Shown piece by piece: positions 1-41,080 of a stretch of DNA of 41,080 nt. Origin of the DNA: Thermodesulfobacteriota bacterium (lineage in GTDB: Bacteria > Desulfobacterota > Desulfobacteria > Desulfobacterales > Desulfobacteraceae). The stretch lies in NCBI GenBank assembly GCA_034659375.1, contig JAYEHB010000385.1:1-41080 (forward strand). The letters run 5' to 3'. The translations under genes were made by a program, and so were the position numbers. Under the pieces are notes generated by a model that saw nothing but the letters and a program-made list of their open reading frames with translations, searched no databases and was not told where the DNA came from. Each line of letters opens with the position of its first letter. The first letter of the stretch is position 1.

Positions 1-219
1 TGGCCGATGCGGAAACCACGCTCCGGCCATGCCGGTTTATATGAAAGTCCATCCAAGCGACTGCAATGATAGACTTTTTAACTTTGTTGTGACCGATGAG
101 AATGACCACGCTCCGGCCGTGCCGGTTTATATGAAAGTCCATCCAAGCGACTGCAATGATAGATTTTTTAACTTTGTTGTGACCGATGAGAATGACCACG
201 CTCCGGCCGTGCCGGTTAT
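1..219 (+). repeat. Tandem array (about 2.4 copies, open at the window edge) of a 90-bp unit belonging to the TATATGAAAGTCC / GTGRCCGATG..CCGGCCRTGCCGG interspersed-repeat family
   Basis: 31-120 and 121-210 are near-identical (gccggtttatatgaaagtccatccaagcgactgcaatgatagaYtttttaactttgttgtgaccgatgagaatgaccacgctccggccgt). A partial third copy lies at 211-219. The same motifs recur at about 2575, 9246, 18511, 20878 and 25716. Confidence 0.9.
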
Positions 220-238
220 ACAAATGGAGGTAATTAAA

Positions 239-547
239 ATGCCTGAAGGAAACGGTTTTGTAATGAAGGATAGTGAAAAGCTGGCAGGCTCCAAAGACTC
301 ATTGCCAGGAGTTGATTTTTCCACGTTTATTCTTTCACTCTATTCATCAGCATTGGTGCAGTTGGGTGAGATGGAGGATCCAGCCTCTGGAACAAAGACG
401 CAGAATCTGGGTCTGGCCAAACAAAGTGTTGATATGATTATCATGCTTGAAAAAAAGACCAGGGGTAACCTTGATAAGGATGAGGCAAATCTCATGAAGA
501 GCCTTCTCCATGAATTAAGGCTGGCATATGTAAAGGCAAAAGGTTGA
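239..547 (+). CDS. DUF1844-family small protein
   Basis: Sequence MPEGNGFVMKD..VDFSTFILSLYSSALVQLGE..LAKQSVDMIIMLEKKTRGNL..LLHELRLAYV is typical of DUF1844. GGAGG at 227-231 lies 7 nt upstream of ATG 239. The long ORF 29..547 upstream of this point is only read-through of the tandem repeat. Confidence 0.75.
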   Translation: MPEGNGFVMKDSEKLAGSKDSLPGVDFSTFILSLYSSALVQLGEMEDPASGTKTQNLGLAKQSVDMIIMLEKKTRGNLDKDEANLMKSLLHELRLAYVKAKG

Positions 548-1434
548 TTGTTAAAGAGATATCCCGGGCAAAGATAAATCTGGCTCTTTATGTTACTGGA
601 AAAAGAGATGATGGATACCATGATTTATGCTCTTTAATGAGTTTTATTGAGCTTTGTGATGATCTGGAATTTGATTTTCAAACAAGCAAAGTCTCTGTTT
701 TGTGCAGTCACCCGGATGTTCCTGAGGATCATACAAATCTTGTATGTAGAGCTGGAGCTCTTTTTTTTGATAAATTTTTGGGTATAGATAAAAAACAAGC
801 TCTCACCAGAGGCGTTGCCATAAAAATCAGAAAGAGAATTCCTGTTGGTGCAGGTCTTGGCGGCGGCAGCAGTAATGCTGCCACAGTGCTGAAAGTGCTG
901 AACAGGTGGTATGAAAATCCTTTTTCAAATATGCAGCTGATGAAGATGGGACTTTCTATTGGTGCGGATGTTCCTTTTTTTATCCATGGCGGTCCGGCCG
1001 TTGCACAGGGAGTTGGAGAAAGGCTTAAAAAATGTAATCCTCTTTTGCCATACCATGTTCTTCTTTTTTTTCCGGGTATCACTGCTTCAACTGCAGATGT
1101 CTATAAAAATATAGATTTATCATTGACAAAATATGGAAAATCTAATATTAATAATCTTTTAAAAATATGTGAATCAGGGAGAGAGGTTGATATAAAGGAT
1201 TTTTTGCATAATGATCTTGAATCTTCTGCATTGAGACTCTACCCTGATATTGGATATGTAAAAAAAGAGATGGCTCGGTTTTTGCCTGAAGGTGTTCTTA
1301 TGACAGGAAGCGGTTCTTCTTTTTTTGCTATTTTTTCTGATTATGGAAAGGCAGATCGTGCTTTTAGGGAACTTTCCGAAAAATGGGAAGGTAGTGGTAA
1401 AAAGATTTTTTTAACCTGTTTTGCAGTAAATTAA
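544..1434 (+). CDS. ispE: 4-diphosphocytidyl-2-C-methyl-D-erythritol kinase
   Basis: GHMP-kinase signature: AKINLALYVTGKRDDGYHDL and PVGAGLGGGSSNAA. The TTG start overlaps the upstream TGA stop (TTGA). Confidence 0.9.
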   Translation: MIVKEISRAKINLALYVTGKRDDGYHDLCSLMSFIELCDDLEFDFQTSKVSVLCSHPDVPEDHTNLVCRAGALFFDKFLGIDKKQALTRGVAIKIRKRIPVGAGLGGGSSNAATVLKVLNRWYENPFSNMQLMKMGLSIGADVPFFIHGGPAVAQGVGERLKKCNPLLPYHVLLFFPGITASTADVYKNIDLSLTKYGKSNINNLLKICESGREVDIKDFLHNDLESSALRLYPDIGYVKKEMARFLPEGVLMTGSGSSFFAIFSDYGKADRAFRELSEKWEGSGKKIFLTCFAVN

Positions 1435-1452
1435 AAAAAATGTTTAGAGTTT

Positions 1453-1527
1453 TGGGGCGTCGTCAAGCGGTAAGACACAGGATTTTGATTCCTGCATTCG
1501 GAGGTTCGATTCCTCCCGCCCCAGCCA
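1453..1527 (+). tRNA. tRNA-Gln (anticodon UUG)
   Basis: 75-nt cloverleaf. Acceptor TGGGGCG/CGCCCCA. Anticodon stem CAGGA/TCCTG with loop TTTTGAT. T arm GGAGG-TTCGATT-CCTCC. Encoded CCA. Confidence 0.9.
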
Positions 1528-1558
1528 GTAATAAAAATTGCTTTAAAAGAGAATTTAT

Positions 1559-2497
1559 ATGAACGGAATATCGATTTTTTCAGGTAATGCAAATTCCTCT
1601 CTTGCACAAAAGATCTCCAGGTACATTGCAAAACCCCTTGGCAGCTCAAAGCTGAATAGATTCAGTGATGGAGAGATTCAGGTGGAGATCCATGAAAATG
1701 TGAGAAGACAGGAAGTGTTTGTTATTCAATCAACATGTGCTCCTGTGCATGAAAATCTTTTTGAACTGCTCTTAATGACAGATGCACTGAAAAGATCATC
1801 TGCCAGCAGAATAACAGCAGTCATCCCCTATTTCGGGTATGCACGACAGGATAAAAAAGTTGCTCCCAGGGTACCTATCAGTGCCAAACTTGTGGCAGAT
1901 CTTCTTACCACTACAGGTGTACACAGGGTTATTACTCTTGATCTCCATGCAGCTCAGATACAGGGCTTTTTTGATATCCCTGTTGACAACCTTTATGCCA
2001 CGCCTGTTATTCTTGACCATATCAAAACAAATTACGGGGATGATCTTGTTGTTGTCTCTCCCGATGCTGGTGGTGTAGAAAGGGCAAGGGCGTTTGCAAA
2101 GAGGCTTAATGCCGGTCTTGCCATTGTGGATAAGCGCAGAAGTGCTCCAAACAAGGCAAAGGCAATGGCTATTATTGGAGAGGTAAAGGATAAAACTGCT
2201 ATTATTCTGGATGATATGGTTGATACAGCAGGTACTCTTTCAGAGGCTGCCGGTGTTATAAAGTCCAAAGGGGCCAAGGCTGTTCATGCCTACTGCACCC
2301 ATCCTGTTCTTTCAGGGCCTGCTGTGGAAAGAATAGAAAATTCTTCATTAAACTCCCTTGTGGTGACAGATACCATCCCGTTATCTACCGAAGCTGAAAA
2401 ATGTGATAAGATAAAGACTCTTTCCATAGCAAATTTAGTGGGGGAGGCGATTGTCCGCAGTTACAGGGGTGATTCTGTAAATTCTCTTTTTGTATAA
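1559..2497 (+). CDS. prs: Ribose-phosphate pyrophosphokinase (PRPP synthetase)
   Basis: Full-length Prs-like sequence: [46 protein letters not shown]. The TAA stop lies inside the repeat terminus TATAACTGCCACGGGCAG. Confidence 0.95.
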
Positions 2498-2686
2498 CTG
2501 CCACGGGCAGCCTTGGTGGTCTAAGTCTGCACACAACAAATGATGAAAGTACACTCCTGGTTTGCTAGGACTTTCATATAAACCGGCATGGCCGGAGCAT
2601 GGTCATTCTCATCGACCACAACAAACTATGAAAGTCCAATGATTATAGTCTATTGAACGGACTCTCATATAAACTGCCATGGGCAG
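2494..2686 (-). repeat. Mosaic interspersed-repeat cluster (CTGCCAYGGGCAG palindrome + GGTGGTCTAAGTCTGCACAC module + ATGAAAGT hairpin + CCGGCATGGCCGG..CATCGRYCAC module + second ATGAAAGTCC hairpin)
   Basis: The reverse complement is nearly identical to 20846-20972 and 25827-25917. Internal hairpins: atgaaagt..actttcat, ctgccacgggcag, tatgaaagtcc..ggactctcata. Confidence 0.9.
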
Positions 2687-2718
2687 TTTTGCTCATAATT
2701 AAAGTAGAAAGTTCAAAT

Positions 2719-2747
2719 TTGCAACATTTGTAGAGATTTTCTAATAA
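2719..2747 (+). promoter_or_regulatory. Candidate sigma70-type promoter for rplY-pth
   Basis: TTGCAA (2719-2724), 17-nt spacer, TAATAA (2742-2747), about 75 nt upstream of the rplY start. Pattern match only. Confidence 0.3.
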
Positions 2748-2821
2748 ACGCACATGGCAAAACGCTTTGCCACAACAAATATACCATACTGCATTAAAAT
2801 GCAGATACGGAGGATAAGATT

Positions 2822-3484
2822 TTGGAACTGATTGATTTAAAAGCTGAACATAGACAGGGCAAAGGTAAAAGCCATGCACATGCTTTAAGAAAAAATAATT
2901 TAGTGCCGGCAGTTCTTTATGGATCAAAAATAGAGTCTTTGAAGCTTTCAATTATAAAGAATGATCTGGAGAAGATTATACGTGAGAATGGTTTGGCAGG
3001 TGTCTTTATTAACCTTGCAACTGAAGGTGATACAGAGAAATCACGGACAGTAATGCTCAAGGAAGTTCAGATGGATACCTTTAATCTAACTTATCTTCAT
3101 GTTGATTTTCAGGAGATAGACATGGATGCAACAGTTACTGTCAGTGTTCCTGTTCAGGCTGTTGGAAAATCCAAAGGTGTTGAAGAGGGTGGTGTTATTC
3201 AGGTCATCAGACGTGAACTGGATGTTGTATGTCGTCCGGCAGATGTCCCTGATATGGTAAGCATAGATATCTCTGAACTTGGCATTGGTGATGCTGTTCA
3301 TGTTAATGAGATAGATCTGGGTGATGATGTTAATATTCCCTATGATGTTGAATTTACTGTTTTGACAATTGTACCTCCAACAGCAGAAGAAGAAGTTGAG
3401 GAAGAAGAGGGCATTGTTGAAGAAGGTGCTGAAGAAGGTGCTGAAGAAGGTGCTGAAGAAGGCACTGAAAAGTCTGGTGAATAG
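2822..3484 (+). CDS. rplY: 50S ribosomal protein L25 / general stress protein Ctc, with an acidic C-terminal tail
   Basis: N-terminus LKAEHRQGKGKSHAHALRKNNLVPAVLYG is L25/Ctc-like. TTG start with GGAGG at 2809-2813. Sits upstream of pth, as in many bacteria. Confidence 0.85.
   Translation: MELIDLKAEHRQGKGKSHAHALRKNNLVPAVLYGSKIESLKLSIIKNDLEKIIRENGLAGVFINLATEGDTEKSRTVMLKEVQMDTFNLTYLHVDFQEIDMDATVTVSVPVQAVGKSKGVEEGGVIQVIRRELDVVCRPADVPDMVSIDISELGIGDAVHVNEIDLGDDVNIPYDVEFTVLTIVPPTAEEEVEEEEGIVEEGAEEGAEEGAEEGTEKSGE
3419..3466 (+). repeat. In-frame 12-nt tandem repeat (gaagaaggtgct x4) encoding the (EEGA)n tail of L25
   Basis: Direct reading: three perfect units plus one variant (gaagaaggcact). Confidence 0.9.
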
Positions 3485-3551
3485 TAAAACAGGTAAGGGA
3501 ATTGGAAGAAAATAATATACCCATAATTCAAAAAGGGTACACTCATATTTT

Positions 3552-4133
3552 ATGGCATATAACCAGGTGATCATGGTGGCCGGTCTGGGTAACCCAGGGG
3601 AAAAATATACCCGGACCCGTCATAATATAGGGTTCCTGGTAGTTGATGAACTTGCCCGTCGGTATTCCCTCTCCCTTGATAGATCCAGATTTGATGCCAA
3701 ATATTCAAAAGGTGTAATCAAGGGTGTCAAAGTTGTTCTTGTAAAACCCGAATCTTTTATGAACAGAAGCGGTTTTCCAGTTCAAAAACTCTCCTCTTAT
3801 TATAAAATAGAACTTTCAGATATAGTTGTTGTCCATGATGATCTTGATCTTGAGTTTGGAAAAATTAAGATTGTAAAAAATAGAGGTCATGGCGGGCATA
3901 ATGGTATCAGGTCAATTATCGATTCCTTTGGTTCAAAGGATTTTATACGCATTCGAACCGGTGTTGGGCGACCCCGGGGCCCAAGGGGAGTTACCGGCCA
4001 TGTGCTGGGTCGTTTTTCTCCTGAAGAGAAGATGGAGCTGTCTATTTTTGTGGAAAAAGCAGCTGATGCTGTTATTGCTGTTATGGAACAGGGTGTTACG
4101 GCTGCCATGAATATCTATAACTCAACTTTCTGA
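3552..4133 (+). CDS. pth: Peptidyl-tRNA hydrolase
   Basis: GLGNPGEKYTRTRHNIGF, HDDLDL and GHGGHNGIRS motifs. ATG 3573 is an alternative start. Confidence 0.92.
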   Translation: MAYNQVIMVAGLGNPGEKYTRTRHNIGFLVVDELARRYSLSLDRSRFDAKYSKGVIKGVKVVLVKPESFMNRSGFPVQKLSSYYKIELSDIVVVHDDLDLEFGKIKIVKNRGHGGHNGIRSIIDSFGSKDFIRIRTGVGRPRGPRGVTGHVLGRFSPEEKMELSIFVEKAADAVIAVMEQGVTAAMNIYNSTF

Positions 4134-4260
4134 CCCCACCATCACATGATTAAGCTGCTCTGTTTAAAAAAAAATTGATTAATCTGTGAATGTATGTTAT
4201 TGTAGTAAAAGCTGGCCATATTGTTGTTTAATGATTGAAACAAAAAGATTGGTGGTTTTT

Positions 4261-4788
4261 ATGGGGCAAAAAAGCAAAAAAGAGAAAGTTTGTAAACCTG
4301 GAAAAAAAGAATTTTTCAAGGGCGATCTGGCTGTTTATCCGGCCCACGGGGTGGGTTGTATCGAATCCATCGAGTGCAAGGAGATAAACGGTGAAAACAT
4401 GAATTTTTATATGTTGAAGATCGTTGAGAACGGCATGGTAATCATGATCCCTACTTCCAATGTGGAGTCGATTGGTCTTAGGGAGGTTATTTCTGAAAAT
4501 GAGATCCCGGAAGTCTACAAAATCATGCAGGAAAAAGGGCATGATATTGATAAACAGACCTGGAACCGCAGGTATCGGGAATACATGGACAAGATCAAAA
4601 CTGGTTCTATTTACGATGTTGCTGAAGTGTTCAGAGACCTTTTTCAATTGAAACTTGAAAAAGACCTCTCCTTTGGCGAACGTAAACTTCTGGATACGGC
4701 ACAGAGTTTGCTGGTTCAGGAACTTTCAACTTCCAAGGACGTGGACGAAGAGGCTATGATGATTGAGATTGAAGAACTCTTTGTTTGA
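4261..4788 (+). CDS. carD: CarD/CdnL-family RNA-polymerase-binding transcription regulator
   Basis: FKGDLAVYPAHGVGCIESIE..FYMLKI..MIMIPTSNVESIGLR..WNRRYREYMDKIKTGSIYDVAEVFRDL matches CarD_CdnL_TRCF. The start is set at ATG 4261 rather than the ORF-track start 4186. Confidence 0.85.
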   Translation: MGQKSKKEKVCKPGKKEFFKGDLAVYPAHGVGCIESIECKEINGENMNFYMLKIVENGMVIMIPTSNVESIGLREVISENEIPEVYKIMQEKGHDIDKQTWNRRYREYMDKIKTGSIYDVAEVFRDLFQLKLEKDLSFGERKLLDTAQSLLVQELSTSKDVDEEAMMIEIEELFV

Positions 4789-4824
4789 TTTTGTGTACAA
4801 CAACAATGGCCGTAGATTTTAAAA

Positions 4825-4866
4825 AGACCGGCAGACGAAACAACGTCTGCCGGTCTTTTTTTTTTG
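4825..4866 (+). terminator. Rho-independent terminator after carD
   Basis: 13-bp perfect stem agaccggcagacg / cgtctgccggtct, 6-nt loop aaacaa, followed by an 11-nt T run. Confidence 0.85.
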
Positions 4867-4952
4867 GAATTTTTTATGAAGGTACTTTAATTGCCCGACT
4901 AGGCAAGGTGCAGTGCCCTGTGAGTACTTACGGTTTTTTTTGGGAATGTTTT

Positions 4953-5927
4953 ATGAAAATTGAATTTGAGATAACAGAAGAGTTTCAAGGTGAAAGGGTG
5001 GATCATGCCGTTGCTCTTTATGTTAAAACCTGTTCCAGGAGTGTTGCAGCTTCTCTGATTAAGTCTGGTGATATTCTGGTGTCAGGAGAGAAGAAAAAGC
5101 CTGGTTACAGGATAAAATCTGGAGATATGATTGTTGGTACTGTTTCAGATGAACCCCGGCCTGTGATAGCTGGTGAAGTCCTGGAAATTGATATTCTCCA
5201 TGAGGACAGTCATATTATTGTTTTAAACAAAAAGGCAGGAATGGTTGTTCATCCGGCTCCTGGTAATTATTCCGGAACCCTTGTAAACGCTCTTCTACAT
5301 CATTATCCTTTGTTGAAAAATGTTGGTAAGGATATAGTAAGGTCAGGTATTGTCCACAGGCTTGATAAAGATACCAGCGGAGTCATGGTGGTTGCTAAAA
5401 ATGATTCAGCATTCAGATTTTTGCAAAATGAATTTAAGCAGCGAAGGGTTGTTAAAAAATATTTTGCTCTTGTAACAGGGAACATGAAAAACGATTCAGG
5501 CAGTATAACCCTTCCCATTGGCCGTCATCCAGTTAAAAGAAAAATCATGTCCACAAAGAGTAAAAGTGCCAGGCATGCCATAACCCTGTGGCAGGTGAAA
5601 AAACAATTTAACGGGGCATCTTTTGTGGAAGTTGAGTTGAAAACCGGCAGAACACATCAGATAAGGGTTCACTTTCGATCTCTTGGTCATCCTTTGATTG
5701 GGGACAGGGTTTATGGATTTAAAAAAAGGAGTAAAAAAAGAAAAGATTCCGGGTCTTTGATTGAAAATCAAGTTTTACGACAGATGCTCCACGCAGGGAA
5801 GTTAAGTTTCAGGCACCCCTGGTCAGGCAGGCGGGTTGATTTTAAAGCTCCTCTTCCCGATGATTTTAAAGATATTCTCCGTAAATATTCGGCCAGTACC
5901 CCATCCTCGTCCGTTTTGGCCTGCTAA
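4953..5927 (+). CDS. rluD: 23S rRNA pseudouridine synthase, RluA family (RluD-like, with N-terminal S4 domain)
   Basis: HRLDKDTSGVMVVAKN catalytic motif and GRTHQIRVH. Start taken at ATG 4953 (MKIEFEIT), downstream of the carD terminator. Confidence 0.88.
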   Translation: MKIEFEITEEFQGERVDHAVALYVKTCSRSVAASLIKSGDILVSGEKKKPGYRIKSGDMIVGTVSDEPRPVIAGEVLEIDILHEDSHIIVLNKKAGMVVHPAPGNYSGTLVNALLHHYPLLKNVGKDIVRSGIVHRLDKDTSGVMVVAKNDSAFRFLQNEFKQRRVVKKYFALVTGNMKNDSGSITLPIGRHPVKRKIMSTKSKSARHAITLWQVKKQFNGASFVEVELKTGRTHQIRVHFRSLGHPLIGDRVYGFKKRSKKRKDSGSLIENQVLRQMLHAGKLSFRHPWSGRRVDFKAPLPDDFKDILRKYSASTPSSSVLAC

Positions 5928-5952
5928 GGACTTGCCCAAAAATAAGTTACCA

Positions 5953-5994
5953 GTTCCCCTCGCTCCCAAGCTGGAGCTTGGGAGCGAGGGGAAC
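5953..5994. terminator. Perfect 20-bp-arm palindrome between convergent rluD and fdhA (bidirectional terminator-like). Member of the CCCAAGCT-NN-AGCTTGGG family.
   Basis: gttcccctcgctcccaagct gg agcttgggagcgaggggaac. No strong T run directly adjoins either side. Confidence 0.6.
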
Positions 5995-6015
5995 GACTTG
6001 GGAATGGACACCGAC

Positions 6016-8781
6016 TCAAGCAGCTTTTTTTATTTTTATTGCACAGACCTTGAATTCAGGTATCTTTGCAACGGGGTCAAGCTTTGCATTGGTCAATCTG
6101 TTGACTGCAGCCTTTGCAAAATGGAACGGAATAAACAGAGTTCCATCAACAGCTTTTGAAGATATTTTAAGCCTTGCAGTTATTGTTCCCCTGCGGGATG
6201 TTACTTCAACCATCTCTCCATGTTTAATGCCAAGTTTTGACGCATCATTTAATGATGTTTCCACAAAACATTCAGGTGCCATTATGTTCAGCCCCGGGCA
6301 TTTCATTGTCATTGTACCTGTGTGGTAATGGTATAAAACCCTGCCTGTTGTAAGCAGAAAGGGATATTCCTCATCCGGCAGTTCAGCCGGTGGTTTGTGG
6401 TCTATGGCATGGAACAGACCCCTGCCCCTGGTAAACTGCTCGGTATGGAGTATTGGTGTTCCAGGATGATCAAGGGTGGGACATGGCCAGTGGAGTCCCT
6501 CTTCCTCTATTCTTTCATAGGTAATCCCCCCGTAGGATGGTGTTACCATACAGATTTCCTGAAATATCTCCCTGCTGTTTTTGTAGTTCATTGGATAGCC
6601 CATGCGGGTTGCAAGATCGCATAGGATTTTCCAGTCATTTCTTGCAAATCCAGGAGCAACAACCGCTTTTCTGATCCTTTGAACCCTTCTTTCAGTATTG
6701 CTGAAGGTCCCGTTTTTTTCAGCAAAGCAGAATGCAGGAAGAACCACATCTGCTGTTTTTGCTGTTTCAGTGAGGAAAATATCCTGAACAACAAAAAAAT
6801 CAAGATTTTTTAATGCTTTTTCAACATGGTTAAGATCAGGGTCTGATACAAGGGGATTTTCCCCTATTATATAGAGGGCTTTTAACTCTCCCTGTTCAGC
6901 TTTTCCAATCATCTCTGTAACAGGCAGACCTGGATTTGGAGATAGTCCCGTGATATCCCAGGCATTTTCATATTTTATGCGTGCATCGTGATCATCAACT
7001 TTTTGATATGCTGTAAAGACATTGGGAAGTCCGCCCATGTCGCAGGCACCCTGGACATTGTTCTGACCCCTTAGAGGATTTACCCCGCCGCCGGCAATTC
7101 CAAGATCTCCGCATAACATGGAGAGATTGGCAAGGGATTTTACATTATCTGTTCCGCAGGTGTGCTGGGTGATTCCCATGCAATAGAGTATGGAAGCCCT
7201 TTTAGCCGCTGCAAAGGTCCGTGCTGTTTCAATGAGTTTTTCTGCAGGTATTGATGTTATTGCTTCAACATATTCAGGATTGTATACTGCAACTTTTTTC
7301 TTTAGCTCTTCAAAACCTTCAGTTCTGTTTGCTACAAACTCTTTATCATGCAGCTCTTCTTTAATTATTACATGCATCAGACCGTTGATCCAGGCAATAT
7401 CTGTACCTGGTTCAGGTCTGAGCCATGTGTCTGCATATTCTGTAAGTTTGATTTTTCTTGGATCTATGACAATAAGGGTTTTTCCCTTAAGTGTGGCTCT
7501 TTTTACAACAGATGAGAGAACAGGATGGTTTTCAGTTGTGTTGGTGCCTGTGGCAAGAATTACATCTGCTTCTCCAATATCGGCAATTGTGTTTGTCATT
7601 GCACCACTTCCAAAAGATGCAGCCAGACCGGCTACTGTGGAAGAGTGTCACAGCCTTGCACAATGGTCAATATTGTTGGTTTTAAGAACCGCTCTTGTGA
7701 ATTTCTGGGCAATATAGTTGTCTTCATTGGTTGTTCGTGCAGATGTAAGAACACCTATGCTGTCAGGGCCTGATTCATTTTTTATCTTACCTAATTTTGA
7801 AGCTACAAGTCCAAGTGCTTCATCCCATGTAGCTCCTTCAAGCTTTCCGTTTTTTTTTATCATTGGCGATGTGAGCCGTTGAGAAGAGCCTACAAAATCA
7901 TACCCAAATCGTCCCTTTACGCAGAGACTGCCGTGGTTGGGTGCCACGTCACCAGCACTGTTGATTTTTATAATTTTGTTGTTCTGCACATTTAACTCAA
8001 TCTGGCATCCAACTCCGCAGAATGTGCATGTTGTCCGTGTTTTAATGGTTTTTTCAAATCGTTTTTTTTCAAGAAAATTTACTGGAACCAGAGCTCCCAC
8101 AGGACAGACCTCAATACATTCTCCACAGAATACGCAGTCAGAATCTTTTAGGGCAACATCTGAGCCTGCCACAATTTTAGTGTCGGCCTCAGTGTAGCCA
8201 AAATCAATGGCATTGTTAACCTGTATCTCTCTGCATGCCTTTACGCACCGCCCGCATAGGATGCATCTGGAAAAATCCCGTATTATAAAAGGGTTGACTT
8301 TTTCCATGGGATATTTGCATTGAGACAGAGGAAGGCCTCTGGCTTTTACCTGGTATCTGTAAGCCAGATCCTGGAGTTTGCACTCTCCCCATACAGGACA
8401 GAGATCCTCTGTTCCGTCTTCTTTAAGAACCTTTAACTGAAATTGTGTCCAGTCTTTAGTATCAAAGTCTCTGATGGCACAATTATGATTTCCCGAGGAT
8501 AGCATGCCCCTTATAATGGAACGTCTCTCCTGGATAACTTTTTTTGATTCAGAATGAACTACCATGTTGTTTGATGCTGGTGTGGCACACGATTCAACAA
8601 GATCATGTTTGTCTTTAACTTCTACAACGCAGATTCTGCATCGTCCTGTGGGGGTAGTTCCTTTTAAGTTGCACAGAGTTGGAATAAAAATATTGTTTCT
8701 ATGTGCTACTTCCAGGATGGTTTCTCCAGGTTCAAAGGAAAGCTGATGATTATCTATGACGATATTATTTTTGTCGGTCAT
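6016..8781 (-). CDS. fdhA: Formate dehydrogenase catalytic subunit, selenocysteine-containing, with N-terminal 2Fe-2S and 4Fe-4S (NuoG/FdsA-like) domains
   Basis: ORFs 7648..8802 and 6016..7599 are one frame joined by an in-frame TGA (plus-strand tca at 7648-7650) in the context IDHCARL-U-HSSTVAGL. Also present: 2Fe-2S (CRICVVEV), two CxxCxxCxxxCP motifs, the Mo-bisPGD 4Fe-4S motif TTCTFCGVGC, and molybdopterin domains. Start probably ATG 8781, since GAGAGG lies 6-7 nt upstream. Confidence 0.88.
7607..7643 (-). promoter_or_regulatory. SECIS-like hairpin immediately 3' of the Sec UGA
   Basis: mRNA CUUCCA-CA-GUAGCC-GGUCU-GGCUGC-AUCUUU-UGGAAG starts 5 nt after UGA. The apical GGUC-containing loop sits over the VAGL codons, the same position as in E. 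coli fdhF. Folded by eye. Confidence 0.6.
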
Positions 8782-8813
8782 GGTCATCCTCTCAATTGGC
8801 AATTTTTAAAAGA

Positions 8814-8966
8814 GTTTAGTCTCTTAATTCCTAATTTTTTTTGGCAAAGGAATTAATAACCTTAAAGGTCACACCTGGCTTAGAAGGTCACACGTAACCT
8901 AAAGGTCACACGTAACCTCGTTTGCCTGTGACCTTCAGGTTAGGTTCTGGCTTGGTCAGGTTAGAA
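8814..8966 (+). repeat. L-module variant (TTAATTC..GGCAAAGGAATTAA hairpin) plus three copies of AGGTCACAC(G)TAACCT and the CGTTTGCCTGTGACCTTCAGGTTAGGTTCTGGCTTGGTCAGGTTAG tail
   Basis: Aligns with 20741-20841, 23046-23144, 24127-24227 and 25366-25466. Lies in the fdhA / RnfB-GltD divergent spacer. Confidence 0.85.
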
Positions 8967-9124
8967 CACAAATAAATTATTCGTACAGCATAAATATGAA
9001 AATGTCAACGTGATCATAATTATTTTTTAAGATATGGTTGACTTTTTATTTTGCAGATGCTTATACACTTTATATGAAAGAGGAGAAGGTATAATTCCTT
9101 AACGGTCAGTTGTCAGCATTTTTA

Positions 9125-9345
9125 TATACCCCCGTGCCTGGAACATGGTTATCTGTTTTCGGCCACAATACCCTAAAGGGCAGAAACCAAAACATAACCT
9201 GAAGGTCACACGTAAAACTCCATGAGTTTAAATAGTTATGCGGAGTTTCATATAACCGGCATGGCCGGAGCATGGTTACCGCATCGGCCACAATAAATTT
9301 AGAAAGTCTATTATTACAGTCGTTTGAACGGACTTTCATATAAAA
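9125..9345 (-). repeat. Mosaic interspersed-repeat cluster (reverse orientation)
   Basis: Contains ccacaataccctaaagggcagaaacc, aacctgaaggtcacacgtaa, tttcatataaccggcatggccggagcatggttaccgcatcggccacaat and gaaagtc..gaacggactttcatataaa. All of these match modules at 18511-18620 and 25219-25295. Confidence 0.88.
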
Positions 9346-9370
9346 AAAATAATGAAGAGGGAGGGTTGCA

Positions 9371-11437
9371 ATGCTTGAATCTGTTGTATTAATGGGTGGT
9401 CTTGGTCTTGTTATCGGTGGTGCTTTAGCCTTTGCTTCAAAAATTTTTTATGTTTACGTTGATCCCAAGGTCGCTGCCATAAACGATGTTCTTCCCGGGG
9501 CAAATTGCGGAGGGTGCGGGTTTCCAGGGTGTGCTCCCAATGCTGAAGCCATTGTTGCAGGCAAGTCTCCTGTTGATTCATGTGTTGCAGCCGGGCCTGA
9601 TGTTGCTGCTGCCATTGCAGAGCTTATGGGTGTGAGCCTTGGAGAAAAAGAGCCGGAAATTGCTCTGCCAGGGTGTCATTACAGTAAAAAGGATACAGAT
9701 ATTAAATATTTCTATGATGGAATTGTGGACTGCAGGGCAGCGGCTCTTGTTTCAGGTGGAATGAAGGTCTGCAATATTGGCTGTCTGGGGTTTGGTACCT
9801 GTGTCAGAGCATGTCCCTTTGATGCTCTGGTAATGGGGGACGACGGTCTTCCAAAGGTTGATGAGGAGAAATGTACAGGATGTGGAACCTGTGAAAGAAT
9901 CTGTCCCAAAAATATTATCAGGCTTACTTCAGTAACAAGGAGAATAATGCGTGAGTATACTGAAGATGAATGTATAACTCCATGCCAGAGAGCATGCCCC
10001 ACTGGAATAAATATCAGGGAGTATATCAGACTTATCAGAAATGGGGACAATCAAGGGGCAGTCCAGGTTATTAAAGAACGAAATCCATTCCCCACTGTTA
10101 TTGGAAGAATATGTCCGGCTCCCTGTGAATTTGAGTGCAGAAGGCAGTTTGTTGATGAACCTGTTGCCATAAATCATTTAAAACGTTTTGTCTGTGATAT
10201 TGAAATGAATCTGGGTAAAAGAGTGCTTCCTTACAAGGCTCCGGCCACAGGTAAAAAAGTGGCTGTTATAGGTGGAGGAGTGGAGGGACTGTCTGCTGCA
10301 TTTTTCACAGCCAGACTTGGACATGAACCAACAGTCTTTGAGGCAACTTCACTTCTTGGCGGACTTTTGCGTGTTGCAATTCCCGAGGATAGACTGCCCC
10401 AGCATGTTCTTGACTGGGACATTGAAGGGATACTTGAAATGGGAGTTAAGGTAAAAACATCTGCCAAGGCAGGCAGAGATTTTACTGTTTCAGATCTTTT
10501 AAAAACTGATTTTCAGGCGGTTTTTATAGCATCTGGGGGCTGGGATAACAGGGTTGCAAGGGGTGATGTGGCAGACGTTGTAAACCTTTTCCCCGGGGGA
10601 TATCTTTTAATTGATCTGCTTAGAACTGATGCTTCAAAAGAGAAACAGATTCCCTGTGGAAAAAACGTTGTCATTGCAGGTGGAGGGCTTATGGTCCCCG
10701 AGGCTGTGAAACTATGCAGACAAATGGGTGCTGAATCTGTGACGGTTTTGTCAAGAAAAATCTTCACAAATTCTTCTTTAAATGATAAAGCTCTTGAACA
10801 GATCAGAAGCGATGGGGCTTCTGTGATATATAATACCGGAATCACACGGGTCCATGGAGAAGATAAGAACCTTACACATATAGAATACACTGAGCTTGAT
10901 TCTGGAATAAAACATATTCTTAAAGCTGATACGCTTTTTATTGCATCGGGAAGATTTCCTGAGCTTGTATTTGTAAGATCAGAAACCATTGATGATGAAG
11001 CAACTCTTTCTGAAGAGAATTTCAACTCTCCTGTAAGATGGGAAGGTGTTGAGATTTACAAGGAACCTGCCAACAGAAGAGAGGTTGGCCTGCTTTCTGC
11101 GGGAGATGTGATAAGCGGCTATAGTGCTGCTGTACAGGGTATTAACGGAGGTAGAAAGGCTGCAGCGTCAATTCATAATCTTATGTATGGAATTTCTTTG
11201 CAATATCCTTTAAATCTTATTACAAAACAATCTCTGCTCCAGGGCGTTAATCATTTGGAAGGTGTTGAAGTGTCACCAAGAAATATTATGCCTGCCGTGG
11301 ATATCAGGCAGATGGGCAGAGAGGAATTGTTCCAGGGCTTTAGTGAGGATGCAGCGGTCAATGAGGCTGAGAGATGCTTGAGATGTGGATTGCTCTGTTA
11401 TGAGCGCACTAAAGTGCTTGAAGAGGAAACAGCATAA
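9371..11437 (+). CDS. Fusion oxidoreductase: RnfB-type N-terminal membrane anchor/Fe-S domain + 2x[4Fe-4S] ferredoxin + GltD-like (glutamate synthase small subunit family) FAD/NAD(P)-binding domains
   Basis: N-terminus: GANCGGCGFPGCAPNAEAIV (RnfB-like). Then CxxCxxCxxxCP x2. Then CQRACPTGINIREYIRLI..ICPAPCEFECRR (GltD N-terminal cluster). Then two Rossmann motifs, VAVIGGGVEGLSAA and VVIAGGGLMVPEA. GAGGGAGGG RBS before ATG 9371. Confidence 0.75.
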   Translation: MLESVVLMGGLGLVIGGALAFASKIFYVYVDPKVAAINDVLPGANCGGCGFPGCAPNAEAIVAGKSPVDSCVAAGPDVAAAIAELMGVSLGEKEPEIALPGCHYSKKDTDIKYFYDGIVDCRAAALVSGGMKVCNIGCLGFGTCVRACPFDALVMGDDGLPKVDEEKCTGCGTCERICPKNIIRLTSVTRRIMREYTEDECITPCQRACPTGINIREYIRLIRNGDNQGAVQVIKERNPFPTVIGRICPAPCEFECRRQFVDEPVAINHLKRFVCDIEMNLGKRVLPYKAPATGKKVAVIGGGVEGLSAAFFTARLGHEPTVFEATSLLGGLLRVAIPEDRLPQHVLDWDIEGILEMGVKVKTSAKAGRDFTVSDLLKTDFQAVFIASGGWDNRVARGDVADVVNLFPGGYLLIDLLRTDASKEKQIPCGKNVVIAGGGLMVPEAVKLCRQMGAESVTVLSRKIFTNSSLNDKALEQIRSDGASVIYNTGITRVHGEDKNLTHIEYTELDSGIKHILKADTLFIASGRFPELVFVRSETIDDEATLSEENFNSPVRWEGVEIYKEPANRREVGLLSAGDVISGYSAAVQGINGGRKAAASIHNLMYGISLQYPLNLITKQSLLQGVNHLEGVEVSPRNIMPAVDIRQMGREELFQGFSEDAAVNEAERCLRCGLLCYERTKVLEEETA

Positions 11438-11483
11438 TACTTCATTTGTAAGAACCACCTTTAAGCCGGATTCTTCCGGGTAT

Positions 11484-11872
11484 AAAAAACTTGCCAATGT
11501 TGATGAATATATTCAGGCAGGAGCTGAGATGACAAGGCAGCTTCTTGGCTTTGCCCGGAAGAACGATAATGAGATGTCTCCTATGAATATCAATTATCTT
11601 CTTAAAATGTCGGCAAGCATGTTCGGTAGAACGAAAAAAGATGTGATTTTTTTTATCTTCCTGCCAGGGAGTCCAGGGCTGCAAAAAAAATGAAAGATAA
11701 GGTCAATGATAATATTATCAGCGGCAAGGGAACTATTCTGCTTGTTGATGATGAAATTTCGGTGATTGAAGTTTGCTCAGAGATGTTGGAAACTCTTGGT
11801 TATGACGTTATTGCCGTGAATAGAGGAGCAGATGCACTTAAGGTGTTAAAAGATGACTCATCTGCTATTATT
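11484..11872 (+). pseudogene. Remnant of a hybrid sensor histidine kinase: a fragment just after the HisKA region, then a frame break, then the first roughly 60 aa of a receiver domain. No HATPase domain.
   Basis: AGAEMTRQLLGFARKNDNEMSPMNINYLLKMSASMFGRTKKDV resembles the segment following the phospho-His helix of PAS-type kinases. GKGTILLVDDEISVIEVCSEMLETLGYDVIAVNRGADALKVLKDD is a receiver N-terminus that stops before the conserved D/K. The rest of ORF 11690..12223 is antisense to ppaC. Confidence 0.55.
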
Positions 11873-11914
11873 CAAATGTTGATTTTTGAATGTGTATGGC
11901 TGCTTAGGGGGATA

Positions 11915-11950
11915 AAGGCACAGGGTCATTTTAGCCCCGTGCCTTTTTTG
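11915..11950. terminator. Hairpin plus T run between the kinase remnant and the convergent ppaC
   Basis: aaggcacaggg tcattttag ccccgtgcctt followed by ttttttg. One mismatch in the stem. Confidence 0.55.
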
Positions 11951-11968
11951 TTGCTTTTTAAGCGAAAA

Positions 11969-12889
11969 TTATGCAAAAACCTTTTCAAGGTTGGGAACAA
12001 CCTGTTTTTTACGGCTCATCACGCCGTCAAGCCAGGCCTTGCTGTCTTTTGGAGTTACACCAAAAGCTTTTTCAATAACAGATTCATCATTGGAAGCAAT
12101 AAGTACCTCAGAACCCTCTTTCATGATGTCTGTAAGAAGAAGGAATACACTGTGGTGTCCACCTTCTTCTTTAAGGGCAGCAATATCTTTTTCAAGATCA
12201 GATTTTACCTTGTCAAGGATTGAAAGATCAACAACTTCAAGCTGTCCGATTCCAACCTTGTTTCCGTTCATGTCAAAATCCTTGTAGTCACGGAGTACAA
12301 GTTCACGCACCGGAGTTCCGTCAACTGCAGATTTTACTTTAAACATATCCATGCCAAATTCCTGTGTGTCGCTGACACCGGCAAGCTCTGCAAGCTCTTT
12401 ACATGCTTGTTTATCTTGATCTGTGCATGTTGCAGATTTGAATATCACTGTGTCAGAAAGGATTGCAGCAAGCATGATACCTGCAATATCTTTTGGAATT
12501 TCAACGTTAAAGAATTTATACATTGAGTTTAAAATAGTACAGGTGCATCCCACAGGCCAGATCCAGCATTCCAGGGGCTGGCCTGTTGTAACATCACCAA
12601 GTTTATGGTGGTCAACAATACCAAGAATATTTGCCTTACCAAGATCATCAGGACTCTGGGCAAGATCAGAGTGATCAACAAGGTAAACATCCTTTCCTGC
12701 AACGGATGTTACAATCTCAGGAGCTGCAACACCAAATTTTTCAAGTATAAAATTTGACTCAGGACTGAGCTGTCCCTGTACTACAGGAACAGTATCTTCA
12801 CCAAGTTTTTTTTTAAGATCAGCCAGAGCAATGGCTGCACACACTGTGTCAGAATCCGGGTTTTTGTGACCAAATACAAAAGTTGACAT
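11969..12889 (-). CDS. ppaC: Manganese-dependent inorganic pyrophosphatase (family II, DHH/DHHA2)
   Basis: MSTFVFGHKNPDSDTVCAAIALADL, VDHSD and DHHKLGD motifs, with a full-length DHHA2 C-terminal half. Confidence 0.9.
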   Translation of the reverse strand: MSTFVFGHKNPDSDTVCAAIALADLKKKLGEDTVPVVQGQLSPESNFILEKFGVAAPEIVTSVAGKDVYLVDHSDLAQSPDDLGKANILGIVDHHKLGDVTTGQPLECWIWPVGCTCTILNSMYKFFNVEIPKDIAGIMLAAILSDTVIFKSATCTDQDKQACKELAELAGVSDTQEFGMDMFKVKSAVDGTPVRELVLRDYKDFDMNGNKVGIGQLEVVDLSILDKVKSDLEKDIAALKEEGGHHSVFLLLTDIMKEGSEVLIASNDESVIEKAFGVTPKDSKAWLDGVMSRKKQVVPNLEKVFA

Positions 12890-12937
12890 AAAGCCTCCTT
12901 AACTTCATTAATATATATGCATTATCTGCATTAATTT

Positions 12938-12963
12938 GATGATTAATTCATCTATTAATCATC
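12938..12963. promoter_or_regulatory. Perfect 10-6-10 AT-rich palindrome (operator-like) upstream of ppaC
   Basis: GATGATTAAT tcatct ATTAATCATC, 49-74 nt upstream of the ppaC ATG (12889). Loosely Fur-box-like in composition. Confidence 0.35.
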
Positions 12964-12975
12964 CATTCTAATTTT

Positions 12976-13120
12976 TATAAACTGCCATGGGCAGTCCTGG
13001 TGGTTTAAGTCTGCACACAAATGGGCAACCCTGGTGGTTTAAGTCTGCACACAACAAATGATGAAGGGCAACCACAGGGGGTTGCCCCTACTCCTAGTTT
13101 GCCAAGAATTTCATATAAAA
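12976..13120 (-). repeat. Mosaic repeat: CTGCCATGGGCAG palindrome, duplicated GGTGGTTTAAGTCTGCACAC module, GGGCAACC..GGTTGCCC hairpin, TTTCATATAAA end
   Basis: The reverse complement aligns with 25727-25826, including the ggggcaacc(c)cctgtggttgccc insert. Confidence 0.88.
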
Positions 13121-13329
13121 ACCTTTAACCAGATATCTTATAAAGTTTATTAAAGAGATACACAAGGAAAAATTTATTTTTATGGTATTTTGTTGTCGGC
13201 AAAAGATCTATTTTTGTGCAGTTGTGTCCAAAAAAGGGGCAAAATACGAGATGTCGGCCCGCAAGGATGATCAAAACTAAAATTATTCAGGTTGCATAAA
13301 TGGTATGGTCTGTGCTATTTAAGTCTGTT

Positions 13330-13662
13330 ATGAAACAATATCTAATAGACGGGTTAAGACTCGAAGATTATCAGAAACTTAAAAAGTATTTTAACGGGCA
13401 TTTTAAGGCTTCCCCCTTTGGCACTATTTTTTGGATTGAGCTTGACAGGGATATCCTCACCGATTTGCAAAAAGAGCACAAGGCTTGCAAGCCCCATGTT
13501 TTTGCCGCAGAGCTTGAAGAGGAGTATCTTTCATGTGAACTGCTTGTCAGGATAACAAAAAATATTAAGTGTGATTGTATGGGCTATGCCACTGTCCAGC
13601 AGCGTAACTGGCTCATTGAAAAAGTTGATGCAATACTTGAAGAGCTTGAAGTCAGCATTTAG
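13330..13662 (+). CDS. Hypothetical small protein (no recognisable family)
   Basis: ORF with ordinary composition directly upstream of rnj. Start chosen at ATG 13330 (MKQYLIDG). No motif recognised. Confidence 0.4.
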   Translation: MKQYLIDGLRLEDYQKLKKYFNGHFKASPFGTIFWIELDRDILTDLQKEHKACKPHVFAAELEEEYLSCELLVRITKNIKCDCMGYATVQQRNWLIEKVDAILEELEVSI

Positions 13663-13671
13663 TTTTTTAGT

Positions 13672-13776
13672 AAGCGTTTACAGGGCACGCACCTTGCTTA
13701 AGTCTTTGCACTTGAAGTACATGAGTACGTCTGCGTGCCCTTTGCCTTGCATCTGCAGTATACCCTGCAAACGCTT
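13672..13776 (+). other. Structured spacer / possible leader of rnj: nested inverted repeats
   Basis: gggcacgca (13683-13691) pairs with tgcgtgccc (13732-13740), 9/9. aagcgtttacaggg (13672-13685) pairs with ccctgcaaacgctt (13763-13776), 13/14. The two helices share GGG, so they are partly exclusive. The interior ttaagtctttgcac resembles the TAAGTCTGCACAC repeat module. Confidence 0.4.
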
Positions 13777-13844
13777 TCATTCGGCGACTTGACTGTGAGT
13801 TCTTAATAGTGGGCAACATGCCCACAGTAATGGGGGTTTGATCA

Positions 13845-15536
13845 ATGGTTAAAATAGAACCTGAGGGTTTTAAAAAAGAACCTGAGGAACTTAAAATAAT
13901 ACCTCTGGGCGGTCTTGGTGAGATTGGCCTTAATATGATGGTTGTTGAATATGATCAGACAATTTTTCTTATTGATGCAGGTCTGATGTTTCCTGAGGAT
14001 CACATGTTAGGTGTTGATATTGTAATTCCGGAAATAGACTATATCAAAGAGAACAGGGACAGGGTAAAAGGGATAATTATTACCCATGCCCATGAAGATC
14101 ACATAGGGGCACTTGTCTATCTTTTAAAGGATATTCCAATACCTGTCTATGGTACAGAGTTTACCCTGGGTATTATTGAAAACAAGCTCCAGGAATTTGA
14201 TCTTTTAAATACAACAGTGCTCAATGAGGTGGCTCCTGGAGAGGTTGTTTCAATATCTCCCTTTGAAATTGAGTTTATCCGTGTAAGCCACAGCATTGTG
14301 GGTGGTGTGGGGCTTGCCATAACAACTCCCCTGGGGCTTGTTGTTCACACAGGTGATTTCAGGCTAAATCATTGTTTAAAGGAATCAAACACAACAGATA
14401 TATCAAGGTTTGCCAAGTGCGGTGAACAGGGGGTTCTGGCACTTTTTTCTGATTCAACCAATGTGGAGCGGGAAGGCTTTTCTGTCTCTGACCAGATGGT
14501 GTTTGACTCCCTGGGAAAAATAATAGCAAACAGTGAAGGCAGGGTTATAATTGCTCTTTTTGCCTCTAATATATTTAGAATCCAGCAGATTATAGATATT
14601 GCACTGAAAAATAAGCGCAAAATAGTATTTAACGGCAGAAGCATTGAGCAAAATGTTGCCGTGGCAAAGAGACTTGGTTATCTTGACTTTCCAGATGATA
14701 TGGTCCTGAATGTAAAGAGTGTAAATTCCCAGCCTGATAACGAGGTTGTGATTATTACAACGGGAAGTCAGGGAGAACCCATGTCTGCCCTGTCACGCAT
14801 GGCAACAGGGTATCACAAGCAGATTAATATTAAAAAGGGGGACTCTGTCACTCTTTCGTCAAAATTTATTCCAGGTAATGAAAAAGCAATAGCAAATATC
14901 ATAAATAATCTGTACAGACGCGGTGCCGACGTGGTCTATGATAAGCTTGCACAGGTACATGTCTCAGGGCATGCATGCCGGGAAGAGCTGAAAATGATGA
15001 TCCATTTAACAAATCCTGAATATTTTATTCCCATTCATGGTGAGTACCGTCATCTGGTTATCCATGCAAGACTTGCTGAGAATCTTGGACTTGTTAGAAA
15101 AAAAGTTTTACTTGCAGAAAATGGCAGGGTTATTACCTTTGATGAAAATGGTGGGAGAATCGCAGGCAGCGTGGACACAGGCAGAATCCTGGTTGATGGC
15201 AAGGGCATAGGAGATGTTGGAAGGAGCGTCTTAAAGGAAAGACGTATTCTTTCCGAGGATGGTCTTGTTGTTGTTTCCATGATAATCGATGAGGAGACAG
15301 GCATTGTGCTGTACGGGCCTGAACTTATTTCCAAGGGTTTTGTCTTTGGTTCTGAAACCGGTTATCTTGTTGATGATGCACAATGTGTGATTTTAGAGAT
15401 TGTTGAGGAGATAGAGGCAGGGGTTGCTAACAGGGTGGATATCATACGTTCTAAACTGCAGAAAGCCCTTAAGCAGTATTTCTTTTTTACAATAAGACGT
15501 CGGCCGGTTATAGTGCCCATAATAATTGAAATATGA
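13845..15536 (+). CDS. rnj: Ribonuclease J (metallo-beta-lactamase / beta-CASP)
   Basis: IIPLGGLGEIGLNMMVVEY, THAHEDHIGAL and later beta-CASP motifs (HVSGHA). 563 aa. Confidence 0.92.
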   Translation: MVKIEPEGFKKEPEELKIIPLGGLGEIGLNMMVVEYDQTIFLIDAGLMFPEDHMLGVDIVIPEIDYIKENRDRVKGIIITHAHEDHIGALVYLLKDIPIPVYGTEFTLGIIENKLQEFDLLNTTVLNEVAPGEVVSISPFEIEFIRVSHSIVGGVGLAITTPLGLVVHTGDFRLNHCLKESNTTDISRFAKCGEQGVLALFSDSTNVEREGFSVSDQMVFDSLGKIIANSEGRVIIALFASNIFRIQQIIDIALKNKRKIVFNGRSIEQNVAVAKRLGYLDFPDDMVLNVKSVNSQPDNEVVIITTGSQGEPMSALSRMATGYHKQINIKKGDSVTLSSKFIPGNEKAIANIINNLYRRGADVVYDKLAQVHVSGHACREELKMMIHLTNPEYFIPIHGEYRHLVIHARLAENLGLVRKKVLLAENGRVITFDENGGRIAGSVDTGRILVDGKGIGDVGRSVLKERRILSEDGLVVVSMIIDEETGIVLYGPELISKGFVFGSETGYLVDDAQCVILEIVEEIEAGVANRVDIIRSKLQKALKQYFFFTIRRRPVIVPIIIEI

Positions 15537-17878
15537 AAAAAGAGATATTAGGATTACTGTTTTTTTTTCTTGTTGTTCTTACTTTGGTGAGTCTTTTTTC
15601 CTATGATCCTGGTGATCCTTCCATAAATAATCATACCTTCTCAGCATCTGTTGAGGTTGAGAACTCCTTTGGCCTTGTGGGGGCACACTATTCAGGTCTT
15701 CTCATATCTTTTTTTGGACTTGGTTCATTCTGGATTCCCTTGCTTTTATTGCTGACCTCTGTGTGGTATTTAAAGGGGCGTTCTGCAAAAATAATATTTT
15801 GCACCCTTGTCGGCGGTCTTCTGCTGATCATTTCAACGGGCAGCATGCTCTCAATTTTCCATGACCAGTATATTTTTTTTGGGGAAAAAATTTCATCCGG
15901 CGGAATGATTGGGATTCCCTTTGCCTGTTTTCTTCTTAAGTACACCAATCCTGCAGGATCTATCATAATTTTGCTTTTTTTCGCTGTTCTGGGATCTGTT
16001 CTGGTAACGGGGATTTCAATTGTTACCATCCTTTTGTTTTTTAAAAAAACTCTATTTGAATTTGTTGTTGGGTTTTTCAAAAAAATGAAAAAGGTCTTTT
16101 CTCTTTTTGGAAAGCTTTTTAAATTTTTTCAGGAAAAATACAGGAAAAAGGCTCGTTCCATGGATATTATATCTCTTGTCGGGGATAAAAGCAGTATAAA
16201 AGGTCTTCTTCCACAACGAACCTCCAAAACTGATGAATTATTTCCCGGAACAGGGGGAGGTAAGCAGGTTGTTAAAGAGAGGAAAAAGGCTGAACCAATT
16301 ATAAAAGAGATTAAAAAGGATGATGCTGATTTTGAACTCTTTAATGATTTTGGGGATGATATTAGAGAGAAACCCAGCTTTATTCTTCCTTCTATCTCCT
16401 TGTTAAATGATAAAAAAGCGGTCAAAGTAAGTGTTGATATTGAAAGACTTAGAAAAAAAGGTGAAATACTTGACAAAAAACTCAATGATTTCGGTATTAC
16501 CGGTGAAGTTGTAGCGATTCTTCCCGGTCCTGTTCTTACAACCTTTGAATACAGGCCTGCTCCCGGTATAAAGATAAGCAAGATTGTAAATTTAACAGAT
16601 GATCTTGCCCTTGCCTTAAGTGCATTAAGTATCAGAATTATCGCACCCATACCGGGCAAGGATGTCATCGGAGTTGAGCTTCCCAATGATATAAGAGAAA
16701 TGGTTACTCTTAAAGAGATTCTTGTCTCATCTGAATTTGCAGCCTCCACCTCAAAACTGACTCTTGGACTTGGAAAGGATATTTTTGGAACCCCTGCTGC
16801 TGCCCAGCTTGAGTCCATGCCTCATCTGCTCATAGCAGGTGCCACCGGTACAGGCAAGAGTGTTGGTTTAAATGCCATGATTATCAGTATTCTATATAAG
16901 GCAGGTCCGGAAGATGTAAAGTTTATCATGGTTGATCCCAAGAGGATTGAACTATCAGTCTATGACGGAATTCCCCATCTTATTTCTCCTGTTGTAACAG
17001 ATATGAAAAAGGCTACCAACGCTCTTTTCTGGGCTGTACGTGAAATGGAGAGACGGTATGAACTCCTTGCAGAGAGCGGCGTAAGGAACATGCTTCAGTA
17101 CAATGATATGGTTGAAAAAAAGAAAAGGCAGGCAAAGGGAAAAAAAGGACAGATGCCCCAGGGTAGAGAGGGCAGCTGGGCAGAGTCAGGGGAAATTGAC
17201 CAGGATGGTGAATCAGAAGAAATTCCTGAAAAATTACCTTATTTAGTGGTGATTGTGGATGAGCTGGCAGATCTTATGATGGTTGCCTCAAGGGATGTGG
17301 AATCAGCTCTCACCCGTCTTGCCCAGATGGCAAGGGCTGCAGGTATTCACCTGATTCTGGCAACCCAGAGACCTTCTGTGGATGTATTGACCGGAATTAT
17401 TAAGGCCAATTTTCCCACAAGGATTTCATTTCAGGTCTCCTCAAGAATAGATTCCAGAACCATTCTTGATTCCAATGGTGCTGAAAGGCTTCTTGGTAAT
17501 GGTGATATGCTTTTTCTCCCCCCTGGAACAGGAAGGCTTAAAAGAATTCAGTGTGCATATGTTTCCGAGGCTGAAATAGGGCGTATAACATCTTATTTAA
17601 GGGAACAGCAGGCTCCTGACTATGTTGAGGATGTTACCAGGCAAGCCGAGGAAGATAAAAAATCTATTGATAAGTCTGATTATGATGAAAAATATGATGA
17701 AGCCGTTGCCCTTATCACCAAAACCCGTCAGGCTTCAATATCCAGTGTGCAGCGTCATTTGCGCATTGGATATAACAGGGCTGCCAGGATAATCGAAACA
17801 ATGGAGGCAGAAGGTATAATCGGACCCCAGGAGGGTTCAAAACAGCGGGAGGTTCTTGTAAAGAGTTATGAAGATTGA
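15533..17878 (+). CDS. ftsK: DNA translocase FtsK/SpoIIIE
   Basis: N-terminal transmembrane segments. Walker A GATGTGKSVGLN. VVIVDELADLM. C-terminal gamma winged-helix (SISSVQRHLRIGYNRAARIIE). ATGA overlap with the rnj stop. Confidence 0.93.
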   Translation: MKKEILGLLFFFLVVLTLVSLFSYDPGDPSINNHTFSASVEVENSFGLVGAHYSGLLISFFGLGSFWIPLLLLLTSVWYLKGRSAKIIFCTLVGGLLLIISTGSMLSIFHDQYIFFGEKISSGGMIGIPFACFLLKYTNPAGSIIILLFFAVLGSVLVTGISIVTILLFFKKTLFEFVVGFFKKMKKVFSLFGKLFKFFQEKYRKKARSMDIISLVGDKSSIKGLLPQRTSKTDELFPGTGGGKQVVKERKKAEPIIKEIKKDDADFELFNDFGDDIREKPSFILPSISLLNDKKAVKVSVDIERLRKKGEILDKKLNDFGITGEVVAILPGPVLTTFEYRPAPGIKISKIVNLTDDLALALSALSIRIIAPIPGKDVIGVELPNDIREMVTLKEILVSSEFAASTSKLTLGLGKDIFGTPAAAQLESMPHLLIAGATGTGKSVGLNAMIISILYKAGPEDVKFIMVDPKRIELSVYDGIPHLISPVVTDMKKATNALFWAVREMERRYELLAESGVRNMLQYNDMVEKKKRQAKGKKGQMPQGREGSWAESGEIDQDGESEEIPEKLPYLVVIVDELADLMMVASRDVESALTRLAQMARAAGIHLILATQRPSVDVLTGIIKANFPTRISFQVSSRIDSRTILDSNGAERLLGNGDMLFLPPGTGRLKRIQCAYVSEAEIGRITSYLREQQAPDYVEDVTRQAEEDKKSIDKSDYDEKYDEAVALITKTRQASISSVQRHLRIGYNRAARIIETMEAEGIIGPQEGSKQREVLVKSYED

Positions 17879-18494
17879 TTTTAATTTCAGTAAAACCGTT
17901 AAAGGGTTCATGGATGACCATGAGGCAGAAGAACTTTACTTAACTGCCCGTAAGGCTGCAGAACTTGGGCCCTGTCTTGAAATAGGAAGTTATTGCGGCA
18001 AATCAGCCTATTTTATAGGTATGGCATGTAAAGAGAAGAAAAGCATTTTGTTTTCCATTGATCATCACAAAGGATCTGAAGAGCAGCAGCCGGGTGAGGA
18101 GTACTTTGATCCTGATCTTTTTGATAAAGAGCAGAATTGTATAGATACCTTTAAATTCTTTAAGGATACCATTAAAAGGGCATCTCTTTTAGATACAGTG
18201 GTGCCGGTTGTGGCAGACTCTGCAACAGCAGGGAAAATGTGGTCAACCCCGGTTGCATTTGTTTTTATAGATGGAGGTCACACCTTTGAGGCGGCATACA
18301 ATGACTATTCAATGTGGTCAAAACATATCATGCCAGGAGGTTTTCTTGTTATACACGATATCTTCATGGACCCTGACAAGGGGGGGCAGGCACCAAGAAA
18401 AATTTATGAGAAAGCACTTGGGTCTGGAGAGTATGAGAAAGTTGCAATGACAGGCACACTTGGAGTGCTGCGTAAATTGGCCGATGGCAGATAA
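17868..18494 (+). CDS. Class I SAM-dependent methyltransferase (Methyltransf_24 / O-methyltransferase-like)
   Basis: LEIGSYCGKSAYF motif I and FIDGGHTFE. The last codons (LADGR-stop) lie inside a GGCCGATG..CCGGTT repeat module. Confidence 0.7.
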   Translation: MKIDFNFSKTVKGFMDDHEAEELYLTARKAAELGPCLEIGSYCGKSAYFIGMACKEKKSILFSIDHHKGSEEQQPGEEYFDPDLFDKEQNCIDTFKFFKDTIKRASLLDTVVPVVADSATAGKMWSTPVAFVFIDGGHTFEAAYNDYSMWSKHIMPGGFLVIHDIFMDPDKGGQAPRKIYEKALGSGEYEKVAMTGTLGVLRKLADGR

Positions 18495-18620
18495 TCATGC
18501 TCGGGCATTCCGGTTTATATGAAAGTCCGTTCAAACGACTATAATTATTGGACTTTCATCTTTAGGGTATTGTGACCGATGCGAATGGCCATGCCGGTTA
18601 CGTGTGACTTTCAGGGTATA
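18477..18620 (+). repeat. Mosaic repeat between convergent methyltransferase genes. Contains both stop codons.
   Basis: ttggccgatggcagataatcatgctcgggcattccggtt + tatatgaaagtccgttcaaacgact..ggactttcat + tagggtattgtgaccgatgcgaatggccatgccggttacgtgtgactttcagggtat. Matches 25219-25295 and the reverse complement of 9150-9345. Confidence 0.88.
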
Positions 18621-19326
18621 AAAATTTAAAGTAGAGGACAAGGCTCTTTCCCATTAAAGGATTTAAAAGTTTCTCTAAAAATTTTGTTATAAACGGTTTT
18701 TTCATTAGATCCCACACAAGAAATCTGTGATAGAGATTTACTGCAAAGGAATCTGTACGATCAGGACCCACAAGACATTTCAGCCACCAGAAAGGTGAGT
18801 GAAGGCTGTGGGCATAATGGCTTTTGATGAACCTCAATCCCTTTTGTTCAACTTTTGATATAATTTCTGATTTTTCATATATTCTAACGTGACCCTGGTT
18901 TGCATTACAATAGTCATCTGAAAGTAACCAGCATATTTTTTCCGGCCAGAACCTTGGAACAGTTATGGCAAGTGTACCTGTTGGCTTTAAAACCCTTGTA
19001 AGTTCAGACAGTGCTTTCTCTTGCTCATGGATATGCTCCATTACTTCAGAGCAGATTACAACATCAAATCCATCTGTTTTAAAGGCAAGGTTTGTGATAT
19101 CTGCTGTGGCAAGACTCCATTTAGAGCCTCTCCCGGTTATGAATGCTTTGTGGAGTTTTATTTTTTCCCTGGCCGTTAAAAGAGTGTTGTGGTCCATGTC
19201 AGCACCCACACAAAAAACTTTTTCCTGTTCCTGGGCAGAGGCTGTGTGTCTGCCCTCACCACACCCCATATCCAGAATTTGATAACCTGGTTTTATATTT
19301 AAAAAATTAAAGTCTATTGTAATCAT
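18598..19326 (-). CDS. Class I SAM-dependent methyltransferase (Methyltransf_11-like)
   Basis: ILDMGCGEGRH motif I, DVVICSEVMEHI, LKPTGTLAI. The C-terminal LYPESHT-stop is encoded by the repeat sequence GGTTACGTGTGACTTTCAGGGTAT. Confidence 0.72.
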   Translation of the reverse strand: MITIDFNFLNIKPGYQILDMGCGEGRHTASAQEQEKVFCVGADMDHNTLLTAREKIKLHKAFITGRGSKWSLATADITNLAFKTDGFDVVICSEVMEHIHEQEKALSELTRVLKPTGTLAITVPRFWPEKICWLLSDDYCNANQGHVRIYEKSEIISKVEQKGLRFIKSHYAHSLHSPFWWLKCLVGPDRTDSFAVNLYHRFLVWDLMKKPFITKFLEKLLNPLMGKSLVLYFKFLYPESHT

Positions 19327-20551
19327 TGATTACTCTTTTGTATGTCCTGGCTGTTTCAATTGCTGTTCTCTCCCAGGTAAAATGTTTTAGAACTCTTTTG
19401 TATCCAGCGTCTGCCAGCCTTTCACACTCATCAGGATCATCTAAAAGCTCTTTAATGGCTTTTTCAAGGGCGTTGGAATCTGCCGGAGGTACCATCTTTG
19501 CCGCATCTCCTGCAACTTCAGGAAGAGCACCTCCTGTTGTGCAGATTACAGGAATTCTGCATGCCATGGCCTCTCCAACGGGAAGTCCAAAGCCTTCATA
19601 TACTGAAGGGATAACAGCTAGGCTTGCCCTGGCATATTCTTTAATAAATCGTAGATGGTCGATCCTTCCTGTGAATTGAACAATGTTGTCCAGGTAAAGA
19701 GATTTTATCAGTTTTTCAATGTCGCCGTTTTTTTTAGGGGCCCCTATAACTATAAGTTTTATGCTTCTCTTTTCAGATATCTTTTTTACAGCATGGAGCA
19801 GATAGTATAGTCCTTTTAAAGGTGTATCTGCACTGTTGGTTACAATAAGGCGGTTTTTTTCCCTTTTTATGTTATCTAAGGGATGGAACAGATCAGTATC
19901 TATTCCATTGGGTATTGTTGTAAAATTTTTTTCAGGTATTGAAAATTCCTTTGCAATATCTTTTTTTGAATACTCAGAGACTGTGATGATCTTTGAAATT
20001 CTCTCGGCAACATATTTCTGCATGCCAATGAATGAGTACCATCTGAGGTGTTTTACTTTTTTAAAGAATGAACGTGTACTGTTTACAGCAATTCTTCTGT
20101 CCACGGTCATTGGATGATGTATTGTTGCAGTGAGAGGAATTCTTTCCGCAAGGGAGAGTATTCCATATGCAAGACACTGGTTGTCATGGATAATATCATA
20201 CTGGTCTAATCTGTTTGAAAGAAATTTGTTTGCTCTCATGCCAAATGTCAGAGGTTCAGGGTAGCCCATTGTTGAGACTCCAAGCCATTCAATGAGATTG
20301 AAAGGATCCATGAGTTCATGGGGAGTTGGAGTTCGGAAAAGATTTTCCGGGTTGTAGAGATCCAGGGTTTTAAGCATGGTAAGTTTTGCATTGCCGGTGA
20401 GGAGAGGGTCAGGAGGGCCTGATATAACTTCCACGTAGTGTCCCAGATCCGAGAGTGCCTGGCTTAAGTTTCTTACATAGACACCCTGGCCCCCGCAGTG
20501 GGGGTTGCTTCTATAACTGATGATTCCTATTTTTAATCTGAAATTTGTCAT
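19307..20551 (-). CDS. Glycosyltransferase family 4 (GT-B)
   Basis: GGQGVYVRNLSQAL N-terminal motif. C-terminal EGFGLPVGEAMACRIPVICTTGGALPE (E-x7-E region). Start probably ATG 20551 (MTNFRLKIGII) rather than 20590. Confidence 0.8.
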   Translation of the reverse strand: MTNFRLKIGIISYRSNPHCGGQGVYVRNLSQALSDLGHYVEVISGPPDPLLTGNAKLTMLKTLDLYNPENLFRTPTPHELMDPFNLIEWLGVSTMGYPEPLTFGMRANKFLSNRLDQYDIIHDNQCLAYGILSLAERIPLTATIHHPMTVDRRIAVNSTRSFFKKVKHLRWYSFIGMQKYVAERISKIITVSEYSKKDIAKEFSIPEKNFTTIPNGIDTDLFHPLDNIKREKNRLIVTNSADTPLKGLYYLLHAVKKISEKRSIKLIVIGAPKKNGDIEKLIKSLYLDNIVQFTGRIDHLRFIKEYARASLAVIPSVYEGFGLPVGEAMACRIPVICTTGGALPEVAGDAAKMVPPADSNALEKAIKELLDDPDECERLADAGYKRVLKHFTWERTAIETARTYKRVINDYNRL

Positions 20552-20629
20552 ATTTTTTTTGTATGGATATTTTAAGGTTCCATTGGTCAATTAAAATAAA
20601 AGAAGATTTGAAAGTTATCATGTTTGTTT

Positions 20630-20705
20630 TGGTACGCCCGGCTGGAATCGAACCAGCGATCTTCAGCTTCGGAGGCTGACGCCTTATCCACTGGGCTACG
20701 GGCGC
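20630..20705 (-). tRNA. tRNA-Arg (anticodon CCG)
   Basis: Reverse complement GCGCCCGTAGCCCAGTGGATAAGGCGTCAGCCTCCGAAGCTGAAGATCGCTGGTTCGATTCCAGCCGGGCGTACCA. Anticodon stem TCAGC/GCTGA with loop CTCCGAA. T arm GCTGG-TTCGATT-CCAGC. G1-U72 pair and encoded CCA. Confidence 0.85.
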
Positions 20706-20728
20706 ACAAGCTATTAGGAAGAACTTTT

Positions 20729-20972
20729 TGGTTTCTACCCTTTAGTTTCTTAATGCTTATTTTCGTGTTATTTTGGCAAAAGAATTAAAAAATCCGTTTG
20801 CGTTTGACCTTTAGGTTAGGTTCTGGCTTGTCCAGGTTAGGTACTGTGACCGATGCGGAAACTACGCTCCGGCCGTGCCGGTTTATATGAAAGTCCTGGC
20901 AAACCAGGAATGTAACTTTCATCATTTGTTGTGTGCAGACTTAGACCACCAAGGCTGCCCGTGGCAGTTATA
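20729..20972 (+). repeat. Composite: GGTTTCTACCCTTTAG + L-module + GTGACCGATG..CCGGCCGTGCCGG module + ATGAAAGTCCTGGCAAACCAGG..ACTTTCAT hairpin + GTGTGCAGACTTAGACCACC + CTGCCCGTGGCAG palindrome
   Basis: This is the best-preserved full-length array. Each part matches the copies listed elsewhere. The folC stop codon (20968-20970) lies in its last bases. Confidence 0.92.
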
Positions 20973-22275
20973 TTAAATCTTTTATGATTTTTGCTCTGGC
21001 TTCTCCTGCCACATAAAGAGAACCTGCAACACAGATAACATCTGAACCAGATGATCCTTTTACTGCATATTCCACTGCTTCTGCCGCATCTTTAATTATA
21101 ATCGTTTCCTGGTTTGAAAGTTTTTCTACTGCTTGTTTAAGGATTTCAGGCTCAAGGCTTCGATCAATTTTTGCCTTTGTGATTATTATTTTGTTAACAT
21201 GGGGCACCAGGCTTTTAAGCATTGATTCATAGGGTTTATCATCTAAAATTCCAATTACAAGAGTAATCTTTTTTTCTGAAAGTTCCTGGCTGAGGTAGGT
21301 GCCAAGATTCTTTGCAGCCTCAAAATTATGGGCTCCGTCAAGGATAACCATTGGGTTGACCATGATATGCTCAAGTCGTCCAGGCCATGTTGTTGTCTGA
21401 ATGCTTTTTCTGATGCCCTTTTCTGTCAGGTTAAATCCGTGATGATTTTTTTTAAAATCATTTGCAAAAAGAAGTTCCAGGGCGGCCAGGGCCAGGCCTG
21501 CATTCTCTATCTGGTGATTGCCTGGAAGGGATGTTTTTATTTTTGTCCACCTGTTGTTAATGCCATTGTAATTAAAAGATTGTTCTTTGGAGTTTTTTTC
21601 TGTATTAAAATCTTTTTTATATAGATAGAGTGGGGCAGATTTCTTTTTTGCAATTTTTTTAAGAACAGCAAGGGCTTCTTCCTGTTTTACTCCTGTGATC
21701 ACCGGAGTGTTCTTTTTAATGATTCCGCATTTTTCCCCTGCAATCTCTTGAATTGTCTCACCCAGATAATCAGTATGTTCAATGGAGAGATTTGAGATGA
21801 TACAGAGCTCAGGTTTAACTACGTTTGTGGCATCAAGCCGGCCGCCCATACCGGTCTCTAATACTGCCCATTGAACCTTTTCTCTGTTAAAGAGATAAAA
21901 GCCCATGGCAGTGGCAATTTCAAAAAAAGTTGCTTTTCTCTCTCCTGTATCAGCTTTTTGAACTGCCAGGTAAGATTCAACAATATCATCGTTGGATACA
22001 TCTATGCCGTTTATTGAAAATCTTTCATTAAATTTCACCAGATGGGGGGATGTGTAAAGAGCTGTTTTAAATCCTGCTTCCCTTAGTAAGGAGGCTGTGT
22101 ATGATGCTATGGAACCTTTTCCGTTTGTGCCGGCTATATGAATGCTTTTAAATTTTGGTTCAGACAGATTAAGTCTTTTTAGAATATCTTTGATTGTGGA
22201 AAGTTCAAGTTTAATGCCAAAACGTCCAAGAGCGTACATTTCATCAAGGCATTCATTGTATGAGATCTGTTTCAT
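20968..22275 (-). CDS. folC: Bifunctional folylpolyglutamate synthase / dihydrofolate synthase
   Basis: Mur-ligase family: HIAGTNGKGS P-loop, DATNV, ILDGAHN. 435 aa. Confidence 0.9.
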   Translation of the reverse strand: MKQISYNECLDEMYALGRFGIKLELSTIKDILKRLNLSEPKFKSIHIAGTNGKGSIASYTASLLREAGFKTALYTSPHLVKFNERFSINGIDVSNDDIVESYLAVQKADTGERKATFFEIATAMGFYLFNREKVQWAVLETGMGGRLDATNVVKPELCIISNLSIEHTDYLGETIQEIAGEKCGIIKKNTPVITGVKQEEALAVLKKIAKKKSAPLYLYKKDFNTEKNSKEQSFNYNGINNRWTKIKTSLPGNHQIENAGLALAALELLFANDFKKNHHGFNLTEKGIRKSIQTTTWPGRLEHIMVNPMVILDGAHNFEAAKNLGTYLSQELSEKKITLVIGILDDKPYESMLKSLVPHVNKIIITKAKIDRSLEPEILKQAVEKLSNQETIIIKDAAEAVEYAVKGSSGSDVICVAGSLYVAGEARAKIIKDLI

Positions 22276-22371
22276 TTAAAAGGTTCCATTTAGCGGTTGA
22301 ACGACTCCTAGGAAGTTATGCTCACAAACTACCCTGGGCAGGGCAGATATGCAAAAAAATAAACAGTTTTT

Positions 22372-22475
22372 GGTATCCTTCATAAGTACTTTACACTTTC
22401 TGGAGCTACTCCTTATTTAATAAGAGTTTTCCCCAAAAGAGTGTAAAGTACTTTTGAGGTGATATGAAGGATGCC
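22372..22475. repeat. Long imperfect palindrome (MITE-like or structured RNA) in the folC-rpsU spacer
   Basis: Inner arms aagtactttacac (22384-22396) / gtgtaaagtactt (22441-22453) are perfect over 13 bp. Outer arms ggtatccttcat (22372-22383) / atgaaggatgcc (22464-22475) match 11/12, with a 10-nt bulge in the right arm. Confidence 0.6.
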
Positions 22476-22670
22476 CAGTTTTTTAAGGTTTGTTTGGTAT
22501 CTTGGTCCAGCCAGGTTTTACCCTCAGCAAGTATCCGTGCTGTTCTATCCCAGGCAGTGAGGTTTTTGTCTGCCGCATTTAAGAATTAAGAACCCGACAG
22601 ATATTGATCAAAAGAGTAATATCCATCGGGTTCTTTTTAAACCAGAAGAGCTGTTTGCAATACTTGCTGT

Positions 22671-22892
22671 TTAGTTTTTGCGAGAACTTGCAATTCTTTG
22701 TCTTCTCATTGCTTCTCTCATTTTACGCCGTCTGAACTGACTTGGCTTTTCAAAATGCTTTTTAAGCTTTAGACGTTTGAAAAGTCCATCGTTCTGAATT
22801 TTTTTCTTCAGAATTTTCATAGCTCTTTCAACGTCATTGTCAATGACTTTGACTGTTATTTCCTTCAAATAGATCGCCCCTTTTTTACCCAT
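22671..22892 (-). CDS. rpsU: 30S ribosomal protein S21
   Basis: VERAMKILKKKIQNDGLFKRLKLKKHFEKPSQFRRRKMREAMRR is S21-like. TTG at 22868 (MKEITVKV) is a possible alternative start. Confidence 0.85.
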   Translation of the reverse strand: MGKKGAIYLKEITVKVIDNDVERAMKILKKKIQNDGLFKRLKLKKHFEKPSQFRRRKMREAMRRQRIASSRKN

Positions 22893-22924
22893 CTAAGATG
22901 GTTTATTTTTGTATAATCTCATGG

Positions 22925-22953
22925 TGTATATCAGAATCAATATTTTTGATCAA
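22925..22953 (-). promoter_or_regulatory. Candidate sigma70-type promoter for rpsU
   Basis: On the minus strand: TTGATC (22953-22948), 17-nt spacer, TATACA (22930-22925), about 33 nt upstream of ATG 22892. Pattern match only. Confidence 0.35.
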
Positions 22954-23045
22954 GACAAAAATAGAGATTCAGCCTCTTTTTTGTAAATACTCGGTTTATA
23001 GTAAGGGCCATGGAAATTTTAAAATCCACCAATAGGGTGCAGTGT

Positions 23046-23206
23046 TTTAGTTTTGTAATTCTTATTTTCGTGTTATTTTGGCAAAAGAATTAAAAAAATC
23101 CGTTTGTGTGTGATCTTCAGGTTAGGTTCTGGCTTGTCCAGGTTTAAAATATTCGGCTTATGCTGTAAAGTGGCCGAAAGCAGATGATCATGCTTTCGGC
23201 CATGCC
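23046..23206 (+). repeat. L-module + AATATTCGGCTTATGCTGTAAAG module + perfect hairpin variant of the GGCCGA..CGGCC module
   Basis: 23046-23144 aligns with the other L copies. 23147-23170 matches 27268-27288 and the reverse complement of 25191-25213. GGCCGAAAGC (23172-23181) pairs with GCTTTCGGCC (23192-23201). Confidence 0.88.
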
Positions 23207-23246
23207 TGTTGTGTGTGGTTCAGTCTAATATCGGTAATAGCTGAGG

Positions 23247-23921
23247 TTACAGTTTTGAGATCAGCTCTTCAGTGACTGATTTAAGATCTTTTTCACCGGC
23301 AAGTGTGAGATACTTCATTGAATCATCCTCTTTGGCAAGATCACGGAAATAGTAGGATGCAGCAAGGGTCCCGTCTTCTGCGTTGTAATAGATGGAGTGA
23401 CGTTTGTCTATGGCTGCTTCATCCTGATCATCTGCACGCTCGGTTAAAGCACCGCCGCATATTCTGCATTTATCTCCATCAGGTTTGATGGCATCAATGA
23501 ATTTGTTGTTGGGGTGGTTGTTGTTATTTTCACAAAGCCTGCGTCCCATGATTCTATCTTTGGCAATCTTGCGGTCAAGAAGTATTTCAATTACATAGTC
23601 CAGTTTAAGACCTTCTTCCTTAAGGGATGCATCTAATTTTTCAGCCTGTACCTTGTTTCTTGGAAAACCGTCAAGAAGCCATCCGTTTTTGCAGTCATCC
23701 TGCTTAAGTCTGTCAAGAACCATGGGAATGGTGATCTCGTCAGGTACAAGATCACCTTTGTCTATGTAAGCTTTGGCTTTTTTGCCAAGTTCTGTTCCGC
23801 CTTTGATGTTGTCACGAAATATTGCACCTGATTCAATATGGGCAACACTGTATTTGTCTTTTAGAATGGTACCCTGGGTTCCTTTACCGCTTCCGTTTGG
23901 TCCAAAAAAAAGAATGTTCAT
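23247..23921 (-). CDS. adk: Adenylate kinase (long form with Cys-containing lid)
   Basis: FFGPNGSGKGTQG P-loop and GFPRN. The lid has ..C..(x)..CRICGG. 224 aa. Confidence 0.92.
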   Translation of the reverse strand: MNILFFGPNGSGKGTQGTILKDKYSVAHIESGAIFRDNIKGGTELGKKAKAYIDKGDLVPDEITIPMVLDRLKQDDCKNGWLLDGFPRNKVQAEKLDASLKEEGLKLDYVIEILLDRKIAKDRIMGRRLCENNNNHPNNKFIDAIKPDGDKCRICGGALTERADDQDEAAIDKRHSIYYNAEDGTLAASYYFRDLAKEDDSMKYLTLAGEKDLKSVTEELISKL

Positions 23922-24126
23922 TTTTAACTCCTTTGTTTAAATTAATGATATGTTATAGATTTAATAAAGAGGTGTTTCCTCTTTTGCAGTTTTAAACCTG
24001 GCTTAAATTGGGTTTCAGGGCTTTTTCTCTGTTTACCTCTTAAATTGTCTGCTGCTTCATTAAAATGGTTGTGCAGATCTCTTATACCTGGTAAGACCCC
24101 TGAGTCCAACATAAGTCTTAAGTTTT

Positions 24127-24227
24127 ATTTAGTTTCTTAATTCTTAATTTTCGTGTTTTCTGGCAAAAAAATTAAGAGACCCGTTTGCGTGTGACCTTTA
24201 GGTTAGATTCTGGCTTGTCCAGGTTAG
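24127..24227 (+). repeat. L-module copy
   Basis: tttagtttcttaattcttaattttcgtgttttctggcaaaaaaattaagagacccgtttgcgtgtgacctttaggttagattctggcttgtccaggttagg. Confidence 0.9.
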
Positions 24228-24283
24228 GTTTTATAAAAGTGGTTGAAGAATGTCAAGTCTTGGTGTATTGAAAGGTTAAAATT

Positions 24284-24901
24284 ATGGGAAAAAAAATATA
24301 TAAAATAGGCGTGACCGGTTCAGCTGGTTCCGGTAAAAGCCTTGTGTGCAGGCGTTTTGCAAAGCTTGGCCTTGTTGTGGTAAGTTGTGATGAAATTGCA
24401 AGGCAGGTTGTAGAACCAGGGATGTCTGCCTATGAAGAGCTTGTCTTTTTTTTTGGCCAAAGGGTTGTTCTGAAAGGTGGTGGTCTTGACAGGATGGGGC
24501 TGCGCAAAATTATTTCCAGAGACCCGGAGCTTAAAAAAAGTCTTGAGAATATTGTTCAACCTGCAATCCTCAGGGAACTTTTTTGTCAGATTAACATGGC
24601 CGAAGAGAAAGGGGCCGGGGTTGTTGCTGCTGAAGTTCCACTTCTTTTTGAGCTTGGCCTTGAAAAGATGTTTGATCTTTTGATTACCGTGGCTTCTGAA
24701 AAAAAGAAAATGGTAAAGAGGATAGTAAAAAGGGATCTTGTCTCAGAAAAAGATGCAGAAAGGCTGATTAATATGCAGATGTCCCAGAAAGAAAAAATTG
24801 CCGGATCTGACATTGTTGTTTGGAACAGTGGCAGCGTGGATGAGTTCCTTTTAAGTGTTGACAAGCTTTTATTAAAAATAAATAAAAGAAAATCAGGGTG
24901 A
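24284..24901 (+). CDS. coaE: Dephospho-CoA kinase
   Basis: KIGVTGSAGSGKSLV P-loop, followed by ..DEIARQVVEPG.., typical of CoaE. Confidence 0.85.
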   Translation: MGKKIYKIGVTGSAGSGKSLVCRRFAKLGLVVVSCDEIARQVVEPGMSAYEELVFFFGQRVVLKGGGLDRMGLRKIISRDPELKKSLENIVQPAILRELFCQINMAEEKGAGVVAAEVPLLFELGLEKMFDLLITVASEKKKMVKRIVKRDLVSEKDAERLINMQMSQKEKIAGSDIVVWNSGSVDEFLLSVDKLLLKINKRKSG

Positions 24902-25190
24902 TGGAAATTGTTGCTTGACATGAAGTTGAAAATGGTTTAAAGATATAATTTTAAATTGCTAACATACTACTATATGGTGTGTTAGTATATCTTTTTAATA
25001 TGGAATTCTGAACAATAGGCTGTATTTATCAACAGGCTGTATTTATAAGTGTCCTGTTGGTTGTTTTGTAAGTATGCGGCCAGCATTCCCGTCTTTGCCT
25101 GTTTTAGCCTGCTCACATAACCTGAAGGAAAAAAATAGCATTAGTATGTTAGGCAGTCCCAAATAGGCGAATATAGGTACTGTCCCTAAT

Positions 25191-25466
25191 CTTTACATTA
25201 TAAGCCGAATATTTATCTTGGTTTCTGCCCTTCAGGGTATTGTGGCCGATGCAGTAATTATGCTCCGGTCATGCTGGTTACGTGTGACCTTTAGTGCCTT
25301 ATTCCTCAGTTTCTGTTAAAAAAACAAGAAAATGAGGAACGGCAACTGGGTTGCGGGTTTTCCGCGTTAGTTTCTTAATTCTTATTTTCGTGTTATTTTG
25401 GCAAAAGAATTAAAAAATCCGTTTGCGTGTGACATTTAGGTTAGGTTCTGGTTTGTCCAGGTTAGG
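25191..25466 (+). repeat. Composite repeat cluster: reverse-complement TATTCGGCTTATAATGTAAAG + GGTTTCTGCCCTTCAGGGTAT + GTGGCCGATG..module + GGTTACGTGTGACCTTTAG + 13-bp hairpin + L-module
   Basis: Module-by-module matches to 18555-18620, the reverse complement of 9150-9220, and 20729-20841. Hairpin ttcctcagtttct..agaaaatgaggaa at 25302-25339. Confidence 0.88.
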
Positions 25467-25515
25467 TTGTAAAGTTAGGTTACAAAAAAATAAGCTGTCC
25501 AAGAAAACATCATGT

Positions 25516-25560
25516 CATCAGAAAAACAGATCAATCATGCCATCAGAAAAACAGATCAAT
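25516..25560 (+). repeat. Two perfect 20-nt direct repeats (CATCAGAAAAACAGATCAAT) separated by 5 nt
   Basis: 25516-25535 and 25541-25560 are identical. They are followed by the perfect palindrome GGGGTCAG-GT-CTGACCCC at 25583-25600. Confidence 0.9.
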
Positions 25561-25637
25561 TGAATAATTCCAGGGGGCCAACGGGGTCAGGTCTGACCCC
25601 TCCAGGTACGACTATAATCATTGGATTTTCATTTTTT

Positions 25638-25920
25638 GGTTTCTGCCCTTTTTTTAGGGTATTGTGGCCGATGAGAATGACCATGCACCGGCCAGTTTCT
25701 GCCCTTTAGGGTATGCCGGTTTATATGAAAGTCCTGGCAAACCAGGAGTAGGGGCAACCCCCTGTGGTTGCCCTTCATCATTACGTTGTGTGCAGACTTA
25801 GACCACCAGGGTTGCCCATAGCAGTTTATATGAAAGTCCTGGCAACCCAGGAGTGTAACTTTCATCATTTGTTGTGTGCAGACTTAGACCACCAAGGCTG
25901 CCCATGGCAGTTATATGAAA
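25638..25920 (+). repeat. Composite repeat cluster ending in two tandem copies of the ATGAAAGTCC-hairpin / GTGTGCAGACTTAGACCACC / palindrome unit
   Basis: 25722-25826 (with a GGGGCAACC..GGTTGCCC insert) and 25827-25917 (near-identical to 20884-20968). Preceded by the ggtttctgccc..tagggtattgtggccgatgagaatgaccatgcaccggcc modules. Confidence 0.92.
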
Positions 25921-26010
25921 TAAAGGCATAGGCTATGCAAGACAAAGGTTGCAGGCAGGACAAATGTGTGTGCAGAAAAATAATGAATAATTTTTACGGG
26001 GTGTGTTTCC

Positions 26011-27258
26011 ATGAATCTTGAAGAATTGCAGAGAATGAAGATCAGTGAGCTGACCAAGCTTGCCCAAAGGTACAAGCTTAAAGGCATTGGCGGTGTTAAA
26101 AAACAGGAGTTGATATTTGCTCTGCTCCAGATCGCCATTGAAGAAAGTGGTCAGATCTATGGTGAGGGGACTCTGGAGATACTTCCCGATGGTTTTGGAT
26201 TTTTAAGGTCTCCTGATTATAATTATCTTCCAGGGCCGGATGATATTTATGTCTCTCCTTCCCAGATACGAAGATTTAATTTAAGAACAGGTGATACTCT
26301 TTCCGGCCAGGTGAGACAACCAAAAGAGTCGGAACGTTACTTCGCACTTCTCAAGGTTGAGGCTGTTAATTATGAGAATCCTGAGCTTGCTGCCGAGACA
26401 ATTCTTTTTGATAATCTTGTTCCTCTCTATCCTGATCGCAAGATGAATCTGGAATGCGAGGCTGATAATTATTCCACACGTATCATTGATATGATGTCAC
26501 CCATTGGTTTTGGGCAGCGCGGTCTTATTGTTTCTCCTCCAAGATCCGGCAAGACAATGCTGCTGAAAAATATTGCAAACAGTATGATTGCAGCTCATAA
26601 AGATATTGTTCCCATGATTCTGCTTATTGATGAAAGACCTGAGGAAGTGACGGATATGGCTCGTTCAGTGGATGCAGAGGTTATCAGCTCAACTTTTGAC
26701 GAACCTTCTGAAAGACATGTCCAGGTTGCTGAGATGGTTATTGAAAAGGCAAAGAGAATGGTTGAACAGGGCCATGACGTTGTTATCCTTCTGGACAGTA
26801 TAACACGTCTTGCAAGGGCCTATAATTCTGTGATGCCGCCTTCGGGCAAGATACTTTCCGGCGGCGTGGATTCCAATGCTCTTGACCGCCCAAAGAGATT
26901 TTTTGGTGCAGCCAGAAATATTGAAGAGGGTGGAAGTCTTACAATAATAGCCACTGCTCTTATTGAAACTGGAAGCCGTATGGATGAGGTTATTTTTGAA
27001 GAGTTTAAAGGTACCGGCAATATGGAGCTTGTCCTTGACAGGAAATTGGCTAACAGGAGAATTTTTCCTGCCATTGATATGAATAAATCCGGTACAAGAA
27101 AAGAAGAATTGCTAATGGAGCCAATGGCTTTGAATCGTATCTGGATTTTAAGGAAATTGCTTTCAAGTTTAAATTCCATAGACAGTATGTCTTTTTTACT
27201 TGAAAAATTAGAAGGAACAGAGGATAATAAAGCGTTTCTTAATTCAATGAACTCGTAA
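26011..27258 (+). CDS. rho: Transcription termination factor Rho
   Basis: N-terminal [18 protein letters not shown], an RNA-binding domain (GFGFLR), and Walker A PPRSGKT. 415 aa. Confidence 0.95.
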
Positions 27259-27267
27259 GATTAGTAA

Positions 27268-27288
27268 GTATTCGGCTTATAATGTAAA
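27268..27288 (+). repeat. TATTCGGCTTATAATGTAAA short module (third copy)
   Basis: Matches 23149-23170 and the reverse complement of 25191-25213. Contains a TATAAT hexamer about 50 nt upstream of rpmE. Confidence 0.7.
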
Positions 27289-27335
27289 TGTTTGGCCAGT
27301 AAGTTAAAAAAGTAGATAACAAGGAGTTAGAGATA

Positions 27336-27569
27336 ATGAAAAAGGGTATACATCCAGAGTACAAAATTGTTGAAGCAACCTGTGCATGCGGGAGTAAGAT
27401 GATGGTGGGTTCCACAAAAAATGAGGTAAAAGTGGAGATATGCTCAAGCTGTCATCCATTTTTTACAGGTAAGCAGAAATTGGTTGATACTGCTGGAAGA
27501 ATTGATAGGTTTAAAAGAAAATATGCTGGATTTGATGCTGTTAAGGCTGCTGGTAAAAAGAAAATATAG
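27336..27569 (+). CDS. rpmE: 50S ribosomal protein L31 (Cys-containing, type A)
   Basis: [27 protein letters not shown]. Confidence 0.92.
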
Positions 27570-27642
27570 CTTTTAAATCAGAGGGGAAAAAGGGGGAACC
27601 TGATTTGATAAGTCTGGTTTCCTTTTTGAGTTTTAAAGGATT

Positions 27643-28707
27643 ATGATAAATAAACTGCAAGGCATAAAAGAGCGATTTATAAAGCTTGAACAGCTTCTCA
27701 GTGATCCTGATGTGATCAGTGATCAGGTTAAATATCAGAAGTATATAAAAGAACACGGTGAGCTGAATAAAATTGTTATGGTATTTAATGATTATGAACA
27801 GGTTCTTACCGAGCTTGAAGATTCAAAAGAGCTTTTAAAGGATCAGGATTCTGAGATAAGGGCAATGGCAAAGGACGAGATCGTATCTCTTGAGGGTAAA
27901 AAAGAGGAGCTTGTGTCTGATCTAAAGGTTCTTCTCATGCCAAAGGATCCAAGGGATGATAAAAATGTTATTCTTGAGATAAGAGCTGGTACTGGTGGTG
28001 ATGAGGCTGGTCTGTTTGCTGCTGATCTTTTCAGGATGTATTCAAGGTATGCTGAAACCATGTCATGGAATGTGGAAATTCTTGAGAGCAGCCATGCAGG
28101 TGCAGGCGGTTTTAAAGAGGTTGTATCCATGATCCGGGGCAAGGGTGCTTTTTCTTCTTTTAAGTATGAGAGTGGAACCCATCGTGTGCAAAGGGTGCCT
28201 GAAACTGAGGCCCAGGGCAGGGTACACACTTCAGCAGTCACTGTTGCTGTTCTTCCTGAGGCCCAGGATGTGGAGCTTGATCTAAACCCCAGTGATATTA
28301 AAGTTGATGTTTTCAGGGCCTCGGGCCCGGGAGGTCAGTCTGTTAATACAACAGATTCTGCTGTAAGGTTGACCTATCTGCCAACTGGAGTTGTTGCAAC
28401 CTGCCAGGATGAAAAATCCCAGATAAAAAATAAACTCAAGGCAATGAAGGTTTTAAAGGCTCGTGTTCTTGATGCAATGGTAAGGGAACAGGAAGAGAAG
28501 CGTGCTGCCCAGCGTAAAGGTCAAGTCGGTTCCGGAGACAGGAGCGGCAGGATCAGGACATATAATTTTCCCCAGGGCAGAATGACGGACCACAGGGTCG
28601 GGCTTACCCTTTACAAACTGGACAGTATAATGGAGGGTGATATTCAGGCTATTATTGATGAGTTAAAAACCCACAGTCAGGCCCAGGCATTAAAAGCGGT
28701 TGAGTGA
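27643..28707 (+). CDS. prfA: Peptide chain release factor 1
   Basis: GGQ motif ([16 protein letters not shown]), RF1-type P-x-T region ([14 protein letters not shown]), and prmC immediately downstream. Confidence 0.93.
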
Positions 28708-28711
28708 TAAA

Positions 28712-29587
28712 ATGGTTTCTGAGCCTGCTGTTTTACCATGGACAATCCTTAAGGTTTTGTCTTGGAGTGAAGGTTATTTTAATTCCCTTGATATTGACAG
28801 TGCCAGATTAACAGCAGAACTGCTGCTCTGTCATTGTCTTGGGATTAAAAGACTTGATCTCTATCTGCAATATGACCGGCCTTTGCAAAAAAATGAGCTT
28901 GCACTGTATAAGGAGCTGATAAAGCGAAGGGCTAAAAGGGAGCCTGTTGCATACATTACAGGCAGTAAAGGCTTTTTTTTGTCTGAGCTTTTAATAACCC
29001 CGGAGGTTTTGATTCCACGGCCTGATACAGAGACTCTTGTTGAGACAGCTCTTGATCTTTTAAAAAAAGCAGAAAGTAAAAAAGTGCTTGAACTTGGAGT
29101 GGGCTCTGGAGCTGTGATCATCTCCCTTGCCAAGGCTAATGTGAACTGCTCTTATGTTGGTGTTGATATATCTCCTGGTGCTGTTAAAGTTGCAGTTGAA
29201 AATGGGGAAAAAGCGGCTTGTAAAAATGTTGTTTTTGTGGCAGGTTCCTGGTTTTCCTGTTTTAAAAAGATAGAGTTGTTTGATCTTATTGTCTCAAACC
29301 CACCATATATTCCATCCTTAGATATAGATTCTCTTCAGCCCGAAATCAGTGAGTATGAACCAAGACTTGCCCTTGATGGTGGTGAGGACGGGTTGGATTG
29401 TGTCAGGGAGATTATTGAGACTGCATCTTTCTATCTTAAGCCTGGCGGGGTTTTGCTCATGGAGACCGGGTCGGATCAAAAAAATGGAGTTAAAGAGATT
29501 GCAGACAGGGCTCTTGTCTATGACTCTTTGGAGTATGTTAAAGATTATGCCGGCCATGATCGTGTGGCAAAATTAAAAAAGAGGTGA
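28712..29587 (+). CDS. prmC: Release-factor glutamine N5-methyltransferase
   Basis: LELGVGSGAV SAM motif and the NPPY catalytic motif (VSNPPYIP). ATG 28712 is preferred over TTG 28700. Confidence 0.88.
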   Translation: MVSEPAVLPWTILKVLSWSEGYFNSLDIDSARLTAELLLCHCLGIKRLDLYLQYDRPLQKNELALYKELIKRRAKREPVAYITGSKGFFLSELLITPEVLIPRPDTETLVETALDLLKKAESKKVLELGVGSGAVIISLAKANVNCSYVGVDISPGAVKVAVENGEKAACKNVVFVAGSWFSCFKKIELFDLIVSNPPYIPSLDIDSLQPEISEYEPRLALDGGEDGLDCVREIIETASFYLKPGGVLLMETGSDQKNGVKEIADRALVYDSLEYVKDYAGHDRVAKLKKR

Positions 29588-29788
29588 ATTTTTATTCAAT
29601 TGTTCTGTAAAATAAAAAACTATTGCTAATAAAAAGATCCTCTGGTATATAAATGAGGATTTGTTAAAAGTATAATAACTCACATCCCTTGATCTGGAGC
29701 CAGGTGCTTTTTTTTGTTTAAAAAGTTGGTTGCAGAAAAGACAGGGGTGGCGGAAAAACCATTTAAAAAGAGTATGGAGAAGAAAAGT

Positions 29789-30631
29789 ATGGCATACGTT
29801 ACAATTAGAGAGCTTCTTGAAGCAGGAGTTCATTTCGGACATCAGACAAGACGCTGGAACCCAAAGATGAAGAAATATATTTTTGGTGCAAGAAACGGTA
29901 TTTATATTGTGGATCTTCAGCAGACTGTAAAGATGTTTAGAACTGCCTATGATTTTATTGTTGACACTGCATCCCAGGGTAAGAGTGTTCTTTTTGTGGG
30001 TACAAAGAAGCAGGCCCGGGAGAGCATTTATGAAGAGGCCAATCGTGCTGATTCTTTTTATGTTCAGAACAGATGGCTTGGAGGAATGCTCACCAATTTC
30101 CAGACAATCAAGAAAAATATCAACAGATTTGAGTACCTTAATACCATTGAAAATGATGGAACCATAGAGAATTATCCCAAAAAAGAACGTGGCATGATGG
30201 GCAAGGAAAAAGTTAAGCTTGAGAATGATATCGGTGGAATCAGTACAATGAAGTCTCTGCCGGGAGCCATTTTTATTGTTGATCCAAAGAATGAGTCCAT
30301 TGCTGTAAAAGAGGGCAAAAAGCTTGGTATTCCCATTGTGGCAGTAGTTGATACTAATTGTGACCCCGATGATATTGATTATATTATTCCTGGAAATGAT
30401 GATGCCATAAGATCCATTCGTCTTTTTAGTTCAAAGATTGCAGATGCCTGTATAGAAGGCAGGGAACGGTATAAAGAGAGACAGCAGGCCGGGAGTGACA
30501 AAGAGGATATGCCTAAAGAGGCAGCTGCTTCGGGAAGTGTTGAGCGAACTGTTGTTTCTGATGGTTCAGATGGTCCTGTTGTTGAAAAAATCAGAAGAAA
30601 AACAGCTGCTCCTGAAACAGCAGCTGAATAA
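29789..30631 (+). CDS. rpsB: 30S ribosomal protein S2
   Basis: [32 protein letters not shown] lies 8 nt upstream of ATG 29789. The ORF-track start 29714 is an upstream extension. Confidence 0.93.
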
Positions 30632-30648
30632 TATAAGGAGTGTACGCA

Positions 30649-31245
30649 ATGGCTGATATAACAGCAGCAATGGTAAAAGAACTTCGTGACCAGACAGGAT
30701 CTGGAATGATGGATTGTAAAAGAGCTTTAACTGAGACAGATGGTGATATTGCTAAAGCTCTTGATTTTTTGCGGAAAAAGGGTTTGGCAAAGGCCCAGAA
30801 AAGAGCTGGAAGAGCAACCTCTGAGGGTGTTGTTTTCTCATATATTCATGCTGGAGATAAACTTGGTGTTCTTGTTGAGATTAATTGTGAGTCTGATTTT
30901 GTCGCAAAAACAGATGATTTCCGGGAGTATGGTAAAAATATAGCCATGCATATAGCTGCTGCCAATCCTGCAGGGTTGAATTCTGAAGATATCCCCGAAG
31001 AAATTGTGGATAGAGAGAGGGATATCTACCGTTCCATGGCTTTAGAGCAGGGTAAGCCGGAAAATATTGTGGATAAGATTGTTGAAGGTCAGGTTCAGAA
31101 GTTTTTTAAAGATTCATGCCTTTTGAGCCAGGCTTATATTAAAGATCCTAAAAAGAGTATTGCTGATATCACAACCGAGACAATTGCAAAGATCGGTGAA
31201 AATATTCAGATAAAGAAATTTGCACGTTTTCAAATAGGAGAATAA
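30649..31245 (+). CDS. tsf: Elongation factor Ts (short form)
   Basis: ITAAMVKELRDQTGSGMMDCKRAL UBA-like N-terminus. AGGAG upstream of ATG 30649. Confidence 0.92.
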   Translation: MADITAAMVKELRDQTGSGMMDCKRALTETDGDIAKALDFLRKKGLAKAQKRAGRATSEGVVFSYIHAGDKLGVLVEINCESDFVAKTDDFREYGKNIAMHIAAANPAGLNSEDIPEEIVDRERDIYRSMALEQGKPENIVDKIVEGQVQKFFKDSCLLSQAYIKDPKKSIADITTETIAKIGENIQIKKFARFQIGE

Positions 31246-31251
31246 TCCAGG

Positions 31252-31974
31252 ATGAACAGGAGACCTGAATTTGACAGAATTCTGATTAAGCTCAGTGGTG
31301 AAGCTCTTATGGGTGATCAGGGCTTTGGCATAAAACCTGAAATGATCAAATACGTTGCCGGTGAAGTGGCTAAGGTTCATAAATTAGGTGTGCAGGTCTC
31401 CATGGTTGTTGGAGGCGGCAATATTTTTAGGGGCGTGGCAGGCAGTTCTGCCGGTATGGACAGAACTTCTGCCGATAATATGGGGATGCTTGCAACTGTT
31501 ATCAACAGTCTGGCCCTTTCCGATGCTCTGGAAAACCATGGTGTCTCCACACGGGTTCAGTCTGCAATACCAATGAACAAGATTGCAGAGCCTTTTATCC
31601 ATAAAAAGGCTGAAAGGCATATGGAAAAGGGCAGGGCAGTGATCTTTGCTGCAGGAACAGGTAATCCTTATTTTACGACTGATACTGCTGCAGTTCTTCG
31701 GGCCCAGGAGATTCATGCCCAGATCCTGTTTAAGGCAACCCAGGTGGATGGTCTTTATGACAAGGATCCTGTACTCCATGGGGACGCTGTTTTTATAAAG
31801 AGAATTTCATATATGGAAATTCTTGAGAGACAACTCCATGTTATGGATATGACAGCAATATCCCTTGCCATGGATAACAATCTTTCTTTAAGGATTTTTG
31901 ATCTTCATACCTCGGATAATATCTGTAGAGCAGTTTGCGGAGAGGATGTGGGCACAGAAATATATAATAAATAA
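31252..31974 (+). CDS. pyrH: UMP kinase
   Basis: [33 protein letters not shown]. Confidence 0.93.
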
Positions 31975-31989
31975 AGGGATGCGAAAAAA

Positions 31990-32025
31990 AATAATTACAC
32001 ATTTTGTCTGGGTAATTATTTTATT
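31990..32025 (+). terminator. AT-rich hairpin between pyrH and frr (weak terminator/attenuator candidate)
   Basis: aataattac (31990-31998) pairs with gtaattatt (32012-32020), followed by ttatt. The stem is all A/T apart from one G-C pair, so the call is weak. Confidence 0.25.
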
Positions 32026-32058
32026 CTAACTCCTTAAAATAGCTGAAGGGTGATCAGT

Positions 32059-32616
32059 ATGATTAATGCGGTATATCAGGAAACCAGGGACAAAATGGCC
32101 AAATCAATAGAGTCCCTTGAAAAAGAGATGGTCAGAGTTCGTACAGGACGGGCATCCCTTTCCATGCTTGATGGTGTAAAGGTTGATTATTATGGAACGC
32201 TGACGCCTTTGAAGCAGATGGCATCCATTGCTGTTCCCGAGAGCAGGCTTGTCACTGTCCAGCCCTGGGACGTAACTGTTATCAAGAGTGTTGAAAAAGG
32301 TATTTTAAAAGCTAATCTTGGACTTACTCCTTCAAATGACGGAAAAATTATCAGAATTTCCATTCCTCCCCTTACAGAGGAGAGAAGAAAGGAGATTGTC
32401 AAGAGTGTGAATCATACCTGCGAGGATTACAAGGTTACCATAAGAAACATCAGACGAGATGCCAATGATGATCTTAAATCTTTTCAAAAAGAGGGTGAAA
32501 TTTCTGAAGATGATAACTTTAAAGCCCAAAAGGAAGTGCAGGATATCACAGATGAGCATGTTAAAAAGATAGATGCAGTCTATGCTGTCAAAGAAAAGGA
32601 GATCCTTGAGTTCTAA
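32059..32616 (+). CDS. frr: Ribosome recycling factor
   Basis: MINAVYQETRDKMAKSIESLEKEMVRVRTGRASLSMLD.. Confidence 0.92.
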   Translation: MINAVYQETRDKMAKSIESLEKEMVRVRTGRASLSMLDGVKVDYYGTLTPLKQMASIAVPESRLVTVQPWDVTVIKSVEKGILKANLGLTPSNDGKIIRISIPPLTEERRKEIVKSVNHTCEDYKVTIRNIRRDANDDLKSFQKEGEISEDDNFKAQKEVQDITDEHVKKIDAVYAVKEKEILEF

Positions 32617-32620
32617 TTCT

Positions 32621-33373
32621 GTGAAAAAATATCACCTTGACCCTGACCAACTGCCAGGACATGTTGCCGTGATAATGGACGGTAATGGAAGATGGGCAAA
32701 AAAAAGGTTAATGAACCGTGTAAAGGGTCATGAAAGGGGAACAGAAACAGTCCGCTCAATTGTTGATATCTGTTGTGAGCTTGGGATTGAGTTTCTTACT
32801 CTTTACGCTTTTTCCACGGAAAACTGGTCAAGGCCGGAAAGAGAGATTTCACTGTTGATGAGCCTTTTAAAACGATATGCTAAATCAGAACGTTCTGAGT
32901 TTGTTGAAAAAAATATCCGGCTCAACGTAATCGGTCAAAAGCACAGATTACCTGAAAACGTAAGAAGAGAGCTTGATATAACCATTGACCAGACCAGGAA
33001 TAATAATGGGCTGGTGGTAAATCTTGCTTTAAGCTATGGTGCCAGGGAAGAGATAACAAGGGCTGTAAAAAAACTGGCACAAAAGGTTGAGGCTGGAGAT
33101 ATCCTGTGCAGGGATATCTCTGAAAAGAGCATATGTGATCATCTTTACACAAAAAATATGCCTGATCCTGATATCCTGATACGTACCAGTGGAGAGATGC
33201 GGCTTAGTAATTTTCTTTTGTGGCAGGCTGCATATACTGAGATTTTTATTACAGATACTCTGTGGCCTGATTTTACAAAAAAAGAGTTTGTTAATATTTT
33301 AAGAGAATATCAAACCCGGGACCGCAGGTTTGGAAAGGTTGTATGCACCTCAAACGATGGATCACCGCAATAG
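32621..33373 (+). CDS. uppS: Isoprenyl transferase (undecaprenyl-diphosphate synthase). Start uncertain: GTG 32621, or ATG 32573/32582 overlapping frr.
   Basis: HVAVIMDGNGRWAKKR, FSTENWSRP, and RTSGEMRLSNFLLWQAAYTE. Confidence 0.88.
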   Translation: MKKYHLDPDQLPGHVAVIMDGNGRWAKKRLMNRVKGHERGTETVRSIVDICCELGIEFLTLYAFSTENWSRPEREISLLMSLLKRYAKSERSEFVEKNIRLNVIGQKHRLPENVRRELDITIDQTRNNNGLVVNLALSYGAREEITRAVKKLAQKVEAGDILCRDISEKSICDHLYTKNMPDPDILIRTSGEMRLSNFLLWQAAYTEIFITDTLWPDFTKKEFVNILREYQTRDRRFGKVVCTSNDGSPQ

Positions 33374-34152
33374 TTCTTCTTCCGCTTCTTTTTCTGATTA
33401 TTTTAAAAGGAAGTACCCTGCTCTTTTCAATTCTCATGGCTTTTATTGCCGTTGCTGCCATGACAGAATATTTTTCAATTGTATCGTTCCCTTTATCAGG
33501 TAAAATACCATTAACCATTAAATTTTTTGCCCATGGAGTCGCCCTTGCACTGATAGCAGGTGCCCAGACAGGCTCTATTCAAATTATAGTGGCAGCTCTT
33601 GCCATGAATATCATACTCCTCTCCATGACAGTTATTGCTGATTTTTCCAGGGAAAGTTCCATTCTTGATTCTGTTTCAAAACAGATACAGGGGGTTGTCT
33701 ATATACCTCTGTTTCTCTCTATGTTTGTACTCATAAGAAATTCAGAAAATGGAGCTTTGTGGGTTGTCTGGCTCTGGCTTATTATTGGGGCAGGCGATAC
33801 AGGTGCATTTTATTGTGGTATGAATTTCGGCAAACGAGCCCTTGCTCCAAAGGTCAGTCCCAAAAAAACAGTTGAAGGTGCCATAGGAGGTCTTTTTGCA
33901 GCAGTTCTTGTGGGGATTGTCTTTAGCAGACTGTTTCTGCCGGAAATTTCTCCATGTATGGTGGTTCTTTTTGCCGCAGTGGCAGCTGCAGCAGGACAGA
34001 TTGGCGATCTTTTTGAGTCAGCCCTTAAAAGAGCAGGTAATATAAAGGATTCAGGAAAGATTTTACCTGGGCATGGTGGTATTCTCGATAGAATAGACGG
34101 GCTGCTTTTTGCTGTTCCTGTTGCATATGTTTTTAAGGTCTTTTTGATATGA
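33343..34152 (+). CDS. cdsA: Phosphatidate cytidylyltransferase
   Basis: Multi-transmembrane protein with the C-terminal signature SALKRAGNIKDSGKILPGHGGILDRIDG. Confidence 0.9.
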   Translation: MHLKRWITAIVLLPLLFLIILKGSTLLFSILMAFIAVAAMTEYFSIVSFPLSGKIPLTIKFFAHGVALALIAGAQTGSIQIIVAALAMNIILLSMTVIADFSRESSILDSVSKQIQGVVYIPLFLSMFVLIRNSENGALWVVWLWLIIGAGDTGAFYCGMNFGKRALAPKVSPKKTVEGAIGGLFAAVLVGIVFSRLFLPEISPCMVVLFAAVAAAAGQIGDLFESALKRAGNIKDSGKILPGHGGILDRIDGLLFAVPVAYVFKVFLI

Positions 34153-34283
34153 AATTTTGTCCAATGTACTTTACTGATAGTTGTAACCACGGCCTTGTTT
34201 CCAGGCTGAAGCTTGGGAACGAGGCTTGCGGCAGAGTTTTATCTTTGGTTGTGGCAAAGCGATCCGTCATGGGGGGTATATGA
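34149..34283 (+). other. 44-codon relay mini-ORF filling a 131-bp repeat-derived insertion between cdsA and dxr (ATGA overlaps at both ends)
   Basis: ATG 34149 overlaps the cdsA TGA (34150-34152). The frame is open to TGA 34281-34283, which overlaps the dxr ATG 34280. Flanked by ATATGAAA at 34147-34154 and 34278-34285. Peptide: MKFCPMYFTDSCNHGLVSRLKLGNEACGRVLSLVVAKRSVMGGI. Confidence 0.45.
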
Positions 34284-35446
34284 AAAGATTATCCATTCTT
34301 GGTTCCACAGGCTCCATTGGAAGGAGTACCCTTGAGATTGCTGCAATGCACCCGGAGCTGTTTGATGTTGTGGTACTTGCCGCTGCAAACAGTGTTGACC
34401 TTCTTTCTGAACAGATCCGACAATTTAAGCCTGAACTTGCAGTGGTTATTGATGAGACGCGTGCCGGGGAACTGAAAAAGTTGATAAACGGAACCGGCTT
34501 TGATGGAATTAAAACCAGGATTCTTTTTGGTGACAAGGGGTATGAAGAGGCTGCTTCCTATGGTGGTGCAGATATGGTTCTGCTTGCCATGGTGGGTGCC
34601 GCAGGATTAATGCCGGCTTTAGCAGCAATAGATGCCGGCAGGGAGATCGCACTGGCCAATAAGGAGACCCTTGTCATGGCCGGGGATATTGTCATGTCCC
34701 GGGCAAGGGAAAAAAATGTTAAGATTTTGCCCGTTGACAGTGAGCACAGTGCCATATTTCAGTGCCTTGAGGGGAACAGGCAAAAAGATTTTAAAAAAAT
34801 TTTTCTTACTGCATCGGGTGGTCCTTTTAGAACAAAGAGTATTTCAGAGTTTAAGGATATTCTGCCTGAACATGCTTTAAATCATCCCACATGGAATATG
34901 GGCAGCAAGATAAGTATTGATTCTGCTACCATGATGAACAAGGGGCTTGAGATTATTGAAGCTGTTCATCTTTTTGATATTCCTGTCTCTGCCGTTGAGG
35001 TGCTGGTTCATCCCCAGAGTATAGTACATTCCATGGTGGGGTTTAAAGATGGTATAGTAATGGCCCAGATGGGATTGCCTGATATGAAGGCTGCCATATC
35101 CTATGCTCTTTCCTGGCCAAAGCGGCTGGAGCCTGGCTTGAATTTTCCTGATTTTGCAGCAATGGAGAATCTTGTTTTTGAAAAGCCTGATCATGAAAAA
35201 TTTCCCTCCCTTGGTTTTGCAAAGGAGGCATGCCGCACAGGCGGGACTATGCCTGCTGTTATGAATGCAGCCAATGAGGTTGCCGTTAAAGCTTTTCTTG
35301 AATTAAAAATTGATTTCCCAGCTATTTTTAAATTAATTGAGAAATGTATGGAGCTTCATAATAGCGTTGACTCTCCTGATATTTCAGATATTATTGAGGC
35401 TGATGCATGGGCAAGGAAAACATTAAAATTGAAAATTGAAAATTGA
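34280..35446 (+). CDS. dxr: 1-deoxy-D-xylulose 5-phosphate reductoisomerase
   Basis: MKRLSILGSTGSIGRSTL NADPH motif, LANKE, and DSEHSAIFQCL. Start taken at ATG 34280, not the ORF-track start 34226. Confidence 0.93.
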   Translation: MKRLSILGSTGSIGRSTLEIAAMHPELFDVVVLAAANSVDLLSEQIRQFKPELAVVIDETRAGELKKLINGTGFDGIKTRILFGDKGYEEAASYGGADMVLLAMVGAAGLMPALAAIDAGREIALANKETLVMAGDIVMSRAREKNVKILPVDSEHSAIFQCLEGNRQKDFKKIFLTASGGPFRTKSISEFKDILPEHALNHPTWNMGSKISIDSATMMNKGLEIIEAVHLFDIPVSAVEVLVHPQSIVHSMVGFKDGIVMAQMGLPDMKAAISYALSWPKRLEPGLNFPDFAAMENLVFEKPDHEKFPSLGFAKEACRTGGTMPAVMNAANEVAVKAFLELKIDFPAIFKLIEKCMELHNSVDSPDISDIIEADAWARKTLKLKIEN

Positions 35447-35544
35447 AAATTGAAAATTAGAAATTAGAAATTAGAAATTAGAAATTAGAAATTAGAAATT
35501 AGACATTAGAAATTAGACATTAGACATTAGAAATTAGAAATTAG
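35425..35544 (+). repeat. Heptanucleotide tandem array: 4 x AAAATTG, one 8-nt hybrid unit, then 12 x A(A/C)ATTAG
   Basis: Direct reading. The dxr stop TGA (35444-35446) and its last roughly 7 codons (KLKIEN) lie inside the AAAATTG units. Confidence 0.95.
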
Positions 35545-35638
35545 GAAGATTAAAGTGGCAGGTTCGTGGTTCAATGTTGTTGATCAGGAACCGGCTTTGA
35601 GTCTGTGACCCCAAATTTCAGATTTCAAGGATTATATT

Positions 35639-36709
35639 ATGGGTCATTCAATAGTGGCGTTTGTTATTGTTCTGGGTGTTTTGATATTTTTTCATGAACT
35701 TGGACATTTTCTTGTGGCAAGGTTTTTTGGAGTGGGTGTTGAGACCTTTTCCTTAGGCTTTGGGCCAAAAGTATATAAAATTAAAAAAGGTTTTACAGAG
35801 TATTGTCTCTCTATTATCCCCCTTGGCGGGTATGTGAAAATGGTTGGCGAGGAGCCTGGGGTTGAGATAAAAGAGGAGGATGTTCCAATATCCTTTGACC
35901 ATAAAAAACTCTACCAGAAAATGCTCATTGTTGCAGCAGGCCCTGTCTTTAATTTTTTGCTGGCAATTTTGATTTTTTATGCACTGTTTCAGTTTTCAGG
36001 ACTCTATCTGATAAAGCCTGTGGTGGGTGAAGTTACTGAAAATACACCGGCTTTTGCAGCGGGTATTGAAAAGGGTGATGAGATAAAAGGCATTTTTGGG
36101 GAAAAAATCGACTCCTGGGATGACATGGTTGATCTCATCGGTGCAAGTAACGGCATGGCCGTTGAAATTCTAATTCAGCGCAAAGGGAGCATCTTTCCCG
36201 TCACCCTGGTGCCTGAAGTAAAAAAAACAAAAAATATATTTGGTGAAGATGTTGAGAGATATATGATCGGTATCTCAGCTTCAGGAGAGGTGTTTCACAA
36301 ATCCCTTAACCCTTTTCAGGCAATGTTTGCAGCTTTTGAAAAAACATGGGATATAATTGAATTAACAGTTCTCTCTGTTGTGAAAATGATAAATGGAACT
36401 GTCTCTTCAGATAATATGGGCGGTCCCATAATGATAGCTCAGATGGCAGGAGAGCAGGCAAAGGCAGGCATGGCAAATTTTGCCTTTTTCATTGCAATGC
36501 TCAGTATCAACCTTGGAATTATCAATCTTTTCCCTGTTCCTGTGCTGGATGGCGGTCATCTTTTTTTCTTTGGAATTGAGGCTGTCAGAGGAAAAGCGGC
36601 AAGTGAAAACATTCGTGAAAAGGCAAATCAGTTTGGAATGGCACTTCTGGTTGCTCTGATGGTTTTTGTTTTTTATAATGATATAATCAGGATGGTTAAT
36701 GGTGGATAA
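35639..36709 (+). CDS. rseP: RIP zinc metalloprotease RseP (site-2 protease, PDZ domain)
   Basis: HELGHFLVAR zinc motif, a central PDZ-like segment, and the C-terminal NLFPVPVLDGGH. Confidence 0.9.
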   Translation: MGHSIVAFVIVLGVLIFFHELGHFLVARFFGVGVETFSLGFGPKVYKIKKGFTEYCLSIIPLGGYVKMVGEEPGVEIKEEDVPISFDHKKLYQKMLIVAAGPVFNFLLAILIFYALFQFSGLYLIKPVVGEVTENTPAFAAGIEKGDEIKGIFGEKIDSWDDMVDLIGASNGMAVEILIQRKGSIFPVTLVPEVKKTKNIFGEDVERYMIGISASGEVFHKSLNPFQAMFAAFEKTWDIIELTVLSVVKMINGTVSSDNMGGPIMIAQMAGEQAKAGMANFAFFIAMLSINLGIINLFPVPVLDGGHLFFFGIEAVRGKAASENIREKANQFGMALLVALMVFVFYNDIIRMVNGG

Positions 36710-39700
36710 TATGATCTCATGTATAGAGGTTGCTTTAAAACCTGAGCTTGTTGATGCAGAAGCAGAGAGTCTTAAAAAAAAGGCTTTGGATTACTTTAAT
36801 ATCAATATTTCAGATGTACGCAGTGTAAACCTGGTAACCCTGGAGGCGGATCTTGACAGGGATCAGCTTGATCTTATAAAGAACGAGATTTTAACCAATC
36901 CTGTGATTCATTATTCTTCTTTAATTCCCCTTGATATTAAGTTTGACTGGTGCATCTGGATTGGCCTGCGTCCGGGCGTGAGGGATAATCCTGCAAGCAC
37001 GGCTGTTGAGGCTGTGGAAGATATCCTTAACAGAGAGTTTAAGCCGGGTGAGGGAATTTATACCTCAAAAAGGTATTGCCTTGCGGGAGACGGACTTGCC
37101 CTGGAAGATATTGAAAAAATAGCAAAAGAGCTTCTGGCAAATCCTATTATCCAGCAGTGGAAGGTTTTTTCAAAAAAAGAGTGGGACAGCAAAAAAGGTG
37201 CCGGTTCAACACCTGCAAAGGTGCTTTTGGACCATGAACCAGAGTTTAAAATTATTAATATTGATTCTGACAAAGAGCTTCAAAGAATCAGTGACAAGAG
37301 AAATCTTGCATTAAATCCCAGTGATATTCCTGTGATTCGTCAATATTTCCTGGATGAAAAAGTACAACAATCAAGAAAAGAGATGGGGCTTAATGAACCC
37401 ACGGATGTGGAGATTGAGTATATATCCCAGGCACGCAGTGATCATTGCAACCACAATACCTTCAGAGGTCTGTTTAGGTATCAGGATGTTGAAACAGGCG
37501 AAAAAAGTGTGGAAAAAAGTCTTTTTAAAACATTTATTGAGGAGCCGACCCTAAGGCTTAAAGAGAAAAAAGAGTGGGTGGTTTCTGTGCTGTGGGATAA
37601 TGCAGGTGTTGGGAAATTTGATGAAAACAACAACTATGTAATAACAGGAGAGACCCATAACTCTCCATCCAACATGGAGGCCTATGGCGGTGCAATCACA
37701 GGCATCGTGGGAGTTTACCGTGATCCCATGGGAACCGGCATGGGTTCAAGGCTTATCATGGGAAGTTATGGTTTTTGTGTTGGTGATATTGACTATAAGG
37801 GACCGTTAAAACCTCCCCTTCATCCAAGACGACTGCTTGACGGGGTCATCGAGGGGGTCAAGGATGGAGGAAACAAGAGCGGTGTTCCAACAACATTTGG
37901 ACAGACTCTTTTTAATTCAGGTTACATGGGAAAAAGCCTTGTATTTGTCACAGCCCTTGGAATCATGCCGGCAAAGGTGCCGGGTGAACCAGACCCTGCT
38001 CAAAAAAGAATTTCTGGAGATGAACAAAGGGCAGCTGTCTGCGGAGAGATTCCTGAAAAACCAAGCCATACAAAAGAGACATCTAAAGGGGAATTCATTG
38101 TCATGAGCGGAGGCAGGGTTGGCAAGGATGGAATCCACGGAGTTACAGTCTCCTCGGAAAGTTATTCTGAAAATACACCGGCAGGCCATGTTCAGATAGG
38201 AGATCCCTATACCCAGAAAAAGATGCACGATTTTCTACTCATTGCCAGGGATAAAGGGCTTTTCCAGTTTATCACAGATAATGGCGGCGGCGGGTTGTCC
38301 TCCTCTGTTGGTGAATCTGCCATGATAAGCAACGGCTGCGAAGTGTGGCTTGACAAAGTGCCCCTTAAGTATGAAGGTCTTGACATGTGGGAGATATGGA
38401 TATCTGAATCCCAGGAGCGCATGACCATCTCTGTAAAACCTGAAAATATTGAAAGATTCATGGAACTTTCAGAGGAACATGCTGTTGAGAGTACTGTTAT
38501 TGGCAGATATACAGATACAGGCAAGCTCCATATCAAGTATAATGACAAAACATGTGCCTATATTGATATGGATCTTCTGGAAAAAGGCTTTCCAGGATGG
38601 GAGTTTGATGCTCAATGGCTTTCACCGGAATTAAGAGGTTTGACAGAGCCTGTCCTGGGCAGCCCCAATGACTTTGAAACACTTTTATGTGATATGCTCT
38701 CAAGGCCGAATATATGTTCAAAAGAGTGGATAACAAGGCAGTATGACCATGAGGTCCAGGGGGGAAGTGTGATAAAACCCCTTGGGGGAGTAAAAAACAA
38801 TATACAGTCAGATGCCTCTGTGATAAGGCCCCTGCTTAAATCCGGCAAAGGTCTTGCTTTTTCCCAGGCTCTCTTACCATGGTATTCAAAGATTGATTCA
38901 TTTCATATGATGACATGCACCATTGATGAAGCTGTAAGACGTTTGATAGCAGTTGGAGGAACATTGGACCATATTGGCGGGGTTGATAATTTCTGCTGGC
39001 CTGATATTGCTTTTCACCCTGAAAAGAACCCGGACGGTAAATTCAAGGCAGCCCAGCTTGTAAGGGCATGCAGAGCATTGAAACAGGCATGCCTTGCCTA
39101 TGAGATTCCCCTTCTTTCGGGTAAGGATTCCATGTATGTTGACGGGCATCTTACAGGGAAATATGGTCAACGTGTAAAGGTTTCAGCCCTTGAGACTGTG
39201 CAGTTCTCTGCAACTTCAGTGATTGAGGATGTGACAAAATGCATTACAATGGAGCCAAAAACCAGTGGGGATCTTGTTTATATTCTTGGTGTTACAAAAA
39301 ATGAGCTTGGTGCATCAGAGTATTACGAACTTCTTGGAAAAACAGGTCTTAATGTTGCCAAAGTAAATTTTGAAAAATTCAAAGTTGTATATAAGGCCCT
39401 TGAAAAGGCAATTGATCAGGAGATAGTCGCTTCTGCCCATGCAGTATCAAGGGGCGGGCTTGGCGTTCATATTGCCATGTCTGCCATGGCCGGAGGGTTA
39501 GGTATTGATTTTGATCTCTCCAAAGTACCGGCAGATGATATTAGAGGAAAACTTGATAATGCAAAAATTCTTTTTTCTGAATCACAGGGAAGATTTATTG
39601 TTACCATTGCACCGGAAAACAGAAGCGTTTTTGAAAAGTTGTTCAAAGGAATGGCATGCTCTTTTGCAGGAAAGGTAACAGATTCACATTTTAATATGAT

Positions 39701-39791
39701 GATAAAAGGGCTTGATGGGGATATGATTACAGAAATGTCCGTTGACATGCTTGAAAAGGCCTTTACAGAGCCTCTGGGGGATATGATATGA
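36699..39791 (+). CDS. purL: Phosphoribosylformylglycinamidine synthase, PurL (FGAM synthase II) with N-terminal PurS-like domain(s) fused
   Basis: The first roughly 170 aa look like two PurS-type modules (IEVALKPELVDAEAESL.., IWIGLRPGVRDNPAST..). These are followed by AIR-synthase-type PurL domains (SDHCNHNTF, ETHNSPS, GGGGLSSSVGE). ATG 36711 is an alternative start. Confidence 0.85.
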   Translation: MVDNMISCIEVALKPELVDAEAESLKKKALDYFNINISDVRSVNLVTLEADLDRDQLDLIKNEILTNPVIHYSSLIPLDIKFDWCIWIGLRPGVRDNPASTAVEAVEDILNREFKPGEGIYTSKRYCLAGDGLALEDIEKIAKELLANPIIQQWKVFSKKEWDSKKGAGSTPAKVLLDHEPEFKIINIDSDKELQRISDKRNLALNPSDIPVIRQYFLDEKVQQSRKEMGLNEPTDVEIEYISQARSDHCNHNTFRGLFRYQDVETGEKSVEKSLFKTFIEEPTLRLKEKKEWVVSVLWDNAGVGKFDENNNYVITGETHNSPSNMEAYGGAITGIVGVYRDPMGTGMGSRLIMGSYGFCVGDIDYKGPLKPPLHPRRLLDGVIEGVKDGGNKSGVPTTFGQTLFNSGYMGKSLVFVTALGIMPAKVPGEPDPAQKRISGDEQRAAVCGEIPEKPSHTKETSKGEFIVMSGGRVGKDGIHGVTVSSESYSENTPAGHVQIGDPYTQKKMHDFLLIARDKGLFQFITDNGGGGLSSSVGESAMISNGCEVWLDKVPLKYEGLDMWEIWISESQERMTISVKPENIERFMELSEEHAVESTVIGRYTDTGKLHIKYNDKTCAYIDMDLLEKGFPGWEFDAQWLSPELRGLTEPVLGSPNDFETLLCDMLSRPNICSKEWITRQYDHEVQGGSVIKPLGGVKNNIQSDASVIRPLLKSGKGLAFSQALLPWYSKIDSFHMMTCTIDEAVRRLIAVGGTLDHIGGVDNFCWPDIAFHPEKNPDGKFKAAQLVRACRALKQACLAYEIPLLSGKDSMYVDGHLTGKYGQRVKVSALETVQFSATSVIEDVTKCITMEPKTSGDLVYILGVTKNELGASEYYELLGKTGLNVAKVNFEKFKVVYKALEKAIDQEIVASAHAVSRGGLGVHIAMSAMAGGLGIDFDLSKVPADDIRGKLDNAKILFSESQGRFIVTIAPENRSVFEKLFKGMACSFAGKVTDSHFNMMIKGLDGDMITEMSVDMLEKAFTEPLGDMI

Positions 39792-39931
39792 AAAAAGTGA
39801 GGGTACTGGTTTTAACAGGATTTAACGATCTCGTTCCCAAGCTCCAGCTTGGGAACAAGCGGGTACTGGCTGAAATAAATGGAGTTTCATTTTTCGTTAT
39901 GGCAGAACATTCTGCCATGGGGGTTATATGA
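39788..39931 (+). other. 47-codon relay mini-ORF filling a 140-bp insertion between purL and purQ (ATGA overlaps at both ends). Its first 12 codons duplicate the purQ N-terminus.
   Basis: ATG 39788 overlaps the purL TGA (39789-39791). The frame is open to TGA 39929-39931, which overlaps the purQ ATG 39928. ATATGAAA lies at 39786-39793 and 39926-39933. Peptide: MKKVRVLVLTGFNDLVPKLQLGNKRVLAEINGVSFFVMAEHSAMGVI. Confidence 0.45.
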
Positions 39932-40749
39932 AAAGGGTCAAAGCACTGGTTCTTACAGGATTTGGATTAAATTGTGATATTGAGACAGCTTTTGCATTTG
40001 AACTTGCAGGGGCTGAGGCAAAAAGGGTTCATATTAATTCCCTGATTAATGGTAAAGAAGATCTTGATGATTTTCAAATTCTTGCCTTTGGCGGAGGCTT
40101 TTCCTGGGGTGATGACCATGGCGCAGGAGTTGTTCAGGCCCTTAAGCTGAAAAAACATATTGGTGCAAAGCTTCTCTCTTTTATTGAAAAGGGCAGACTT
40201 GTCATGGGAATCTGCAATGGTTTCCAGACCCTGGTTAACCTTGGTCTGCTTCCTGGTTTAAACAATGATTACAGAGCCAGAACTGTTGCTCTTACATGGA
40301 ACGATTGTGGTAATTTCAGAGACCAGTGGGTGCATCTTAGATCAAATCAGCAAAGTCCCTGCGTTTTTACAAAGGATATGGAGGTTATTGATCTGCCTGT
40401 TCGTCATGGTGAGGGTAAGTTTGTTGCAGAGCCTGAAATAATTGATCAGCTTATGGCAAACAATCAGGTGGTATTAAGGTATGCTGATAAAGACGGTTCT
40501 TCTGCTGAAAAGAGTTTTCCCCTGAATCCCAATGGCTCAATTTATGACATAGCAGGTATCTGCGATCCCACAGGGCGAATTTTCGGACTCATGCCCCATC
40601 CCGAAGCATTTAACCATTTTACAAATCACCCTGACTGGACAAGGAAAAAACAGCAGCTTAAAAGCCAGGGTAAAGAGATGGATACCGGCATTACCAGTGG
40701 TATTAAAATGTTTAAAAACGGTGTGGATTATATGGCTTCCATGCTTTAA
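39928..40749 (+). CDS. purQ: Phosphoribosylformylglycinamidine synthase I (glutamine amidotransferase subunit)
   Basis: LVLTGFGLNCD, nucleophile GICNGFQ, and MPHPE. Confidence 0.9.
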   Translation: MKRVKALVLTGFGLNCDIETAFAFELAGAEAKRVHINSLINGKEDLDDFQILAFGGGFSWGDDHGAGVVQALKLKKHIGAKLLSFIEKGRLVMGICNGFQTLVNLGLLPGLNNDYRARTVALTWNDCGNFRDQWVHLRSNQQSPCVFTKDMEVIDLPVRHGEGKFVAEPEIIDQLMANNQVVLRYADKDGSSAEKSFPLNPNGSIYDIAGICDPTGRIFGLMPHPEAFNHFTNHPDWTRKKQQLKSQGKEMDTGITSGIKMFKNGVDYMASML

Positions 40750-40769
40750 TAATGAGTCTGTCTTTGACA

Positions 40770-41080
40770 TCAAAGCGTGGATTCCCTCAATGTGCTGAAA
40801 AAAAATTTTATTTCTTCTTTGCCAAGCACAGTAGGTAACATTGGTTTTTTCTTGGAACGTATGGGCATGATTTTTTCTTCCAAAGGGAGATCAAGCACCT
40901 CACGGTAAAGAAAAACAATGGCATTCAAGGCCTGGCGCTGGGTGGATGCGGATACCTCTCCCTTAACCACCAGATCTGACAGAAAACGCTCCACATGGTG
41001 AGCCACAAGGTCCCGGGGATGGATTTTACCAACGAAAAATAGGATGTACCTCAATATCCATTGACAATAGGTCTGCTCAG
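40770..41080 (-). pseudogene. Truncated tyrosine recombinase: integron-integrase-like N-terminal (SAM-like) domain only. 5' end lies outside the window.
   Basis: The frame is open to the window edge. EQTYCQWILRYILFFVGKIHPRDLVAHHVERFLSDLVVKGEVSASTQRQALNAIVFLYREVL..PMLPTVLGKEEI parallels IntI1 (EQAYVHWVRAFIRFHG..VSVSTHRQALAALLFFY..RLPVVLTPDEV). It stops at 40770, 20 nt from purQ, and no catalytic R..HxxR..Y domain follows. Confidence 0.6.

Follow-up and report, generated by a model that had tools for sequence, protein, structure and literature searches.

Introduction

REP elements classically sit between genes of the same operon, and REP and BIME elements decouple expression. We know of no description of a REP inserted exactly into a stop/start overlap so as to yield a phased open reading frame (ORF). 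Several known systems come close to such a case. Bacterial MITEs are flanked by a direct repeat, present only once at empty sites, and may supply expression signals to their neighbors; some MITEs, among them the Rickettsia palindromic elements (RPEs), insert in frame within ORFs (PMC10969869). REPs whose one end bears a conserved GTAG or CGTC tag are described by Di Nocera et al. (PMC3733652). The coupling of translation through termination and reinitiation at overlapping ATGA has also been reviewed (PMC12548453).

Here, we describe two short segments at the cdsA/dxr and purL/purQ junctions of a 41,080-nucleotide stretch of DNA (the window) from a Thermodesulfobacteriota bacterium of the Desulfobacteraceae (contig JAYEHB010000385.1). 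In each of them, a REP-type palindrome is nested within a larger repeat unit, and the whole contains a small ORF that overlaps the gene on either side.

Gene layout at the two junctions

A sequence-only reading of the window had reported a 44-codon ORF wedged between cdsA and dxr, and its stops, ATGs, codon count, flanking ATATGAAA copies, and 131-nt length were all correct when we read the region again. All features of the two junctions lie on the + strand. The cdsA gene (phosphatidate cytidylyltransferase, positions 33343–34152 in the ORF list; NCBIfam PRK11624, 6.6e-37) ends with TGA 34150–34152. This stop falls within a ATATGAAA core (34147–34154) that corresponds to the native cdsA/dxr junction, and the former dxr ATG at 34149 now starts the 44-codon ORF, the proposed translational relay (34149–34283). 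A right ATATGAAA core (34278–34285) holds both the stop of this ORF (34281–34283) and the ATG at 34280 of dxr (DXP reductoisomerase, 34280–35446; NCBIfam PRK12464, 3.8e-149). Dxr matches its NCBIfam profile from residue 1, and insert 1 lies between the stop of cdsA and the start of dxr. Gene calls on Logan contigs L001 and L002 include the 44-codon ORF.

The same architecture had been claimed for purL/purQ, where we found an identical layout. The left core (39786–39793) contains the purL stop (39789–39791) and the ATG (39788) of a 47-codon ORF (39788–39931), with purL ending at 39791, over the start of that ORF. The right core (39926–39933) contains the stop of the ORF and the purQ ATG at 39928 (purQ, 39928–40749; NCBIfam PRK01175, 1.3e-64). 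Strains L007 and L117 carry this ORF as well. The two ATATGAAA copies are spaced 131 nt apart at cdsA/dxr (34147 and 34278) and 140 nt apart at purL/purQ (39786 and 39926). Either end of both ORFs is an ATGA stop/start overlap (34149–34152 and 34280–34283; 39788–39791 and 39928–39931). NCBIfam profiles confirmed the identities of uppS, cdsA, dxr, rseP, purS-purL, and purQ.

Both segments are insertions

We compared both operons with those of three relatives within the Desulfobacteraceae (L003, L004, and L006). The synteny is the same, and the insert is absent from all three, which have plain 4-nt ATGA overlaps at both junctions. A single (C/T)TATGAA(A/G) or GATATGAAA stands where the window has ATATGAAA on both sides. 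Because the relatives keep these plain overlaps, both window segments are insertions; they are independent insertions of related sequence. The cdsA/dxr segment is very probably both an insertion and a member of a mobile repeat family.

The ATATGAAA on both flanks is a duplicated target, or a recombination core. It is doubled at the inserts and single-copy at the empty sites of the relatives, which is the pattern of a MITE target-site duplication. In this organism, ATATGAAA doubles as the overlap between the stop of cdsA and the start of dxr (..ATA TGA / ATG AAA..), so an insertion there restores the cdsA TGA plus an orphan ATG at the left edge and a TGA plus the dxr ATG at the right edge. ATGA at both ends is therefore an automatic outcome of insertion into ATATGAAA. 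What the earlier reading took for a designed architecture of flanking ATGA and ATATGAAA is instead the boundary motif of the repeat family, duplicated upon insertion. An empty junction with ATGA and ATATGAAA persists at position 15531 of the window. We also looked for a strain with an empty purL/purQ site and found the insert in 4/4 sampled strains.

Anatomy of the inserts

The two inserts had been described as homologous in part. On alignment, this is real for the palindrome (34192–34225 vs 39830–39859, 90% over 30 nt) and for the 3′ module (34234–34287 vs 39882–39935, 80% over 54 nt), but no homology links the left ~35 nt of one insert to those of the other. The two ORFs share a reading frame, as proposed, by way of the common ATATGAAA core.

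The left segment of insert 1 (34155–34188) has a weak likeness to the 5′ half of a repeat unit (TCCAATGTACTTTACTGATAG..TTGTAAC vs the unit at window positions 47–82; p = 0.02, uncorrected). An origin of this part as a duplicate of the dxr 5′ end, by analogy with insert 2, was rejected (p = 0.95). The REP-type palindrome that follows (34192–34225) is a 16-bp stem with three G.U pairs on the + strand and the loop GA. The repeat-unit 3′ half (34234–34277, family D18) comprises GAGTTTTAT, CTTTGGTTGTGGC, a small hairpin, and then CATGGGGGGT, with a G-run at 34271–34276.

In insert 2, the left segment (39788–39823) is a diverged copy of purQ codons 1–12 (MKKVRVLVLTGF vs MKRVKALVLTGF), with 28/36 nt identical and a score matched by 0/2000 shuffles. 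This extra 36-nt duplication is not explained by a simple 8–9-nt target duplication. The purQ 5′ end shares CAAAGCACTGG with a unit on L024, and its kinship with the unit 5′ half was unsupported by an HMM (E = 6). The palindrome of insert 2 (39830–39859) reads CTCGTTCCCAAGCT-CC-AGCTTGGGAACAAG and forms 14 pairs with one mismatch. Its repeat-unit 3′ half (39882–39925) has a G-run at 39919–39923; an HMM built without either insert matches 39885–39935 at E = 8.3e-5, and blastn aligns this half to units on L081 and L024. The 3′ module of insert 1 scores E = 0.5 by HMM alone, and its family membership rests on the 80% identity to insert 2.

The REP palindrome and the repeat-unit family

Nested within each insert is the REP-type palindrome GTTCCCAAGCTnnAGCTTGGGAAC. 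A lone copy (5953–5994, no strand assigned) with a perfect 20-bp stem lies between convergent genes, giving three copies in 41 kb, all extragenic, in a source genome represented by this single contig. All three have the size of the short imperfect palindromes of the REP class, with a stem-loop of about 20–40 nt. The same 24-nt palindrome core surrounds an IS200-like Y1 transposase gene (181 aa; PF01797, 34.6 bits) on an unrelated contig, L119, with four copies upstream and four downstream, and this 24-nt palindrome is present in 10 IMG/VR stretches. The GTAG/CGTC tag is absent beside the stem at both inserts, where the flanks read ..ACGATCTCGTTCCC.. and ..ACGGCCTTGTTTCC..

Both inserts are one copy each of a lineage-specific structured repeat unit that is bounded by (T)ATATGAAA and ranges from 68 to 140 nt. 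There are at least 15 further copies in the window and unit arrays on related metagenome contigs. Searching the window with an HMM of unit 3′ halves, with neither insert included, gave 15 hits at E < 1e-3, and TTATATGAAA occurs there 13 times vs 0.27 expected. The unit consists of a 5′ hairpin (base ATGAAAG/CTTTCAT), the linker TT(C/T)GTTGTGG, which is conserved, another small hairpin, and the 3′ end GCCATGnnGGTT(T)ATATGAAA. Hairpin 2 shows a compensatory change from A-U to U-A. The subfamily found at both junctions additionally has the nested REP palindrome and the G-run. Heterogeneous units are arranged head to tail with exactly one TATATGAAA between them in the window and on L024, L081, L043, L086, and L051. 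On L086, which comes from another organism and carries another unit subfamily, three units intervene between a single TATATGAAA and the sucC start ATG-AAA.

The inserts have no terminal inverted repeats (TIRs): just inside the ATATGAAA cores, their ends read TTTTGTCCAATG.. and ..GTCATGGGGGGT, with no complementarity between the two. No transposase was found among the scanned window ORFs, and neither the window nor the other loci retrieved contain a cognate autonomous insertion sequence with the same ends. The subfamily pattern CTTGGGAAC N40-70 ATGGGGGNTATATGAAA had 0 matches in genome contigs and 0 in metagenome contigs. Searching species-representative genome contigs, a set that does not include the source lineage, with CCGGTTTATATGAAAGTCC gave two single matches; GGTTTATATGAAAGTCC is present in 106 metagenome stretches, mostly chance singletons, with about ten containing true family units. 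BLAST of the insert core against plasmids and phages gave no match, and Rfam 15 covariance models found nothing on either insert at the gathering score and E ≤ 1. An integron attC site, a CRISPR-like array, and a classical TIR-bearing MITE were all discarded on anatomy.

Phase and openness of the frame

Unlike the flanking ATGA, phase and openness do not follow automatically from insertion. The ORF frame is the sole open one in each insert, and the other two forward frames have 1–3 internal stops each. Given composition, an open frame has a probability of 0.079 in insert 1 and 0.038 in insert 2. The insert 2 ORF is still open in the sister strain L007, with nine substitutions and no indels. 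We examined 17 core-to-core units. Those leading directly into a real gene start, namely the two window inserts and the chain of three upstream of sucC on L086, are all open and correctly phased (5/5), vs 0/12 of the others. This association (Fisher p = 1.6e-4; p = 2e-3 counting loci) comes from three loci only, with L086 units 1 and 3 near-identical and the class of units leading into a real gene defined post hoc.

The sequence-only reading had argued that two open, phased inserts are unlikely by chance, and that further copies at other junctions with stops or the wrong phase at the chance rate would speak against it. Our counts agree with the argument: phase and openness look non-random, as they hold for all five gene-start units and none of the 12 other units.

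The encoded peptides

The two inserts differ by 13 nonsynonymous vs 3 synonymous codons, and their differences are spread evenly over codon positions (5/7/7). Between strains, the core has a pN of 0.037 and a pS of 0.040. The comparison of synonymous and nonsynonymous changes that had been suggested as a check thus gives no sign of peptide constraint. Searches of 5.8e9 clusters and 1.84e9 representatives returned no peptide homologues except ORFs that translate REP arrays. The likeness LV.KL.LGN ... MG.I, which had been put forward as shared peptide sequence, is merely the translation of the REP palindrome and the repeat 3′ module. On all of this evidence, the two ORFs are not a pair of conserved micropeptide genes.

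RNA structure and Shine-Dalgarno sequences

Folding gave z-scores of -2.9 for the + strand and -0.8 for the - strand. The predicted fold, at roughly -48 kcal/mol, pairs the dxr Shine-Dalgarno (SD) sequence and ATG. Core divergence between strains is 3.8%, vs a pS of 9–12% in the flanking genes, and of the four strain differences in the insert 2 core, two fall in loops and two change pairs to G.U on the + strand. A terminator or promoter role was rejected, as no consensus pattern occurs within the inserts.

The G-run had been placed 8 nt before each downstream ATG; the actual gap is 3–4 nt (34271–34276; 39919–39923). The suggestion that it acts as a new SD fared better. Predicted anti-SD pairing is -10.6 kcal/mol for dxr, vs -0.1 to -4.0 kcal/mol at the native junctions of the relatives, and -9.1 kcal/mol for the other new SD. 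A new SD of this strength could free the downstream genes from any relay.

Discussion

On balance, we consider it probable that the repeat insertion at cdsA/dxr was tolerated because it formed a translational relay ORF and not a peptide gene. A non-autonomous structured unit has integrated at (T)ATATGAAA, leaving that sequence on either side; the insertion, its family, and the target motif are seen directly in the sequences, as are the unconserved peptide and the link between phase and gene-start context. The coupled junction would tolerate only insertions that leave an open ATG-to-TGA frame. Ribosomes ending cdsA would then re-initiate at the orphan ATG 34149 and translate 44 codons, and this translation would melt the ~-48 kcal/mol structure over the dxr SD and ATG. 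After terminating at the dxr start, the same ribosomes would initiate anew on dxr, with the peptide as a by-product, and the G-run in both inserts may serve as a fresh SD. We infer the translation of the ORF and the relay of ribosomes; a dependence of downstream expression on upstream translation has indirect support in the phase association and in the predicted pairing of the SD/ATG region. Taken alone, the step in which the translated ORF carries ribosomes over the insert is a model that we rate at slightly under even odds. A broader proposal is more tentative still. Start-codon-targeting repeats at (T)AT-ATG-AAA may persist at coupled starts only as ATGA-to-ATGA relay mini-ORFs, one each at cdsA/dxr and purL/purQ and three in a chain before sucC, selected on frame and openness and not on peptide, and would then form a distinct class of functional, sequence-unconstrained ORF made by transposition.

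The insertion could also be a neutral passenger, with an open, phased frame by chance and with dxr and purQ translated from the G-run SD of the element. We regard this as unlikely, while taking it seriously: an open-frame probability of 0.04–0.08 times 1/3 for phase is not astronomically small, the two inserts have a homologous core and so do not count as two independent open frames, at least 44 codons are open upstream of the core TGA in about 10% of the other family copies, and both new SDs pair strongly (-10.6 and -9.1 kcal/mol). However, chance does not account readily for the 5/5 vs 0/12 link to gene-start context or for three ATGA-linked open units before sucC in a different subfamily and organism, and the SD/ATG region is paired in the predicted fold. 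An improbable alternative is that the inserts act through cis-acting RNA or DNA structure, as an mRNA stabilizer, an RNase processing site, an expression decoupler, or a protein-binding site, with translation of the ORF irrelevant. The fold is strong and strand-specific, core divergence is under the synonymous rate with all changes compatible with structure, hairpin 2 contains a compensatory pair, and the palindrome is identified as a REP. Such a role leaves the association with phase and openness unexplained, and the inserts match no Rfam family and have no terminator-like tail. It is also compatible with a relay and does not exclude one.

Two further explanations are very improbable. The ORFs could be paralogous 44-aa and 47-aa micropeptide genes with functional products, as both are open, are called by gene finders, and have the motifs LV.KL.LGN and MG.I in common. 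Against this stand the excess of nonsynonymous codons without third-position bias, a pN about equal to pS in the core, the lack of homologues beyond REP-array ORFs in the clusters and representatives searched, and the origin of the motifs in a translated palindrome and repeat end. Equally hard to credit is that the purL/purQ insert is bypassed (GGA-TTT take-off and downstream GGA-TTT landing) or excised (through 36–45-nt direct repeats), which would make the left purQ-like 12 codons the PurQ N-terminus. These codons do show five synonymous and no nonsynonymous changes between strains (pS 0.58 vs 0.09–0.12 in flanking genes), and a strong hairpin begins 6 nt past the duplicated GGA TTT. This signal consists of five substitutions only, and a second N-terminus, complete with SD and ATG, lies downstream. 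The insert is present in 4/4 sampled strains, no stop codon follows the putative take-off site, and cdsA/dxr shows nothing comparable. Right-to-left gene conversion was rejected by inspection as a source of the synonymous-only changes in the left purQ copy, as the matching positions are interleaved and not one tract.

If the relay holds, translational coupling would limit which mobile-element insertions operons tolerate, and short ORFs could be maintained purely for the act of translation. It would also be a natural case in which an element aimed at start codons supplies its own SD, and would aid the reading of repeat-rich Desulfobacteraceae genomes. For small-ORF annotation, such ORFs are listed as genes on public contigs yet are not peptide genes. 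If the relay fails, what is left is a REP/MITE-like insertion of the ordinary kind, its symmetric flanks being no more than a duplicated target.

Comparison with known systems

The inserts resemble REP/REPIN/BIME elements and their RAYT transposases in having a 30–42-nt imperfect extragenic palindrome, with a 24-nt core identical to the palindromes flanking the Y1_Tnp gene of L119. As in BIMEs, the units stand in mosaic intergenic arrays of hairpin modules. Unlike REPs, they have no evident GTAG/CGTC tag, nor does the larger TATATGAAA-bounded unit amount to a REP doublet. Elements such as Correia/NEMIS, ERIC, RUP, Nezha, and other bacterial MITEs are likewise small (about 80–140 nt), non-coding, multi-copy, structured, and flanked by direct repeats. 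The unit differs from them in having no TIRs, a strict 8–9-nt target that equals its own boundary motif, and heterogeneous head-to-tail arrays. PATEs, which derive from IS200/IS605 elements, also have subterminal hairpins, a specific target beside the element end, and no TIRs, a likeness we offer as a lead only. IS200/IS605 elements are without target duplication, whereas the window unit has the same 8–9-mer on both sides.

RPEs provide another parallel, as palindromic repeats in coding-dense DNA that preserve an open frame. However, RPEs join the host protein, whereas the window insert lies between genes as a separate stop/start-bounded ORF of unconstrained sequence. Finally, as in classical translational coupling, there is ATGA at both ends, and the downstream start lies in a predicted structure that an upstream ribosome would open. 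Classical coupling joins two real genes; here, the ORF of a mobile element would act as the relay, with three such ORFs in a chain on L086.

Insertions at two overlapping gene junctions

The cdsA gene (33343..34152, plus strand) ends in a TGA (34150-34152) that overlaps an ATG at 34149, from which 44 codons run on the plus strand to a TGA (34281-34283) overlapping the dxr ATG at 34280. Copies of the boundary core ATATGAAA flank this segment, here called insert 1, at 34147-34154 and 34278-34285, a spacing of 131 nt. These coordinates, first given in the sequence-only reading, were all correct on re-examination of the window. The arrangement recurs at the purL/purQ junction, with cores starting at 39786 and 39926, 140 nt apart, and a 47-codon ORF (39788..39931, plus strand) between the two genes (insert 2). 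Gene identities across the operon uppS-cdsA-dxr-rseP-purSL-purQ are confirmed by NCBIfam.

The ATGA overlap is a standard translational-coupling junction. Three related Desulfobacteraceae loci (L003, L004, and L006) fully keep the synteny from rho to purQ, and all three have a 4-nt ATGA overlap and no insert at both cdsA/dxr and purL/purQ; the closest public Dxr is only 72-73% identical. Neither the repeat sequence TTATATGAAA nor the palindrome described below was found in any of the three. The two segments are insertions, and the one at purL/purQ is present in 4/4 sampled strains. The insert-free purL 3' end and purQ start of L003 (~15280-15310, GCCCATGGGGGGAATGATATGAAAAAGG) resemble the element 3' end (GCCATGGGGGTTATATGAAAAGG; window 39914-39935); this may be a chance likeness of SD and start, or the target preference may extend further. 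About 20 tandem 7-nt units (AAATTGA / AAATTAG / ACATTAG) at 35412-35554 fill the dxr-rseP spacer, which spans only 14-76 nt in the three relatives.

Since ATATGAAA bounds the unit and occurs just once at each empty site of the relatives, its duplication is either a target duplication or a site-specific recombination core. The motif falls on gene starts (..AT ATG AAA..) in the source lineage and, with TGA read one base later, also on stop/start overlaps. The symmetric ATGA flanks, described as an architecture in the sequence-only reading, are an automatic product of insertion because the boundary motif coincides with the stop/start overlap and is duplicated. At 15531-15538, where ORFs 13845..15536 and 15533..17878 meet, an intact ATGA overlap in ATATGAAA context is a candidate for an empty target.

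A family of structured repeat units

The proposed homology of the two inserts is partial, covering a palindrome (34192-34225 and 39830-39859) and a 54-nt 3' module (34234-34287 and 39882-39935, 80% identity). The window's intergenic DNA is filled with a repeat unit, and the module is its 3' half; TTATATGAAA occurs 13 times in the window versus 0.27 expected. The unit begins with TATATGAAAG, a stem, a loop, and a return stem ending in CTTTCAT, continues through the linker TT(C/T)GTTGTGG and a small hairpin, and ends with GCCATGnnGGTT and the next TATATGAAA. An HMM trained on unit 3' halves, with both inserts left out, found 15 copies in the window at E < 1e-3 and matched insert 2 at E = 8.3e-5. 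Insert 1 alone reached only E = 0.5 and is assigned to the family through the 80% identity of its 3' module to insert 2. Hairpin 2 shows one compensatory exchange, A-U to U-A. Terminal inverted repeats are absent from the TATATGAAA units. The window, one entire MAG contig of 41,080 nt, yielded no transposase. Related units occur in five metagenome contigs (L024, L081, L043, L086, and L051), often as head-to-tail arrays of differing subtypes with exactly one TATATGAAA between neighbours.

Arrays and single copies of TATATGAAA-bounded units fill most of the larger intergenic regions of the window (1-220, 2486-2690, 9246-9345, 12972-13120, 18480-18600, 20845-20980, and 25240-25921), and the contig start carries a 90-nt tandem pair. 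A second, unrelated family of about 113 nt (..CGTTTGCGTGTGACCTTTAGGTTAGGTTCTGGCTTGTCCAGGTTAG) has 4-5 copies in the adk/coaE/rho region (8919-8964, 20730-20842, 23036-23148, 24117-24229, and 25355-25467). At 7595-7653 (minus strand), where ORFs 6016..7599 and 7648..8802 meet, Rfam gives a SECIS_3 match (46 bits, E = 1e-7) that falls short of the gathering score; ORF 7648..8802 carries Fe-S and molybdopterin oxidoreductase domains. The two ORFs are probably one selenocysteine-containing formate-dehydrogenase-like gene with UGA read through.

The palindrome is a widespread module in its own right. It stands alone between convergent genes at 5953-5994, and the exact palindrome is present in 10 IMG/VR stretches. 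When both insert peptides were run with HMMER against all 1.84 billion representative proteins, the only hits were the two peptides themselves and three ORFs, the latter being translated palindrome arrays with LVPKLQLGN repeated 3-4 times. One of these ORFs lies in L119, an unrelated contig with eight copies of GTTCCCAAGCT(GG/CC)AGCTTGGGAAC, four upstream and four downstream of the gene for a 181-aa protein matching PF01797 (IS200-like Y1 transposase; 34.6 bits, cut-off 23). Such a layout is classic for REP/RAYT systems. In this stretch (L119 440-1720) the arrays around the transposase gene consist of GTTCCCAAGCTnnAGCTTGGGAAC, the palindrome found in both window inserts.

Reading frame and constraint

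The ORF frame is the sole open frame in each insert, and it stays open in 7.9% (insert 1) and 3.8% (insert 2) of composition-matched shuffles. For an ATG-to-TGA frame to be open, the core-to-core length must be 2 mod 3 and stop codons must be absent. We surveyed all 17 core-to-core intervals of at most 170 nt in the window and fetched loci. Such open frames, or relay ORFs, occur in five: the two window inserts and three chained units of L086 (80, 95, and 80 nt), which are located between a single TATATGAAA and the sucC start (ATG-AAA). In the L086 chain (2657-2925, minus strand; 27, 32, and 27 codons), which begins 13 nt past the stop codon of a propionate/acetate-CoA ligase-like gene, each unit runs ATGA to ATGA and the last one finishes at the sucC ATG. 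Precisely these five units, and no others, precede a real gene start directly; of the other 12, nine are out of phase and three are in phase with stops. The pattern (relay ORFs in 5/5 at gene starts versus 0/12 elsewhere) passes the check set by the sequence-only reading, which further copies with stops or wrong phase at chance frequency would have refuted. Fisher's exact test gives 1.6e-4 by units and 2.2e-3 by loci, for a category that was set post hoc and that three loci underlie. The tie between open phase and gene-start context is suggestive, not proven.

For a conserved peptide, the evidence is unfavourable. The two insert cores differ at 5/7/7 sites over the three codon positions, with 13 codons changed nonsynonymously and 3 synonymously, and no homologous peptide family was found in NCBIfam or the 1.84 billion proteins. 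In L007, a sister strain at 96.4% identity, the purL/purQ insert is present and free of indels; the core shows pS 0.040 and pN 0.037, versus 0.088 and 0.016 in flanking purL and 0.123 and 0.015 in purQ. Of the four core changes, two are in the palindrome loop and two turn Watson-Crick into G.U pairs on the plus strand. Because core divergence (3.8%) is under the synonymous rate and the changes are confined to loop and G.U pairs, the data point to nucleotide- or structure-level rather than peptide constraint.

The left ends differ. In insert 2 the left end (39788-39823) duplicates codons 1-12 of purQ in diverged form (28/36 nt; score reached in 0/2000 shuffles). Between the window and L007 this duplicate has 5 synonymous and 0 nonsynonymous changes (pS 0.58 versus about 0.1 in flanking genes). 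A simple conversion tract from the right-hand purQ copy is ruled out, as the matching pattern is not contiguous. The left end of insert 1 shows no resemblance to dxr (p = 0.95) and a weak one to a unit 5' half (uncorrected p = 0.02).

A possible ribosome relay and known systems

The predicted plus-strand fold (-48 kcal/mol, z = -2.9; minus strand z = -0.8) pairs the region holding the downstream SD and ATG. Neither insert contains a terminator or promoter consensus. The G-run had been proposed as a possible new SD in both inserts. For dxr, the predicted anti-SD duplex with the subfamily G-run is -10.6 kcal/mol versus -0.1 to -4.0 at the relatives' native junctions; for purQ it is unchanged (-9.1 versus -7.3 to -9.3). 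We infer a relay in which ribosomes terminating on the upstream gene would re-initiate at the orphan ATG, translate across the insert while melting its fold, and stop on the downstream ATG, re-initiating there with help of the new SD.

We know of no description of a start-codon-targeting repeat whose coupled-junction copies are all open ATGA to ATGA, including a chain of three. The window palindrome is of REP type and elsewhere accompanies a RAYT gene. The units, mosaics of hairpins, resemble BIMEs and MITEs and have a strict target. The literature documents palindromic inserts that stay in frame (RPEs) and expression signals carried by MITEs (PMC10969869). The components are of known kinds: a REP palindrome, BIME/MITE-like units, and ATGA coupling.

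Follow-up and report, generated by a model that had tools for sequence, protein, structure and literature searches.

The purL/purQ Junction

The window, i.e., the whole 41,080-nt stretch of Desulfobacteraceae DNA analyzed here, carries purL (positions 36699–39791) and purQ (39928–40749) on the forward strand, to which the coordinates below refer unless stated otherwise. purL encodes a fused PurS-PurL FGAM synthase of 1030 aa (Pfam AIRS, AIRS_C, PurS, and FGAR-AT_linker), and purQ a protein of 273 aa that matches Pfam GATase_5 (3e-88); a look-up of the exact PurQ sequence returned no record. The two genes are connected by a 47-codon mini-ORF (39788–39931), the proposed relay ORF: its start codon (ATG#1) overlaps the purL TGA (39789–39791) as ATGA at 39788–39791, its codons run without a stop, and its TGA overlaps the purQ ATG as a second ATGA at 39928–39931. 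The original prediction, made from the sequence letters, had described both overlaps and the open frame, and all are present, as is the uninterrupted junction between rnj and ftsK to which it had compared them (ATGA at 15533–15536). From ATG to ATG the insert measures 140 nt (2 mod 3). The mini-ORF is read in a frame that differs from those of purL and purQ, the element does not lie within the PurL or PurQ protein, and independent assemblies annotate the mini-ORF as a gene (P0122, L001).

An 8-bp direct repeat, ATATGAAA, had been proposed to bound the insertion; it occurs at 39786–39793 and 39926–39933, but the real repeat is about 38 bp long (39786–39823 and 39926–39963; 30 of 38 positions identical). 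In the left copy, the ancestral junction and purQ codons 1–12 (MKKVRVLVLTGF) survive as a relic, while the right copy holds the functional purQ start (ATG at 39928) with its codons 1–12. When the relic, which constitutes mini-ORF codons 1–12, is aligned with the purQ N-terminus (MKRVKALVLTGF), the local-alignment score of 28 is reached by none of 2000 shuffles. Seven nucleotides 5′ of ATG#1 lies the ancestral purQ Shine-Dalgarno sequence (SD), GGGGG (39776–39780), which is now that of the mini-ORF, so that the head of the mini-ORF consists of the old purQ SD, ATG and 12 codons. The earlier idea of a duplicated junction thus holds in an extended form that includes the ancestral purQ translation-initiation region and 12 codons, and owing to this duplication, neither the stop of purL nor the start of purQ was lost.

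Between the two repeat copies, a repetitive extragenic palindrome (REP; 39830–39859; extended stem with 13 of 14 positions paired) contains the predicted perfect 11 + 11 core with a CC center, GTTCCCAAGCT-CC-AGCTTGGGAAC, at 39833–39856. It is followed by a module common to the mosaic repeats found throughout the window (39861–39893; GGTACTGGCTGAAATAAATGGAGTTTCATTTTT), which resembles approximately 25606–25640 (score 29, 0 of 300 shuffles), and by a 3′ terminal module (39901–39933) related to the mosaic-repeat end CTGCCCATGGCAGTTATATGAAA. The latter comprises a hairpin, GGCAG-AACATT-CTGCC (39901–39916), then ATGGGGG with an SD-like G-run at 39919–39923, and TTATATGAAA; this second hairpin is unrelated to the REP. 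A simple tandem duplication of the purL/purQ junction was rejected as the origin of the insert, as nothing in the core resembles the 3′ end of purL.

Comparison With Relatives

Empty purL/purQ junctions, which the original prediction had suggested looking for, are common: the purL stop and purQ start overlap as ATGA in 64 of 80 related Desulfobacteraceae, and the 140 bp are therefore a derived insertion. The overlap reads exactly ATATGAAA in 29 of these 64 relatives, and the empty site has the form ..GGAGAyATGATATGAAA.., in which GGAGA is the SD counterpart of GGGGG in the window. The insertion is shared by two further assemblies from the lineage of the window, which match it at 96.4% and 99% identity. 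Other relatives have plain spacers of 41–207 nt at this position, without a bridging ORF, and in several of them (L061, L062, L009) the plain spacer is combined with an ordinary SD, which means that a relay is not obligatory at purL/purQ.

Variation between the window and L084 is distributed unevenly over the mini-ORF. In the 12 relic codons, all five substitutions are synonymous, a suggestive sign that these codons may be translated. Gene conversion is an unlikely source of this pattern, for the variable sites interleave with fixed differences between the relic and purQ. In the element core, three non-synonymous changes and one synonymous change were found; the peptide of the mini-ORF itself is therefore not conserved.

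Nature of the Element

Judged by its sequence, the purL/purQ insert is a composite REP-type mosaic repeat that resembles a bacterial interspersed mosaic element (BIME). The 24-nt palindrome is identical to REPs on both sides of a RAYT gene in a different organism (L089), where GTTCCCAAGCT(CC/GG)AGCTTGGGAAC occurs on either side of a gene (790–1335) whose score against NCBIfam NF047646 (REP_Tyr_transpos; cut-off 80) is 114.6 bits and which also has a match to Pfam Y1_Tnp. The exact 24-mer is present in at least 120 metagenome contigs, and the 3′ part of the insert matches the abundant TTATATGAAA-bounded repeats of the window. Together with a second copy in the window (see below), the palindrome and the 3′ module bear out the proposal of a small non-autonomous repeat. 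A strict pattern of the element had no match in genome and metagenome contig collections, to which the source genome does not belong.

The view of ATATGAAA as a private target duplication had to be given up: the window contains 23 occurrences, compared to 3.3 expected, with the motif delimiting the mosaic repeats found throughout. A MITE is defined by terminal inverted repeats together with a target-site duplication; the termini of this element are direct (ATATGAAA ... TTATATGAAA) rather than inverted, and ATATGAAA also serves as an internal boundary motif of the family. The inserts are flanked by direct repeats of 38 bp (purL/purQ), 8 bp (second copy) and 6 bp (ATGATT, in the Methylobacter contig L152 discussed below). 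The junction duplication may hence have arisen either as a target-site duplication or through template switching or recombination at this motif.

Several other classes of element were compared. The REP tag GTAG/CGTC is absent from the window flanks ..GATCTCGTTCCC.. and ..GGGAACAAGCGGGTAC.., where the nearest resemblance is a CGTT inside the stem, and likewise from L089, which reads ..ATCGTTCCC...GGGAACGAGG. A REPIN, i.e., an inverted REP doublet, is not what lies in the window, where each of the two inserts has a single REP; REP doublets and triplets occur elsewhere (L152, L117). Nor is the insert an in-frame intragenic insertion of the type of Rickettsia palindromic elements (RPEs), as the mini-ORF is bounded by the purL stop and the purQ start. 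An integrase fragment at 40773–41078 could suggest a reading of the repeats as integron attC sites; the genes on either side are housekeeping genes in conserved synteny.

A Second Copy Between cdsA and dxr

A homologous element (copy 2) lies between cdsA (33343–34152) and dxr (34280–35446), and was located via its homology to the purL/purQ insert (copy 1), not via its ORF. It likewise forms a mini-ORF, of 44 codons (34149–34283), with ATGA overlaps at 34149–34152 and 34280–34283 and an ATG-to-ATG distance of 131 nt (2 mod 3); two Logan assemblies, L082 and L083, annotate this mini-ORF as a gene (P0121). Its core (34185–34287) is 77% identical to 39824–39935, with net indels of +3 and −12 nt; the two inserts differ in length by 9 nt, and the indels are multiples of three. 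In copy 2, the stem of the REP hairpin (34192–34225) is 16 bp long and includes three G.U pairs, which can form in the sense strand but not in its complement; the second hairpin of the purL/purQ insert is not conserved in copy 2.

The flanking direct repeat of copy 2 is 8 bp long, and there is no duplication of a gene start of the 38-bp type. In relatives, cdsA ends in TTGTGA followed by a spacer of 10–13 nt, so the left ATATGAAA is not native at this junction and is either element-borne or was acquired in this lineage before the insertion. The left 36 nt of copy 2 were considered as a dxr relic and rejected, since 81% of shuffles score equally; by eye, they resemble a mosaic-repeat module, but their alignment with the D4 unit is not significant (p = 0.3).

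The third and last member of the REP family in the window, GTTCCCCTCGCTCCCAAGCT-GG-AGCTTGGGAGCGAGGGGAAC (5953–5994, no strand assigned), has a 20-bp stem with compensatory changes and lies between convergent genes, outside of any relay context.

Further Junction Cases and the Chance of an Open Frame

Comparable architectures, each from an independent event, were found in other bacteria. In a Methylobacter contig (L152), a 260-nt REP array sits exactly at the ATGA overlap of DUF4381 and batA, and the array is missing from all seven related loci listed out of eight. It forms an ORF of 87 codons from ATGA to ATGA, whose frame is open in 2.9% of shuffles. Desulfocicer vacuolatum shows a 71-nt junction duplication with a 24-codon ATGA-to-ATGA ORF, which, unlike copy 1, has the look of a simple tandem duplication. 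All four junction inserts or duplications, i.e., the two in the window and those in L152 and D. vacuolatum, are 2 mod 3 in length with a fully open frame. Among 80 metagenome REP loci, however, a bridging ORF was found in only two, plus one weak case.

How improbable such a frame is can be estimated for the two window copies: among dinucleotide-preserving shuffles, 11% (copy 1) and 14% (copy 2) retain an open linking frame, and the required phase has a prior of 1/3, which together amount to a chance of approximately 0.04 for a single copy. Weight can therefore come only from recurrence across cases. The purL/purQ case was chosen for its ORF and is thus subject to ascertainment bias, and copies 1 and 2 share ancestry, which means that their core does not count as independent evidence. 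In each of them, the linking frame is the only open sense frame; the antisense frame is open as well, which hints at a general poverty in stop codons, and the REP core is free of stop codons in all six reading frames. With ATGA inside the boundary motif ATATGAAA and a stop-free REP core, an open frame is not very improbable.

A Putative Translational Relay and Its Alternatives

The reading we favor, with a probability of roughly 0.45 and therefore tentatively, is that a mosaic repeat inserted at the ancestral purL/purQ overlap, that about 38 bp were duplicated, and that the open, in-phase frame may relay ribosomes across the insert. The insert combines a REP palindrome of a widespread RAYT-associated family with a module of the TTATATGAAA-bounded repeats of this genome; the old purQ SD, ATG and 12 codons lie at its head, and with its last bases an SD-like G-run and another ATGA are formed anew. 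Ribosomes that finish purL or load on the old SD would initiate at ATG#1 and follow the 47-codon frame across the REP hairpin, thereby unwinding the hairpin and keeping the spacer covered, before terminating at the TGA and reinitiating at the new purQ ATG with which it overlaps. Two serial termination-reinitiation steps would replace one, and PurL-PurQ coupling would be kept; for the copy between cdsA and dxr, we propose identical working. At tightly coupled junctions, only insertions with an open, in-phase frame would then persist. Relay translation across the insert is plausible, and the recurrence of the architecture, together with weak signals of selection, is suggestive of it.

A broader claim would be that, as a general mechanism, REP-type mosaic repeats on stop/start overlaps in essential operons persist only where they act as translational relays, in the form of bridging mini-cistrons that arise from a duplicated junction and a stop-free, in-phase insert; from the architectures compared here, this seems possible, but we doubt it. 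The examples behind this generalization are purL/purQ and cdsA/dxr in Desulfobacteraceae and DUF4381/batA in Methylobacter.

A serious rival, with a considerable chance of being correct, starts from the same insertion and duplication, but regards the open frame as incidental, with purQ and dxr starting independently at the G-rich SD of the element. Whether the mini-ORF is translated would then make no difference. GGGGG or GGGGGG lies 3–4 nt 5′ of the new purQ and dxr ATGs, and with this element-borne G-run both genes could initiate independently. An incidental frame would also agree with the ATGA being intrinsic to a boundary motif that occurs 23 times in the window, with the six-frame openness of the REP core and the 11–14% of shuffles that are open, with the open antisense frame, with the relatives that manage with plain spacers at purL/purQ, with the absence of a bridging ORF from most REPs in co-directional spacers, and with the unconserved core peptide. 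It does not, however, predict that all four junction cases are 2 mod 3 and open, including the 87-codon frame that just 2.9% of shuffles leave open, that the indels between the window copies are multiples of three, or that the relic substitutions are exclusively synonymous.

In enterobacterial operons, REPs are described as intra-operon mRNA stabilizers or processing barriers, and the REP hairpin could act in this way here, setting the ratios of purL to purQ and of cdsA to dxr, with the ORF being secondary. We consider such a role at the RNA level unlikely as the main explanation, though it could in part operate alongside the others. The folds of copies 1 and 2 are more stable than those of shuffled sequences (z = −2.8 and −3.0), and the four departures from the perfect palindrome in copy 2 and L084 all remain G.U pairs, which form on the sense strand only; this is suggestive of a hairpin that is transcribed. 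The preference of REPs for co-directional gene spacers and their frequent GT pairing, taken as evidence of transcription (Di Nocera, 2013), would agree with a role in the RNA. However, a hairpin within a translated frame that is served by a strong ancestral initiation region would often be melted by ribosomes, and it would be left unexplained why the frame is open and in phase. Neither insert contains a U-tract or a terminator-like or promoter-like site, and an Rfam search of the whole window at the gathering threshold yielded two tRNAs only, with no RNA family or riboswitch at the element.

That the mini-ORFs encode functional small proteins of 47 and 44 aa is highly improbable, even though both are annotated as genes in independent assemblies and the relic N-terminus changes synonymously only. 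The peptides have no Pfam match and share only the REP-encoded LV.[KR]L.LGN and a terminal MG.I, the core shows three non-synonymous changes and one synonymous change between strains, and a search of 1.84 billion representative proteins returned only P0121 and P0122 themselves, translations of tandem REPs (P0123, P0124) and a short stretch of a 3989-aa protein (P0125). Least credible of all is a ribosomal bypass, in which 12 codons would be translated from the ancestral purQ start, with take-off at ACA-GGA-TTT and landing on the duplicate 140 nt downstream to yield full-length PurQ: the identical ACAGGATTT at both sites, a hairpin that begins 9 nt past the take-off codon, and the synonymous-only change of codons that would end up in PurQ fit this idea, but the gap is 140 nt rather than the ~50 nt of known cases, the take-off site has no stop codon, the downstream copy is equipped with a separate SD, an ATG and a complete N-terminus, and copy 2 has no such duplication.

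Implications

REPs and mosaic repeats are usually regarded as extragenic RNA or DNA hairpins, and translational coupling is usually thought to require a stop and a start codon only a few bases apart. If the relay exists, tightly coupled essential operons could absorb 130–260 nt of selfish DNA with their coupling intact, a recognizable class of “hypothetical” mini-genes would emerge that are now annotated or dropped at random, and nature would provide a design for insulating or tuning coupled genes. Were the relay general, it would constitute a so far undescribed route by which operons absorb selfish repeats. If the open frame is incidental instead, the locus still represents a clean, dated REP insertion with a junction duplication, and an unusually widespread REP sequence is documented.

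Comparison With Known Systems

REP and REPIN elements are mobilized by RAYTs, the REP-associated tyrosine transposases (Nunvar, 2010; Bertels and Rainey, 2011; Di Nocera, 2013). REPs lie preferentially between co-directional genes, frequently show GT pairing in their stems, which is read as a sign of transcription, are tagged on one side by an unpaired GTAG or CGTC, and can supply stop codons for flanking ORFs with their ends (Di Nocera, 2013). The palindrome of the insert, with 24–34 nt, multiple copies in the window, a location between co-directional genes and G.T pairs in the stem, resembles these elements. It differs from REPs and REPINs in being a single REP within a larger mosaic unit, with neither an inverted doublet nor GTAG/CGTC, and in the 8–38 bp direct repeats at the flanks of the window inserts; to our knowledge, transposition of the IS200 type creates no flanking direct repeats. 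Moreover, the window REP lies inside a putatively translated frame that links two genes. We found no description of such an arrangement in the literature: searches on translational coupling in combination with REPs or MITEs gave nothing relevant, and those with the REP sequence or peptide gave unrelated primers only. BIMEs are similar in that a REP hairpin is mosaicked with other conserved modules, in tandem and mixed arrangements across the window, whereas the modules themselves are unlike the enterobacterial ones and TTATATGAAA, which bounds the units, is a motif specific to the Desulfobacteraceae compared here.

Small non-autonomous repeats that are open in one frame are also known from ERIC and RU-1 to RU-3, which are translated within annotated ORFs (Delihas, 2007, PMC2759123), and from Rickettsia palindromic elements, for which in-frame insertion into genes is mentioned as cited work in Di Nocera (2013). 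While those elements are fused into host proteins and add peptide segments, the window element forms a separate mini-cistron that extends from stop to start.

Programmed translational bypass is represented by T4 gene 60 and the mitochondrial byp elements, with known gaps of ~50 nt. The purL/purQ insert resembles them in lying between duplicated matching codons, with a hairpin after the take-off position; it differs in a gap about three times longer, in the lack of a take-off stop, and in a complete, independent downstream start, which makes this analogy very unlikely.

Translational coupling proceeds by termination-reinitiation at overlapping stop and start codons (ATGA). This is the system that the insert resembles in having ATGA at both of its ends and a single ancestral ATGA in 64 of 80 relatives. 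What would set the inserts apart is that two such overlaps are placed in series, with a putative bridging cistron of 44–87 codons between them that was created by insertion.

Structure and Origin of the purL/purQ Insertion

The identities of purL (36699..39791, + strand; Pfam AIRS, AIRS_C, PurS and linker domain) and purQ (39928..40749, + strand; GATase_5 match, 3e-88) are secure. Re-reading matched the original description of the region exactly, including a palindrome, two octamers, and an uninterrupted ATGA junction at 15533-15536. The 3′ end of purL reads ...GAT ATG ATA TGA; an ATG at 39788 (ATG#1) overlaps this TGA and is followed by 47 stop-free codons, and the TGA of the resulting mini-ORF (39929-39931) overlaps the ATG of purQ. 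The octamer ATATGAAA is present twice, as a direct repeat around this 140-bp insert (copy 1), which holds the palindrome GTTCCCAAGCT-CC-AGCTTGGGAAC (39833-39856) and a GGCAG..CTGCC hairpin (39901-39916).

The same junction was compared in 80 species-level Desulfobacteraceae/Desulfobacterales, whose PurQ is 65-77% identical to that of the window. In 64 of the 80, the purL TGA and the purQ ATG overlap as an empty ATGA; 29 of these 64 have the exact ATATGAAA (typically ..GGAGAyATGATATGAAAAAGGT..), with a PurQ N-terminus of MKKV[KRN]AL.LTGFGLN. Several relatives (L009, L061, L062) carry plain spacers with an ordinary Shine-Dalgarno (SD) sequence. Three other assemblies of the window's lineage contain the same insertions (L001, 99% identical; L084, 96.4%; and, for a second copy described below, L082/L083), which rules out an assembly artefact. 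By this comparison of sequences, the 140-bp segment is a derived insertion. The proposal that a small non-autonomous element had inserted here is supported both by the empty overlap in relatives and by the repeat identity of the insert.

A separate repeat family, TTATTTTGGCAAAAGAATTAAAAA..CGTTTGCGTGTGACCTTTAGGTTAGGTTCTGGCTTGTCCAGGTTAG, occurs in the window at 8836-8964, 20768-20840, 23073-23146, 24160-24228, and 25393-25465. In a metagenome-assembled genome (MAG), L002 (2922-3000), a relative of this family sits within the 3′-terminal part of purL as an insertion immediately ahead of the purQ SD, and this purL has thereby acquired a new C-terminus; from this insertion, small repeats seem to land at the purL/purQ junction recurrently. 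In another MAG, L007 (2816-3001), the reading frame of purL is broken 184 nt upstream of the junction, and a different frame then leads to the usual GDMI*/ATGA end, which is probably a sequencing frameshift and not biology. Directly downstream of purQ lies a fragment resembling an integron-integrase N-terminus (40773-41078, - strand; Phage_int_SAM_4, 3e-21; TIGR02249, only 91 bits where the cut-off is 265), which is interrupted by a stop after ~100 residues, is cut by the window edge, and is probably a pseudogene remnant.

Repeat Identity of the Insert

Mosaic intergenic repeats are abundant in the window (1-220, 2480-2690, 9240-9345, 12965-13120, 18495-18600, 20845-20980, 25200-25925) and include two 90-bp tandem units at 15-194 that are 98% identical. 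Their modules comprise CCGGCCATGCCGG or CTGCCATGGGCAG hairpins, TTTATATGAAAGTCC...GGACTTTCAT inverted pairs, and CATTTGTTGTGTGCAGACTTAGACCACC; the family, with the same architecture, is also found in other Desulfobacterium species (L017, 4380-5100; L030). Segment 39861-39893 of copy 1 matches a module at ~25606-25640, and its end CTGCCATGGGGGTTATATGAAA is similar to mosaic-unit ends, e.g., at 20881-20978. The octamer ATATGAAA is not private to the insertion site; it is the boundary motif of this family, with 23 occurrences against 3.3 expected.

A peptide profile built from both mini-ORFs (that of copy 1 and that of the second copy) and run against 1.84 billion proteins matched the mini-ORFs themselves (P0121, P0122), a short stretch of the 3989-aa P0125, and two tandem-LVPKLQLGN “proteins” (P0123, P0124), the DNA behind which is the identical palindrome. 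Tandem copies are rendered as such “proteins” by gene callers. In L089, such palindromes lie on both sides of a 181-aa gene with a Pfam Y1_Tnp match and 114.6 bits against the NCBIfam equivalog for REP-associated tyrosine transposases (RAYTs; cut-off 80). Judged by sequence and context, the copy 1 palindrome is a repetitive extragenic palindrome (REP). The exact 24-mer GTTCCCAAGCTNNAGCTTGGGAAC is unusually widespread: it is carried by at least 120 contigs of JGI metagenomes (including L090-L169) with GC contents from 0.37 to 0.69, often in a triplet with GAAGCTCCAGCTTC-type hairpins. A third REP in the window, GTTCCCCTCGCTCCCAAGCT-GG-AGCTTGGGAGCGAGGGGAAC (5953-5994; 20-bp stem), lies between convergent genes and differs from the copy at 39833 by compensatory pairs of substitutions (T to C with A to G), so that the palindrome is preserved. 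No Rfam family matches the repeats or the palindrome of the window, and no terminator-like or promoter-like sites were found within the inserts.

A Former purQ Start at the Head of the Mini-ORF

Codons 1-12 of the mini-ORF (MKKVRVLVLTGF) duplicate the N-terminal stretch of PurQ (MKRVKALVLTGF): positions 39786-39823 and 39926-39963 match at 30 of 38 sites, a score equalled in 0 of 2000 shuffles. The 8-bp flanking repeat initially described is thus real as to its octamers, but the true duplication spans ~38 bp and carries the old purQ start. Compared with relatives, the upstream copy keeps the ancestral context (GGGGG/GGAGA SD, ATGA overlap, MKKVR..). The mini-ORF thus begins with a genuine translation-initiation region that once served purQ, and because of this it is very likely translated. 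Between the window and L084, this relic carries 5 substitutions within 39794-39812, all synonymous in the mini-ORF frame, at a divergence of 14% against 3.6% overall; neutral expectation is ~24-35% synonymous (p roughly 0.001-0.03, varying with the counting), and in purL 20 changes are synonymous and 14 non-synonymous. Simple gene conversion is unlikely to be the source of the relic substitutions, as variable sites are interleaved with fixed relic-versus-purQ differences. Transposition of the IS200/RAYT type does not duplicate its target. Candidate origins that would account for the 38-bp duplication are recombination or a double template switch at the ~10 nt that the element end TTATATGAAAAG shares with the native junction ATATGAAAAAG.

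A Second Copy and Independent Cases

Copy 2 was located by repeat search, i.e., by homology and not via its ORF, between cdsA (33343..34152) and dxr (34280..35446); its core (34185-34287) and 39824-39935 share 77% identity. At the end of cdsA, the TGA and an ATG overlap (34149-34152); 44 open codons follow, and their TGA overlaps the dxr ATG (34280-34283). ATG-to-ATG distances are 131 nt in copy 2 and 140 nt in copy 1, each 2 mod 3, with net indels of +3 and -12 nt between them. The order rpsB-tsf-pyrH-frr-uppS-cdsA-dxr-rseP-purL-purQ is conserved in two relatives examined; the left ATATGA of copy 2 is not ancestral in these, since their cdsA ends ..TTGTGA, followed by a 10-13 nt spacer without SD before dxr. 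The 36 nt after ATG#1 of copy 2 were ruled out as a dxr relic by an alignment test; by eye they resemble a mosaic module, although the alignment is not significant. The dxr-rseP spacer (35412-35554) is filled by a tandem array of ~20 heptamers (AAATTGA, AAATTAG, ACATTAG).

Elsewhere, in a Methylobacter-like contig (L152, Ga0208125_100010; 9628-9891), the ATGA overlap of DUF4381 and batA is the precise site of a 260-nt array of REPs from the family seen in the window, with a 6-bp ATGATT repeat at its flanks and an 87-codon ATGA-to-ATGA ORF across it, a frame open in just 2.9% of shuffles. In the 7 related Methylobacter loci inspected (L210-L212, L214-L217) of 8 retrieved, this overlap is empty and reads ..aaaatcATGATTCAC.. 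In Desulfocicer vacuolatum DSM 3385 (L077:2890-3004), a 71-nt duplication that arose independently at the purL/purQ junction repeats the purL 3′ end (~27 of 33 positions), contains a probable purQ 5′ relic, and yields a 24-codon ATGA-to-ATGA ORF, MIKFKYLTADLNKYTWTLPLGDMI. In L157 (4576-4899), a 107-codon ORF crosses a 308-nt array of two REP families, starting 8 nt upstream of the point where a YhcG-like gene stops and ending 8 nt past the ATG with which an HsdS-like gene begins. L152 and L157 were the only 2 clear bridging cases in a systematic scan of 80 REP loci. A relay function is plausible, and its architecture recurs independently.

Proposed Relay Translation and Its Alternatives

The architecture of the junction, its ancestry and the REP identity are established by the sequence. 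The best-supported reading of them, at a confidence of 0.45, is that ribosomes which have finished purL, or which enter at the ancestral SD still present there, would initiate at ATG#1, translate across the REP hairpin, and stop at the TGA that shares bases with the new purQ ATG, from where they may reinitiate at purQ. Ribosomes crossing the spacer would, in addition, open the hairpin, sparing an essential operon a long untranslated stretch.

A serious rival, somewhat less likely, is that the frame is a neutral by-product and that initiation is independent. The relay frame is the sole open sense frame in each copy, one antisense frame being open too; it is open in 11-14% of shuffles of the two window copies, with a phase prior of 1/3. 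The REP core lacks stops in all six frames, ATGA is built into the family boundary motif, and a single-copy open frame is not convincingly beyond chance. Weight against chance is added by copy 2, which is still in phase and still open although it has diverged by 23% and carries indels, by the synonymous relic changes, and by L152 and L077. The case for a selected frame is weakened by the frequency of 2 in 80 REP loci, by relatives with plain spacers, by the G-run SD that the element itself supplies 3-4 nt ahead of the new ATG, and by the choice of copy 1 for its ORF. Taken together, the evidence for selection on the relay frame (estimated roughly at p = 0.01-0.05) is suggestive, and any selective benefit would be a presumed one.

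That the REP functions chiefly at the RNA level is unlikely, even though each of the four positions that depart from perfect palindromic symmetry is a G.U pair, which forms on the sense strand only. Very improbable is a functional micro-protein encoded by the mini-ORFs; in the element core, the window and L084 differ by 3 non-synonymous and 1 synonymous changes. Ribosomal bypass between the duplicated ACAGGATTT would be the least likely explanation.

Relation to Known Repeat Systems

In the literature, of which our coverage is incomplete, we found no description of a repeat-derived mini-cistron running from an upstream stop to a downstream start, which is absence of evidence only. Already known are REPs between co-directional genes, REP ends that donate stops, intragenic REPs, and the in-frame Rickettsia palindromic elements (Di Nocera 2013), as well as ORF-carrying ERIC-like units fused into proteins (Delihas 2007, PMC2759123). 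The copy 1 palindrome has the structure and the RAYT association that define a REP, but lacks the GTAG/CGTC tag, and unlike a REPIN it is not in doublet form; the entire insert is similar to a bacterial interspersed mosaic element (BIME).
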